Part shown: piece by piece, positions 1-64,000 of the stretch
How positions within the stretch are numbered: position 1 is the stretch's first letter
Layout: every line of letters begins with the position of its first letter
Origin: Massalongia carnosa
Lineage: Eukaryota
Reading direction: 5' to 3'
DNA length: 64,000 nucleotides
Assembly: GCA_965645245.1 (NCBI GenBank)
Contig: OZ287082.1
Span: forward strand, 1,550,001 to 1,614,000
Made by a program: the position numbers and the translations under genes
The notes under the pieces: model-generated
The model's database searches: none
Told to the model about the DNA's origin: nothing
What the model saw: the letters and a program-made list of their open reading frames with translations, nothing else

Positions 1-95
1 CGCATCATTTAAATTACTATTACATTTACTATCACATTAATATTCATTATCATGTCGTTAAAATTACTATTGCCGCTTTAATAAAGAGCTGAAAC

Positions 96-556
96 CTAGT
101 AATATCCTAATTGTTCTTGTACATCAATGTCAGACTCGTTGCCTCCATCAGTATCGTCTTCATCAAACGGCAGAAATTCTCTTTGCAAAGAAGAATCACC
201 TGTAACATCTGTGATAAATGTTGTCTCCGCCTCATCTTCATCTTCATCTTTATTATATACATGAGATTTAGTCTTTTTCGCTTTCTTTCTCTCTACTTCT
301 TGCCAAGTAACATCTGTTGCCTTCCAAATTGATTCGGGATCGGGAATAGGAATAAGATGCTTGGAGGAAATAGCAGGATCTTGTTTTGAAAGCTCCTTTA
401 TTTGTAGTAAACGATTTCTTTCTTGCTTTCGAGCAATCACTCCTTCGGCATATTTGGCGTCTCTTTCCATACGCCAAATCTTAATCCATGTCTGATACTG
501 CTTCTTTGCTTCTGTTTCTTTAGCTTGTTTTTCCTTTGCTGCAATCATCTTCTCAG
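96..556 (-). pseudogene. C-terminal fragment of a Fot1/pogo-family transposase
   Basis: The ORF (KIWRMERDAKYAEGVIARKQER...DPESIWKATD...FITD...YY*) parallels the C-terminus of the DDE_1 transposase at ~25019-28110 (RIWRIERNVIHIKGVVARKGKR...DPEAEWKKTN...FITD...YY*). It is cut off by an LTR at 557. Confidence 0.7.
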
Positions 557-1322
557 TGTAACGGTCCGACCAAGCGTGGTGCGGACGGCAGGACCTACAG
601 CGAACATAGCAGGAGTCCCAGTTATAGTAGAATAGAGCTTGGTCTGCGGACTAAGTATCGTGCCTTTTGGTCGGAAAGGACAGGTGGCGCAATAGTAGAA
701 ATCTATTCACGATCTCGCTTCGTCACAGATTACTTAGTCATCAATCGGTGTACTAGACGTGAGTTCGATTCCTGTCAAATTATATGATAACTAATCCTAA
801 ACATCAGTGGTAACTCAGGTTGATATATCCGAAGGGTTATTCCGGCCCGACTAGACACGTGGCCTCCCCTTAGATAGATTCCCACTTTTCCACATCCTCC
901 ACAACACAATCAACATCTACCCAATTCCCTGATTATGCCTTTTGACCCTTATATATTTGACAATTCCTGACCCGATTTCCTCGCTTTTTCGCCTTGCTTC
1001 GACGGACTAAAGCTAGGACGAAACGGGAAAGCGTTGGATGAAAAACTCTCTAAGTCGGATCGGCGAGGGCCGTACGCTAAGAAGAGCCCATTCTTTGGGG
1101 CTAACTATAACTGGAAGCGACTAGGGGCTAGCCGCAGCTAGACGGGCGGTAGTGTAACGGTTCAACCACGCGTGGTACGGACTGCAGGGCCTACAGCGAA
1201 CGTAGCAGGAGTCCCAGTTATAGTAGAATAGAGCTTGGTTAGCGGACTAAGTATTGTGCCTTTTGGTCGGGAGGAGATGTGGCGCAATGGTAGAAATCTA
1301 TTCACTATCTCGCTTCGTCACA
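557..1322 (+). mobile_element. Short non-autonomous LTR retroelement (TRIM-like)
   Basis: Two ~170-bp direct repeats TGTAACGG...CGTCACA (557-727, 1153-1322) flank a 425-bp non-coding interior. A purine-rich tract precedes the 3' LTR. No matching TSD (CTCAG vs ACGCT). Confidence 0.75.
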
Positions 1323-1644
1323 ACGCTCGATTCGGTTAAATGATATCAACGAAGAACTATTACAATTAATGATAATTCAAAAGTATTTCAGTGCTTTAAA
1401 CGAATTTATAATCTTTTTGCCGAAATTCGATATTCGACAACGCAACGTCAATACTTCGCTCGTAAGTTCTCTTCGTCTTGTTTTTCAATGTCTGTCATTG
1501 CTAAAGTCTAGTCTCGTAATCCGCAGTTCGATAAAATAACTCTGTCTCTCGTCACGTTCTTCGTCTTTTAATTATTATTCTCCGTATTCAATCTCAGGAA
1601 TCTCTCAATTATCAGTCGTGATAATTTGCTTTCAGCGAAAATCA
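1323..1644 (+). pseudogene. Heavily RIP-mutated Gypsy relic, gag part 1 (basal layer)
   Basis: Joined to 21573 it reads NLSIISRDNLLSAKI-TRRITKDLC*YCEKS, matching gag MDLSVSRHRGPLTPAEKSRRMNEGLCMYCGGS of the intact element. Confidence 0.65.
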
Positions 1645-2324
1645 CATCGGGAAATCGGTAGATGACTAATAGATCTTGATGATTAAATATTCGACTTTTT
1701 GGTTTCTTTAGTATTTATTCATTAACCTTTGGTCAGTTGCCTTTATCTATTGTACGTCTTGTCGTCATATTAGTCAGTGCAAACCTGCATTTCAACAAAT
1801 AATCGTCGCTCTGTCTTTACTTCTCGTCTCGATAAGCTTTATTATTCTCTGTACCTTGACCTTTTAACAATTCAGTCGTATATTATCCACTCTATTCTAT
1901 CTCTACGGCCTCTTTATCCGTCGCAGAGTTATTTTGGTTGTTCAGCTGCTCTCTTTACATGTCACATCGTCATACATTGACTTCGTTGCAGCTTTTGTAT
2001 CTTGCGTATAACATATCTTTATTATGCGTAACCCACCTTGCGTGTCTTATCGAAGATAATATTACGCATATTCAGTTCTCGAAGATCAATAGGAATCTAC
2101 ATCATTACGTGGTTGTGATTTTCATTATTCTTTGAATTGATGTTTATCTGTTACTTGATGACGAGAAAGCCTGCTTAATGCCTACAGAGCCCAAATCTTT
2201 ATTAAGCTCATCTGTTCTGGAACAACAGTCCCTCTTAGACGCAAGCCCTTCCTTATCCTACCAAAAAGCGCATACGTTTAGAAAACCAATTCTCTTTAAT
2301 CCTAACATAATACAACAGGTTACG

Positions 2325-2494
2325 TATGACGAAGCGAGATAGTGAATATATTTCTACCATTGCGCCACCTGTCCTCCCGACCAAAAGGCACAATAATTAG
2401 TCCGCAGACCAAGCTCTATTCTACTATAACTGGGACTCCTGCCATGTTCGCTGTAGGTCCTGCTGTCGAGACCACGCATAGTCGAACCGCTACA
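2325..2494 (-). mobile_element. Solo LTR, same family as 557-727
   Basis: Reverse-complement copy of the 170-bp LTR with a perfect TTACG TSD (2320-2324, 2495-2499). Confidence 0.9.
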
Positions 2495-2699
2495 TTACGT
2501 TATAATCCCGAACGTTAAGTTATAATCCCAAACATAAACGAAACACCCAATCCATCAAGTCTAAAGGATTCAAGAGCACATAAAGGTCTAGATATATGGG
2601 ACGTGCGATGGGGGGGCGCTCTCGGTCGCAATACAAATAGACTCGGTTGGTTATATTAACCTGACAAATAGAATCCACTACTTGATTGGTTCATCGGGA

Positions 2700-3110
2700 T
2701 ATAGATTACACATGCCACAGCTTCCTTCGTATGGACGGTTATCAAAGATAATATGGATGATCTTATCGATAGTGGACAAGAGGTGGTTTGGATAATAGTC
2801 AAAAGGTGGTATGGACGGTGGTCTGGATTGTGGTCAAAAAGTAATCTGGGGGGTGATCTGGATGGTAGATAAATGGTTGACGAAAGATGGTCTAGATGAT
2901 GTTCAAAAGGTGGTATAAGAGGTGAAAATTCAGTTCACGAAGAATATTGCGCAGGGCCGTTGCGGAGCGTCGATGAGCAGGTCTGGGGCAGGAGTTGGGC
3001 TTTTCGGGGGTGCTTACTATATTCAGTACTATCGTCTCCGCAAAGAATACTGTTGTTTTCTGCTATGTCAACCGTTTTCAACGCTACAGGTCTGAAGTGC
3101 CACAGACTCG
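2700..3110 (+). mobile_element. Non-autonomous Helitron 3' fragment (left boundary approximate)
   Basis: GTGGTCTGG-type repeats and GCGCAGGGCCGTTGCGGAGCG are reverse complements of 14290-15800. It ends CAGGTCTGAAGTGCCACAGACTCG followed by T, like the ends at 14169 and 16264. Confidence 0.7.
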
Positions 3111-3166
3111 TTGCCGCTTCCATGATACCTGGTAACTATTGTTACAGGTGAACGGATATCATTATA

Positions 3167-3467
3167 CTATTCCCCCCCCTGAACAATCTTGAAAACATGG
3201 GATTTTGCAAGGGCGGTACGGGGGTATGTGCTAGGGTGAAAACGGGCGTGGATACAGGCTTGTCGCCAATCAGAGAGTCGAATCTTCTGGATATTTGGGG
3301 ACGGAGGTAAAATCACTAAGGGATTCGCTGTAGGGCTGTAAAGTAAAAAATATTTACATGTCCTGATTGGCTCGAAGCGCTGGTTTTCCACCCAAGTGCT
3401 GTCAAGTCATCACTCCCGTCCTCCCCTTGCAAAAAACCCATGTTTTCAAGATTGTTCAGGGGGGTAG
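3167..3467. mobile_element. MITE, Tc1/mariner-type
   Basis: ~55-bp TIRs (CTA(T/C)CCCCCCTGAACAATCTTGAAAACATGGG..TTGCAAGGG), TA on both sides, 301 bp, no credible ORF. Confidence 0.85.
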
Positions 3468-3537
3468 TAAGTATGTGAGGTTGGACATACTGAACCTTTC
3501 AGAGAGATGATGGGTAAGCTAACACCAACTAAGCCTA

Positions 3538-3650
3538 ATCTAACAGCTAACAGGGTTTTCTTGATCTAACAGGATTTTCTTGATCTAACAGGGTTTTTCT
3601 GATCTAACAGGGTTTTCTTGATCTAACAGGGGCTGTTTTAATCTAACAGG
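3538..3650. repeat. 19-20-bp tandem repeat (CTAACAGGGTTTTCTTGAT)n inside the TIR element
   Basis: About 5 units here and fewer at the homologous site 38905-38978. Confidence 0.85.
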
Positions 3651-4419
3651 AACCGTTAGCATATCATAACAAAGTCAACGATCCTAACACGCTAGATTTG
3701 GTTGCAATGGCAAATTTGGTCCTTTTACTTTTCGCGTCGATCTCTTCTATATTGCTCGTTTCCCAAATCCACAGGAATTGCATATTCCTTGTTGCTTCTT
3801 TTATTTCACTATGTCAACATCAAAGGCAACCACTATCAACAACCCACAAAGAATCATAAGGTACGAACCTCCCCAGGATGTATAGAAACCAACGCGTATC
3901 GGCTGACTTTGCTTTTCCTTCGAGAACTATCAGGATTTTGATGATTCGCCTTCCAGGAAGAATTGCCTACATTGACACAACTTAAACGCTCCCGTGCACA
4001 ATTTGATTGGAATAACACTTACGCAGACAACAAACGCTCACATCGCCTGTCTTGTGTGGACGAGTTGGCTGAATCTAGTACTGGCAACGACTCATGCGAT
4101 GCGAGTTTCCAGCCGAGTGTAAATAGTACAGTCATGAATGCATGTATTGTCACGGTACTGCCTCGCTAGCACCCGAATCGAGTCACGGCGCTAAGGCTTG
4201 AATGATAAGCGAGGGCTAGGCTCAGCATGGTTAGCGAGATCAACGGAAAGATTATATCTTTGCTTTCGCTGTTGAGATTTTCTTTCTTCCTTGTCGAACG
4301 TCTTGTAAATATCCGATAGCCTACATATAGCAAAGACTTCGTACCACCTGATCTTATCTCATTGAGTCCTTCTCGTCACACTACGTTCGACCTACCCTAT
4401 CAGCTGGTACGCCTTTGCC

Positions 4420-5598
4420 ATGGCCGAAGCATCGCCCCCGTCCCCATACATCGTTCCAACTCCTCCCGTTTCCGTGGGTTCTGCGGAAAATTTGTTGTCC
4501 GCAGTTCAATCTAATCCCATAACCTGGTATGAGTATATGCAGCGCCTGGATCTATTCGCCCACGATGCCAGTACGCATCTGGATACCAATGATCGCGATT
4601 TAGCAGAGGCGAATCACGCGATCCTAGATTTGAACAACAGACTGGCTGGCAGTAACGCGATAGCTGCCGAGCTTCGTGAACAAATACGATCCGCCCCCAC
4701 CGCAGTCGCACATTCATCTCCGCGTTCAGAGAAACATCCTGATCCGCCTATGTACGGCGGAGACAGAGCCGAATTACGCACATGGACTACTCAGCTGCGT
4801 CTGAAACTCTTGATGAACGCAGATCGATACCCCACCATGCCAGGAAAATTAGCGTACGCGATAAGTCGTCTCAAGGATACGGCCTTGTATCAGATACGTC
4901 CTTATATCAAGGATGACGACACTATCGATCTGCGCGATGTTAGCGAGCTGATTACCAAGCTGGAGCTGGCCTTCGGTGATCCGGACAGAAAGGCCACCGC
5001 ACAGCGAGAACTTCGTCGCCTCCAGCAAGCAAACCGAGAATTCCATGTATATCTGGCCGAGTATCAGCGGTTGATCCCCGATACTGGATACAACGAAGAG
5101 GCGAAACGATCGATCCTGCTAGAAGGCATTAGTAATGAGCTAAAAAGCGCCATCCTGACGCTTGATCTTCCGACCGACCTAGACGAGGTCATTCAGATTC
5201 TCCAGAAGATCGACAACCGCTACCGCGCCACCCAGGCCTCCATCCGCAAAGCTGGGACTGTCTTTAGCAACACATCACGATCTAGCTCTGCACCCACTAT
5301 CGCCGCTGTCAGCAAACCCACACCCGCTCCCGCTCCCACCGTCACCACCACCACCAAAATCTCCGCACCCCCCTCCTCTGACGCCATGGATCTATCAGTA
5401 TCTCGTCATCGAGGCCCTCTTACCCCCGCCGAGAAATCACGAAGAATGAACGAAGGATTGTGCATGTATTGCGGGGGATCTGGACATTTTGCGCAATCCT
5501 GCCCGCTATCCTCGTCCAAAACACGCCCGCGATTCCAAGTCTCTGAAATGGAACAGAAGACTCTTGATTTGGGGGGAAAAGTACAGTCTCCGAACTAA
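4420..5598 (+). CDS. gag: Gag protein
   Basis: 392-aa ORF with a retrotransposon capsid-like region and the zinc knuckle CMYCGGSGHFAQSC. Confidence 0.95.
   Translation: MAEASPPSPYIVPTPPVSVGSAENLLSAVQSNPITWYEYMQRLDLFAHDASTHLDTNDRDLAEANHAILDLNNRLAGSNAIAAELREQIRSAPTAVAHSSPRSEKHPDPPMYGGDRAELRTWTTQLRLKLLMNADRYPTMPGKLAYAISRLKDTALYQIRPYIKDDDTIDLRDVSELITKLELAFGDPDRKATAQRELRRLQQANREFHVYLAEYQRLIPDTGYNEEAKRSILLEGISNELKSAILTLDLPTDLDEVIQILQKIDNRYRATQASIRKAGTVFSNTSRSSSAPTIAAVSKPTPAPAPTVTTTTKISAPPSSDAMDLSVSRHRGPLTPAEKSRRMNEGLCMYCGGSGHFAQSCPLSSSKTRPRFQVSEMEQKTLDLGGKVQSPN
5574..5580 (+). promoter_or_regulatory. -1 ribosomal frameshift heptamer G GGA AAA
   Basis: The pol frame is -1 to gag and open only from 5568 (TGA at 5565). 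The heptamer lies in the overlap before the gag stop at 5598. Confidence 0.8.
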
Positions 5599-8500
5599 GT
5601 CGCGTTTGGAGACCAACACGGAACAAGTGTATTTCAATATCAGCATTTTCCTTGTCCACCAAACCTTTGCCAGAAGAAGAATTAGATGGCAAACATTTGG
5701 TGATATCAATGGTTGTATCCATAGGTAATCGTCAAATAAAGACCTATGCACTAGTTGACTGTGGAGCATCTGGTTTTGCTTTTATTGACTCTTCGTTCGC
5801 GCGCCGTCATTCCCTGCCCCTATCCCCCTTGAAGCAATCTCGTATCCTCGAATTAGCCGATGGACAACCCATCTCCTCTGGTGAAATCACTCACCTAGCC
5901 AAGTTACGTCTTCAAATCGCCACGCATTCCGAGCCCGCCAACCTTCTCGTCACCAATTTGGGCCACTACCCCATCGTTCTAGGGATCAAGTGGCTACAGA
6001 TACACGACACCAGCATACGATGGGCTGGAAACACTCTCTCGTTCACGTCACCATACTGTCTTCAGCACTGCCTCGAAAATCATAAACCCAACACTGTCGT
6101 CGGAATAAGCAACGTTCCAGAACTTCGTGCAGAGAAGGAGCACCCCGCCGCAGTCATGAAAGTCACTAGTCCGGAACAACGAACATCCGCTTCAGACCAG
6201 CCCGGCCGGTCTGAAGGAAAGGGCGCTAAATTGAAGAGGTCTAGCGCTCCCTCCTTCGACCAATCAGATCCAGACCCAAGACCCAAGACCCCGCCCGAGA
6301 CCGAGAAACCTGAGACCGAGAAACCTGAGACCGAGAAACCCGAGATCAAGAAACCCCTGAATATCTGCATGATAGGAGCCGCCCCTTTTGTCCGTCTTGC
6401 GCGGAAAAAGGACTGCGAACTATTTACCGTGAACCTTAGAGACATTGAACGAGCCCTGACCCCGAAACCGGAAGTTGATCCCGCTACAATATTGCCGCCG
6501 GAGTATCACGAATTTCTTGATGTATTTTCCAAGAATGAAGCTGATAAACTGCCCGAACGCCGTAGCTATGACCTCACTATTCCGCTGATGGAAGGGAAAG
6601 AACCCACGTATGGACCCTTGTATGGCATGAGCCGAGATGAATTGCTGGTACTGCAGAAGTATCTTACCGAGAATTTGGAGAAAGGATTTATTCGTTCAAG
6701 TTCTTCCCCCGCCGCGTCCCCAGTACTGTTTGTCAAAAAGCCGGGCGGAGGCCTGCGCTTTTGCGTTGATTATAGAGCATTGAACGCTATGACTATCAAA
6801 AACAGATATCCCCTGCCCCTGATCAGAGAAACTCTAGACCGCCTGAGTAAAGTATGCATTTTTACTAAGCTAGATATAGTCGCCGCATTTAATCGCCTTC
6901 GTATGGCCTATGGAGAGGAGTGGAAAACCGCCTTTCGGACAAGATACGGTTTGTTTGAATATCTCGTTATGCCCTTCGGTCTCGCCAATGCACCCAGTTC
7001 GTTTCAGCATTATATCAATGATGTTTTACGAGAATATCTCGATATATTCTGTACCGCTTATATCGACGATATATTAATCTACAGTAGTTCCATGAAAGAA
7101 CATAAGGGTCATGTCACCAAAGTTTTGAAGGCTCTGCAAAAAGCGGGGTTACAACTGGATATTTCGAAATGCGAATTCCATGTAACGGAGACAATATATC
7201 TTGGATTTATTATTTCGGATAAAGGCATAAAAATGGACCCTAAGAAAATAGAGACCATAAAGAACTGGAATACCCCGGAGAACCTCAAGGATGTGCAGGC
7301 GTTTATAGGATTTGCGAATTTCTACAGACGGTTTGTGAAATCCTTTTCAAAGATCGCTGCCCCCCTCACCGCTATGTCCAAAAAGATTACGCCATTCGTG
7401 TGGACCGAAGAGTGTGCAAAGGCCTTTAAAATCTTAAAGGATGTGTTCTCCAGTGACACCATACTAATTCATTTCGACCCCGATAAGGAAAGCATAGTGG
7501 AAACAGATTCTTCCGACTATATAAGCGCAGGAGTACTATCGCAGTATGAGGTAGAGGGTGTACTTAAACCAGTAGCCTTCTTTTCCAAAAGACTATCGCC
7601 AGCGGAGTGTAATTATGAAATCTATGATAAAGAACTTCTGGCCATTATCAGAGCTTTTGAAGAATGGAGACCCGAATTGCAAGGAGCAGCACATCCAGTA
7701 AAGGTAATAACAGACCATAAGAATCTCGAGTATTTCACTACCACCAAGCAACTCAGCAGGCGCCAGGCAAGATGGGCCGAATTTTTATCACGATTCGACT
7801 TTAAGATAGGTTACAGACCAGGGAAACAAGGAGAAAAACCAGATTCTTTGACTAGAAGATCAGGAGATCTTCCTAAAGAGGGGGACCTGAGACTGGAACA
7901 TCAGAATCAGGTGGTACTAAAACCCCATAATTTCGAACTTCTGGCTAATAATCTGCTTCGCCTGACCGATATTACCAACGATGACGCTGATACGGATAAT
8001 GATCTAGAAACCGAACATGAAGACTCCGAGAAATCTATCGAGGAATTGATGAATCAAGGATACGAGCTGGACCCATTCCCCAATAGCATTTTGACTCTTC
8101 TTCGAAACGGTGCTAGCCATAGCAAGGATATAACTCTGGCCGAATGCGAAGACCGAGATGGGAGACTATATTACCGCGAACGCCTATACGTACCCGATTT
8201 CCATGATTTGAGACTCAGACTATGCAAGGAACACCACGATAGCCCTGTCGCCGGTCATCCCGGTAGAGCCAAAACTTTCGGTTTGCTATCTCGAACTTAT
8301 TATTGGCCCCAGTACCATCATTTCGTAGCACGATACGTACAGAACTGTCACGTATGTTCTCGTAGCAAAGCTTCCCGTCATCCAAAGTACGGTGTGTTAA
8401 GACCTCTGCCCATTCCTCAGCAACGCTGGAGAGATATTTCCATGGACTTTGTAAGCGGCATACCCGAATCCGGTAGTGACAAGAAAGACGCAATCCTGGT

Positions 8501-9521
8501 TGTAGTTGATCGACTCACCAAGATGAAGCATTACATACCGTGCAAAGAGACTACCAACGCTCACGAGTTAGCCAAGTTGTATCTGCAGAATGTATGGAAA
8601 TTACACGGCCTGCCCGAATCAATAGTCTCGGATCGCGGAGGGCAGTTCATCTCGGAATTCTGGAAGGCTCTATGTGAAAGACTAGGAATTAAGTCGGCCC
8701 TATCCACATCCTTTCACCCGGAGACAGATGGCCAAACGGAACGATTCAATGCAGTCATGGAATCATATTTAAGAGGCTACGTAAATTACATGCAAGATGA
8801 CTGGGAAGAATGGCTACCAATGGCAGAGTTCACTAGCAACAATGTTGATTCCGAGACCACTACGACAAGTCCCTTTTTAGCGAATTATGGCTTCCACCCC
8901 CGTCTAGGTTTCGAACCTCTCTCTCGCACCAACAACTCCCCAGAGCTCACCAATGCTGATGAATTTGCTACCAAGATGGAAGAGATTAATGCCCACCTTC
9001 AAAATGAAATGCGATTGGCTCAAGCTCGGTATGAATCCACTGCTAATTATCATAGAACCCCCGCACCGTCGTTTCTCGTAGGAGACGAAGTCTGGTTGAA
9101 TGCTAAGAACATCAAAACCAAGCGACCTTCTAAAAAGCTGGATTGGAAGAAGTTAGGAAGATTTACCATCAAGCGAGTAGTAAGTAAGTATGCTTACGAA
9201 CTTGATCTCCCTACCTCTATGAAAATACACCCTGTATTCCACGTTTCTCTGCTAGAGCCGGTTGCTCAGAACCCACACGATGGCCAAATTCCTCCACCTG
9301 CCCCGCCGGTTGAAGTTGAAGGTGAAGAAGAGTGGGAGGTGGAGAGTATTCTTGATTCGAGATTTTTCCGAAGACGACTGCAATATCTTGTTAAGTGGGC
9401 CGGCCATGACGCACCTAGTTGGAATGAAGAAAAGGACATCACTCACTGCGAAGATTTATTACGAGAATATCACCAACTGAGGCCTACCAAACCTAGAGGT
9501 TCTCGCGGAGCTCGAACCTAA
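5577..9521 (+). CDS. pol: Pol polyprotein PR-RT-RNaseH-integrase-chromodomain
   Basis: LVDCGAS (protease), YIDD (RT), ETDSSD..YDKELLAI (RNase H), HHCC plus DF..SDRG..QTE (integrase), WEVESILDSR..YLVKW (chromodomain). Uninterrupted. Confidence 0.97.
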   Translation, partial: KSTVSELSRVWRPTRNKCISISAFSLSTKPLPEEELDGKHLVISMVVSIGNRQIKTYALVDCGASGFAFIDSSFARRHSLPLSPLKQSRILELADGQPISSGEITHLAKLRLQIATHSEPANLLVTNLGHYPIVLGIKWLQIHDTSIRWAGNTLSFTSPYCLQHCLENHKPNTVVGISNVPELRAEKEHPAAVMKVTSPEQRTSASDQPGRSEGKGAKLKRSSAPSFDQSDPDPRPKTPPETEKPETEKPETEKPEIKKPLNICMIGAAPFVRLARKKDCELFTVNLRDIERALTPKPEVDPATILPPEYHEFLDVFSKNEADKLPERRSYDLTIPLMEGKEPTYGPLYGMSRDELLVLQKYLTENLEKGFIRSSSSPAASPVLFVKKPGGGLRFCVDYRALNAMTIKNRYPLPLIRETLDRLSKVCIFTKLDIVAAFNRLRMAYGEEWKTAFRTRYGLFEYLVMPFGLANAPSSFQHYINDVLREYLDIFCTAYIDDILIYSSSMKEHKGHVTKVLKALQKAGLQLDISKCEFHVTETIYLGFIISDKGIKMDPKKIETIKNWNTPENLKDVQAFIGFANFYRRFVKSFSKIAAPLTAMSKKITPFVWTEECAKAFKILKDVFSSDTILIHFDPDKESIVETDSSDYISAGVLSQYEVEGVLKPVAFFSKRLSPAECNYEIYDKELLAIIRAFEEWRPELQGAAHPVKVITDHKNLEYFTTTKQLSRRQARWAEFLSRFDFKIGYRPGKQGEKPDSLTRRSGDLPKEGDLRLEHQNQVVLKPHNFELLANNLLRLTDITNDDADTDNDLETEHEDSEKSIEELMNQGYELDPFPNSILTLLRNGASHSKDITLAECEDRDGRLYYRERLYVPDFHDLRLRLCKEHHDSPVAGHPGRAKTFGLLSRTYYWPQYHHFVARYVQNCHVCSRSKASRHPKYGVLRPLPIPQQRWRDISMDFVSGIPESGSDKKDAILVVVDRLTKMKHYIPCKETTNAHELAKLYLQNVWKLHGLPESIVSDRGGQFISEFWKALCERLGIKSALSTSFHPETDGQTERFNAVMESYLRGYVNYMQDDWEEWLPMAEFTSNNVDSETTTTSPFLANYGFHPRLGFEPLSRTNNSPELTNADEFATKMEEINAHLQNEMRLAQARYESTANYHRTPAPSFLVGDEVWLNAKNIKTKRPSKKLDWKKLGRFTIKRVVSKYAYELDLPTSMKIHPVFHVSLLEPVAQNPHDGQIPPPAPPVEVEGEEEWEVESILDSRFFRRRLQYLVKWAGHDAPSWNEEKDITHCEDLLREYHQLRPTKPRGSRGART

Positions 9522-9788
9522 AGAGGAGACCTGATGTCACGGTACTGCCTCGCTAGCACCCGAATCGAGTCACGGCGCTAAGGCTTGAATGATAAGCGAG
9601 GGCTAGGCTCAGCATGGTTAGCGAGATCAACGGAAAGATTATATCTTTGCTTTCGCTGTTGAGATTTTCTTTCTTCCTTGTCGAACGTCTTGTAAATATC
9701 CGATAGCCTACATATAGCAAAGACTTCGTACCACCTGATCTTATCTCATTGAGTCCTTCTCGTCACATGTATCGGGTTCTGACTTAGA

Positions 9789-10612
9789 ACAGAAAACGCC
9801 GATAACTAAGTATATTGCGAGGACATTACGGGCCGGCGCAGGCCGCGGTATTCAATACATCTCAAGTTCTCCATCTTGAAGGAGCTCCGTACGAAGAGAA
9901 ACGTTCCCCTCGTCTCCACCGAGAAACCCTTCCCGTGCGCTGGATAATATCTTGTCGCCTTCACAAATACGCACTCGTCGGGGTTTGCCTGCGATACTCT
10001 CCTCGCAAACTCTCGAGATCTCAAAGGTCCTCCCGATCAAGTCTACTTCCGGCATAAGGGCTGGCATAACGGAGAACGAGATAGTCTCCGAAATAAAAAA
10101 AATATATATGCTTATAGTTTACTCTAGGGTGACATATCAAGGCGAACCAAGTTCAACTCTAGCCCTGCTCATCAACCAATACTATGTGCCATGATTCCTT
10201 TTTTTCAACGCTCTGATAACGTCCGGACACGCGGTTGAATTATGTTCGCCTTGGGCGAACACACAGAAGCCTCGATTGAGCAAATTAATGAGTCGTACTT
10301 GGCAGGACCTTGCGAAGCGTCTCGGTGACCTTCCTGGTAACCTTCCTGGCAACCGGAACGTCGACGTAGCAGAGCCTCCCACCGCCAATGAGGCTCGGAG
10401 GGTAGGTGAGGTCTTGCTTACAACGGATTTGTACAAATAAAAACTAATCTGAGAATAGATTTATGATTCGACAACGGATTTTCGATCTCAAATGTTGAGC
10501 AAAGTGAGATTGCTTGTGGCTAACAAATACCCGTTCTCAGTTCAGAGCGACTGTCGAATATTCGTGTCCACTTTGCTAGACGATCTTCATTTTCTGTGCG
10601 AAGATTTATCAA
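9789..10612 (+). pseudogene. Upstream exons of the DUF6532-like cargo gene, copy 1
   Basis: Homologous to 39496-40304. A GTAGGT..CTAAT..TAG intron is followed by IYDSTTDFRSQMLSKVRLLVANKYPF..LLDDLHFLCEDL. Confidence 0.55.
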
Positions 10613-10912
10613 CGGTTATTATGTCCTAGTTATCTTGATACGAGACCGTGCTATCTCAGAACTGAGATTTTCGAGCCGATTTCGAGCTTTTACAATCGAT
10701 ACAATTCGTATGCAATACAATATTATCTATTTACTTAGCGGAAAATGTCACACTTGATTACTCGGACGATAAATTTTTGATATCGGTACAATAGAGTTGT
10801 GGTCTATTTTGCAATTGAAAAAATTTTTATGTGACATGATACGTATATCATCATAAACTTAAAGCATGATTCGGAAGAACATGAGTTACTATATCATGTT
10901 GCAATCGCATAA

Positions 10913-13852
10913 TTACTTAGGGATATATAATGTTATCCGTTTTTCCGTTATTTTGTTCCGGAAATAATACACACAATCGAGACACATCCGTAACTCGAGA
11001 TAATGCCACCATATAACTGACCATAAGTAAAAGGAGGAGCTCGCAAATTGACTCCTACCGTGTCCAATGATTGACCTTGTGACTTGTTGACAGTTATAGC
11101 AAAGCACAATCGGATCGGAAATTGTTTGCGATTTATGATCCAGAGCAACTCGCCTTCCGTGGTATTAAGAAGAATACGGGGAATCAATCGCGTATTACCG
11201 TTGAATTCTCCTCCCAAAATCTTTCCCTCTAGACAGGTCTGCGAAATGTGAGTCAGATGTAATCGGGTGCCGTTATAGAGACCAAGTATAGGATATAAGT
11301 TCCACAACAAAATAATTGGAGCTCCAAGTTTCAGTTGCAACTGTGAAAAAGGTAAAGACGATATTTGTAAGGTTTGAAAAACTCGGGAGGAAGACAGTCC
11401 CCTTGTTCCTGCACCGTATCGTTCTCTATTTGATCAACGGAATTCAAGGTATGCGAATCGCCCCGCAATTTCTTCAGTATTGCACCGTTTAACCCCGCGA
11501 CGATATCGTTTCGCAAAATCAAAATTGCTCGAATTGCGAAAAAATCCGTACCCAGATGAGCTTGCTACATGTGATCGAAGGAAAAACGGTGTCCACGACA
11601 CTTTTTAAGTTGTTCAATTGATTGACTTGTTCCGGTAGCTGAATACGACCGTACAAAGCATGGTCATAAGACACTTTCCCGATCCAGTCCGCAAACGCCT
11701 CCTTGGCGACTCCGTTACGAATTCGCATTTTTTGACGCAAAAACCGGGTTTGAAATCGCGGCCACAGAAAGGTATTTTGAATATTCGCCGCAACGATAGC
11801 TTCCCGATTTCCACGGGGAACAGCGGGTAAGCTTTGACCGAAATCTCCGCCTAACACTATCGGAATACCTCCGAAAAGATCGTGATTGCCTAAAAGGTCC
11901 ATAAAAGTACGATATACGGCCATGAAACATTATTTGTGTTGCATCCACGTCTCATCTCAAATAATTAATACTGTGCGTTGCAAAAGACCGTGTAAATACG
12001 TGTTTCGGGTGATATTACACATGTTGACCTCATTTAAAATCAAAGGAATTTTAAAACGGGAATTTGAAGTCTGTCCGTCAGGAAGAAGTAAAGCCGCAAT
12101 GTCGGAAGACGCAGCGCAAAGAACGATTTTATTCTCCGCCCGAAAATAAATGCAAAGAGTCTTATATAAAAAAGTCTTACCTGTTCCTGCAGGTCCGTAA
12201 ACAAAAAAATGTGCCGTTCTCGGATGATCTCTAACTCCCGCAACAATAGTATCAAGACCGTGTTTCTGATCCGCATTCAGTTGAGTATATCGTTTATTTT
12301 GTAACGTCGTTTCTTCATTGAAATCATAAGTCATTTCACCCGTAATTAAAGGATTTCCAGTACTCCGACCCTAATTATATGTAAAGAGCGGCATATTATA
12401 ATCCTCTAATCGTTTTCCTAACTTCAAAAGAACTTCGTCAAACAAATCAAGGCCGTAATCTAAATGTGGACTCATTAAATCGTCAGGAATATCAGTCATT
12501 GATCGTAATCGAGGCGGTAAATCGTCACATATATCATTTGCGTATTGATTTCATAAGGCCGTGGGATCCGTAACACGACCGTTAATTATAGCGTTTCCAA
12601 ATAACGCCCGCAATCCGTGTCCAGAAGAAAATCGCACTACTTCCGCAAAGCAACTGAACCCTTCCTGATCATCTTCCAACAATCGTCGAGCACTGCAAGC
12701 GGCCTGAAATGTTGGATAAATCACTCCGTCAACAGGGCGCAGATCCTCAAAGGACTGCAGTCCCGGAACAACCGTTAGAAGCATCCGCAAATAATATTTC
12801 TCGCCCGTCATAGGACTGCAGGCATAAATACGACCCACCGCAAATCCGCGTTGACGGGGTTGCCAGCATTTTTTCTTTGCTTCCCAAACATAACTATTCG
12901 GGAAATCTTGATATAACAACACGCAGCCGTCCACGTGAAGTCTGTTATAAGGACCTTGCAAATGATACAATTCTCCGTGAAATTGATAAAATATCGGACT
13001 GCGTCGATTGCGGGGAAGTCGACGATCAGGCTTATAATTTACGTAGGTAAACGTCAACGCGGAGTTGTATTCCTGTAGGCTTTTGCGAAAGGCACAACTT
13101 CTAGAATCTTCTCCGATTAACAGTTGTCGCAAAAAATCAGGAGGAGGCTGAAACGAAATAACACAATATTACCTCGCTTTGCAACAGAAATCGTATTCTC
13201 GTTCGCGTCTTCTGTAACCACGCGGAGCATTTTCTTTCCAATGCCAGGTACCGCAATGTCTACAATGATCATTCATGTGTTGAATCTGTCGCATAGTGGA
13301 CTTTAAAGTATACTGACTTTTAAATGCCGCAGGTAAGTCACGATTCGCAACGGCACGCTCACGACGGGTTTGACGATTTAGACGATTTATATCTCGCGAC
13401 TCCCAACGATTAGCAGATGATGAAACGGATCTAAGACTCGCAACTGAAGGAGATACATGACTGGAAAAGAACCTTGCGGAAGCTTCATTGAGCAACATTT
13501 CTTCCCAAATATTTCGATTGTCCTGTTCGGAACGAACTCGAGATAATGAACTCGATGACAAAAAAGCAGACGATACGGAAGAAATCGCCGCAAAATCATC
13601 GGGCACAATTTGCGAAGACGCAAAAGATACAACAGGACTTTTGGGAGGCGCAGGCGGACTTAAATAAAGACGAACGGGAGGTTTTGGAGGCCGAAAAATC
13701 AGACGGACGCGTCTCACAGGTGGATTTTCTTGTTCATTTAAACCACTAAGCGGTCTGCGGGGAGAAGAAACTGATTGTAAAGACATGACTGTAATAACTG
13801 TAGATATTGCATGAAGTCGCGAGAGGAAAACAGACACGAAACGAAATATCAC
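10913..13852 (-). pseudogene. Helitron RepHel, internally deleted and frameshifted
   Basis: N-terminal CRHC..HW..FCC motif; YNSALTFT..GELYH joined directly to LYQDFP..GEKYYLRMLL; Pif1 helicase motifs GPAGTGKT, LGGDFGQ and TVNKSQGQSL. No HUH Rep core was seen. Confidence 0.9.
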
Positions 13853-14529
13853 GTCTCGTAAGCTAAGCTTAATGAAGACTTGAGTTAAACCGAATCAAGG
13901 TTATTTTCAGATTTGTTGAACGGACGGATTTAGCGCAGTTTTCGGGAATATCAAAACATGAAAACCTCAAATAACGACCACCTCTCACGGCCCATAACTG
14001 GCGTAAAAGAACGTAGTTTTCGGGATACGGATTGATATCCACAGGATCAGTTGATCTACCAAGTTTGACGAAGTGAAACGGTCCGGTACGGTGAAGGCAA
14101 GAGGGGAGTTTTTGGTCCTGTCTGCACGACGTCCTCTCCGCATTATTAATACTTCAGTACTATATAGACGAGACTGTGCCATCTCAGACCTGAGATTAAT
14201 TTGCTACTACTTTTCATTTGCTTACTATTCGGCTTGTTATTTGGCTTGCTATTTTTTCATGCGAATCTCAAAATATCTCGGATTTCTGCTCCGGACCTGC
14301 TCCGCTTCGCTCCGCAACGGCCCTGCGCCATCTCCTCCTTGACACCCGCCAAAGCATCTGTCAAAGCATCTTTCAAATAGTCTCCCAGATAGCCTCCGCT
14401 GATTGTAATAAGGCCCCACATCTAGCTCCTAAATAGCCTTCAAATAGTCTCTGCCGCTTTTCAAATAACCTCCCTTTTTTCCCTGAAAATTCCACCTCGA
14501 CGTTTTTTTGTCTGCTACCCAGAACACCG

Positions 14530-15830
14530 TTAATCTACCATCTAGACCACCTTTTGTCAATCATCCAAACTATCTCTTGATCACCGTCCTGACCACCTTT
14601 TGACCACTACCCTGATCACACTTTGACCGTCACCCGTATTACTTTTTGTCCACCCTTCCAGGCTATCTTCTGTCTATCGTCCAGATCAACTGACAGATCA
14701 TCGTCCAGACCGCCTTTTAATCATCACCCAGATCACCTTTGTCCATCATTCAGACCCTCTTTAACCACTATTCATATCATCTTTTATCCATCACTCATAT
14801 CATCTATTGACCAACGTTCATATCATCTTTTGTCCACCTGCAAGACCACCTTTCGACCTTCACTCAGACCACCTTTTGATCACTATTAAGATCCCCTTTT
14901 TTCCACCTCCCATATCATCTTTTGTCCACCTGTCAGATTATCTTTTGCTCACCTGTCAGATCATCTTTTGTCTATCGTCCATATCATCTTTTGTCTATCG
15001 TCTATATCATCTTTGGTTCATCGTCTTGACCAACTTTTGATCATCACCCAGACCATCTTTAGTCCACCACTAATAACCTTTTTTTCACCTGTCAGGCCAA
15101 CTTTTGTTCATCACCCAGATCACCTTTTGTCCATCGTCCAGACCATCTTTTGACCACCTTTTGACCACCTTTTGCCCATCTTTTGTCCATCATCTAGACC
15201 ACCTTTGTCCATTACTAATATAACCTTTTGTCCACCTGTCAGGCCACATTTTGTCCACCTGCCAGAGCACCTTTTGTCCACCCCTCATATCACCTTTTGA
15301 TCATCGTCCAGACCACCTGCCAGACCACCCGCCAGACCACGTGCCAGACCACCTTTTGTCTACCTGCCATGCCACCTTTTGTCCACCTGCCAGACCACCT
15401 TTTGTCCATCCCTCATATCAACTTTTGATCATAATCCAGACTACCTGCCAGACCACCTGCCAGACCACCTTTTGTCGACCTGCCAGACCACCTTTTGTCG
15501 ACCTGCCAGACCACCTTTTGTCCACCTGCCAGACCACCTTTTGTCCATCCCTCATATCAACTTTTGATTATAATCCAGACCACCTGCCAGACCACCTTTT
15601 GTCTATCACCCAGACCACCTTTTTTCTACCTGTCAGACAGACCACCTGCCAGACCACCTGCCCGACCAACTTTTGTCCATCACCCAGCCACCCAGACCAC
15701 CTTTTGTCTATCACCCAGACTACCTTTTGTCTACCTGCCAGACAGTCTTTTGTCTATTACCCAGACCTCTTTTTGTCCCTCACCCAGACCAACTTTTGTC
15801 TACCTGCCAGACCACCTTGTGTCTACTACT
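14530..15830. repeat. Minisatellite (CCAGACCACCTTTTGTCCACCTG-like) inside Helitron unit B
   Basis: Degenerate 11-12/23-bp units, which produce spurious repetitive ORFs. Confidence 0.9.
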
Positions 15831-16469
15831 AAAATCATTGTATAGCCAGTAATTAATGATGATAGAAATAAATTATGAAATAGATGAAGCAGATGATGAA
15901 GTAAATGATGAAGTAGCAACGCGTTAACAAAACAATAATAATGTTGACATAATTGACACTAAACTACATCGAGTGAACATTAAACCGAATTGAGGTTTTT
16001 TGCAAGTTCGTTAGACAGACTGATTTAGCGGGGTTTTCGGGAACATCAAAACATGAAAACCTCAAATAACGACCACCTCTCACGTCCCACAACGGGCGTA
16101 AAAGAACGTAGTTTTCGTGATACGGATTGATATCCACAGGATTAGTTGAACCACCAAGTTTGACGAAGTGAAACGGTCCGGTACGGTGGAGGCAAGAGGG
16201 GAGATTTTGGTCCTGTCCGCACGACGTCCTCTCCGCATTATTACTACTTCAGTACTATATAGACGAGAAAGTGCCATCTCAGACCTGAGATGTTTCGAAT
16301 GAAAAAATCTAATTTACTACTACTTTTCATTTACTTACTATTTGGCTTGCTATTTTTTCATGCGAATCTCAAAATATCTCGGATTTCTGCTCCGGACCTG
16401 CTCCGCTTCGCTCCGCAACGGCCCTGCGCCATCTCCTCCTTAGCACCCGCCAAAGCATCTGTCAAACCA

Positions 16470-17045
16470 TCTTCCAAATAGTCTCCCAGATAGCCTCCGC
16501 TGATTTTATTAAGGCCCCTCATCTAGTCCCTAAATAGCCTTTCAATTAGTCTCCGCTGCTTTTCAGATAGTCTCCCAGAAAGCCTCACAAAAAACCTCTT
16601 AAATAGCCTCTCAAATAGCCTCCCAAATAGCCCTTAATTATCTCCCAAGTATCTCTTAAATATCTCCTAAATAGCCTCCCAAATATTCCCCTAAATAGCT
16701 ACCAAATAGCCTCCCAAATAGTCTCCGCTGCTTTTCAGATAGCATCTCAAATAGCCTCCCAAATAGCCTTTCAAATCGCCTCGCATAAAGCCTCCCAAAT
16801 AGCCTCCCAGATAGTCTTCACCGCTTTCAAATAGTCTCCAAAATAGCCTTCCAGATATTCTGCGCTGCTTTTCAAATAACTCTTCAAATAGCCTCCCAGA
16901 TAGCTATCAAATAATCTCCCATATAGCCTCCCAAATAACTTTCCAATTAGCCTTCCAAATAGTCTCCCAGATAATCTCTGCTGCTTTTCAATAGCTTTTC
17001 AAATAGTTTCCCAAATAGTTTCCCAAATAGCTACCAGATAGCTTC
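16470..17045. repeat. 12-bp minisatellite (AAATAGCCTCCC)n inside Helitron unit C
   Basis: Degenerate tandem units; the minus strand reads GAG GCT ATT TGG (EAIW). Confidence 0.85.
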
Positions 17046-17637
17046 TTGAATAGCCTCAATATCTATCTCCCCCGTTATCAAAATTTTTTCCGCCGCTTTT
17101 CGCATAGTTTCTTTAGCTTTTTGGTCTCGTGCATCTTGAATTCGTCTATTTTCTCGAAGCTGTCGATAATGAGGCACTCTAGAAGCATAAGAACAATCGA
17201 CTCCGTTTTCTCCTTTCCAACCCGATTTTTCTATTATATGTCGTTTGACGTGATTATAAGCTCGTCCGTCTCGAGTATTATCTATATCATCGTCAATTTT
17301 TTTCGTCAAAATATGTTCCGTTAACATTCCTATATCGAGTTCACGTTGATATTCAGCAAGCGTTTCTCGTGCGAGCGATAAATATTTTATTTTTGCACTC
17401 GATAACGCGTCAACCCGAAATTTGGAAACGATAGAAGAAAAAATGGGAGCGTCTGAAGAAACAAAACGGGATCGCGAATGAATAACAGGAGTTTGTTTTT
17501 GCACCTAATAAAATCATTAATCAAAATGTCAAAATTCAAATGAGAATACTTACCCGAAAAACGCCGTACGGCGAATTGTTGTTATTGTTTATATGTTTGC
17601 GGCATCGTTCGATTTGATTTACGGAACGTGCGGATGC
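17031..17637 (-). pseudogene. Spliced orphan gene carried by Helitron unit C
   Basis: Exon ..INNNNNSPYGVFR, 49-nt GTAAGT..TAG intron (17553-17505), then a 157-codon exon ending IEAIQEAIW and running into the EAIW repeat. Confidence 0.55.
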
Positions 17638-18235
17638 CTGAGTAAGAGCAAAAACGTGTTGAGACATAAAGAGCTAAAATAGATAGAATTATTAGCTGGC
17701 TGAGATGAAGGGAGCTGCGATAGAGAAGATTCTTTACCAGATTGAAATGGATAAAAGCTGCGGCGAAAAGAGCTGCAGTAAAAAGAACTGCGGTGAAAAG
17801 AGCTGCGGTGAAAAGGCTACGGTGAAAAGAGATAGGTAAACAAAACGAAAAGCACAGTAAACCAAATCAAGTCCGCATTAAACCTCTTATGGAGGATTTC
17901 AAAGAAAATCTGATGCTTCGCGAAGAGACCTACTCCCCCTATGGCAATCGGGCGAAAAAGCACGCACGTTTCGAGATATCGACTATGGTTGATATGATTT
18001 ATAGGTCTGCAAAGTTTTACGATATCATACGATAAAATGCATACTCGCAATGAGGTGCTTCTTTTTGGTCCTTTCCGTACGGCGTCCTTTCCGCATTATT
18101 TGATAATTCAGTACTGATCCGCAAGCCGCGTTCCCTTTTTCGGGTTAAATCTAACCGAATAAGGTAGTGTTGCCCAAAGTAGCAGGGGAACCACTTTAGT
18201 ACAATATAGATAAAGTTTAACTAACTCGCGAGTAG

Positions 18236-18760
18236 GCTCCGAAAAAGCAGTTTCTCGCGACTATCCTGATAAAGGCAGTTACTCTGATATTCTTCAATCC
18301 GACAATGACTGCAGTTATAGACACAATACTGATACTGCGCATTTGTTCAATCCACTTCCAGGAGAAGTAATCGTATTGATAGCAACTCTGATTCAACATG
18401 CTATTGGAGAGTACGAATACGGGCTAAAAAAGGTATAGGCTTTTGATGGGTCATAGCGAGAGAGTAAGTTTGTACCAATATAATCTTTGCTGAGTTGAGG
18501 CATTAATACAGAAAAGAAATCCATACTCGAATGACGAACACCTGGGATCGACAGTCATCGGAGAGAAAGATGTTGTTACAAAGTATCATTCATAGGCGGG
18601 TTATGCGTCAGACTAGACAAAGAGATGGGGACTTCTCGGCGGTCACAAAAGCTGTCTACAATCCATTTGCCACTTCTATTGACGACCTTGTAGATCTTAA
18701 TGCGGGAGATGAAATGCAAAGTCGGTCAGGTCGACAGCGTGGCTTTCTTCCTTGACATCT
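18236..18760 (+). pseudogene. Downstream exons of the DUF6532-like cargo gene, copy 1
   Basis: APKKQFLATILIKAVTLIFF..HLFNPLPGEVIVLIATLIQHAIGEYEYG; homologous to 40354-40840. Confidence 0.55.
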
Positions 18761-19443
18761 TCGTGTAGAACTTCGATCGTTCGTTGCGAGGAGGTGGATT
18801 CGGGTTTTTCGCTATGTCTTGATTGGTATTATGCTTTTGGATTATCAGTAATAACAATCGAAGGAATCCTCTTCACCTAGACCGCCGCAGTTGACGAGCC
18901 ACGAGGTATGCAATCTTATTAACCACGTTCTAACGTGGTATTAACATCTCTCCTAGATTTCTTCGTAACGTGGACCCTTACAATTAAAGCACAGCGCATC
19001 ATGTTTATCCTTCGTAAGTATTCGCTTTGTTTATAGAATATCTGTTAGTCTAACAATATGACGGTTCAACCAGGATGTGAAATTGACTATCTACTGGGAA
19101 GCTATGCACTAGAAAATATCGAAGATGCAGAAAGGAAATAAGCAAAGGGTGCCCTCTCTGAGGGTCTAAATAGATAATCGCTTGGCCCGATCCAGCTGCT
19201 TGTCTCTTCATTAATAAGTGAACAGTTTGATCAAACAGTCTTTCTGTCCTTTGTCCCTTTCATCCATTTGTGTTTGCTTTAGAAGGTCGTTTCGATGCGT
19301 CCCTTTCAGTCCTTTCAGACCTCCATTGATTGCCCCTATGATTGCTAAAAGGGATGAGTAACGGAAGCGTTTAGTGCGCCGGCAGATGCCGTACTTTTCT
19401 TTTATTGGCCTTGGGTGGTTATGGTTGAACCGTGACAAACAAT

Positions 19444-19833
19444 TGCGTTGGAAATAGATTAACGACAAGATATTGTCAACTCAAATTCCACTCGCGGAAG
19501 AGGCAATCGTGACGACAGATTCGGGTCAAGAAGTTACAGTAGATTACGATTTACGCATGCGGAAAGACTGGTGGGTTCGAATGAGGTATGATGCAACGTG
19601 GAAGGAGTGGCAGACTGCTGTAGGAATGAAAGATTAGGAGTCGTTCTGGTATACTTAACCAATATTTCCCGAAGCCGTATTGAGCTTTGAGGAGGAATAT
19701 AGTTCGTTTTTGGATCGGGTGGAAAAGGTGCATAGAGTAATAATACGAAGAAGAAACTGGGCGCAATCTCAAGCAGATGAAGACTCTACGAGGGAGGACG
19801 ACAATATGGGAGAACTCATATAACATTATTTAA
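19444..19833 (+). pseudogene. Second cargo ORF of the TIR element, copy 1 (stops present)
   Basis: Homologous to the open ORF 41176-41565 but with in-frame TAG/TAA. Confidence 0.55.
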
Positions 19834-20165
19834 ACCAAATCTTGATAATATACTCGACTGGTGTATCTTTATCGTCGAATCTGGCAGCATCAAGCGCTCG
19901 AAAATGAAACAAAAGCAGTACATTTTGACATAGGCAAGATTTGTTACAATCGTTACTAAACAACAAGTTAATTAATGAAATTATTGGATTCAAAGGCTTA
20001 CAATGACACAAAAGAGTCAATAAAGCAATTATCATCATTGGACAAAGAAAGATAAAGGTAATCAATAATCAAAGAGCAGCTGTTTACAGGTCAAATGTTC
20101 GACTATTCGTCCAGCGCCCATGTCAAACGTGGGCGCAATCGGCAGTACCTAGAACATTTCTGCTA

Positions 20166-21503
20166 CAGTCCAGTGCCAAAAGTCTGCGGCCCAACCCGTT
20201 ATTTTCGTGATTTCACGTTTTCAACTAATCAACTTCCCATCTTCCACCTTATCATTTCACTATGCTTCGTGCTTCTTTGACCCCCATATGTGGTAATCGG
20301 CCTCGTAACAATAAATTGACGCTATATCAACGTGGTATGATTGTTGGGGCCCAGGCGTTGGAGCACACACCGGCGGAGATTGGGATGACTCTTAATTTCA
20401 CTTAATCGACCGTGCAGAGCACTATTCAGAAGCACTCAATTCGCAACGACGGCGTATCTAAATCACGTTCTGGACTGCCTGAAGTGCTGTCAGAACTCGA
20501 TCGATGTTATATCATCAAGCATGCACGAATCGATCCACGAATCACTTATGCACAAATCAAACTAGAAGTGGGGCTCGGCTGTAGTCGTACGACTATTTAT
20601 CGGGCACTCAAACTGGATGGTTTAGCCAACTAGGTAGCTAAAAAACGACCTTTATTGACGCCTGAGATGGCCAAGAAACCCTTTGATTGGTGCTTGCTGC
20701 GGCGTGAGTAGACTTTTGAGTAGTGGTCAAGAGTTATATTGTTAGATGAGTGCTCGGTGGAAAAGGGGTCAGGAAAACAGCTTCAGTGGGTTTTCAGATT
20801 GCCGAAAGAAAAATGGAATAAAGAGATGATACAGCCTGTCCCCAAAGGCAAAGGAGTCAGTGTCATGGTCTAGGCAGCTTTTTAGGGAGATGACATGTCA
20901 GATCTTTACAAATTGGCTCGTGAATTTGCTGCTAAGAAGATGGGGTACTCGGCGAACTCATATATGGAATTATTGAACGATAATCTGCTTGGAATTTGGC
21001 AACCGGTCCTCATTTTCATGTAGGATAACGCACCTATATATAAGGCTAAAAAGGTAATAGAATGGTTCAATGAGAACGGCATAGAGTTAATCGATTGGCC
21101 CCCCTATCCACCTTATTTAAATCCTATCGAGCACGTTTGATATATTATCAAAAAGCTCGTCTATCAAGTCTACCCGAACACAGATATTGTAATCGGCAGT
21201 GATGAAACTGTTCGTGAGGGACTTTAGAAAGCGTTAGAAGAAGCCTAGACGTTGATAGATGTGAAAATGATGAGGAGGTTAATAGAGAGCATGAATAGGA
21301 GGATAAAAGCGTTTATAGCGTCGGAAGGATGGTATACTAAATATTAAAAATCAATTTTTGGGGGAATTCTTATTTAGTAAGTATCTAATCATTATGTAAA
21401 GTTTCAAGATATTTCAGCAATCGTGACGCGGTTGATTGTTGATTGAATGTAATGATTGAAATGTTAGTGGGGTGCGGGGCCGCAGACTTTTGGCCTAGTA
21501 CTG
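20166..21503 (+). mobile_element. Tc1/impala-like DNA transposon, RIP-inactivated
   Basis: TIRs CAGTCCAGTGCCAAAAGTCTGCGGCCC / GGCCGCAGACTTTTGGCCTAGTACTG, TA TSD, single TA at the empty paralogous site (~41884). DECSV, M*DNAP and WPPYPPYLNPIEH motifs with many TAG stops. Confidence 0.95.
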
Positions 21504-21572
21504 TAATTGACTAATATAGTCTATTAGTCGACCATTTGACCAATTTGCGGGTCCTCCCGATTTCCCGAGGTA

Positions 21573-21885
21573 CTCGTCGAATAACGAAAGATTTATGTTG
21601 ATATTGTGAAAAATCGGAATATTTTCCGTTAAATTATCTCAAGTTGATAAAAGACCCGAATAAGCTCAAGAATTCATGTCTCAACTAGAAGTCTTTTGCT
21701 TTTTCGACGAAAAATGCAAAAGTTTCGAAATAAGTCGTCCTCGAAGACTCTTGAAAGATTTCTCGATTTCAATTTCAGTTTTTTCTTTATTAAAAGACTT
21801 CTTAAATGATTAACATCTTATCATATTTATAATATTTTCTGCAAACAATCGTTTTTTTTGCATTATGTTTTGATTAATTAGAATA
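21573..21885 (+). pseudogene. RIP-mutated Gypsy relic part 2 (gag end and protease start)
   Basis: Degenerate zinc knuckle, then HYVLIN, corresponding to TYALVD. Confidence 0.6.
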
Positions 21886-22144
21886 TCTCTCGGCCTCGCT
21901 TAGCTGCCTCCAAACGAGGTATACCATCTCTAGTCGGGGAAAGCGGTCTGCGTAGGCAAGCGATCTGCGTAGTTTCAATTTCAGGATTTGTCCAAATTCA
22001 CCCATTGTACCACCTATTTTGCAGCTTTTTGCAACACTTCTCGACCGCAACCTACGACAATTAGCTATTATTATTAATACCATTGATAGATAGCAACTGC
22101 AAATCTTAACTGCTCCTTTATCAACAGGGAATACAATATATTTT

Positions 22145-24872
22145 GGGTACGGATAGAAGTACACCCCTTTGGTTACCCACACACCCCCCTCGGTTACCTA
22201 CGCAGCCCCGTCGGTTACCCACACACCCCCCTCGGTTACCCACACACCCCCGGTGGTTACCCACACACCCAACCCTAAAGTAGCTTAAGTTTGAAATGTT
22301 TCTTTGGCCACTTTCCCTTATCGGGTGACCATCTTTCCTAACTAGGGAATTCTGATCCTGCATCTTCATTCTGCGTTTTCCCTGCATTGATACCCCGCAT
22401 TACTGACGCCACGTCGTCATCTTGAGTCTTCGTCCTCCAGAAGATGGACAATCCTTCGAATCACTGGATGACCTTGTTATTCGTGTTAATGAGCATGCCG
22501 CCCCACAAGGATATGCCATCGTGTTAAGCCGGACCAAGAAATCGAAACTCGGAATAAGAAGAAAGGCCTGGTTGATTTGTGATCGAAGAGGAAAGCCCCG
22601 AGGTCCTCAGGGACAGGAAAGACGTCATACTAGCAGTAGATGCATAGAATGTCCGTTTCTTCTGACTGCCAAGCGAATGGAAGAAGATGGAGGTGCCTGG
22701 ATTCTGGAGGTGGTAAATGAGGAACATAATCATTCGTCCAGTCTCGCTGGCGCCTATCCGGTGCATAGAAGAATGGCGATGACAGCAGAAGTGAAAAGTG
22801 AGATATCTCGTCAATTAACAGTGCAAGTAGCACCTTCCAAAGTTTTATCTAGTCTTCGCATTCCTGATCCCACTTTGTGATCAGTCAACACGGACGATCC
22901 GGCCGATCCTCAGATTATTAATCCTCTTTTCAAACCTCTAGATATCTATAATCACAAAGCTCAGATGCGTCGCGAAATTCTGGGACCGCTTACCCCCGTG
23001 CAGGCATTGATTCAAGAGTTGGATCGAGGGCATTGGACATACCACATGCAGAAAGATGTGCTGAATCGCATCACTCATCTCTTCTTCGTCAGAGATAGCT
23101 CCCAAACTCTTCTGAAGACAAACTATGAGGTGTTGGTAATGGACTGCACCTACAAGACAAATCGATATCGCATGCCTCTTCTTATTGTAAGTGGTCAGAC
23201 CAGTCTGCATACAAATTTCTATGTGGCTTTCTGTTTCATAGCATCAGAAACCACCGCCGATTACACGTGGGTATTGTCTCATCTGAAGGCATTGTATTTG
23301 CAACTCGAACTTCCTGATCCAGTCGTTATCGTTACTGATATGGAACGTGCTTTGATGTCCGCTATTGATCAGACTTTTCCGAATACTAATCATCTTCTTT
23401 ACATTTTGCACATCAATAACAATATCGTAGCCAGTTGTAAGAAAAGCTTTGATACCAAAGAAGCATGGGATGCCTTCTTTGCTGAATGGAAATCCATCGT
23501 ATACGCCACTACCGAACCGGAGTTCTGGCAACTATGGGGGCGGTTTTGTGGTACGATTCCTGGAAATTGCGTGGAGTATATCACCTCAACTTATTTGTCT
23601 TTTCGGCATCATTTCGTCAAATGCTACACTGACAAGATGTTGCATTTTGATACCACGACGACATCTCGAGGTGAAGGCGGCCATGCAGTTTTGAAACGTC
23701 AGCTGGGATCATCGACCGGAGATCTGAAGACGGTTGTGGATGGCATCAACTTACTATTGATCAATGAACTTCACAACTATCTTATTACATTCAACGAAGC
23801 CAGAGACCGACTTCCCATGGATCTTCGAAAACCAGTATTTCAGCGATTAACCGGATTCGTCACCCCTCATGCCCTACGAAAGATGCTTCTTCAGTACAAT
23901 CTTGTGGTCGGACGACCCATAGTATTGGGGCCTTGCACCCATGCTTACACCATCACAACTGGACTTCCATGTAGTCATAAAATCTAGGAAAGGTTGTATG
24001 AGGAAGGAAGTCTTTTGATTGAAGACGTTTATCCACATTGGAGGTAGGTTATTGGATACATTCAGAGTTTCCCTGCGATTACTAACTATTGTAGGTTTCA
24101 GAGAACCATGCCTGCCAATACGAGGAATGACTTACTATTGGTGCAAGAACCGGAGATGGCTAGAACTCGAGGACGTCCTCAAGGAGCTGAGAATCTCAAC
24201 AGAATTACCATAGCATTTGAGGCCTCTACCAATCGAGTACCTTCTCAATTCGAACGTGTCGAGATAGAGACAGCTAGGATAAACGAGATAGTCGATCCAG
24301 TGGTGGAACGTGTTATACAAAGAGCCGATCCAGCACCCGGAAAACGAGGAAGGCCACGAGGTCGACCCCGAGGTGTAGGAAAAGGGGCGGGACAAGGTGG
24401 AAGAAAGAAACAACCGAAATCAGCTGGCATAGGGGGACAATCAGAATTAGCTGGCACAGGGGGACAATCAGAATTAGCTGGCACGGGGGGATAATCAGAA
24501 TTAGCTGGCACGGGGGGATAATCAGAATCAGCTGGCACGGGATACAGGCCACAGGCGGAGTAGCTGGGCTGCAAAAAGACTGGTCTAATCAAATCGTGGT
24601 CTGATTGACGAAGATGGTCTCAATCGACTCCGTTTGGAAAAGTTGGGTCAGAGCTGGCAAGGGGTGTACAGCTAGGCACGTGCCAGGTGATTAAGTAAAA
24701 TATTAGGTTGTGGGGAAAAGTTTAACGGCTTAACCTAGTTAGGAAAGGTGGTCAGCCAATAAGGGAAAGTGGCCGAAGAAACTTTTCAAACTTAAGCTAC
24801 TTTAGGGTAGGGTGTGTGGGTAACCACCGGGGGTGTGTGGGTAACCAAAGGGGTGTGCTTCTATCCGTACCC
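22145..24872 (+). mobile_element. Mutator-like (MULE/Hop-like) DNA transposon
   Basis: Long TIRs starting GGGTACGGATAGAAG with internal GGTTACCCACACACCCCC repeats; 8-bp TSD TATATTTT (22137-22144, 24873-24880). Confidence 0.93.
22422..24563 (+). pseudogene. MULE transposase (FAR1-like DNA-binding domain, DDE core, AT-hooks) with premature stops
   Basis: GYAIV..CDR..CPF..HNH; MDCTYKTNRYRMPL; VTDMERAL; TTSRGEGGH; GLPCSH; RGRP motifs. Stops at 22878, 23985 and 24492; 27-bp repeats at 24416-24541. Confidence 0.9.
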
Positions 24873-25069
24873 TATATTTTATCCAATTTCACCAGTTTTA
24901 TCACCTATTTACAACTCATTTGCGACGCCGTCTCATCATGGTTTGCAACCTCCATTTGTTTTATTTTCAACCTCTTTGCAAGTATTATTAATAAGTAGAT
25001 ATATATCAATTGCGCGTTCTAATAGTAACTCCTAGTCTGACGATAGCACCCTTGATAAAAGTTAAACTG

Positions 25070-25430
25070 CTCATCCTCATAAATCTTATCACCTTCATCA
25101 TTCTTATCCTTATCACCCTCATCAACCTCATCACCCTCATCACCCTCATCACCCTCATCACCCTCATCACCCTCATTACCCTCATCACCCTCATCACCCT
25201 CATCACCCTCATTACCCTCATCACCCTCATCACCCTCATCACCCTCATCACCCTTATCACCCTCATCACCCTCATCACCCTCATCACCCTCATCACCCTT
25301 ATTACCCTCATCACCCCTATCACCCTCATTACCCTCATCACCCTCATAACCCTCATCACTCTCATCACCCTCATCACCCTCATCACCCTCGTCACCCTCA
25401 TCACCCTCATCATTCTAATTACTCTCATCA
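25070..25430 (-). repeat. (ATCACCCTC)n 9-bp repeat encoding (DEG)n in the pogo transposase tail
   Basis: Over 30 units; the minus frame QTNFIAFDESN*N-DEGDEG..QTRSYY* continues the transposase. Confidence 0.85.
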
Positions 25431-25583
25431 AAAGCTATGAAGTTTGTCTGCTCGCGAATAGAATCATCTTCTATAACTTGTAGACAATAATCACCTATAG
25501 TATCCGTGATGAATTCGATCTCATCCCTATCTTTATCTGTCTCATCTGCAGTCTGCTCCTTCTTCTTTCTTGCCGCCTCCTTC

Positions 25584-25834
25584 TGTTATGGTCTACCTAG
25601 AGACATGTCATAGGGACACTAGAAACGATTACAATAAAGATAAAGAAGGAAAAACACAATCGACAACCAGAACCTGGTCCTATATATCCTCTACTGCGCT
25701 AGTACCCATGTGGTATAGTCGTCATGGAACCTTCTAGTAGCTGCAGGAACGAAATCGAAAGTGCCTGCTTGTTCTATCTACGATTGCCCTAGGCGTTGCC
25801 GAGTGCCGAGGTCGTGCCGTGTAGAATCGTGACA
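25584..25834. mobile_element. Solo LTR (251 bp)
   Basis: TGTTATG..CGTGACA with a perfect CCTTC TSD; interrupts the transposase frame. Confidence 0.9.
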
Positions 25835-27054
25835 CCTTCCTCGCCTCCTCCATCTTCCAAATAGAGTTTGTCTTCTTCCATTCTGCTTCGGGATCTTCAA
25901 TGTGAGTCAGCTTATCAATCAAAATGATGACGCCTTGCCTGTCGAGCTCCTTAACTTGCTTTTGCCGAACTCTTTTACCTTTTCGCGCAACAACTCCCTT
26001 GATGTGTATAACATTACGTTCTATTCGCCATATTCTCATATAATTGTTGTGCTCCTTTCTTCTTTCCTCTCGTTCTTCTTTTTCTTGCTTTTCGGCAATA
26101 ACTCGTTCTGCGTCCTTCTTTGTGAGTCCTGACGCCTCCGAATAGGCAGATCTTATCCTCTTGCGAGAAGTTGCTTTGTGTAGCAATTCATCTTTTCTCC
26201 TTTTGCGGATAACTTTCAGTTCGAAGTCGGTGAGATTTGATTTTGCAACAATCTGCTTCGCACTATCAACAAACTGTTCAAACTCGTTTGGCCGATTATC
26301 ATCACTCCACTGCCTAACATTCTGAATTTTTTGCAACAAATCAATCAGCCCCCTTTCAACATCATCGAAGGTTTGAGGTTAAATTCGTGCGGGCAATACT
26401 GGAAGGGGGGATTCTCATTCGCGCGCTTCTGACCCGGCAGGTGGTCCCGCATCACCTGCTCACCCCGCAGCATTTGAACGGGCCTTTCAACCCCTGGGGC
26501 GGCGAATTTTTAAGCTGTTTAATGCATAAGCCCCTATTGATAGGCTATATTCCCGCCTTTCTATAAGCAGATCGAATGGTGGAGCTTGTGAAAGTGTTGT
26601 CTCGTATTTTAGTAAGGTCTTGACAAAACCGAGTCAATAAATACTCGGTGATGAACTCTGCAAGGACATCTTTATCATGCCATTGCTTATAGGGTTGAAA
26701 TACACCCACATCAAGGGGTTGCATACAATAAGTCAGATGTGGTATCAGGGGGAGAGGGCGAATGTGATTTTCATTGGCAAGCTTTATAAACTCAGGGGTG
26801 CAATGAGTCCCATGATTATCCATGAGCATCAATTTCTACTGCTTTGTAGGCCCCGAGTTTGTATTCGCAATGAAATGCTTCAAAAACTCAATAGCTATTT
26901 TATCGGTGATGAACCCACTTTCTGATACTTGGACCAGAGTCCCCGTGGGCAGCCCTTCTTGGAACCAGTTCTGCATTATTCTACGACATTGCATGATTAA
27001 AACGGGGGGGGGGGGGGGGGGTGGTTAATAACCGGCGGCGTTGATGCTTTCAAT

Positions 27055-27481
27055 TGTCACGGAATCGCTTTGCACCCTCCCGCTTGTCCTGATCGGGTTA
27101 GTATTTAACAGGACCCATTGCTGTGAAACCTCACCCATCGTGCTCAGGCGTTCTTCTGGCGCCCTCAGCGCACTATTAATCTCCTACAATCCGTATTCCA
27201 ATCTCAACGTCTCTACTATCCAGGCTTATGACTGACAGTACTTCGATAAACGCGGGATAGGTCAGAGCAATCATGTTAAGGAAATTTAGTATAGGAACAG
27301 AGATGGGGCAAGTCGAGAATAGGAGAGTTGAAAGCCATGGCTATAAAGTCTATATGGTTTCCCAGGTGTTTAGAGCTCTTCATCGGACGTCTTGTGTATT
27401 ATACTCAACTTCTAGTTTTAGCATATCTAGATATCCGTTCTGCGAGATAAAGTCTTGTATCTCTCCAGCCCTCCCCTGACA
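27055..27481. mobile_element. Solo LTR (427 bp)
   Basis: TGTCA..TGACA, TSD TCAAT/TCGAT (one transition). Confidence 0.85.
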
Positions 27482-28471
27482 TCGATTATGGTGAGAGATT
27501 TGCGATTTTCTGGACAGATTGAATAGAACTCCTTAATATCTGATGGAACTAGAATTTCATGACCCTTCATACATCCAAATCGAAATCCTGCTTCATCAAA
27601 GTTTCAGATATCTTGTGCACGAGTTATCCCCAACTCTGCAAGAACCCGCTGATATCGATCAAACCATGATCTCACATCTGACTCCTGAGCCGCAGTATAT
27701 CGAACAACTGCTAGTGGCTTGGTCTTTATCTTGTGCAGATTATCGTCTTCCACCATTGCCTAAACCACCGCGGACTTGGACCATTGAATTCGGCATCTTG
27801 AGCACGTTTCAGAGTCTTAATAACAGCGAAAACCACTTTATGAGTAGGTTGAATGCCATACGCAATCAGAGATCGAATGAATTCGTGAATGGCTCTGACC
27901 TGCTGCTCCTCCAGTATTTTGTTCTGCCTTCCAATTTTCTTCGGCGGCGTCTTTTCACGTTTCTATTGAACTGTAAAGAGTAGTCTCGGCGAGGTTGAAG
28001 ATTCGAGCTGCGCAAACGATGCTCTTCATGGGGTTTTCTAATAAAAACTGCTTAGCATTTTGCACGCACGTTGCAATAGAATCACTCGTTTTAATAAGTT
28101 TCTTATTCATGACGCTGTTGCTATTCATGATTGAGGTAGGGAGCGGTCGATGAAATAGGGAGAGAGTGATTGACGAAATAGGAGGCATGCAACTGATGCG
28201 GTCGCGATTGAATTAAGGTGAATATCCCGGTTAATCAATAAGTAGTTAGGATGTGCAGTTAATGTCTATCTATAGTATGAATAATAACAGTTAACGGTCG
28301 TAGGTTGCGGTCAAGAAGTGGTGTAAAAAGATGCAAAATAGGTTCTAAAATGGGTAAATTTGGACAAATCATGAAATTAAAACTACGTAGATCACTTGCC
28401 TACGCAGACCGCTTTCCCCGACTAGAGGTGATATACCTCATATAGAGGCAGCTAAGCGAGGCCGACGTATA

Positions 28472-28984
28472 TGCATTTATTGATGCATTCTTTACGCAAA
28501 GAAACTTTCTGTTCTTTATTTCTTTAACTTTTTCTCGTGTTCTTCAAGTGATGAAAAATCGTTTATTCGTTATTGACATGTTTATTCATCTTGTCAAATT
28601 TCAATTCAATATCGATGCTTATTACGAACCTGATTTCTTTCTTGTTACTCAATTAAATTATTATTAAGTTAGCTTGATACTTAATTAATTTCAGATTTCA
28701 GATTTCTTCGTCAGCTAATCCCGAAACATTTTGATCTTTTCGTCTCGTTATTGTACAGAGAAGTGCTTTTAAGAAAAGCGTACTTTTCTTGTTATTCTTG
28801 AAATTTCAGATTCCTCGAAAGAGTTTCTAATAAAAGAAACTTTTTCTTCTTCGATTATTATTTTCTCGAAATTTAATGATCATTCGAAAAAGTCTTTATC
28901 AAGAAATACTGCTTCTTTTCTAAATCATATTTTTTCTGAATATGATAATTAATCTAAAGATCGTCAAATCTATCATGAAAATAA
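28472..28984 (+). pseudogene. RIP-mutated Gypsy relic part 3 (protease)
   Basis: AFIDAFFTQRN..IHLVKFQFNIDAYYEPDFFLVTQLNYY..LIFSSRYCTEKC aligns by eye to AFIDSSFARRH..THLAKLRLQIATHSEPANLLVTNLGHY..LSFTSPYCLQHC. Confidence 0.7.
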
Positions 28985-29781
28985 TGTTACAGCGCCGCCG
29001 TATAAGGCTGATTATTACTAAGCCTGATAACTCAGCGGTGCTAAAAACGGTCATACTATAGTCGGGTCAAGCGATGACTGATGGGACGGGTGTAAGGGGT
29101 CAAGTCTAACAGCGTGACTACTATATGGATTCGTGATAAATGTACGAATAGAGAGTGGTAAATCAATAAATTAATCAGTGACCCCTCGAAAGAAGTTGGC
29201 GATAGGGTCTTTATCCTATAGCCCCACTTTTTAGGGTCACGAGTCCGTTGATTTACTTAAAGTGATTATGATTGGTATAATAAAAAGAAGAATACGAACA
29301 CGAGCCGTGTCCTAGTCGGAGATTCGGAGATCGGTTATAACTACCGATTCGCTTATGTCAGGACGTGCGTGACCTGACATCACCCTCCTTCTAGGGCTCA
29401 TGTCCTCAGGAGCCCGATGTGGAAGTTCTGTATAACTTAATGTCGCATGTGGTTCCGGGTACTGCCCGAGTACTAGGAATAGCCTCTTCAGACACACGTT
29501 ATCCGTGTTCAGTCTAGAAGTCATGCTTGCTGTCATGAGTCCAAGTCTCAACTCTTTCTTATTTGTTTGTTGACGTCTCATCAGTCTTAACTCTTTGTTT
29601 TTGTTGAGCGTACCTTGCTGGCGGTGCCAACTTTATTGGGCTTAGTCTCTTCTTTCTTTTCATATCAACAGGTAGGGTTCGTTGTTTCTTTCTCTTTAAA
29701 CATCACCTCACCCAACTCCGTACTCCATATTTTCATCAATCTTTCATCACTTTACCATCAACAACTCTATCATCAACTCTC

Positions 29782-30560
29782 ATGTCGAGGTCTAAAAAAC
29801 CTCGGCGTGTTGTTCCGGTTTCTGCCCGTTTATCGCGGGCCAAGCGGTCCCACCCTGCCGTTTCCCCCCTTTCCTTGCCCCCGTCGCCCTACCACTCCTG
29901 GTCCGTAGGACCATGTTTTCCTAGGTGTCATAGTTTCCCCCGCCGCGCCACCCGTTTCCGCCTTGGTTCGTGGCGGTTCCCCTCTGCCTCTCTTTTTTCC
30001 GCTCCTCCACCCGCCCATTTGGGTGGGGCCTACCCCGGAGGTAAGCGTTTGCCTCCGGTGTGCTAAGCAGACCCTTGGGGGCTACCCTCTCGCCTGTGAG
30101 TGGTCCGAGGAGTCGGGGAAGTGTGGGGAGTGTCGCCGGAAGAAGGCTAAATGTTTTCCGGTAGGTGGAGCTCTGTTATGGAAATTTTTGTCTAATTTAG
30201 GTAGGTTCCAGTCAGTTTCCGCTGCTCGGTGGCTCATCTCTTGGGGGAGGTCGACCAGTTCATGGCTGGTACGGGGTCCATGGACCAAGCCGGGCGGTTT
30301 ATCCGTCTCTGGCCCGTTTGGCCATTTGGGAATGTCATCGGGCCCAGGACCTCCGGAAGAGTAGTCTGGGGTCTCTGGACGCCCTAGCAAATATTGAACG
30401 CCTAGTCTTCGAGGGTAATGCCCTTGGGCTTTTCCAGGTATGAGGTCTAGTGTCGGATTACTTTAATCGTTTTTTGACACTTTTAGGCCGGATTAGATGT
30501 TGGACCCCCTCCAGGGGAGGATATTTTGGTGGATCGAAAAGGGGGTGAAGGGGTAGGATA
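29782..30560 (+). pseudogene. Antisense accessory gene with a Zn2Cys6-like motif inside Gypsy B
   Basis: CLRC-x9-C-x8-CGEC-x6-C at ~30050-30154, followed by a GTAGGT..CTAAT..TAG intron (30161-30204) giving CFP-VPVSFR. Basic/Pro-rich N-terminus; frameshifted. Confidence 0.6.
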
Positions 30561-30624
30561 AGGTGGTTGTGGTGTGGTAGATAGCAGTCTGATCCTGTAT
30601 TCATCCGACTCCAATAGAAATGGT

Positions 30625-31298
30625 TCATGCCTTCGATTTTCTTTTCTTCCTCGTAGGAGTTCTGGACGGTTTTCCCGGATATTGATTATGATAGGAATTA
30701 ATTAATTCCTGTGATCCTTCCATGTCTTCTACGGATAACCATTGATTATCCGTATCAGAATATCCCATCCATTTCACCAGATATTGGAGTTTTCCATAGT
30801 GAATTCTACTATCCAGCACCTGTTCTACCTCCTATTGTTCTTCCCCTTCTACTTCTATGGGTAGAGGTGGTTCAGATATTTTGTTCGGGTCATATCTATA
30901 AGGTTCCAATAGGGAAACATGGAACACATTATGAATACCCTTCAATAACGGAGAAAGTTTGGAGTTTGTAGGCCTGTTTTCCTATAGGAGAGATAATTTC
31001 GTATGGCCCGTAATATTTGTAGTCCAGTTTTTTGGACGGACGAGTGGATTTAATATTTTTTGCGTTCAGGAGGACTTTATCACCCACATTATACGTCTTG
31101 GGAATATATTTCTGATCATTAATATTTAGCCTGGGTACTTGAAGCTGTTTGTAATAATTTCTCCAGGTGTTTTCTTTTGTCCATGATGTCAGTGGCCAGG
31201 ACGCGTGCAGCAGGAACCTCGGACCCCTTTTCAGTCAGAATTTCGTCTTCCCATTTGGGCGCTTCTCCAAATATAGCTTCGAAGGGGGTCATTTTTAT
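30625..31298 (-). pseudogene. pol: Gypsy B integrase C-terminus and chromodomain
   Basis: GPY region, HNVFHVSLLEP and EVEQVLDSRIHYGKLQYLVKWMGY. Confidence 0.9.
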
Positions 31299-31511
31299 TG
31301 TCAGGGTCCTAGCCTGACATAGGGCTTAGGAGGTTTAATGAACATGCTTACCGCCAGTTATGAGGGAAAAGGGGATCACGGGAGCACGTGCACTAGCGCG
31401 ACCCACGGTGATAATATCTTCGTCAAGGGCGCACAGTAATTTCACTTTTCCTCTTGTAGATAAATTTTGGTTTAGTAGCGGTTGATTAGAATCGACGACA
31501 GCTTCTTTACA
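31299..31511. mobile_element. Solo LTR (213 bp)
   Basis: TG..CA with a perfect TTTAT TSD; removing it restores HSVIKMTPFEA. Confidence 0.9.
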
Positions 31512-31788
31512 TTTATGACACTATGTAAGCTATTATTATAAGAGAATTCTGCCAAGGGTAACCAGTAAGTCCAGTCATCCTGTTGATAATTGACGTAGCA
31601 TAGTAGATATTGTTCCAGTGTCTGATTTTGTCTCTCGGTTTGACCATCCGTTTGTGGATGAAAGGCTGTACTGTAACTGAGTCGAATTCTCAAATGATAC
31701 AAGTACTTTGAGGTGAATAAACTACCGCTATATGAGACAATAGACACTGGCATACCGAATTTGGTAAATATTTCTTCCACTAGGAAAT

Positions 31789-34467
31789 TGTCAGGGGACT
31801 GGATTGGATGGTCAAGCTTTCTAATTGACTGAGTCTATAGAAGATTTCCCGAGGAAATGCCGCACTTTACAATTCGGCATTAGAATATTGTTTTCGTCGT
31901 TAATCAACAACTACAACGATTAATGAATGTGTATTATATATAGTATAAATAGAAAGTATATACACGATATCTGACCCTAAAAACCTTACATAGTAAAACG
32001 CCCTGGGCGCTGGACCAATCTTCCAGTCGAGGTAGTTAAAACCACCTCCTCTACCTCTCTAGCGATAATAACACGAGTAGGCGGCTTTACCTTCTTCTTT
32101 CGAGTCTTTTGAACTTTATTAGACCCTGTATACTGCTTCTGCTGCCCGAGCTGTCCCTTAGGATATCTGTTTGCTGCTTTACGTAACTCCTTCTGAGCCT
32201 GCTTCTCAGCGGCCTTTGCTACCTTTGCTTCTGCAGTCAATCGCCGCTTCTCTAGAGCGATTGCTACCTTTTCTAGCTTCTTCTCTTCTTTCTGTAACCT
32301 TTTAGTAGTAGCTTGTCGTCGCTTCTCGCTAATATCTAGCTGGCGTTGTGCTTCTACTTCCTCTTTTGCTGCTTGAAATTCCCTGGCAGCCTGTACTCGC
32401 TTAGGACTAAAGAATTGAGGGCCTGAGTCCTCTTCCCCAACTAAATTAAGCCGTTTACCTCTCTTCCTCCACTTCTATTCGTTCTGAAGGGTATTGCAGA
32501 GCCCTTTGATCACGTGTTTATTGATAGAGTCCTGGGCAGCAAGGCGTTCGTTAGCCCGGAAGATCTTTCCTAGTAATAACTTCGTAGGCGCAATATCGTA
32601 CGCTCGCTGCGTACGGCGAATAGCACGGCTTGTCATTGGTGTTTTTGGCGACTGAGAAGGAGCCTCGATTATCTGTGGTGTGATAACATTTAGTATAAGG
32701 CTCGGATTGTAAGGCCAAATAATGATTTTTGCGAAGGCAGAAGCAATTTTTTCCTCCGAAAATGCCTGCTGCCATGCAGGGAAGAAAACGCTCCAAAAGG
32801 CTCTTTTTGACATGTTTATCATGCCTAGACTATCGAACATTAGTCTATTCCGCCCATTGGTATAAAACGTTGCTAACGACGCGAATAGAGAAACGTCTAG
32901 AGGCTGTAAACGATGCGTAGAGTGCGAAGGTAGAATCAGGAGAAGAATACGTAACTTATCGCATTTATCGATAAACTTAAGATTCACGTGGCTAGAATGA
33001 CCGTCTACTATCAGTAAACGTCTTCTATTTCTAGCCTTTTGCTTCGTATAACGCTGAAAAACCTGCTCTAGCCAATTCAGGCCAAGGATATCACAACTTC
33101 ATCCTTTCGCCGATACTGCAAAGAACGCCTCGTCATTAGGATTTACATCCTCAACCCATGTATCCTGGAGAGTATGCCAGAGTCGCCTTTATAGATCAAG
33201 GCAGGAGGTAAAGCGGTTCCGTCGGTCCCGATACAAGCAAGGAGGCTGATAAACTCCCTATTCCCGTCCTGGCTTGCATGTGTGATCCGCCCTGATTCGA
33301 GGGTCTCTAGCGACATGATACGTTGCGTGGCTCTTACTTGGCCAATCACAAAGCCCTTTTCGTCCCAATTGTAAAGGTTTTCCCCCGTGATATTGTATTT
33401 TTCGACACCGGCGACTAGCTAATAGAAACATTAGTTATTTTCGATCATAATTAATATTCAACAAATAGGAATGGGTAGTTAACACGCTACCAAATCGTAG
33501 AATTGCTTAAATAAAGGCGGATACTCAGATTTTATACGCTGGCTATCCATATTTCGAAGATAAAGACTTTTAAGCCTATCCTTGTATCGGCGGACAAAAT
33601 CCCCTGTCCAGTTCTTCCTTACAGGCCCTCCTATCACCTCCTCCGCTAGGTTTCGTACAATTCTGGCGATTGGGGGCAGTCCACGATCGACAAGGCGATT
33701 GATTTGCTGAATTATGGCCTCTTCCTGGGCCAAGGTAAGTCGTTGCTTGTATTTGGACGCGGCTGCCTTTTGGGACACCGTTTGGCCTTTCCAGCGCCTC
33801 GGGAGGGTACTTTCCACTAGGCTAAACCTTTTATCTGTACCCCTGAGGTTAGGCTGATCTTGCTGATTCAGATCGGCAATTGCGAGCTCGATACGAGCGT
33901 TGAGGGTGGATTTATTCATGTTTGAAAGTAATGGTTGGAAAGTGAGAAGATGCGGCATTTCGTCGGATGCGGCATTCCTCGGGAAATCTTCTAGCTACAG
34001 CTAGGCTAGATTGGCTATTCAAGACGTCGGACAAGGAGCCAGAACTTTCGAGACTCGACCCCTTCTTTTATATCTGTTCCTCACCTCCTTATCCCTTTGT
34101 TTCCTTAATCTTCGATGTCTCCTATTCATCTCCTTTTCCCAAGTTAATACGTAGACACCTAAAGGGGACCGGGTAATTATGGTTTCGAAGATCGGAGGCG
34201 GAGCCGTACTCGATCTAAACCGCATCGAGAAAGGTTGGAACAGCGCGCACTGACCAATGAACCTGTGGTAGGTCTAATGAACCTGTGGTAGGTCTAATGA
34301 ACCTGTGGTAGGTCTAATGAACCTGCGGTAGGTCCAATAAACCCGCGGTAGGTCCAATGAACCTGCGGTAGCTCCAATGAACCTGCGGTACGGTAGGGAG
34401 GGACAGGATAGATGGGGCAACTACGGATAAGGCCGAGATCCTTTTGGTTCGAAGCCGTTTCATGACA
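31789..34467. mobile_element. Solo LTR (~525 bp) interrupted by a pogo element
   Basis: TGTCA..TGACA, TSD GAAAT/GACAT; removing it restores MADV-LVEEIF. Contains a 20-bp tandem repeat at 34255-34390. Confidence 0.8.
31840..33991 (-). mobile_element. Fot1/pogo-like DNA transposon (decayed)
   Basis: TIR GAAGATTTCCCGAGGAA(A)TGCCGCA, TA TSD; HTH_psq/CENP-B-like N-terminus, YNWDEKGF, VDGHSSH and HRLQPLDV. Confidence 0.92.
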
Positions 34468-34627
34468 GACATCAGCCATGATTTCAGCATTCCAGTCCTT
34501 TCGTGCGGGAATATATCGAGAACATTTGATATACCGATCTACCATGACAAGAATCGCATCATAGGCCACGGTTCGGCGGAGACTCGGGGGCAGATCCGTT
34601 ATGAAGTCCATCGTCTATTTTTGTCTA

Positions 34628-36530
34628 ATCGTGCCACGCCTCATCCCCTAGCGGGGGTGCTGGCTACCCAAATAACGTACACAACCCATATGACGTTTTT
34701 TTCGATTTTTAACTTCAACTATTCAACGATCACCATTCAACAACACAATGCCTACCAATTATGAAGAATTGGAGCATCATATTCAGGATGCCCTGGATGC
34801 TATTGGCGATGGCGAATACCGCTTTGCAACCGATGCTGCCGTCGCATTCAACGTCAAAGTCTGAACTCTTCGGAGACGCATTGCTGGAACCCATACTTCC
34901 TTCTTTGAACGTGAGCCTCATGGTCATGCTCTAACTGACGATTAAAGAGGTGCAATAGTCATATATTTGACAAGACTGGATAAACTATCGATTTCTGCGC
35001 CCATCAGGCATCTGCGGGGTACAGCAAATTACCTTCTTGCTCAAGCGAATCCTGTCGATCCTACCCGAGTCGGACAGCACTGGCCAGCACGATTTCTAGC
35101 TCAGCACCCTCAATTTCATAGGAGGAAGCAGACACCTCTTGCAGTCGAAAGGAAGACTTCCCTACAAACGATGTTGCAAAGGCTTACTTCCATGAATTTC
35201 GTCAAATTTGTCACGAGAAGGGGATCGGACCCGAAGATATTTGGAACATAGACGAGTCAGGCTTTCGGATAGGCGTTGGCAGGGGTTATACTGTTATCAC
35301 ATTGCTTGCCAAAGGTCCTGTTCATGTTACTGATCCGGGTGTACGTGATCTGATCAGTGACGTTGAAAGTATTAGTGGTGGAGGAGCGACGATCCCTCCG
35401 ATGCCCATCGTGCCCGGAGTTTATATTCTAAATAAATGGGTGCAAGAAAACGACCTCGACGACGATGTACTGCTTGCTACTACTTCCTCTGGGTATTCCG
35501 ATGATGTTAAGGCTTATGAGTGGATACAGCACTTTGAAAAACATAGTCGGAAGACCCAGGTAGGTGGCTGGAGACTCCTCATCATGGACAATTATGGATC
35601 TCATCTTACATACGAATTTATTGAGTACTGCAATCACAAGAATATCATCTTGTTCGGTCTTCCCCCGCATTCTACATATGTTACTCAGCCATTGGATGTG
35701 GGAATATTTCAGCCCATGAAGCATTATTATTCCGTAATTGACGATGCTGTTCGACTCGGGAGCGACAATTTCAACAAACATGACTTTTTTGCCGCTTTCA
35801 CAGACATGTGAGCAAAGGCCTTTACTAGATCAAATATTCTATCGGCCTTTGAACACACTGGTCTAATTCCTTACTCACCTAAGATAGTGCTAGATAAAAT
35901 AATTGGCTGGCAACCCCCTTCAAAGGAGCCAACTCCGGACCCTTTCGGCTCGTCACCATCCTTTCAAGGCACTCCACATGGTCCTAAGCAGTTGTTTAGA
36001 CGCGGAAGGGAGTTACAAAGAGGTCTAGAAGACTTTTATCTGCCCGAGGATCGTCATAAAAAGATGGATGAATATTTAAAGGGGTCGCTCGAAGCTGCGA
36101 ATTCGCTAGCGTTGGCGGAGTGAGACATTGCAGCCACTCAAAATCATCACAAACAACGCTCAAAAAGAGAAGCACGAGATGGATCGCTTGCTCAAAAGGG
36201 CGGTGTTATAACTGTGGGCGACACATGAGGAAAAAGTAAGGCCTGGAGGATAGAGAAAGCGGCTAAACATAATAGAGCGAAGGAGCGGCAAGAGAGGATC
36301 GATGCAAATGCACGAAATAAGTGGAATAAACAGTGCGCTAAAGGCTTCAAATTGATAGGTTAGAAAGCTGATCAGTGGATCAACACCTGGATAGAGTTAT
36401 TGGATATAGAATATGAGGATAGGGCTACCTTTGAGGAGGTAATAGAACTTTTTAATTAAAAACGTCATATAGGTGGTGTACGTCATTTGGGTGGCCAGCA
36501 CCCCCGCTAGGGGATGAGGTGTGGCACGAT
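34628..36530 (+). mobile_element. Fot1/pogo-like DNA transposon (decayed)
   Basis: ~70-bp TIR ATCGTGCCAC(G/A)CCTCATCCCCTAGCGGGGGTGCTGG, TA flanks; WNIDESGF, IMDNYGSH and TQPLDVGIF. Confidence 0.92.
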
Positions 36531-36532
36531 TA

Positions 36533-37867
36533 CAGTACTAGGTCAAAAGTTTCCGACAGCCCCACCATCAACTTTTTACCCCCCACTGCTTTGAATTATC
36601 AACAGTCACGTTGTTATTTTGATGTCTTGAAACTTCCTACGATAATTACATACATTATAGCAAGCACATTGGGCTGAGAAATATATTTTTAATATTTCGT
36701 ATAGCATTCTTTTGACTGGATGCAAGCTTCAATCCTCCTTTTCATGCTGTCTACTAAACTCTTCAGCATTTCCTCATTTATCAAGGCCCATGCTTCTTCC
36801 AAAGCTTTCCAAAGTACCTCGCGGACCCTATCATCACTACCAGTCACCGAGTCGATATCCGGATTGACCTGATAGACGAGCTTTTTGAGCACGTACTAAA
36901 CGTACTCGATGGGATTCAAATCAGGAGAATAAGGGGGCCAATCGATGACTGTTATACCGTTTTCATCGAACCATTTCTTCACCTTTTTGGCAGTGTAAAT
37001 GGGGGCATTATCCTGCATGAAAATGAGACCTGGTTCCCAAATTCCAAGCAGATTATCGTTCAATAATTCCAAATATGAATTCGCGGAGTACCCAATCTTC
37101 TTTGCCTCGAAATCACGGGCCAATTTGTAGATATCCGACCTTCCCCCCCCCCAAAAAGCCCCCCATACCATGACCTTGACCTCTTTACCTTTTCCGTACG
37201 GTTGTATCATAGATTTTTTCCATTTTTCGTCCGGAAATCTGAACACCCATTGACGCTATTTGCCCGACCCCTTTTCCACCGAGCACTCGTCTGACCATAT
37301 TATTTTTGACCACTGCTCAAAAGTCCACTCACGCCGAAGCAAGCACCAGTCCAGTCTCTTCTTTGCCACCTCGGGCGCCAATAAAGGCCGCTTTTAGCCA
37401 GCCAGTTTGTTAGACCATAGTCTTTGAGCGTCCGATAGAGAGTGGATCGACTACATTGCACCCCAACCTCCGTACGCAGCTGCGCGTAGGTGATGCGTGG
37501 ATTGATTCGTGCAAGTTTGATGATACATCTTCGGTCGCGGTCCGAGAATATTCCAGGCCGACCCGATCGCGATTTGGACTTTCCGTTGTTGCGTTCTGAG
37601 TGCTTTTGAAGAGTGTAAATGAGGGTGGTTCGAGGCACATTTAATGTCTTTGCAATTTCGGCCGATGCATGCCCTAAAGCCTGGGCTCCAATAATCATAC
37701 CTCTTTGATATTGATTCAATTCGATATTACGAAGCTAATTACCAGAGATTTAAGTCAACGGAGTGCGTGGCATGGTGAAATGATGAGGTTAAAGTTGATG
37801 GATTGGTAGGTTAAAACGCGAAATCACGAAAATCGCGGGTAGTGTCGGAAACTTTTGACACGGGACG
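36533..37867 (-). mobile_element. Tc1/impala-like DNA transposon related to 20166-21503
   Basis: TIR CAGTACTAGGTCAAAAGTTTCCGACA, TA flanks; WSDECSV, MQDNAP and WPPYSPDLNPIE; frameshifts. Confidence 0.93.
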
Positions 37868-39185
37868 TAGGCCCTTTTGGTACGGGTAGGGATTCTAATA
37901 ATCCGAAGGGCTTATGTCTGCATCGGGAAATCGGGAGATGACTAATAGATCTTGATGATTAAATATTCGACTCCGTGGTTTCTTTAGTCTTTATTCGTCA
38001 ACCTTTAGTCAGTTGCCTTTATCTGTTGTACGTCTTTTCGTCATATTAGTCAGTGCAACCTGCATCTCAACAAATAATCGTCGCTCTGTCTTTACTTCTC
38101 GTCTCGATAAGCTTTATTATTCTCTTTACCTCGACCTTTTAATAATTCAGTCGTATATTATCCACACTATCCTATCTTTACGTCCTCTTTATCCGTTGCA
38201 GAGTAATTTTAGTTGTACAGCTGCTCTCTTTACATGTCGCATCGTCATACATTGACTTCGTTACAGCTTTTGTATCTTGCGTATAAAATATCTTTATAAT
38301 GCGCAACCCACCTTGCATGTCTCATCGAAGATTAAGTTACGCACATTTAGTTCTCGAAGATCAACAGAGTTCTAATTGCTTTCTCTATATTTGTATATTG
38401 TATCAATGTTCAAGTGTTTTGTTAGCTATCGTGAGGTCGTGTTATACTGACGGGTCGAGGGAACTGTGTGTTAGGAAGCCTGTTAGCTGGCAATCAGTTT
38501 CCTTACTGTAGTGCGATGACGCTCAATTCGAAGCGATTAAGCTTGAGTTATGGTTAGGGATTAAGAACAGCGGTCTTTTGGGGCAAAACTGGCAAACGAC
38601 GGGCTCTCGAACCTCGCTGGACGGGATGTCATGTTGCATTTGTGGTCCGTCACATCCTGTACTACTCTAATTATCGATTCAATGAAATAATTTAACCTAC
38701 TGCATAGATGAAACATTAAGTGAATACCGACGTTCAAAATAACAGTCGCAGCGCTCACGATAACTACTGGAAGACTACGAACTATCTACATATGACTCGG
38801 GATCACGGGCATTGGAGACTTTATCGTTTGAGACTTTTGAGGTTTGACATACTGAACCTTTTACAGAGATGATCTACGGTAAGCTAACATCAACTAATCC
38901 TAATCTAACAGCTAATAGGATTTTCTTGATCTAACAGGGTTTTCTTGATCTAACAGGGGCTGTTTTAATCTAACAGGAACCGTTAGCATATCATAACAAA
39001 GTCAACGATCCTAACACGCTAGATTTGGTTGCAATGGCAAACTTGTTCATTTTACTTTTCGCGTCGAGCTCTTCTACTTTGCTCGTTTCCCAAACCCACA
39101 GGTATTGCATATTCCTTGTTGCTTCTTTTTTTCAACAATGTCAACATCAAAGACAACCACTATCAACAACCCACAAAGAATTACA

Positions 39186-40840
39186 ATGGTACGAACCTCC
39201 ACAGGATGTATAGAAACCAACGCGTATCGGCTGACTTTGCTTTTCCTTCGAGAACTCTCAGGATTTTGATGATTCGCCTTCCGAGGAAGACTTGCCTGCA
39301 TTGGCACAACTAAAACGCTCTCGTGCACAATTTGAGGGAAATAAGACTTACAGAGACAACAAACGCTCACATCGCCTGCCTTGTGTGGACGAGTTGGCTG
39401 AATCTAACTTAGTACTGGCAACGACTCAAGCGATGCGAGTTTCCAGCCAAGTGTAAGCAGTACAGTCATGAATGCATGTATCGGGTTCTGACCTAGAACA
39501 GAAAACGCCGATAACTAAGTATGTGGCGAGGACATTACCGGCCGGCGCAGGCCGCGGTATTCAATACAGCCCAAGTTCTCCATCTCGAAGGAGCTCCTTA
39601 CGAAGAGAAACGTTCCCTTCGTCTTGATCGAGAAACCCTTCCCGCGCGCTGGATAATATCTTGTCACCTTCACAAATACGCACTCGTCGGGTTTGCCTGC
39701 GACACTGTCCTCGCAAACTCTCGAGATCTCAAAGGTCCTCCCGATCAAGTCTACTTTCGGCACAAGGGCTGGCATAACGGAGGACGAGACAGTCTCGAAA
39801 TCAAAAAAATATATGCTTATCGTTTACTCTGGGGTGACATATCAAGGCGAACCAAGTTCAACTCTAGCCCTGCTCATCAACCAATACTATGTGCCATGAT
39901 TCCTTTTTTTCAACGCTCTGATAAAGTCCGGACACATGGTTGAATTATGTTCGCCTTGGGCGAACACACAGAAGCCTCGATTGAGCAAATTAATGAGTCG
40001 TACTTGGCGGGACCTTGCGAAGCGTCTCGGTGACCTTCCTTGCAACCGGAACGTCGATGTAGCAGAACTTCCCACCGCCAAAGAGGCTCGCAAGGTAGGA
40101 GAGGTCTTACAACGGATTTGTACATATAAAAACTAATCTGAGACTAGATTTATGATTCGACAACGGACTTTCGCTCTCAAATGTTGAGCAAAGTGAGCTT
40201 GCTTGTGGCTAACGAATACCGTTCTCAGTTCAGAGCGACTGTCGAATATTCGGGTCCACTTTGCTAGACGATCTTAATTTTCTGTGCGAAGATTTATCAA
40301 CGGTTAGTATGTCCTAGTTATCTTGATATAGAGTTTAACTAACTCGTGAGTAGGCTCCGAAAAAGCAGTTTATCGCGCCTATCTTGATAAAGGCAATAAC
40401 TCTGATATTCTTCAATAACGACAATGACTGCAGTTATGGACGCAATACCGACACTGCGTATTTGTTCAATCCACTTCGAGGAGAAGTGATCGTATTGATA
40501 GCAACTCTAACTCAACATGCTATTGGAGAGTATGAATACGGGCAAAAAAAGGTACAGGCTTTTGATAGGTCACAGCGAGAGAGTAATTTTGTACCAATAT
40601 AATCTTTGCTGAGTTGAGGCATTAATACTGAAAACAATCTATACTCGAATGACGAACACCTGGAATAAACAGTCCTCAGAGAGAAAGATGTTGTTACAAA
40701 GAATCATTCATCGGCGGGTTATGCGTCAGACTGGACAAAGAGATGGGGACTTTTCGGCGGTCACAAAAGCTGTGCACAATCCATTTGCCACTTCTATTGA
40801 CGATCTTGTAGATCTTGATGCAGGAGATGAAATGACAAAG
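39186..40840 (+). pseudogene. Multi-intron DUF6532-like gene, copy 2 (start uncertain)
   Basis: Predicted introns near 39453, 40094, 40304 and 40583. Spliced product ..FRSQMLSKVSLLVANEY..LLDDLNFLCEDL..FIAPILIKAITLIFF..SYG..LFNPLRGEVIVLIATLTQHAIGEYEYG..F. Family assignment is from recalled motif pattern only. Confidence 0.55.
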
Positions 40841-41175
40841 TCGGTCAGGTCGACAGCGCGGCTTTCTTCCTTGACATCTTCGTGTAGAACTTCGATCGTT
40901 CGTTGCGAGGAGGTGGATTCGGGTTTTTCGGTATGTCTTGATTGATATTATGCTTTGGAATTATCAGTAACAACAATAGAAGGAAACCTCTTCACCTAGA
41001 CCGTCGCAGTTGACGAGCCACGAGGTATGCAATCTTATTAACCGCGTTCTAACGTGCTATTAACATCTCTACTAGAATTCTTCGCAACGTGGGCCCTCAC
41101 AATTAAAGCACAGCGCATCAAGTTCATCCTTCGTAAGAATTCGCTTTGTTTGTAGAATATCTGTCAGTCTAACAG

Positions 41176-41565
41176 TTGCGTTGGAAACAGATTAACGGCA
41201 AGATATCGTCAACTCCAACTCCACTCGTGCAAGACGCAATCGTGACGACAGATTCGGGTCAAGAATTTGCGGTAGATTACGATTTACGCATGGGGAAAGA
41301 CTGGCGGATTCGGATGAGGTATGATGCAACGTGGAAGGAGTGGCAGACTGCTGTGGGAATGAAAGATGGAGAGTCGTTCTGGTATACTGTACCAACATTT
41401 CCCGAGGCCGTATTGAGGTTTGAGGAGGAATATAGTTCGTTTTTGGATCGGGTGGAACAGGTGCATAGAGTAATGATACATACTGGGCGCAATCTCAAGC
41501 AGATGAAGACTCTGCGAGGGAGGACGACAATATGGGAGAACTCACATAACATTTATTTTACCTAA
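41176..41565 (+). CDS. Orphan ORF/last exon, second cargo gene of the TIR element
   Basis: 129 open codons after a CTAACAG acceptor; conserved with 19444-19833. Confidence 0.5.
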   Translation: MRWKQINGKISSTPTPLVQDAIVTTDSGQEFAVDYDLRMGKDWRIRMRYDATWKEWQTAVGMKDGESFWYTVPTFPEAVLRFEEEYSSFLDRVEQVHRVMIHTGRNLKQMKTLRGRTTIWENSHNIYFT

Positions 41566-41950
41566 ATCTTGATAATATAATTGACTGGTCTGTCTTTATT
41601 GTCGTATCTTGCAGCATCAAGCGCTCGAAAAGGAAACATAAGCAGTGTATTTTGAAGATTTGTTACAATCGTTACTAAAACAACAAGTTAATTAATGAAA
41701 TTATTGGATTCAAATGCTTATAATGACACAAAAGAGTCAATATAACAATTATCATCATTGGACAAAGAAAGGTAAAGGTAATCATTAGTCAAAGAGCAAC
41801 TGTTTACACGTCAAATGTTTGACTATTCGTCAAGCGCCTATGTCAAACGTGGGCGCAATCGGCATTATCTAGAACATTTCGGCTAATTGACTAATGTAGC
41901 CTATTAGTCGACCATTTGACCAATTCGCGAGTCCTCCCGATTTCCCGATG

Positions 41951-43047
41951 TGGACGATTTGACTTGATGACAACGAGTACACGTTTCTACATAATGCTTG
42001 ATGTCCTTGACCATTTCGGGCCAATAATATTTCCTCTGGATCAATTCCAACGTTCTGGAATAACCAAAGTGGCCCGCATTGGGATCATTATGATTCTGCC
42101 GCAAATGTTCAGCACGTAAATTCCTTCAGTGGTTTGTTGGGCCTGCGCAGTACTCCGACAATTTTTGTCGACAACGGGTGGACTCATCAAATTGCGATTT
42201 GCCCCGTCTGATAATTCATTTATAGTAGATTCCCAATCCATAGCATCGTCAGCTACTTGAGATTCATCATTCACAAGGGCCATTGTCCAATTTGACGTAA
42301 TGAGCTCCTCTATCCCACCCCGATTCCCCTCCGAGACCCCCCCGAATCTTCCAGGAATTATAGCTCCGGCTTGATGAGACAAGTCGTGCCTTTCTTTTCA
42401 TATAATCCGGGCGTCTAGAGGGTCCATCAGCTGGATTATGACGACCTGGACGATATTCAATGACGAGATCGAGACTAGAAAGTCTTTCCCACCATCTCGC
42501 CTCTCGTCTAGATAAAATTTTTGTGGTAAGAAAGGTACGAAGATTACAATGATCGGTTATTACCCGAATCGAATGTATCGCCCACTCAAGATAATGTCTC
42601 CACTCCTTACATGCTTCAACAATGGCCAACATTTCTGTTTCGCCAATACCGTAGTTTAATTTGGCTGCATGCATTTTTCTTGACCAAAAAACAATAGGAT
42701 GCCACTGTCCCGTCGATTCAACCAATTGTGATAAAATAGCTGAAATTGCGACTCCGGACGCGTCCGTCTCTAATTGTATTTTCCGCTTAGGGTCAAAATG
42801 CAATATCATAGGAGCGGTGTTAAAAGCATGCTTGAGACGACGAAATGATTCTCTTGCTTCTTCGGTGAATGAGAATTTAATATCGAACTTTCCTTTCTTT
42901 TCCCCTTTTAGTAGCGTCGTTAAGGCGGCCACAATGCGCGAGAATTTCGTTGATAAATCGCCTATAGAAATTTGCAAACCCGAGAAATACTTGAACATCT
43001 CGATAATTTTTGGCTTCAGGCCAATTTATAATCGTCGCCACCTGAGA
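41951..43047 (-). pseudogene. pol: Gypsy B RT-thumb, RNase H and integrase zinc finger
   Basis: VFLGFANFYRRF, LETDASG, EMLAIV, TDHCNL and HNDPNAGH..CTRC. Confidence 0.92.
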
Positions 43048-44077
43048 TGTAATACGGATGGCGCTAGAAGAATACGTGATCGCCTACGGCGGTTGCAGGA
43101 TTAACTAGCATGAGCCAGGCCGTAGTACTTAGTCGCATAGCCGTCGAGGCTGACACGACGCCACCTTGCCACACAACTCCGAATTAGTTGTTACTACGTT
43201 CTAGACTGCTTACAGATTAAACACCTGTCGAGGCCGTGGTGGTAGATTGCCATGGAGTAAGGCGAACTCCTGTGGAGAAGCCGTGAACTTTATATGGAAT
43301 CTACTGGCCTACTCGGAGCTACTCGATCTCTTGATGGATCAAGAGTTGTAGCAGGAGGCACGGCTAGCTGGACGCAGCTTGAGCTCGGCCTCCCCGGTGT
43401 AAACTTCAGCTTCCACCTTTATTGCTACGTTGTTAGTGATGTCGGCTGAATGACCCTACATGACCTTGTGGTCTAGACCTTGTGTCTAGAGGCAGGTCCG
43501 CAGTGTAGATAGAGATTCAGTCGGAGGTAACCTTCCATCGCTACGTTGGTAGTGGTGACGGCGAAATGAAGCTACATAGCCTCGGCGTCTAAACTTTATG
43601 TTTAGAGGCGGGCTAGCAATGTAGTGAGGGATCTAGCCGGAGGTAGAAGTGTTCTACCTTGCAAGGGAAGGTCTAGAAGGCTGCTCGAGGCTGACTAGAT
43701 GATCCAGCGAACGCCGAGTTCGTAGATGGATCCTGAGGGATGGTTAGATGTAAGACGATAAGGTCAGAAGTGGGTTGCAAGGCTCCAAGGTTCCAAGGCT
43801 CCCAAGGCTATATATAGGCTTGGGGTGAGTAGGATAAATACCAGAACGAATCCTGTAGTATTCGTTAGCAATTAGTCTTTTTTCTATGAACAAACTACGT
43901 TTGGGTCTCGGACGAGATCTCTTGCTCTAAGCACTTCCACATTCATTAGTTCTTTGGATCACATATACTCTCGGAGACTAGCACGTAGTAGCTATCTTCC
44001 ACCTCTCACGCTGAGCATTTCCCCTTTCGAGATCAGTGTCGCTCGTGATTAGCTTACTGGTTTCGTAGCCTATTACA
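43048..44077. mobile_element. Long solo LTR or LTR-derived insertion (1030 bp)
   Basis: TGTAATA..TATTACA, TSD TGAGA/CGAGA; removing it restores MDSSR-VATIINWP. Confidence 0.8.
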
Positions 44078-45516
44078 CGAGACGAGTCCATAGATTTACC
44101 ATTCCGATTTACAATAAATCCCAGAAATTCAATTTCAGTCTGGTCAAAGAGGCACTTGGATAATTTCACCTGTAGACTGAATTTCCGTAATTTCTCCAGG
44201 AATAGTCGGACATGAAATGTATGATCTTTTATCGATTTGGAGAATATCAAAATGTCGTCCAAGTACACCACTATAAAGTCGTCTAAACATTCCCGTAGGG
44301 CTTCGTTTATGTAGGCCTAGAATGACGCAGGGGCGTTGACTAGTCCGAAAGGCATAACCCGGTATTCAAATTGACCGTACCTGCATCGAAAAGCCGTTTT
44401 CCATTCGTCACCGGCCCGTACCCGGATTTTATGATATGCATCCCGGATATCGAGTATAGTGAAGTAGACGGCGCCAACAAGAACATTTAATAGGTTCATG
44501 ATCAAGGGTAAACGATATCGATTTTTTATGGTAATAGCGTTCAGTCCCCGATAATCAACACATAGTCTCACACCACCATCCTTTTTCTTGACGAATAAAA
44601 TAGGAGCACCGGTCGATGAAGTGCTAGGAACTATAAATCCTTTGGCCAAATATTCGTCGAGGTACTCCCGTAATATTTGTAACTCGGTCAAGGATAAATT
44701 GTATATTGGACCGAATGGAGGCTGTTTTCCTTCCGTATCGATAGCATGATCCTGAGGTCCATGTTCAGGCAACTTCTGTGCATTATCTTTCGAAAAGACG
44801 TCATGGAAATCTGAATATTTGGAAGGGATTTCATTTGTAACCTCCGTCACCGAACCGACTACGGTTCCTGCCCGATCGAGCTTCTCGATATCTAAAAGGA
44901 ATGCCTGAAATCTATCTTTTTCACAAATGTCCCAAATTTTGTCCCTGCTCACCATCGCTACGTCCGCTTGACTACTGGTATTTTTACTTCGGGGGGGGGT
45001 AACCCCCCCGTCTACAGGCCTTTCAGTCTCGAGAGGTAAAATCTCATGCAGACAAGCCCCATCGTCGCCACTTTTGGTCCGACGAACATGGAAAAATTTG
45101 CGCTCATGCCAGCGGATAACCGGGTCCACCCAATTTAACCAGGGTAGGCCTAGTATCATATCCACCCCGAACATGTCAGCACACACGAACTTATGTTCCG
45201 TTCGATCCTCAATACCCCTACTATCAACAACCCCAACTAGTAGGGAGTGATTTCGATAGGTACGCAGAGGTGTTCCATCCAGATTCTTTAAGTCGGACGG
45301 CAGTGGCGAGTCGGGGGTGAATCGGATGCCGAGTTCTTTGACCTTGAGTTGTGACACCAAATTCCACGTCGAACCGCAGTCAATCATGGCCCGGATTCGT
45401 AGTATGACTTGTCCTAGATATAAAGTTATCATAGTAAACAAGTGATTTATTTTTTCACCTCTCTTTTGACGAGCCAACACAATCGAGACAACATCGATTG
45501 ACTCTAGGCTTTTCCC
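44078..45516 (-). pseudogene. pol: Gypsy B protease and RT
   Basis: MIDCGST, LCVDYRGLN, MPFGLVNAP and YLDD; stop at 44317. Confidence 0.93.
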
Positions 45517-46596
45517 GTCTTCCTTGTTGGGGCTCGACAGTCAGATTTTTTGACCCTTCTTACTACAATTCCAACAAGTGATTTTTGGAGAGTCGGTGGT
45601 GTCTTCTCGGGGTCGTTTACGACTCGGGGAGGTAACGGCTGCTTGAGCGGGACTAGCCTTGGAAGTTTCGCTCGTCTTTGAACTCGAGGCCTTGTTGTAG
45701 GTCACGGTTAGTTGGTGACTCGGGGCCCTCTGCGGTCTTTCTTCGTTTGTAGATCGATGGAGACGAGTGGCGTTCCGAACGAAATCGGGTTTAGGTTCCA
45801 CTCTTTCTGCTACTCGGGCCGCTTCAATTAATGCAAGTCGTGTTGTGCCCTGAGAATTAGCTCGAATAATAGCTCTCTGTAGATAATCATGAAGAGAATG
45901 TAGAAGATTACTATGTCTTTGTGATTCGGAAGGTATTTCTGGAAGTTGATCTTCCAGTGTGTCGAGACAAGAAACTAACTCCGACACTGTTTGTCCTGGT
46001 CGTTGTTTTAATTTCTTCAATTGTCCTTCGAGATCCAATAGACGAAGATGTTTTGGTTTCAGCTTTTCCTGGAGAAAGTCAACAAAATATTTCCAGGTAA
46101 GAGAAGATTCATCAAGTGTGGCTTCTCTCTATGCCAGTAATCTGCTGGAGTTCCTCCAATATAATTCTCCCCATACAAGACCTTTGTTGTGTTCTTTCAT
46201 AGGTAATGGGTTTTTGATTGAAGGTACGAAGACATTCTCTGACGAATTGTTCGTAGTCCTTCTGATTAGTTCCTGTATAGGTCTTTGGGTCAGCAGTCTT
46301 GAACGATTTTTCAAGACTCAATGGGTCGATTTCCTTCGGACGAATAGTCAACGTCGTCGGGAGGGGTTCGGCGGGGAATCCGGCGTCGCTGTCTGCTCTG
46401 GCTTTTTCTAGACTAGTAGCCAGCTGGGCGCGTTGTCTTTGGGCGTTTATCTCGTCCAATTCACGTTGCATATCGTCCATGGAGGACAGAGGCGGGTTAG
46501 TCGTCCCGGAGTCGGGCGTGTTTCCACTGTGTCCGACTCGTTGTTTCCAGAGGAATTACCTTTGACCACAGCTGAAGTCGCACGTCGGGGTGCCAT
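45505..46596 (-). pseudogene. gag: Gypsy B gag (frameshifted)
   Basis: ATG 14 nt after the 5' LTR, LKQRPGQTVSE capsid motif and CWNCSKKG knuckle remnant. Confidence 0.8.
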
Positions 46597-46923
46597 AGTA
46601 TCGTCGGGCTGTTACTAGGATATAAGACTGATCAAAATCTAAGGGGTCAAGTCTAACAGCGTGACTACTATATGGATTCGTGATGAATATACGAATAGAG
46701 TGGTAAATCAATAAATTGATCAGTGACCCCTCGAAAGAAGTGGGCGACCAGGTCTTTATGCTATAGCCCCACTTCTTCGGGTCACGAGTCCGTTGATTTA
46801 ATTACAGTGATTATGATTGGTACAATGAAAAGAAGAATACGAACACGAGCCATGTCCTAGTCGGAGATCGGAGCTCGGTTATAACTACCGATTCGCTTAT
46901 GTCAGGACGTGCGTGACCTGACA

Positions 46924-47292
46924 AGAAGAGGAAGAATAGACTGAAAGCAGTCTGAGTTCTCAAGCGCAGCATCTCGTCTGCCTGAGGTGGACGAAATGAG
47001 ACAGACACTGGAGAATATCTTGAAGAAGGGGGAGGAATGGAGTCAATAATACTTTGGACGCTGGGTTAATTTTTTTGGCCGGTTCTTTCAGCACCGAGGG
47101 AGGCAAGACATCTGACTGATCAGGAACCTCAATTTCAATGCCTCTCATAATATTTTATTCAAGAAATTTATAATGTTAAAGTGATGTTCAGGTGATGTTT
47201 AGGTGACATTTAGGTGATGTTTATTTATTTACTACGCGCGAAAAAAAGGGGTAAATTATTTTGATGTTCGTGACTTAGTTAGCCTTATTGTA
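46924..47292 (-). mobile_element. Truncated 5' end of a possible DNA transposon (piggyBac-like?)
   Basis: Short ORF ending ..FRPP..TAFSLFFLF, cut by the LTR; TTAA at 47293-47296. Weak resemblance only. Confidence 0.3.
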
Positions 47293-47376
47293 TTAAACTA
47301 AGCCTATTCGGGGTGGCTGCCATTCTGGCCAACGAAGGGATAACTTTAGGTTTCACCTCCTACATCAACAATAAAC

Positions 47377-49369
47377 ATGTCATTTTGTCATGTCTCCCTC
47401 CTCCTATCCATATCGCATTATCATAATACCTTTCAGAGCTTCCCGCAAGCTACTACAGCCTCACCGCATTCGGACCATGGGAGCACGGAATTTTCAAACC
47501 CGAACAGACATCCGACAGGTGCGTCATGACGAGGAGGTATAGGTTCAAACACGACAAGCCTAGGAGGTGGGGTGCATTCACTCGATGCAGATCTGTACAT
47601 ATACTAACATGCTGTTGCATAGGCTGGAATAATGAAGAGTACTATCGTTACACCGCAGGACGATGGCTCTTCAGCGAAGACGAGCAGCTCTCTTGCCGAT
47701 ACGTGAAATTTAACATGAACGAACTAGTTCGCATTGCTACAGAATCAATCGGCTCAGCATCATGCATAACTGTCAGAAAGCTACCAGAGGGAAACTACAA
47801 CAAGACCTTCCTCCTAACCATGGATGATGGGAATCAAGTCATAGCAAGAGTACCTAATCCTAATGCTGGGCGGCCCCACTTTACAACTGCCAGTGAAGTA
47901 GCTACGATGGACTTCGTGCGTATAACCCCACACTCCCCAAACCATTGGCCAGAGCTTATCCCATATTTACAGGCAAGAAATATCTTGGGAATGCCGGCTC
48001 CGAAAGTCCTTGCGTGGAGTTCCAGAACGACTGGTAGCGTTGGTGCTGAGTTCATCATCATGGAGAAAGTCAGTGGTATAGAACTAAGCCACAAATGGCC
48101 TGAATTGAGTGGCGACGATAAATACTCGTTGATACAAGCAGTGATTGGATTTGAACGGATGTTGACGTCAGTCTCCTTTATAAAGCTTGGTAGCCTTTAC
48201 TATGCAGAGGACGTAATCGACTCTGCCTCTCAGGATGTGTTATACGTGAAAGAGCAGGAAGGAGAGGTACGGAGTTCTAAGTTCGCTGTGGGACCTACCA
48301 CCGATAGAAAGTTCTTTGATGATGGACGAGGAGCCGTGGAAGTGGATAGGGGACCATGTATGGAACCGCCCCCCCTGTTCCTCTTACGGTCAATACTAAT
48401 CAATTTTCAACCCTAGGGTGCACCACCGAAGAGTACGTTACCGCCATAGGCCGTCGCGAGATTGATTGCATCCGGGGGGTTGAAAATTACCCTAGGCCGG
48501 AAGGCCTTTTCTACGGCCCAGGATCCTATCAACCTAGTCCTACATCTAAGCTTTCAGTATTGCTTGATTACCTTCAAGTAGCCCAATACCTCCTGCCTTC
48601 GGACTTATCTGTGTTATCCTCCACCATGTGGCATAGCGACTTACATTTGGACAACATATTCGTAAACCCGGAGAGGCCAACCGAGATAGTCGGCATTATC
48701 GACTGGCAATCGGTTAATCTCGGACCACTATTCCTCCAGGCCTGCCATCCTGCGTTCATCGAATTTGAAGGGCCCAAGCCTGAGGGCTTGCAGCTCCCTT
48801 CTCTTCCGGAAAACTTCAATGAGCTAAGCGCAGCAGAGCAGAAAACCGTTAAAAGTCTTCAATCCGAGCAGGCACTCTTCAAACTGTATGAGATCGAATC
48901 TGCCCTAAAGAATAAGCGGGTATATCGTGCTCTGCGGTATCAAGATACTCTAGGTTGTCAGATTATCTCGCTTGTTGGTCACCTTCTCAACGACGGTGAG
49001 CCGGTTGTCAAAGGGCAACTCATGCAGCTGGAACGGGAATGGAGTAAACTTGTTGGCCTAGATGGTCCAAATTGCCCATTAAAGTTCTCTCTCGATGACA
49101 TAGCTGCTCAGAGGGATGACGAGCTGAAGTGGGGTAAAGGTATTGTCCTAATGGACGACGTGCTAAAATCACTGGGGGGCGCTCAGCGGGGATGGAATGG
49201 CTGGGTCAAACATGAAGATTATGACGTTATGAAAGAGAAATTGCGGGCCGTCTATGAACAATTCCTAGATTATATGGCGAACGGCGACGACGAGAGGGCC
49301 TCGTGGAGCGAGGCATGGCCTTTTGGGGACTCCCTTCCTAAAACGTTATGTAATGTAAGGGAACACTGA
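47377..49369 (+). CDS. APH-family phosphotransferase / AIM9-like kinase-fold protein (3 introns)
   Basis: YRYTAGRWL, KLPEGNYNK, ASEVATMDF, EFIIMEKV, WHSDLHLDNIFV and IIDWQ. Introns 47519-47622, 47916-47972 and 48358-48416 give a continuous frame. First exon less certain. Confidence 0.88.
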
Positions 49370-49489
49370 AAGTAGAGAATTAAGGCATTCAACCATATTC
49401 ACTAGGCAAGTAGTGCATGCGACATCTATCAAAAGGCAGTATAGTAGATAAAGGATAGAACGCTTGCTTTTGTTGTATTGTTGATTGAA

Positions 49490-49545
49490 TAGAATGATTG
49501 AAATGTTGGTGGGGTGCGGGGCCGCAGACTTTTGGCCTAGTACTG
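49490..49545 (+). mobile_element. Isolated 3' end of the Tc1 family
   Basis: AATGATTGAAATGTTGGTGGGGTGCGGGGCCGCAGACTTTTGGCCTAGTACTG+TA, near-identical to 21451-21503. Confidence 0.85.
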
Positions 49546-50345
49546 TAGCTAGCGGCAGATGCTCTGTCACTTCATGACAGAAAACACGATTGCTTATCCT
49601 TTCTCTCTGTAAGGATAATCTCTAGACCCATCTATTCGGCTTTGTCCCTCGCCTTTGTCGTTTTCGAGAAGGTGACTTGTTTATTAAGTCGGTCAATTGC
49701 TGAGTTAAATAGGTAGGTAATAGTATGTGTTTGAAGAATTGATTGTTCTATCTAGGTGGCTATCTACTATGTTTATATAGCTAGATAGATGAGAGATGAG
49801 TAAGATAGAGAGCAGGCACAGCGGCAGGGCAGGTTTGCCTTGAATCTCCCTGCCGTAATACCTCATTAGCTAGCCGTGTGCGGATCACCTGAGACGTTAT
49901 TCCCAAGCCGTTATGTTGCCGTCTAACAAGAAGAAGGAGGACCTAGACGAGGATGAGGAGGAGGTGGAGGAGGGGAAGGAGGAGGAGGCCAATCAGGAGG
50001 ACGAGGAGGACGAGGAGCATGATACGGAAGACAGTAGCTGTTGAGGAAATTGATTTTTATGAATTATATTCAATACTAGACTGTCGAAACAATGCACCTG
50101 CATCATGTGAAACATCTTCACTTATAGCCTGCAGTGCTATGAAAATATAGCTTCACTTTGTAGGTATAATAGCATGATTGTCATTGAAGGTGTGGATTAT
50201 ATGTGAGCTATCTACTCATTATATAACATTCACATTGAAGACTTTCCGGCGACCCCCTTTCATAGGGAGTCAGCTGGTCCGCTGATTCTCGGTCTCCGGA
50301 GGTCACTTCGGCCCCCGTGGAAGGAGCACCGAAGATAGGCACTAT

Positions 50346-51345
50346 ATGGATGCCCATGATGGTATTCTAACAGTTCTTACCATCTAACACTTACCATCTA
50401 ACAGTTCTTATCATTAATAACTAGTTGAATGTTAGATGTTAGTCCTTACCATCTAACAAGTGCATCATCTAAAAATCTCCCAAATCCACCAGTTTTCTCT
50501 GTATATGAATCAATTAAACTGCTGTGACGTTTAATCCAGGCCTTTAGAATAGTGAATGAAGTCTCGTCTCTATTGGATTAAAATCGGGTGAATACGGAGG
50601 CAAATGAACCAGCAAAACATTTGCATCCTGACACATGATCCTCAATTCCTCACTCCAATGTTTAGAGGCATTATCCTTAATCAAAACCAAACGAGAACCA
50701 TTACCTCCAGCGCAGTATGCGAGCCTGACGAATTCATTCAAAATATCTGATGTTATAGAGCCATGATGCACCTCCCAAGCTATGAAACCGTCGATGATGA
50801 ACGCTGGTAATATACTCCATCTCTTAGAACGTTTGAGCGCTTGAATCATAGTCGGTTGATTCCTGGTGCGGCCCATCCATATCGACGATCACCTAAAGTA
50901 ATAACAATTAGCAAAGAAACTGAAGTTCTTCAAATAGTACTGACCAGTACACTCGCATGCAGCGCTTTCGTCCAGAAATATCAACTGATCAGCCCTTCAT
51001 CCTCTCAGTCTAATCATCCACTCATCACGCAAAGATAGTTGCGTTATTGTGCTATACGAATGGCCATCTTTCGATTCCAGGCCATCTGCTTCAGAGTTCG
51101 AGAAACCGTAGACTCGCTCACCAAGACGTCGAATTCATCATACAAAAATCCGCACATCTCGTCCAAATAAGAGATAGGTCTCTGATCCAGATACACGAGT
51201 AGTTGATCGATTTGTTGTTGATTCAGTTTCTTGCGCCGGCCAGCAGCAAGCTGAGGTTTTGCAACCTCATTGAACCGTTCTCAATTACGTCTCATCTTAC
51301 GTAGTTGTCTGATGCTGACACCAGTAGCAGTTATGATCGTGATAT
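50346..51345 (-). mobile_element. Tc1/IS630-like (DDE_3) transposon remnant
   Basis: YLDEMCGFLYDEFDV, FLDESA, KDNASKH and LPPYSPDFNPIE; ACCATCTAACA repeats near the end; 5' end missing. Confidence 0.8.
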
Positions 51346-54227
51346 CCTCATAATATCCTCATGATGTCGCTAAGCGTGAGGGGCTGGCCATGCGACCTTA
51401 CCCCAAGATCAATCTTATTTCCCATACCGAACATAGAAAGAAATTCCTCGGGGTGTGTGAAAACGTGGAGGTTGATATTGGCGGAGTAGCGTCGCTTAAC
51501 CACATATTTGTCATTGATGCTGCGGACCATCAACTAGTGCTAGGACAACCTTATCTTCACCAGATGCGTGTAGGCTTGGACTACCGTAACAACGAGGTAG
51601 AATGCACCATACATGCTGAAGATGGGAAACGAACTGCTAAGTTCACAGCGACTTCCGATCCTGGTAGCAAACTCCATACAGCAGAGGACCTGTTTCCGGA
51701 GGACCGAGACGAGACTTTAAACTAGCTAGCCACCATGTGCAGAACAGGTCCATGGCTGGTAGCAGTAATAAAAACCTGGAGAGAGCGAAAGTGTCGAGTT
51801 TTAGGGTTGGACTATCGGAGAATAAATATTCCATTCCATTTAACAGGCCCGGCCTGTTAAATCAAATAGCCCTAACTCCTACAGCGACTAGTGCGGAAGA
51901 GACAGCGATGGACCACTATATGCGCGCCTTCACACCGTGGCGTTCAACTGGCTCGGTCGGACTTTCGGCTCTGAGGTTTTCTCGAAATTTCGACGTGTAC
52001 ACGATCTATCAGAACAGGGTGTTCGGGCGACGGAGTAATGTGAGAGTTGATACGGCATATAAACGGAAGGCATTCAAGGTTCGACCAGTGAATTCTGACC
52101 AGTCGGATGGCACCATACCTGGTGGAATAGCAGATTGGAAAGCGAAGGCGCTAGAGAAAGAGAGAGGTCTACCAAAGTTGGAAAAGTTTCCTGATTGGCT
52201 AATTCCAAAGTTCTCGACAATATTCAAAGGTTCACGATTGACACCGGAACGGCTGCAGCGAGTGACAGTGGGCGACAATATGACGTCTGCCGAGAAAGAA
52301 GTGTTGACCCAGATGTTATACAACCGAGAAGCAGCGCTGTCATGGGAGTTTTCCGATGGGCAGAGTCAAACCTGAGGTGTCTCCATCATGTAAAATCAAT
52401 ACCATTCCACACGAAGCATGACAGACCCCATCATTCCCATAGCCAAGGGCTCTGGTACCGATGGTGATAGAGATGCTGAAGGACCGACTGCAGCGAGGAA
52501 CGTTGAAATCTTGTCATGGTCCCTATCGAAATCCATGGTTCATAGTGAAGAAGAAAGAGAAAAATAAGTACCGATTAATTAATGCGGCCCTAGACATGAA
52601 CAAAGTGACCATCCGAGACGCAAATCTGCCACCTTCGGTAGACGAATTCTCAGAGGACTTTGCTGGCTGCCACATCACTTCCTTGATCGACTTGTTTTCA
52701 GGATATGACCAAATGGAACTCGATGTTCATAGTCGAGACATGGCCGCCTTCATGACACCAATAGGACTATTGCGAATGACATCTATACCAATGGGAGCTA
52801 CCAATTCGGTTGCACAGTTCGTACGGGTAGTGACAAAGATACTGCAGGACCACATTCCGAACCGTGCTAAACCTTTCCTTGATGACATCGGAGTGAAGAG
52901 GCCGAAGACAGACTATGGTGGTGAAGAAGTGGCACCGGGCGTCAGAAAGTAGGTGATTGAACATCTCATGTGGCTAGATGGGGTACTCGCGGACATAGAA
53001 AGGGTTGGATGCACTATCTCCGGAGAAAAGTCGCAATTTTGCATGGCCGGTCTGAAGATAGTAGGATTTGTGACGGACTACGATGGTAGACATCCGGACA
53101 CCGCTAAGGTCATCAAAATTCTAGAGTGGCCGATATGCACCGACGCTTCTTCCGCTCGTGCTTTTATAGGTGTGTGTGTGTACTATCGCATATGGATATT
53201 GGACTTTGCCATTGTTGCTGAACCAATATATCGTCTGCTGAAGAAAGATGCTGCTTTTGTATGGAACAAACTGAGGCAATGGCCTTGCTGAAGATAACTC
53301 TGACATCTCCGCCAGCACTGAAGACAATTGACTATAGCGAGCTAGCTGGACTTATCATATTGGCTGTGGATGCGAGTTTGAAGGGATAGGGCGCTGTACT
53401 GATGCAAATCTTTGATGGCAAGTCACCCCATTCGGTTCGAAAGCGGAGTATGGAGCGAGGTGAAACAGCGATATGATGCAACCAAGCGAGAGTGTCGAGG
53501 CGTTCTGAAGGCATTGAAAAAGACAAGGCACTGGCTATATGGAGTTCACTTTGTGTTGGAGACAGACGCCAACGTCATAGTGGCGCAATTGAATGGAGCT
53601 TGTACCGATTTGCCTGGTGCGCTGATAGTCCGATGGATAGCATGGATACGACTGTTTGACTTCGAGGTCAAACATGTTGCTGGCCGAAAACATACGGCAG
53701 CAGATGGACTGTCTAGACGACCTCATACTGAGGAAGAAATTCGGGCCGAACAGCAGGAGCAAGACATAGACGACTTCATAGATGCCGAACTGAATTCACT
53801 AAGGGCCTGTCCAATTTCCGTTAACTCCGCAGACGAGTTGCCAGACGAAAAAGTGCTAAAGGCCGGATATAGTGATAACTAAGTCCGAGAGAATCGCTGC
53901 ATTTCTACAAAAGCCAGTTGGACTAAACCGCAAAGAGTTTAGGGCGTTTAAGAGCGAGGCCTTGCGCTATCGAGTACATCTTTATAGACGAAACAGCAAG
54001 AACGTACCTTCAAGGCGAGTGATAGACTCCGATGAGCGGAAGTTGGAAATATTGAAACTGCTACATGACGAAAGTGGACATAGAGGCAGAGAGGGCACAT
54101 AGCAGACAGGTACTGGTGGGAACAATTGCACGATGATGTAAAAGGCCATGTTCGGTCCTGCGAGGAATGTCAGAAACGTGACCCCACTAGGCTCGAGGAA
54201 GCACTTCATCCGACATGGGTTACCTTC
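51346..54227 (+). pseudogene. pol: Decayed Ty3/Gypsy pol of a different clade (Ylt1-like), no LTRs in view
   Basis: LVLGQPY, GPYRNPWF, DLFSGYDQ, PMGATNS, FLDD, VDASLKG, YDATKREC and LHDESGH..C..C. Confidence 0.88.
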
Positions 54228-57200
54228 TATTGAGCTTGATTTATTGATCTAAGCTCTTGGTGATTGGAGAATGATTTACGTTTTAGATAGACACTTGGAA
54301 TTGACGTGATGATTGGCATTGAAAGGATTTTCCCCCATTCTCTCCGTCACTAAGTTTCTTGGAATGTTGGGATTCGGTTGATAGATTACCGTATCCGAGC
54401 TACATATCGCTTACTGCTTGAACACTAAATTGGCTGACACATCCCCTTGATGAAGATTTTCTCCTTCAGTTGAATCTTCATCATTTCCTGTCAAATGTCA
54501 GCTATACTGGCATTAACCAACATTGGTCAACGGGCCCGTCACATGCCCGTCACATGACATTGCCACCGCGGCACAGGTAAAAATTCTTCATCCCCCACAT
54601 TCTTTCTTCCTTCGGAGACATCTCTTGATCTATCCCCTGGCGGCATACCTAGCTAGAAAATCATCTATAGATCAATGCCATTCATTTCACCTCATCTGGT
54701 CAAGACGTAAATCATCTCAACTAATCATCAGGGCAAAAAGCCTCAGATTTCCTTTCTTGTATCCTAGGCCTAATAGCCTGATGAATTGCTTTTGACGTTG
54801 GGGGGGTAATGACTTTGTTAGTCCATCAGCTAGAATGTTATTTGTTGAAACCCATTCTATACCGATTTTTCCCCTAGATATTTCCTGGCGGCGCCAATGC
54901 TTGTGAATATCTACATGCCTAAGCTTGGTAATAAGGCGTTTAGTGGTTAGGGCTCGAATGGTTTGACGGTTATTGCATTGAATACTAGTTGGATGATCGA
55001 GGTGGAAATTTATTCATTGAAAAAAGCGAGTCCACCATATCAATTCTTTCCCTGCGGCTGATATGGCTAGCAATTCGGCCTCGGTTGAGCTAGTTGTGAC
55101 TTTACGCTACTTAGAGGCCTTTCAATCGATCATTCCATTGAATTGTTTGAATGCATAGCCTTGAGAGCTATATCTAGGGCTTGAATCATCTGCGAAGGAT
55201 GCATCGCTACTGGCCAAGAATATCTCTCGTGAATAAGTAGCCTGTGTGTTGATCAAAGTTGCTAGATGCCTAATATGGGCTAGATATTTAAGGGTACGGT
55301 TGACGCAATCCATATGATGTTTGGATGGGTTGGTAAGAAATTCCGATAATTCGGAAGCTGCTTGGGCCACATCGGGCCCAGTGATGACTGCGGCAAAATT
55401 CAATGATCCTACCGGCTGTTGATAGGAGTGAATTGCTTGAGCTGTTGCCATGGAAATATTTTTGATTAATTCTTCTAGTGGTAGTGGCGATTGTGTTGAA
55501 CGCTTGGTGAGGTCCAAGTTGATGTTGAACTTGGCTATTAGCTTGTCAATGTATGAATCTTGGCATAGCCATAGCTGACGAATATTCCTATCCCTGATGA
55601 TGTGAATTCCTAAACCATTCCAATTGACCTAAGAATCGCATTTCGTACTTCTGAAATAGTAGAGCTTGAAACTGATCCACTTGCTTGGTGTAGCGGCGAT
55701 CATATAATATGACGATATCATCCACGAAGAAGAATAGCAAGATATGGGTATCTTGACAAATGAAAAGCCAGTCCAACCCCGGGACGAGTTCAAGATTCAT
55801 CTCGATTAGGACTTTTGATAGATTTTGGTACCATAGGGCCGGTGATTCCTTAAGACTGTATAGTGCTCGCAATAGGAGTAGTAGAATATTGACTTTTTCT
55901 GATCCAGGCCACCCCTCGGGCAATTTACAATAGGTAGGTTCATCAATAGGACTATTTGAAAATGCATTGACGACGTCGTATTGGCGTGTTTCAAGGTCAA
56001 ATGCGGCTAGTATAGCCATTAGCGCTCAAAAAATCCGTGCGGCCAAGGTGGCTGCAAAGGTATCTTGCTCGGTACGTTGAAGATCACCCCTAGCACATAG
56101 TCTTGATTTGTATTTGACTAAACACCCCTTTTCATCGAGTTTGTACTTGAACATCCACATGGTTGGAATAGGTGTTTTCCCTGCTATTGTTCCTGCATTG
56201 ATGTTGACCTCGGTCCAGGTGTTCTTTGCAACAAGCGCCTGAATTTCCATCTGCATGGCTAATTTGAAGCCCTCTGCATGCGGATGCTTTAGCATTTGAC
56301 GATAGTTTTCAGGTTCAATAGGTAAGCTATCTCTATGAAAGCAAGTGCTTTGAGTCGGGGTATGGTCCTTTTTATGCTCTTGATTGGAGATGTAGTAGGA
56401 ACTTGCCATGATATTGGCCGAGAATGCAGCGTGATATGAATTCAACTCGCCATTCTTGGCTTGTGTTAAGGCGGTTGAATAGGCTTCATAGCGTCTATTG
56501 CGATTGCGACCTCTTTCCATCCCCTCAGGTAAGATATTATCCGTATCGACACTTGAATTGATATCCCTTGATGCTTTTCTAGACTTGTTACTCTTTGCGG
56601 TGATTGATTCTGATGAATTTAGATCATGAATTGATGAGTTTGGGCTTGGTGAGCTGATAATGGAGGGACTCGGTGTTAATAGGTAAGTGTCGTCTGATGA
56701 AATTTCGGCAGCATTTCCGTATCCAGAATTTTTGTCCAGAATTATTTCCTCCATATTTTCTTCCATGCCTTGTATGTTTTCCCTCATGCCAATTCCCCTT
56801 TCCTCCTCTTCATCATCCGATCCTATTTCAGTGATAAGGGTGATGGGATCCAGATCATGAAGCTCATAGGTAATTTCAAGCATAGGTTCGTTGACAGCTT
56901 GTAGTAGGTCAATATCGTGTGCATCATAGTAGGTGTTCTCATTAAACATCACATCCCTCGTACGAATTACTTTTTTTGACTTGGTATCCATACTCGAAAG
57001 ATATACCCTACTAGATGACCGATATGTGCTCATTCTTGAAGCTTTTGCTTCTTTGGTAGCTGCTTGTTTAGTGTGTATACTTTATATCCATAGTAGTGGA
57101 GATGGCTGAGATCGGGCGGGTTTCCTATGACTAGCTCGTAAAGTGTTTTCCATTGGTGCTTCTTCATTTGTGTGCGATTAGCTATATATCCTGCGGTGCG

Positions 57201-59555
57201 CACGATCTCCGGCCATAGGAAAATTGGTAGTCCCGCGTCAATTCTCATTGCCCTTGCTTTCATGGCTAAAATTCCCCCTTTTCTCTCAGAGTGGCCGTTT
57301 TGCTCCGGTGTGTCGGGTGTTGATGATTCATAGGTGATGCCCTTTTCAAGAAGCAAGTCGCTGAAATTATTGCCCAATGACCGTTCTCCATCTGACCGAA
57401 TAAACACTACCTCAACCTTGAAGCGAGTCTCAATAAGATTGATTGTCTCCTTGCATATTTTCGATGCATCCCCTTTGCGTGGGTGGGTAAATACCATATT
57501 AAAATCGGTCGCATAGCAATCAAAGTGTGAAACCCATTCATCTTTATTCATCGCGGTGTTGAGCTGCATTAAATCATAAGTGATGTGCTTTGGATAAAGC
57601 GCAAGGTTCGCACTCGTTGGTTTTGGGGACTTTTCCTTCTGCTTCTTCTGATATTTTGACTCCCCTAGTAGATGACTCGGGATGTTGAGTAGATTCATCC
57701 GAGGCATGGGCTAGCATCTGATGCCATTTGTATGCTGTTGCGGTTTTATTGATAGCTATCTTTGGTTTCTGTTGCACTAGGAAAGCTGATGCTTGATCTG
57801 ATGATGTGTTGTCCTCTAGCAAATAATGGCCGTTATAACGCTTTACATAAGCAACCGTTTTCCCTTCCATGGAGGTGATTCTTCCAATTATCAAAGTAAA
57901 GGCCTTTCACATAGAGCAAGTCCTGAGAAACTAGGTTGGTCATGAAGTTGGATACATAGGCTACATTTAGAAGTGTGATGCTTGGAGGTCCGGTAGGAGT
58001 TGATACGGTGATTTTGACCGTACCATAGCTTTCTATTGCTAGGCGTTGGGTGCCCGCAGTTAGATACTCTCTCATTGATTTCCTTTCCTGTGTATAGCGC
58101 GATTTCATGGTGTTGTTGCACACATGGATATTAGACCCGTTATTCAATATCCATGAGCTCTTGATTTTGTAGCTATCTGCCGAGAATGATGACGATGTTT
58201 TAGTAGATGTAAAAGCGCCTAACCCCTTCTCAGTAGTGTTGGTGTTGGTGTAGGTGGTTTTAGTGCCTTTTGATTGTTGTATTTCCTTTGATCGTTGAAG
58301 GGATTTTTCCACCTTAGCTTTCAACTGCTGGTCTTTCATTGCTTCATCAATCTGACTTTGAATTTGGGTTCTGGAAGTCCAATTTGAGGGCCGCTTCTCT
58401 GGTACTAAATAGTAGCAGTCATTGTACCAATGAACGGACCCACAAAGACATTTGGGAGGCGTTTTTTGCCCATTAAATGTCGCTCCCTGTCCTTCTTTTT
58501 CTCGGTTGCAAAAGCTGAATGCGTGTTGCTATTCTTATTTTTTTGCGTTTGATGCAGGCGAACATATTTGCGAAAGCTCTCAATTAGCGGGTGGAAATCT
58601 TTCTCTTCCTTGCTGTCCAAAGTAATCAGATGGGCGTTGGCAAATGAAGGTTCGGTGGGAAGAACGGCCATTATAAAATCATGAATAGGCCGTGTTTCCA
58701 TCATTTCCCCAACTCCATATGCCTTGCCATCGGTGTAGACTGTTTGCCATTCTTCTACCATGTTTCTATATCCTGCTTGCCTGATCCCTTGCATAACCTG
58801 TGATATTTGTTCTCGACCCCTATGCAGCGTGCTGAGTCGCTCGGTGCTAAGCGGATTTTCAGTGCTCGAAGCTGGTTCCATGGATGAGGCTCTTCTTTCT
58901 GAATTTAGGTGGCATTTTGGACTGTGATGGTATCTTGAATGAAGGTATTAAGGTCGGCAAATGCCTTTTGCTGCTTTTCGTACTTGGCCAGCTGGATTTT
59001 GTAGATGTGGGTTTGTGCCTTGTATACTTCGTAGGCTCTTGGGTCAAAATTTGCGGCGTCTGTTGATAAGATGAACACCGGTTCCGTTGGCGATTGAATG
59101 CTTATTGGCTTGATAAGGATTTCTGGATTCACTAGGTCCCAAATTCCGCTGTTTGTGGCCCGTGATCGGACGAAGGAAAACCAGGTGTCCCAATCGGCTG
59201 CTTGCCTAGGACTATCTTTCGCGTGGTACTCATGTTGATTTTTGATTTGATGACTTGATTTTTGATTTTGATGACTTGATGATTATTTGATGCAAGATGA
59301 TGTAAACTTACAAGGTAAGGTGCAAGTTACAAAATGCAGGCTGATTCTTTCTTCTAAAACGATGGATGTGCTTCCGGGCTCATAACTATTGAGCTTTATT
59401 TATTGATCTAAGCTCTTGATGATTGGGAAATGATTTACGTTTTAGATAGACACTTGGAATTGAGGTGATGATTGCTTGCATTGAAAGGATTCCCCATTAT
59501 CCCAGTTATTGAGTTTCTTGGAATGCTGGGATTCGGTTAATAGATTTGGCTGACA
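54228..59555 (-). mobile_element. Ty1/Copia LTR retrotransposon, decayed
   Basis: LTRs 59387-59555 and 54228-54439; PBS GTTATGAGCCC; PPT AAGGGGATG. Order is gag, PR (WILNNGS), WHQMLAH..CEPC, INT (RSDGE..QNGHSE), RT (FFVDD), RNase H (SDASFAD, STEAE). TSD imperfect (CCTTC/CCTAA). Confidence 0.93.
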
Positions 59556-62446
59556 CCTAATAAGGGAGGCAAAGGCTGGACACCAAGGATTGATCCAGAC
59601 ACCGTTTCTAAAACACTTCGATATTACCTTGTTCCGTCATTTTCGTTTGATCGTTACAAGGTCGCGGGAAGTCAAATCGACATTGGCCGGTGGCAGCAGC
59701 TCCATATTCAAAGCACGTTGCATTGTGAGACGACGAATGCAACTGACACTTGGAGGCAACGGCATTGCTATCATCCTCTAGTCTTTGGGCGAATTCCTGA
59801 TCAGTCTCATTTAGAGAGGCTAATGGAGCGTCCAGCTTTGGGCCATCCGACCTTCGTGCAGGAACAATGGAACATTTAATTATACGGTCGATAAATTGTA
59901 TCATGCGAGTTGTGTATGCAGGATCGGAACGCAATTGATTGCGTAGCTTGGATATGTGAAAAACACCGCGAAGCCATACGAGGCAATGCAAATGCAACAT
60001 TCCTCGGCCGTTTGTCTCCACAGTACCAAAATATGTTGATACAGGCCCAAAAAGACCTTCGTCTTCAGAACCTGCGGCCAATAAATGCTCAAAAATACCT
60101 CTGCAAGTAGCCGCAAAAAATTGAGCCACTACTACTAGATTCATTATTGCTGTAGTTCTTGCAAATTCTTCTGCAGAATTGTCTTTACTACTGTCCTCGT
60201 AAAGCATGCCAGCAAGAACCAATACTAAAACACTGCGAAGATCAGATGGATTAATCGTAATCCACAAAACAGGCATTCCATCGCTCAGCATCAATGCTTT
60301 CATATAAATTGCTTGATCCGCGCATTTAGCGAAGGAGTGTGGTGTCTTGACGGCCACTACCTGAACCTGACGCTCCAATATAAGAAAGGTCGAATCGGTA
60401 CATTTCCCGGTTGTTTTAATCTCTGCAGCCGCAGCTTCAAGCTGTGAGAACGTGATAGCATCCACTAAAGCATGTGTTTCCTTCCATTGTCTCGTCTTGG
60501 TGAGTAGAGAATATCCTAATGATGCCTGACGTCGGTTGATCACGTCGTACACAAGAAACATAAATGCAGGATGACGGGCAAATCTAAATGCATCAGCTAA
60601 ATTCCACAGAAATGCAGATTAGCGTACCGTCTCGAATGTGAGATAGGGCCCATTTTGCCCAAGGCTGAAGCGACACTATAGTCTGTCTAGACTCATCCTT
60701 CTTGATGATATGACCACCGACGCCAAAGGGAAAAAGCGTTGGAAAGGCAGCTGTAAAGAAGTCTGAATTATCCCAGTCATTCAAGAGAATCGGATGACCT
60801 TTGCATTCGTAGGTAAGGATTGGTGAATCAGACGCACTAATCGAATCCTCAGCGAGCTTATGATTCGTCATTGTTGCCACTAATTTCATTGTTAGATGCT
60901 CTCAAGTATCGTCAGCATCTGTGTATAAACATCCACTTAATATACCTGAATCATCCAATCTAGCGTCTTCGACGGCATGATGCAGGTCGTTTTCGTAATT
61001 GTCATTTTCAAGGTTCGTAGTGTATCCTTCTCTTTCCGCAAAATCTGATCCACACTGTAAAACACGATCAGCAATACCCGCTGGAACGAATTCGTCTTCC
61101 CAGTTTTCTAATAAGTCGTAGTTGATGACAATGTTTTTGTATAGTTGTCTTTAAGCCAGAGTAAAGCTTGTAGGACTTACAGTTGACGGCATAAAGTTGA
61201 AACTACTACGGAGGTGAGTGCTTATAGCAGCCTGCAGGGCTGAGCTAGAACTAATGGAGCTAAGCGAGTATTCCAACAGGACTTTGTCTCTTCTGATGCG
61301 AGCAAAAGGATAAATATCTTCAACGGTATGAGGCCTTTTGCTAGCCCACACTATTCGGATCACATCATGCAGCACTAAGGAGCTCGACGGTAAGATATCG
61401 AGCAACAGTCCAGGATTTTGGGGGAGTACTACAGCATGACCGCGTATTCGTTGATAAGAGATGAAACGGCTGGCTCCACTAGTTCTTAACTTCATTATAG
61501 AAATCACCGGATGAGCTCGAGCAATGACAGCTTCTTCTACCGATGTCAAGTCTTTAAGAATCATGGGATAACTTTGACAAGTAGACATGCTGACAGCATT
61601 AACGGATCCGAATTTTGGGATTTTCGATTGCAAAATCATTCCATAACAGGCTTTGCAGAAGTAAAACTTATCATCCTTTAATCCACACCAATCAAGGTCA
61701 GCTTCCACGAGTGTCTTTGACGACACGGCCCTTCTAAATGCAGGATCTGTTTTATGTAGCATTTTAATGAAAGTATGATGTATGAACTGTCCACAAGAAG
61801 CGCAGACATTCGTAGTGTCGGCTACGACAGTCTCTACATAAGTCTAGAAACGCCTGATAGCTTCGCGAGTAGAAATATCGGTTAGAACAGGCGGAAAGGA
61901 CGAAGCGGCGGCTTTCCTTCTATTAAAATCATAAATCAACACATCTCTTGCATTGAAGTTAACAATAGATCGTGCAGGGACATTGCGGGATGCTGGTTGA
62001 AGAACGGGTCGAGGTGTAGAATAAGGGCGGCGATCTTCCAGCCCAATGTTGCTTGGTGCGGGTGAAACAGCAGATTGAAATATAGAAGCAAGGCGGTCTT
62101 CTGGTTCAACACTGGGAGGGACCAGCTGAAGAACAGATTGAAATGAGAAAGAATGACGATCTTCCGGCCCAACGTTGCAGGGAGCGGGTTGAAGAACAGA
62201 TCGAGATGTAGAACAAGGGCGGGCTTCTGGCCCAATGCTGAAAGGCATCGACTGAAGAACAGATTGAGATGAAGAAGAAGGAAGCCTCTTCGACCCTCTT
62301 TCATTTGATTCGGACGGTCCTGGTAGTATTGGGCGAAAAGAGGTCGCTGATAGCGGTGCACGTGAGGGTCGTCCTCTTTTTCGAATACGTGTAGAAGAAG
62401 CATTAAGCAAATGCTTTGGCATAGAAGGATTGAAAGAACTGGCCAT
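59556..62446 (-). pseudogene. Helitron-like (Helitron2/HLE2-type) Rep N-terminal half
   Basis: AT-hook KRGRP; DUF6570-like LTSVEEAVIARAHP..RGHAVVLPQ; FPTLFPFGVGG; WITINPSD; HUH motif YFGTVETNGRGMLHLHCLVWL; CRFDFP. Truncated at the Copia LTR. Confidence 0.85.
61178..61278 (-). mobile_element. Short solo LTR, end-truncated
   Basis: Reverse complement of 63104-63221; GGACT TSD; removing it restores RDKVLQALLWLKDN. Confidence 0.85.
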
Positions 62447-63103
62447 TTTATAAAAGCTGTAGGCGAGAGAATTAACCTCGAAAAAACAGCTCTTGCCACT
62501 TTAAAAACATAAAAGACGGAGAAGAAATTGCAAAGGCACTCCAACCTTTTAAACAAGAACATGAAATTTCTTCCATCAGCAGAATAGGACACGTGAAGGT
62601 CAATGAACCATCGATGAACGTTCCATCTACGGATGCCCTAGATGGACCGTTGAGGTTAGACTAAAGGCTTATCGCATCCATTCATAAATAGTCCATCGTC
62701 ATATGTCTACCACATGATAGATTTCCTTGAGACCATGACCACCGTGACACGAAGATTGTTCGGAACGACAAAAATCCGAATGTCCGTATTAATGACCAAT
62801 TAGAGCACAGAACCGGAGGATCGAGAGCCAATCGTTTCGCAAAACCCGACCAATGAAAACACAGAACCGGAGGATCGAGAGCCAATCATTTCAAAACGCT
62901 GAGCGTCAATCATTTGCGGAGGCCGAGCCCACCCCGTTTCTTCCTTCCATAACCCTTTCACTTACGTTTCAGGACACTTACGTTTCAGGGCAATGCTAAT
63001 TTTGCTCAACAGAAGTCTTCTTCACTTCATTCCCGACTCGCAAAGAGTGATGATCAAGCATGTTGACTAAAGACCGCAAATGCCAAGTCAGCGCTATTAG
63101 TGC

Positions 63104-63221
63104 TGTTGGAATACTCGCTTAGCCCCATTAGTTCTAGCTCAGCCCTGCAGGCTGCCATACTGCTATAAGCAGTCACCTCTGTAGTAATTTCAACATTATG
63201 CCGTCAACTGTTTATTTAACA
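63104..63221 (+). mobile_element. Short solo LTR (118 bp)
   Basis: TGTTGG..TTAACA with a perfect AGTGC TSD. Confidence 0.88.
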
Positions 63222-64000
63222 AGTGCGAGATAGGCGCATGGTTCGGGTTACTTGCTGGCTGAAGGGTTTTGCGGATACAGTCTGAAACGTGGCCAGTAAG
63301 GAGGAAACCAGCGGGGACTGGGTGTGATATATCTGTACTGTGTACATGTGTCTCGAGACTTCGTTAATCAGACTTGTTGCACAGAGGCCAAGGTTGAAAC
63401 TCGTTGTTTAGTTATGTTTCAGGGATTACTTATCTTCTCAAGTGAAAAGTCCCATTATCGTAGTTCTTCTTTCTCTCCGCTTGATTCATTAATCCTTTCT
63501 GTGCTGTTGTCGGTTTATTATGCTTTGTATCGTTTGTGATCGGTTGCTGACTTGTTCTGCTTTCGTCTTTTCCTCTGAAGCTGTTGAAATAGTTATATTA
63601 CTATGGGCTATATGGCTATGATAAAATGGTATGTATGACCGTGATGTTAAAAATGAAGAGTACTGTTCAGCAGTCTTTGTCCCATAACTGGTCACCCTCT
63701 GCTAAGCGAGGTGATAAGATTATCCGAGCCGATCTTATCTAATCTATAGGCTAAGCCTAATACGGCATCTACGGTTTCTGTAGGTGCTCTGTCCATCTTG
63801 GGCAGTCGTAGGTGCTATGTTCAATGAACTGATAGGTGTTCACTGTACTGGTAGGAGTTGAATATTCAACAGAAGCATTGCCTAAAATGCAAATGTAACA
63901 TCTCTCTCTCTTACTGAAGACAATATATTAATAACGATCAAGTTCGCATTACTCTCCGCTACTTCATGATTCTACATAGCTATGATGTTGAAATAGGTAT

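Follow-up and report, generated by a model that had tools for sequence, protein, structure and literature searches.

The window analysed here, a 64,000-nucleotide stretch of Massalongia carnosa contig OZ287082.1, carries on its minus strand three Helitron units, C, B and A, joined CTCG/TCTATA without a spacer (Table 1; a slash marks a join or an insertion point). Both inner junctions read hairpin-...CTCG/TCTATATAGTACTGAAG on the minus strand (16264/16263 and 14169/14168), with zero extra bases, and the outer ends at 18210 and 10641 present the same two motifs, in agreement with an earlier note on this DNA. The array is inserted between A and T without duplication, and the empty site that the note had placed near 40328 was confirmed at A 40329/T 40328, this host site being found in 23 empty copies genome-wide (control pattern, 0), in which the sequence of the 3' flank is also present. 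The joint between outer 3' end and flank was mismatch-free in one contig each of runs X3 and X5, and the empty joint, skipping 7,570 bases, was present in 4/4 runs (short contigs); among the joints listed for these short contigs, no A-alone or C-A form of the locus was found.

Table 1. Features of the array and of its target site
Feature	Position	Strand	Description
3' flank = original target	10625..10640	-	T at +1, ACT at +11 to +13; fits family target motif
Unit A	10641..14168	-	Deleted, frameshifted RepHel Helitron; short-type 5' end, 'g'-type 3' end; 3,528 bp
Outer 3' end	10641..10668	-	Hairpin 10653-10668, then ...GGTCTCG ending 10641
RepHel relic in pieces	10951..13894	-	N-terminal part and PIF1 helicase motifs; HUH/Y2 core deleted
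Junction B/A	14149..14196	-	Hairpin 14181-14196, CTCG end 14169, TCTATATAG start 14168
Unit B	14169..16263	-	Non-autonomous Helitron; short-type 5' end, 'a'-type 3' end; 2,095 bp
23-bp minisatellite	14520..15829	.	Repeat inside unit B
Junction C/B	16244..16292	-	Hairpin 16275-16292, CTCG end 16264, TCTATATAG start 16263
Unit C	16264..18210	-	Non-autonomous Helitron; long-type 5' end, 't'-type 3' end; 1,947 bp
12-bp minisatellite	16563..17057	.	Repeat inside unit C
157-aa open frame	17034..17504	-	Putative only; in unit C
Outer 5' end	18195..18210	-	TCTATATTGTACTAAAG at 18210; host A before it at 18211
Empty paralogous target site	40313..40343	-	A 40329/T 40328, no duplication

The 3' hairpins of all three units have stems of 6-7 bp, lie 11-12 bases from the end and are conserved across copies. 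Their folding z-scores are -2.6, -0.7 and -1.1, and it is this conservation that supports the hairpins, the folding energy by itself giving a weak indication.

The interiors of the units are different. Unit A holds a broken RepHel gene that keeps PIF1 pieces and misses the portion with the HUH/Y2 core. For the transposase of the family the best protein matches, with near-copies set aside, are fungal and plant RepHel proteins (44-59%), and a related broken copy matches PF14214 and PF05970 and has both the HUH and Y2 motifs. No intact transposase was found, and of 21 Rep-domain matches those that were fetched are broken or belong to a second RepHel family. The RepHel relic of A and the minisatellite of B stand as first described, but an 'orphan gene' in C is not shown: its 157-aa frame has no Pfam family and no distant relative, matches only four near-identical sequences, and is broken across the family copies.

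Taking the distance to the nearest copy as a proxy of age, which is rough as the copies are mosaic, unit B is 0.83% away from solo copies at C16:767928 and C21:1341774 (minisatellite excluded), unit C is 2.6% away from its nearest relative (G000:C1:1954661), which is flanked by different neighbours, and unit A is about 9-11% away from its nearest copy. By these distances B looks the youngest of the three units and A the most diverged. The stretch common to both junctions, put at about 580 bp in the earlier note, extends to 609 aligned bases at 87.7% identity (13885-14474 versus 15980-16576), and is a family resemblance of ends and no duplication. Every unit type of the array is also present solo elsewhere in the genome. 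Three separate elements is a better description than the single Helitron built of three units proposed before.

Family ends and junctions across the genome

The genome search suggested by the earlier note showed that 28 of the 106 family 3' ends adjoin a 5' end head-to-tail, this CTCG/5'-end junction type occurring on 13 contigs; conversely, 28 of the 93 own 5' ends hold an abutting family copy. The search for further full arrays gave a negative result, as no second C-B, B-A or C-B-A combination of close sisters is present among 122 units. Nearly all family 3' ends carry CTCG and the 5' terminus is TC, with A preceding 45/52 solo 5' ends (G only 3/52) and T following 69/71 solo 3' ends. Directly upstream of 12 of the 65 outer 5' ends lies an additional 5' fragment of 7-132 bp, in several cases from a different subtype (13 fragments were listed and one discarded as a low-complexity false match). 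Outside this genome, 15 metagenome sequences match the 3' pattern, none with similarity to the family.

A downstream target motif resembling the element's own start

Solo insertions present a one-sided downstream motif, T-N7-9-(T)AC(T), on the same strand after A/T. The solo set comprises 71 flanks, after removal of 28 junctions, 4 flanks at TIR sites, 1 nested site and 2 duplicates, and 69 of these begin with T. TAC or ACT at +9 to +11 is found in 50/69 of them, versus 7.5% of 10,755 background A/T sites (p about 6e-41, for a window picked after the flanks had been inspected), with only 1-8 of 69 in shifted windows (-6 to +30) and 3/52 in mirrored 5' flanks. The motif is present for all three 3'-end types (17/28, 20/24 and 12/15). 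This extended motif does not figure in the earlier note.

The element's own start, TCTATATAGTACTGAA, matches the motif with a near-optimal fit. In a profile of the solo flanks trained without own ends and TIR sites (leave-one-out AUC 0.92), the own 5' end falls within the top 0.03% of A/T sites. Use of the sites is graded, from about 2e-4 per TACT site, through 4/271 copies of a TIR end, CG/TCTGAGGTACTGA, to 28/93 own 5' ends, and one repeat-borne site was hit by two different elements at the identical base, with 13 copies empty. By our own arithmetic, the 13-base profile (7.1 bits, 93 ends, 8.2 million A/T sites) leads to an expectation of about 0.15% of insertions at own ends, versus the 26% observed, an under-prediction of about 170-fold, so that some further factor is needed.

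Two other origins of the flanks were considered and rejected. Decayed family ends do not account for them: among the solo 3' flanks only two resemble family references, namely a nested insertion in a copy of B, which was dropped, and a stretch of cargo lying 200 bases out. The recurring TCTGAGGTACTGAGGCAA flank was considered as the 5' end of another Helitron, but belongs to a family of TIR elements (271 matches), of which it is the end that points outward.

Probable growth of the arrays at the 5' end

The last unit is more diverged than its upstream neighbour in 14/19 arrays (Wilcoxon p=0.005), and where the difference in age is significant the last unit is the older in 6 cases and the younger in none. 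In 16 of the 28 junctions the difference is not significant, and none of the 4 junctions in which the downstream unit is the younger is terminal. In the array studied here the upstream C seems older than B (2.6% versus 0.83%, p=0.008), which would require insertion at G/T.

In our view, the array consists of three separate members of one Helitron1 family, and likely arose as one copy after another inserted at the 5' end of an element already present, because the target motif of the family matches its own first bases. The HUH transposase would nick the target and grip the downstream 5' end as its own left end, and with the target end held in this way a single site of the enzyme would read both. 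An existing 5' end (A/TC, or G/TC inside a junction) would then be the best target, and the new copy would land upstream of it. At this locus A probably came first, C and B being added in front, B possibly last and into a C/A junction. Longer left-end recognition, or an enzyme already bound there, might provide the factor required to reach the observed rate, and some arrays were probably copied later as composites. Repeated targeting of an existing 5' end was one of three options in the earlier note, and the target motif, the polarity and the stacked 5' fragments all support it. A second option, composite transposition by end bypass, does not suit this array, given the solo sisters of B, the distance of A from its nearest copy and the other neighbours of the sister of C, but probably accounts for a few arrays elsewhere, such as B-E at C15 and C18.

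More generally, we are inclined to think that the transposase recognises, on the strand that it nicks, an extended version of its left-end signal and chooses its targets in this way, which would make the element's own 5' ends landing pads and mixed head-to-tail trains the normal product.

Alternative origins of the arrays

Mixed multimers might also form off the chromosome, if a strand peeled from one element has its 3' end linked to the 5' end of a second element, itself bound to the tyrosine. The resulting mixed circle would integrate, and read-through would then copy the composites. Such an origin would suit the similar divergence of the units at 16/28 junctions, the shortfall of the target profile, and the recurrence of the D-E pairing (four times) and of B-E (twice, at C15 and C18, with sister B copies 0.28% apart). 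In their shared changes the D-E arrays are star-like and mosaic. However, about 24 of the 28 junctions are distinct pairings by our own count, the D copies of the D-E arrays have no exclusive common changes, and 6 terminal junctions, including B/A here, unite a young unit with one that is clearly older and for which no close sister occurs among the copies retrieved. We consider this origin unlikely.

Downstream growth, in which a new copy would use again the target left at the 3' end of an element (G/T plus the retained motif), appears very unlikely: each 3' end does keep the motif behind it, a single repeat site was struck twice independently and 5/19 last units have the smaller divergence, but no last unit is significantly younger against the six significantly older, a spent target has no advantage over some 100,000 other TACT sites, and the extra fragments accumulate at 5' ends.

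There is little probability that homologous recombination through the shared ends brought a B circle into a C-A pair, or that the array is an assembly artefact. The junction region of about 600 bp is an 88% direct repeat flanking B, and none of the short contigs of the 4 runs spans the array; against this, the junction copies are 12% apart, the same kind of junction is seen 28 times, on 13 contigs, and the ends of B lack a crossover signature, its 5' 277 bases having 5-6 differences from solo B and 25 from A, with differing letters that are not those of A, and its last 543 bases being identical to solo B. The remaining option of the earlier note, a rolling-circle concatemer of one element with interiors diversified later, can practically be discarded, since, although circles yield exact RTS/LTS junctions (PMC4778049), neighbours are identical at 0/28 junctions (the single B-B pair is 88.7% identical) and each unit type occurs alone, B close to its solo copies.

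Comparison with known systems

By its features the family fits Helitron1/HLE1. Like the canonical Helraiser and wheat Xuan-Feng elements, it has a 5' TC, a subterminal 3' hairpin, A/T insertion without duplication and an intronless RepHel with HUH/Y2 and PIF1, the copies seen here all being broken. The Helitron1/HLE1 3' end is CTRR, in contrast with CTCG in this family, and Helraiser products are reported with variant ends, CTTG and CTAC among them (PMC4778049). Helitron2/Helentron (HLE2) elements differ in T/T insertion and short terminal inverted repeats; the target here is A/T, and no inverted repeat is seen by eye between the ends. The Helraiser target is given as AT within AT-rich sequence, richest on the 3' side (PMC4778049), and that of Xuan-Feng as AT only (PMC13286980), versus a spaced (T)AC(T) motif resembling the own start in this family. 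In the running texts of the papers searched we found no extended self-like Helitron target.

Mixed head-to-tail Helitrons are already known from maize and from Fusarium self-insertion. Du et al. (2008) described adjacent maize Helitrons, different elements joined CTAG/TC with a G/T junction, and proposed consecutive insertion, one option being an A/T formed with the 5' T of the older element (PMC2267711); the account of the maize pair gives one case, with unclear order and no target motif, versus 28 junctions, a polarity and a motif here. Fusarium FoHeli, also fungal and also with short extra 5' ends, has duplicated 5' ends (<200 bp) attributed to self-insertion and one copy 2 bp from another, but is of Helitron2 type, with inverted repeats and an upstream TNAT target, and a genomic tandem FoHeli1 is deemed unlikely (PMC5148889, PMC13342296). 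The homotypic tandem arrays of plants and bats are viewed as rolling-circle concatemers with exact head-to-tail junctions (cited in PMC5876387 and PMC11934779); the junctions here are equally exact, but neighbours are never identical. IS91 has a HUH Y2 transposase and shows oriented insertion 5' of a short target without duplication (PMC10288648). It differs from this family in being prokaryotic, in its fixed tetranucleotide at the cut and in having no fused helicase. The IS91 target resembles the element's own cut sites.

So far, descriptions of Helitron target choice go no further than A/T in an AT-rich context, and the usual interpretation of tandem Helitrons is as rolling-circle concatemers. 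The present family offers a countable case, with a strand-specific target motif like its own start and a quarter of its 3' ends adjoining another copy, and allows tests of HUH target capture, of the insertion order in the maize pair and of the origin of subfamilies with swapped ends. If true, targeting of the own start may also account for the G/T junctions, so far unexplained, and for the multiple 5' termini that other Helitrons show.

A three-unit array in a host repeat

Re-reading of the window sequence bore out the claimed minus-strand layout, with three Helitron units that abut directly and share the same motif ends; at the 3' ends of units C, B and A, a 6–7 bp hairpin is followed by 11–12 bases and then CTCG. 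The claim of insertion at A|T without target site duplication also held: the array flanks match the empty paralog at 40329/40328, with no duplication. Regarding the interiors that the earlier note had proposed, A indeed contains a RepHel relic (frameshifted, without the 1.8 kb bearing the HUH and tyrosine motifs) and B is largely a 23-bp minisatellite, but the orphan gene assigned to C is unsupported as a gene, its 157-aa open frame being a candidate only. The array sits in a repeat whose insertion site is found empty 23 times across the genome, and the empty joint (host without array) was present in all four sequencing runs examined; no record spanning the whole array was found in these four runs. 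Insertions that include the LTR element and the array break up the first host copy in the window.

Features of the array and its surroundings in the window
Feature	Position	Strand	Description
Unit C	18210-16264	minus	start TCTATATWGTACT, 3' hairpin + CTCG
Unit B	16263-14169	minus	start TCTATATWGTACT, 3' hairpin + CTCG
Unit A	14168-10641	minus	start TCTATATWGTACT, 3' hairpin + CTCG
Host repeat	about 37890-41950; 1645-20165 in pieces		roughly 4 kb, about 24 copies; apparent inverted ends (judged by eye)
LTR retrotransposon	4148-9767	plus	chromodomain Ty3-type, 1,316-aa open pol frame; 233-bp LTRs 100% identical; in the array's host repeat
Tc1/mariner-like relics	20163-21357; 36679-37870		opposite orientation, 74% alike
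Tandem repeat	25108-25430		9-bp unit, 36 copies
Second RepHel family	59977-60603	minus	distant from the array family

Unit B differs by 0.83% from two solo copies (without an adjoining family unit), C by 2.6% from a copy whose neighbours differ, and A by 9–11% from every fetched copy. A recombination scar was considered for the ~600 bases shared at the junctions and rejected in favour of family likeness, because the 5' end of B is a B-type end and that of A is not. In the long-type 5' end, a second GTACTGAA at about +97 precedes short-type 5' sequence (85%; 18063-18115 versus 14109-14161); either the long type may be a relic of 5' ends once stacked, or the short type may have arisen by deletion between the two motifs.

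Genome census of the family

Pattern searches of the genome (52 Mb, 25 contigs) gave 85 exact 3' ends (control 0) and 110 loose 5' matches (control 13), of which all but 9 and 10, respectively, were listed. The census is based on 109 stretches fetched around ends among the matches listed, all counts being lower bounds, and comprises at least 106 3' ends and at least 93 5' ends, with at least 28 of each lying in exact junctions. The proposed search for junctions, and for units alone versus arrayed, yielded at least 28 junctions, and the C, B and A types were each also found solo. Units were typed by their ends (5' long or short; 3' g, t or a), and arrays comprise two to four units in varied order. 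None of the 28 junctions found joins identical neighbours, the sole B-B pair being 88.7% alike. Named protein matches are mostly fungal, which makes a fungal genome likely. No intact family transposase was found among the fetched matches of a Rep-domain search of the genome.

The second RepHel family, also present at G000:C21:890805 and C12:1095826 (contigs 21 and 12 of the same genome; Rep-domain E about 1e-22 to 1e-25), is without the array family's ends and may be of Helitron2 type. On contig 14 (G000:C14:1019629-1028407, stretch L087) a D unit is followed by an H unit, with 390 bp of unrelated sequence in place of their junction; this order is the reverse of the H-D on C18.

An extended target resembling the element's own start

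The 3' flanks of solo insertions look like the element's own start. Flanks at junctions were set aside, along with 4 flanks at TIR sites, one nested insertion and 2 duplicates; T begins 69 of the remaining 71. TAC or ACT with AC at +9, +10 or +11 occurs in 50 of 69 solo flanks, against 7.5% of 10,755 background A|T sites (p about 6e-41, for a position window picked after data inspection); the count was 1–8 of 69 in shifted windows and 3 of 52 in mirrored 5' flanks. The family's own start carries TACT with AC at +11, and a target profile trained on just the 69 solo flanks (leave-one-out AUC 0.92) places it within the top 0.03% of background sites. The motif predates insertion, since empty host sites already carry it. 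One repeat site, which has 13 empty copies, carries two elements inserted at the same base, 3.8 kb long on C7 and 2.5 kb long on C17. Site use increases with likeness to the own start, from about 2e-4 per TACT site, through 4 of 271 copies of a TIR end reading CG|TCTGAGGTACTGA, to 28 of the 93 own 5' ends in the fetched stretches.

The TIR elements, an abundant family ending TCTGAGGTACTGAGGCAA (stretches L140-L159), have 271 sites genome-wide, some of them paired at spacings of about 0.2, 0.7 and 6 kb. At an insertion into one TIR end (G000:C6:1486165, stretch L055) the left junction is messy: a few host bases are altered, and some short filler plus a 5' fragment of 13 bp precede the full element.

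Polarity and mechanism

We favour successive insertions at resident 5' ends; the main rival is that mixed circles form off the chromosome. Taking distance to the nearest copy as a proxy for age, the upstream unit was significantly younger at 8 of 28 junctions and the downstream unit at 4, with 16 ties; for the 19 last junctions these numbers were 6, 0 and 13. The last unit had the larger nearest-copy distance in 14 of 19 arrays (Wilcoxon p=0.005; sign test p=0.03). None of the four reverse cases, the window's C-B junction among them, is a last junction, which fits new copies landing in existing junctions as well. An extra 5' fragment of 7–132 bp, in several cases of another subtype, lies immediately upstream of 12 of 65 outer 5' ends. 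Composite moves probably also occur in the family; the C15 and C18 arrays have sister B copies in common, each then followed by E. The D-E combination, seen four times among arrays in the fetched stretches, may or may not be such a case.

In established HUH chemistry, the target's downstream strand becomes tyrosine-linked, as the element's left end does (PMC4778049). From this chemistry, one enzyme site would read both, which would explain why the motif lies solely on the downstream side and why resident 5' ends are the best targets. By our own arithmetic, the profile predicts about 0.15% of insertions as junctions versus 26% observed, and likewise too few at TIR sites. Something further must therefore add to the motif, either recognition of a longer stretch of the left end or enzyme already bound there.

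Relation to known Helitrons

All Helitron1 features tested were found except the CTRR 3' end (CTCG here), and by these features alone the family is filed as a Helitron1-like variant. A single mixed G/T junction in maize left the same two insertion orders undecided (PMC2267711), Fusarium Helitron2 elements show self-insertion and multiple 5' termini (PMC5148889, PMC13342296), and bat Helitrons have been described as transposing as composites (PMC4224331). Published Helitron targets are stated as A|T (PMC4778049, PMC5876387, PMC13286980, PMC11417382), and the available text of six further papers makes no mention of a self-like target (10.1101/2025.11.13.688278, PMC11934779, PMC10288648, PMC13004909, PMC12001565, PMC13085455). 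Our search, which covered the text of mostly open-access papers, found nothing describing an extended target that resembles the left end of the Helitron itself. The window array is genuine and belongs to a genome-wide pattern; its form is already known, and what is new is the extended self-like target, the 26% junction rate and the polarity.

Follow-up and report, generated by a model that had tools for sequence, protein, structure and literature searches.

The window, i.e., the whole stretch of 64,000 nucleotides of Massalongia carnosa DNA analyzed here (contig OZ287082.1, positions 1,550,001 to 1,614,000), holds two copies of an element bounded by short terminal inverted repeats (TIRs). The uninterrupted one, copy 2, spans 4030 bp on the plus strand (37921-41950) and is closed by a perfect 17-bp TIR: the left repeat CATCGGGAAATCGGGAG lies at 37921-37937 (plus strand) and contains an internal direct doublet of ATCGGGA, its exact inverted counterpart lies at 41934-41950 (minus strand), and the termini read CATCG...CGATG. 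When the whole window was scanned for this TIR with up to two mismatches, four sites were found, at 1645 (plus, one mismatch), 21554 (minus, one mismatch), 37921 (plus, none) and 41934 (minus, none), against 0.03 expected in shuffled sequence; none of 100 shuffles reached four, which bears out the 4030-bp unit with a perfect 17-bp TIR described in an earlier note made from the sequence alone. The hexamer TTAGTC/GACTAA occurs at seven sites of the element, all of them within 170 bp of an end, and not one of 2000 shuffles reached seven terminal sites. Four fall in a 5' subterminal cluster (37940-38051; element positions 20, 64, 85, and 126) and three in a 3' subterminal cluster (41785-41909; element positions 3865, 3969, and 3984).

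Copy 1 (1645-21570, plus strand) has been broken up by four nested insertions (one Gypsy, one Helitron-like and one Tc1/mariner-like element, together with a TIR element of 382 bp), and about 5.0 kb of it is element-derived. It is 87-93% identical to copy 2 and matches element positions 1-447, 918-1561, 1555-2408, 2408-3254, 3251-3965, and 3964-4030. The two copies differ in a variable segment, present in copy 2 in a short form of 470 bp (38368-38837, plus strand) and in copy 1 in a long form of 1383 bp (2093-3475, plus strand), which is unrelated to the short form and holds a repeat of about 172 bp at 2327-2498. A contig of sequencing run X7 carries 1372 other letters in place of the short form, and the depth of run X2 falls across this segment of copy 2; the two 5' forms may represent two subfamilies, both found in other organisms. 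The element family was present in all four sequencing runs examined, with 2038 contigs in X2. A TIR scan of metagenome contigs returned 120 loci, none of which resembled the element beyond the 17-mer, and these were regarded as chance matches. Repeat-induced point mutation was considered as a source of the divergence between the copies and set aside, as it left only a weak signal (139 transitions vs. 102 transversions, with CpA accounting for 22 of the 44 C>T changes).

Both insertion sites could be read to the base. Copy 2 lies in a Gypsy integrase encoded on the minus strand, which it splits at KSS|RHKP (flanks ...CHQVKSS | RHKPFGLLESLPVPKGP), with TG on its left (37919-37920) and TG on its right (41951-41952), and these flanks align without gaps to CSRSKASRHPKYGVLRPLPIP, from an intact Gypsy element in the same window, only after one TG is removed. 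Contigs of X2 and X3, two other organisms, join 37918 to 41951 and skip 4032 letters, with two letters fitting either side; this joint, found in two of the four sequencing runs examined, corresponds to a copy of this Gypsy integrase site that the element does not occupy (other contig joints, with short sides of 21-26 letters, were disregarded). Copy 1 lies in a Gypsy gag gene on the plus strand, split at AKI|TRR just ahead of the zinc knuckle, and is flanked by CA (1643-1644) and TA (21571-21572). Since these two flanks are mismatched, one transition must be assumed, and TA is taken as CA after a C-to-T change. Once 2 bp are taken out, the flanking sequence translates as SAKI|TRRITKDLC*YCEKSEYF and can be aligned gap-free with PAEKSRRMNEGLCMYCGGSGHF, the part of the intact Gypsy gag that holds the CCHC knuckle. 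Weak tblastn matches around copy 1 are colinear (gag 242-293 at 1306-1461, gag 358-375 at 21572-21625, and pol 1-55 at 21703-21852), and pol 67-169 comes next at 28461-28769.

Taken alone, copy 2 would also fit an asymmetric element without target site duplication (TSD), reading CATC...GATGTG. Restoring the Gypsy frames fixes the length of the TSD at 2 bp in both copies, and the empty-site joint gives the same length for copy 2; at either resolvable insertion, exactly 2 bp of target were duplicated. A third insertion is visible in an X7 contig with a different left flank (...CCCGCCA followed by CATCGGG), which brings the number of distinct places of insertion to at least three. The two base-resolved sites of the earlier note, with TG/TG and CA/TA, and its 2-bp TSD were thus both reproduced, while its CA/TG target preference was observed at three sites, one of them single-sided, and is a hint rather than an established result. 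The region is dense in repeats and each copy sits within a Gypsy element, as would be the case if no transposon existed and the copies had arisen through duplication of a segment or through recombination of one Gypsy element with another. We give this explanation practically no weight, as one copy is flanked by an integrase on the minus strand and the other by a gag on the plus strand, a separate 2-bp duplication marks either site, similarity ends exactly at the TIRs, and unoccupied Gypsy sites and the third insertion flank exist. Real transposition into independent targets, as the earlier note had proposed, is the reading retained here.

The only recognizable coding content of the element is one frameshifted gene of the DUF6532 family on the plus strand. 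In copy 2 its homology-supported part covers 39824-41565, the gene may start upstream of 39824, and Pfam PF20149 (DUF6532) is matched at 40354-40599 (E = 3.7e-8; 33.9 bits vs. the gathering threshold of 24 bits). In copy 1 the plus-strand remnant is found in two parts, at 10237-10617 (residues 179-282 of the fungal protein P0016) and at 18214-18752, the latter recovered by tblastn and by a PF20149 match (E = 2.3e-4) whose 21.5 bits are under the cut-off. The interior gene is colinear with P0016, a protein of 572 aa, and tblastn of P0016 and P0004 remained colinear over four frame changes; what had been described as orphan genes is therefore a single decayed gene with a PF20149 match and a colinear fungal relative. 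The nearest full-length protein homologue comes from a genome bin labelled lichen fungus, PF20149 is carried by 13 of the 15 representative-search matches scanned, and in an atlas search the nearest clusters were Basidiomycota DUF6532 at 0.86, under the 0.9 line and to be read as a lead only. The two copies of the gene differ by 24 synonymous vs. 54 non-synonymous changes, distributed as 30, 18, and 30 over codon positions 1, 2, and 3, and both are probably in neutral decay now. A protein search for longer relatives of the 130-aa frame at 41173-41562 gave no match, word-indexed searches with P0016 and alignment A1 returned P0016 alone, and a PDB sequence search with A1 gave no matches. The AlphaFold model of P0016 is poor (mean pLDDT 49, pTM 0.34); its DUF6532 region (residues 155-395) is predicted to be all-helical, and a fold search of the model against 48,161 chains had a best Z of 5.7 over a 67-residue helical stretch, with no meaningful match.

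A Pfam scan of 50 stop-to-stop frames from both copies detected DUF6532 alone and no transposase. Plavaka or EnSpm domains were likewise absent from all 59 window frames of at least 120 aa and from the scanned frames of 75-119 aa (66 of 142 plus those inside both copies; the remaining ones overlap elements already identified). The element encodes no transposase and is therefore non-autonomous, as the earlier note had held, and a missing transposase is expected inside a non-autonomous copy; with no transposase seen, the superfamily call rests on the short signals of termini, TSD length and architecture. That the element is instead self-sufficient, the DUF6532 protein being itself a new kind of transposase, appears very improbable. 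DUF6532 is a domain of unknown function and the sole conserved coding content, and X7 contigs retain the same layout over this stretch, but both copies here are frameshifted, the model, though poor (mean pLDDT 49), has only helices at residues 155-395 and not the mixed alpha/beta RNase H-like DDE fold, and the autonomous Plavaka elements described in PMC8290104 measure 11-13 kb.

The termini lead to Plavaka, which is placed with EnSpm/CACTA, Mirage, Chapaev and Transib in the CMCT clade; the CMC/CACTA-group affinity proposed in the earlier note, which also named Plavaka among its suggested checks, is supported. PlavakaB elements have 5'-CATCA..TGATG-3' termini and TSDs of 2 or 3 bp (PMC12730594, section 3.2.2). 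Among 28 PlavakaB consensus entries from Data S1 of that paper, 26 start with CATCA, several of these with CATCAGGAAA, and one starts with CATCGGGG; a further family in its Table S1 starts with CATCTGGAAATGGGA, and CATCG and CATCT variants occur among the published Plavaka families (PMC12730594). In Marasmius oreades, 20 of the 23 MarorPlavaka rows start with CATCA and three with CACCA, the TSD is given as plain "2 bp" in 18, as "2 bp?" in one and not at all in four, TIRs measure 10-66 bp, and 14 rows are marked non-autonomous (PMC8290104, Table S3). Compared by eye, the element start CATCGGGAAA shares nine of ten bases with MarorPlavaka-1 (CATCAGGAAA), and the terminus shares four of five bases with the PlavakaB motif and its first seven with PlavakaB-1_AuCo. 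The element thus combines CATC termini, in the CATCG...CGATG variant, with a 2-bp TSD (TG/TG and CA/TA) and a 17-bp TIR within the published range, and on these sequence features it is likely to belong to the Plavaka lineage, as a non-autonomous DNA transposon that moves by cut and paste, its termini fitting the PlavakaB type best. The fifth terminal base, G where the consensus has A, and the imperfect TSD of copy 1 (CA/TA) count against this assignment. The earlier note had left the element unclassified, in a poorly described family, whereas CATC termini with a 2-bp TSD are the stated hallmark of Plavaka, and specifically of PlavakaB (PMC8290104, PMC12730594).

Two other assignments were rejected: CACTA/EnSpm proper wants CAC(TA)..GTG termini and a 3-bp TSD (PMC12730594, section 3.1.5), and here there are CATC and 2 bp; Tc1/mariner-pogo wants a TA duplication, which the true Tc1-like elements of the window show, and here there are TG and CA. 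More broadly, the element could be a non-autonomous member of another group with 2-bp TSDs (ISL2EU/PHIS relatives, Mirage or a Tc1/mariner-pogo derivative), moved by the transposase of that group. Harbinger relatives make TSDs of 0, 2 or 3 bp and CMCT lineages of 2-5 bp (PMC12730594, section 3.1.4), and Tc1/mariner and pogo elements are plentiful in the window; nonetheless the duplications are not TA, the Tc1-like elements of the window start with CAGT, and the CATC start matches Plavaka in three papers (PMC12730594, PMC12581995, PMC8290104), and we consider such an origin unlikely. The comparison of termini covered Plavaka, CACTA/EnSpm and Tc1/mariner, and ISL2EU/PHIS were weighed by their possible 2-bp TSD only.

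With the Plavaka assignment preferred, the element can be set beside described families. Like PlavakaB of Agaricomycotina (Kojima 2025, Biology 14:1741, PMC12730594), it starts with CATC, ends with GATG, has a 2-bp TSD and short TIRs followed by short subterminal repeats, and PlavakaB also includes non-autonomous families such as PlavakaB-N1_FiHe. It differs in the fifth base, in cargo (TET/JBP in PlavakaB, a DUF6532 gene here) and in host, which is probably no agaricomycete because the nearest homologue derives from a lichen-fungus bin. MarorPlavaka (Hiltunen et al. 2021, PMC8290104) shares the 2-bp TSD and starts with CATCAG; most of its families are non-autonomous derivatives, beside the long autonomous elements, and its non-autonomous families span 0.3-2.3 kb, whereas the present element spans 4.0-5.0 kb and has retained a gene. 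Plavaka of Tuberaceae (truffles, Ascomycota) has ascomycete hosts, 2-bp TSDs and a TIR starting with CAT as here, its motif being CATAC and not CATCG (PMC12581995). The DUF6532 gene between ends of Plavaka type is the one new lead here; the element type itself is already described.

En/Spm (CACTA) elements combine short TIRs and subterminal repeats with a second, non-transposase gene, and their internally deleted non-autonomous derivatives are mobilized in trans. The likeness to our element lies in the TIR/subterminal layout and in the extra gene, whereas CACTA termini are missing and the TSD is of 2 and not 3 bp; no similarity was detected between DUF6532 and En/Spm TnpA. By the mechanism we propose, a Plavaka DDE transposase (Pfam PF18759), encoded by a longer, autonomous relative at another place in the genome, would bind the CATC termini and probably also the subterminal TTAGTC repeats, excise the element and reinsert it at a 2-bp staggered cut, while the DUF6532 gene would be cargo or an accessory gene retained from an autonomous ancestor. 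By analogy, DUF6532 proteins might be a conserved, TnpA-like accessory gene product of Plavaka-type transposons, perhaps binding subterminal TTAGTC, in a family that would extend Plavaka to lichen-associated fungi, a tentative proposal that we hold to be rather doubtful.

The main value of the finding concerns annotation, since pipelines based on open reading frames overlook elements of this type, and automated annotation may wrongly assign Plavaka to LTR/Pao (PMC12581995). Two insertion sites of a Plavaka-type element are resolved to the base in the window, and they lie outside the group of mushroom genomes that served to define the type. If DUF6532 genes were generally transposon-borne, fungal counts of this domain (as in PMC8955403) would reflect transposon load and not host biology. 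An accessory role, if true, would give this widespread fungal domain its first biological context, and would explain the multiple copies of DUF6532 in genomes that share Plavaka and KDZ domains.

The element is a genuine transposon with clear-cut boundaries, and the earlier note's observation of it was borne out in every detail checked. Its terminal inverted repeat (TIR) is the 17-mer CATCGGGAAATCGGGAG, a doublet of ATCGGGA, which at up to two mismatches occurs at four sites in the window (0.03 expected from shuffles) forming two inverted pairs: that at 37921/41934 is perfect and bounds the uninterrupted copy 2 (37921-41950, 4030 bp), and that at 1645/21554, with one mismatch each, bounds copy 1 (1645-21570), which aligns to copy 2 in six colinear pieces of 87-93% identity. 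TTAGTC or its complement was found at seven sites in the element, each no more than 170 bp from an end, the 3.7-kb interior having none; a mean of 2.5 sites was seen per shuffled sequence, and none of 2000 shuffles placed seven in the terminal zones, a descriptive figure, the motif having been picked after inspection. Short TIRs with subterminal repeats are the layout of EnSpm-like transposons, which the element resembles in both respects.

Four younger insertions break copy 1 into its pieces: a Gypsy element (4148-9767; 233-bp LTRs 100% identical, TSD TGTAT, gag and pol frames open), a Helitron-like element (10641-18210) whose minus strand carries fragments of a PIF1 helicase, a 382-bp TIR element (19056-19437) with short inverted ends (..ACGGTTCAACC..), and a Tc1/mariner-like element (20166-21503) with a TA duplication. 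The Gypsy/Ty3 element, with a gag of 410 aa and a chromodomain-bearing pol of 1317 aa, looks intact and probably entered copy 1 very recently. The Helitron-like insertion has no target duplication and contains tandem arrays (~14500-15830) and a direct repeat (13885-14474 and 15980-16576); a further Helitron (Helitron_like_N, DUF6570) occupies 59608-62500, and Copia-type fragments (RVT_2, Pol_BBD) are found at ~55.1-59.3 kb, within 55122-62500. The Tc1/mariner-like family, with CAGT... TIRs, TA duplication and fragments of HTH_Tnp_Tc3_2 and DDE_3, recurs at ~36679-37870 and 50547-51280; besides the member within copy 1, one sits 50 bp away from copy 2, in the Gypsy integrase that hosts both. 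Between the two copies one internal segment is wholly unlike, measuring 470 bp in copy 2 (38368-38837) and 1383 bp in copy 1 (2093-3475). A repeat of ~172 bp occurs three times at ~90% identity (555-727, 1151-1322 and 2327-2498), one of them inverted, in copy 1's long variable segment, and may be a MITE.

The two copies are independent insertions, each resolved against a Gypsy reading frame. Copy 2 has split the integrase of a decayed minus-strand Gypsy, and its flanks translate as ...CTRCHQVKSS and RHKPFGLLESLPVPKGP; removal of one of the two TG leaves a single frame, gap-free against CSRSKASRHPKYGVLRPLPIP of the window's intact Gypsy. This host (29093-46923, ~17.8 kb; LTRs 29093-29379 and 46640-46923, 93% identical) also carries the Tc1-like element and pogo-type DDE_1 fragments (~32-36 kb). 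The earlier note was also right in placing copy 1 in a Gypsy frame: it interrupts gag in a second decayed Gypsy, this one on the plus strand, where a permissive tblastn search gave weak matches colinear with the intact Gypsy, namely gag 242-293 at 1306-1461 (E 0.004), gag 358-375 at 21572-21625 (E 0.011), pol 1-55 at 21703-21852 (E 6e-4) and, beyond a MULE insertion, pol 67-169 at 28461-28769 (E 2e-13). With 2 bp dropped the junction reads SAKI|TRRITKDLC*YCEKSEYF, and 10 of 22 residues, aligned by eye without a gap, are identical to the intact gag there (PAEKSRRMNEGLCMYCGGSGHF, the CCHC knuckle region). CA flanks this insertion on the left and TA on the right, a mismatch for which one C-to-T change is assumed. 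The MULE-type element splitting this host (21890-28465; FAR1 and MULE domains) has ~240-bp inverted ends, 85% identical, and its minus-strand frame 25734-26378 is related to a frame at 96-650.

Sequencing runs of other organisms were compared with the element, at least part of which is present in eight of the ten runs listed; all four of those examined in detail contain it. In two of these organisms (runs X2 and X3) one contig each joins 37918 to 41951, skipping 4032 bases with two letters fitting either side; this joint is the unoccupied Gypsy integrase site and independently gives the 2-bp duplication. In a fourth organism (X7), a contig has the element start after a different flank, ...CCCGCCA, and there 1372 other letters replace 38375-38837, in agreement with the variable segment's long form. 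The left flanks at the three known insertions end in TG, CA and CA, the third site being seen on one side only; as TG and CA are mutually complementary, these three cases are suggestive of a CA/TG target preference. The family is abundant in X2, where 2038 contigs align to the element, and the much lower depth on the short-form variable segment than on the rest of the element indicates that the short form is the rarer subfamily. One-base indels of copy 2 at 39688, 39795, 40218, 39405 and 39134 are shared neither by copy 1 nor by most of the other runs' contigs, and are decay private to copy 2.

Across both copies, a Pfam scan (E up to 1) of fifty stop-to-stop frames of 60 aa or longer gave no transposase domain; the sole real match was DUF6532 (PF20149), at 40354-40599 in copy 2 (E 3.7e-8; 33.9 bits, cut-off 24) and at 18214-18435 in copy 1 (E 2.3e-4). 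Searched exhaustively with HMMER, the 82-aa piece matched 26 proteins (E up to 0.001), and PF20149 was carried by 13 of the 15 scanned against Pfam, the remaining two being repeat proteins that look like chance matches. The single long, full-length match among the 13 is P0016 (572 aa), labelled a hypothetical protein from a genome bin named Squamulea sp. Together with a second protein, P0004, it aligns colinearly to the plus strand across frame changes (P0016 residues 138-253 at 39824-40219, 287-354 at 40360-40566 and 518-564 at 41347-41487; P0004 residues 101-171 at 40640-40870), and copy 1 holds the corresponding pieces. The "orphan genes" of the earlier note are thus fragments of one decayed DUF6532 gene of ~570 codons. 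Between-copy differences in its frames look neutral (24 synonymous, 54 non-synonymous; 30, 18 and 30 at codon positions 1, 2 and 3). P0016 was modelled poorly by AlphaFold (mean pLDDT 49), the DUF6532 domain being predicted as helices only, and a fold search with the model gave no informative match. Within the literature searched, no published link between DUF6532 and transposons was found; the one paper found to mention the domain lists it, alongside KDZ, Plavaka and CxC2, as enriched in some Ganoderma genomes (PMC8955403).

Plavaka elements, grouped with EnSpm, Mirage, Chapaev and Transib in the CMCT clade, include PlavakaA, described with 2-bp TSDs and TGT..ACA termini, and PlavakaB, characterised by 5'-CATCA..TGATG-3' termini and TSDs of 2 or 3 bp, for which 26 of the 28 consensus entries shown from Data S1 start with CATCA (several with CATCAGGAAA) and one with CATCGGGG; Table S1 has one family beginning CATCTGGAAATGGGA, and a non-autonomous PlavakaB family is listed (PMC12730594). 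Supplementary Table S3 of Hiltunen et al. (2021) gives 23 Plavaka families in Marasmius oreades, starting with CATCA (20) or CACCA (3), with TIRs of 10-66 bp and a TSD entered as "2 bp" in 18, "2 bp?" in one and not given in four; 14 are non-autonomous (0.3-2.3 kb), one probably so, and four autonomous (11-13 kb) (PMC8290104). Truffle Plavaka reportedly duplicate 2 bp of target and have CATAC as their TIR motif (PMC12581995), so ascomycete hosts are known. The element agrees with Plavaka in terminal motif, TSD and TIR length, and on these features is probably of Plavaka type. CACTA proper, with CAC termini and a 3-bp TSD, was rejected, as was Tc1/mariner on its TA. The designation "unclassified" falls, and the element is most likely a further member of an already described kind of transposon.

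Among the window frames scanned, which comprised all 59 of at least 120 aa and, from the 142 of 75-119 aa, 66 plus those inside both element copies (the rest overlap elements already identified), none carried a Plavaka/EnSpm-type transposase domain. A Plavaka DDE transposase would mobilise the element in trans, recognising its CATC termini and probably the TTAGTC repeats too. The element may have arisen when a longer autonomous element with a DUF6532 gene lost internal sequence, and the variable segment may mark a site of sequence loss or replacement; the DUF6532 protein would either serve Plavaka elements as an accessory factor or be captured cargo.
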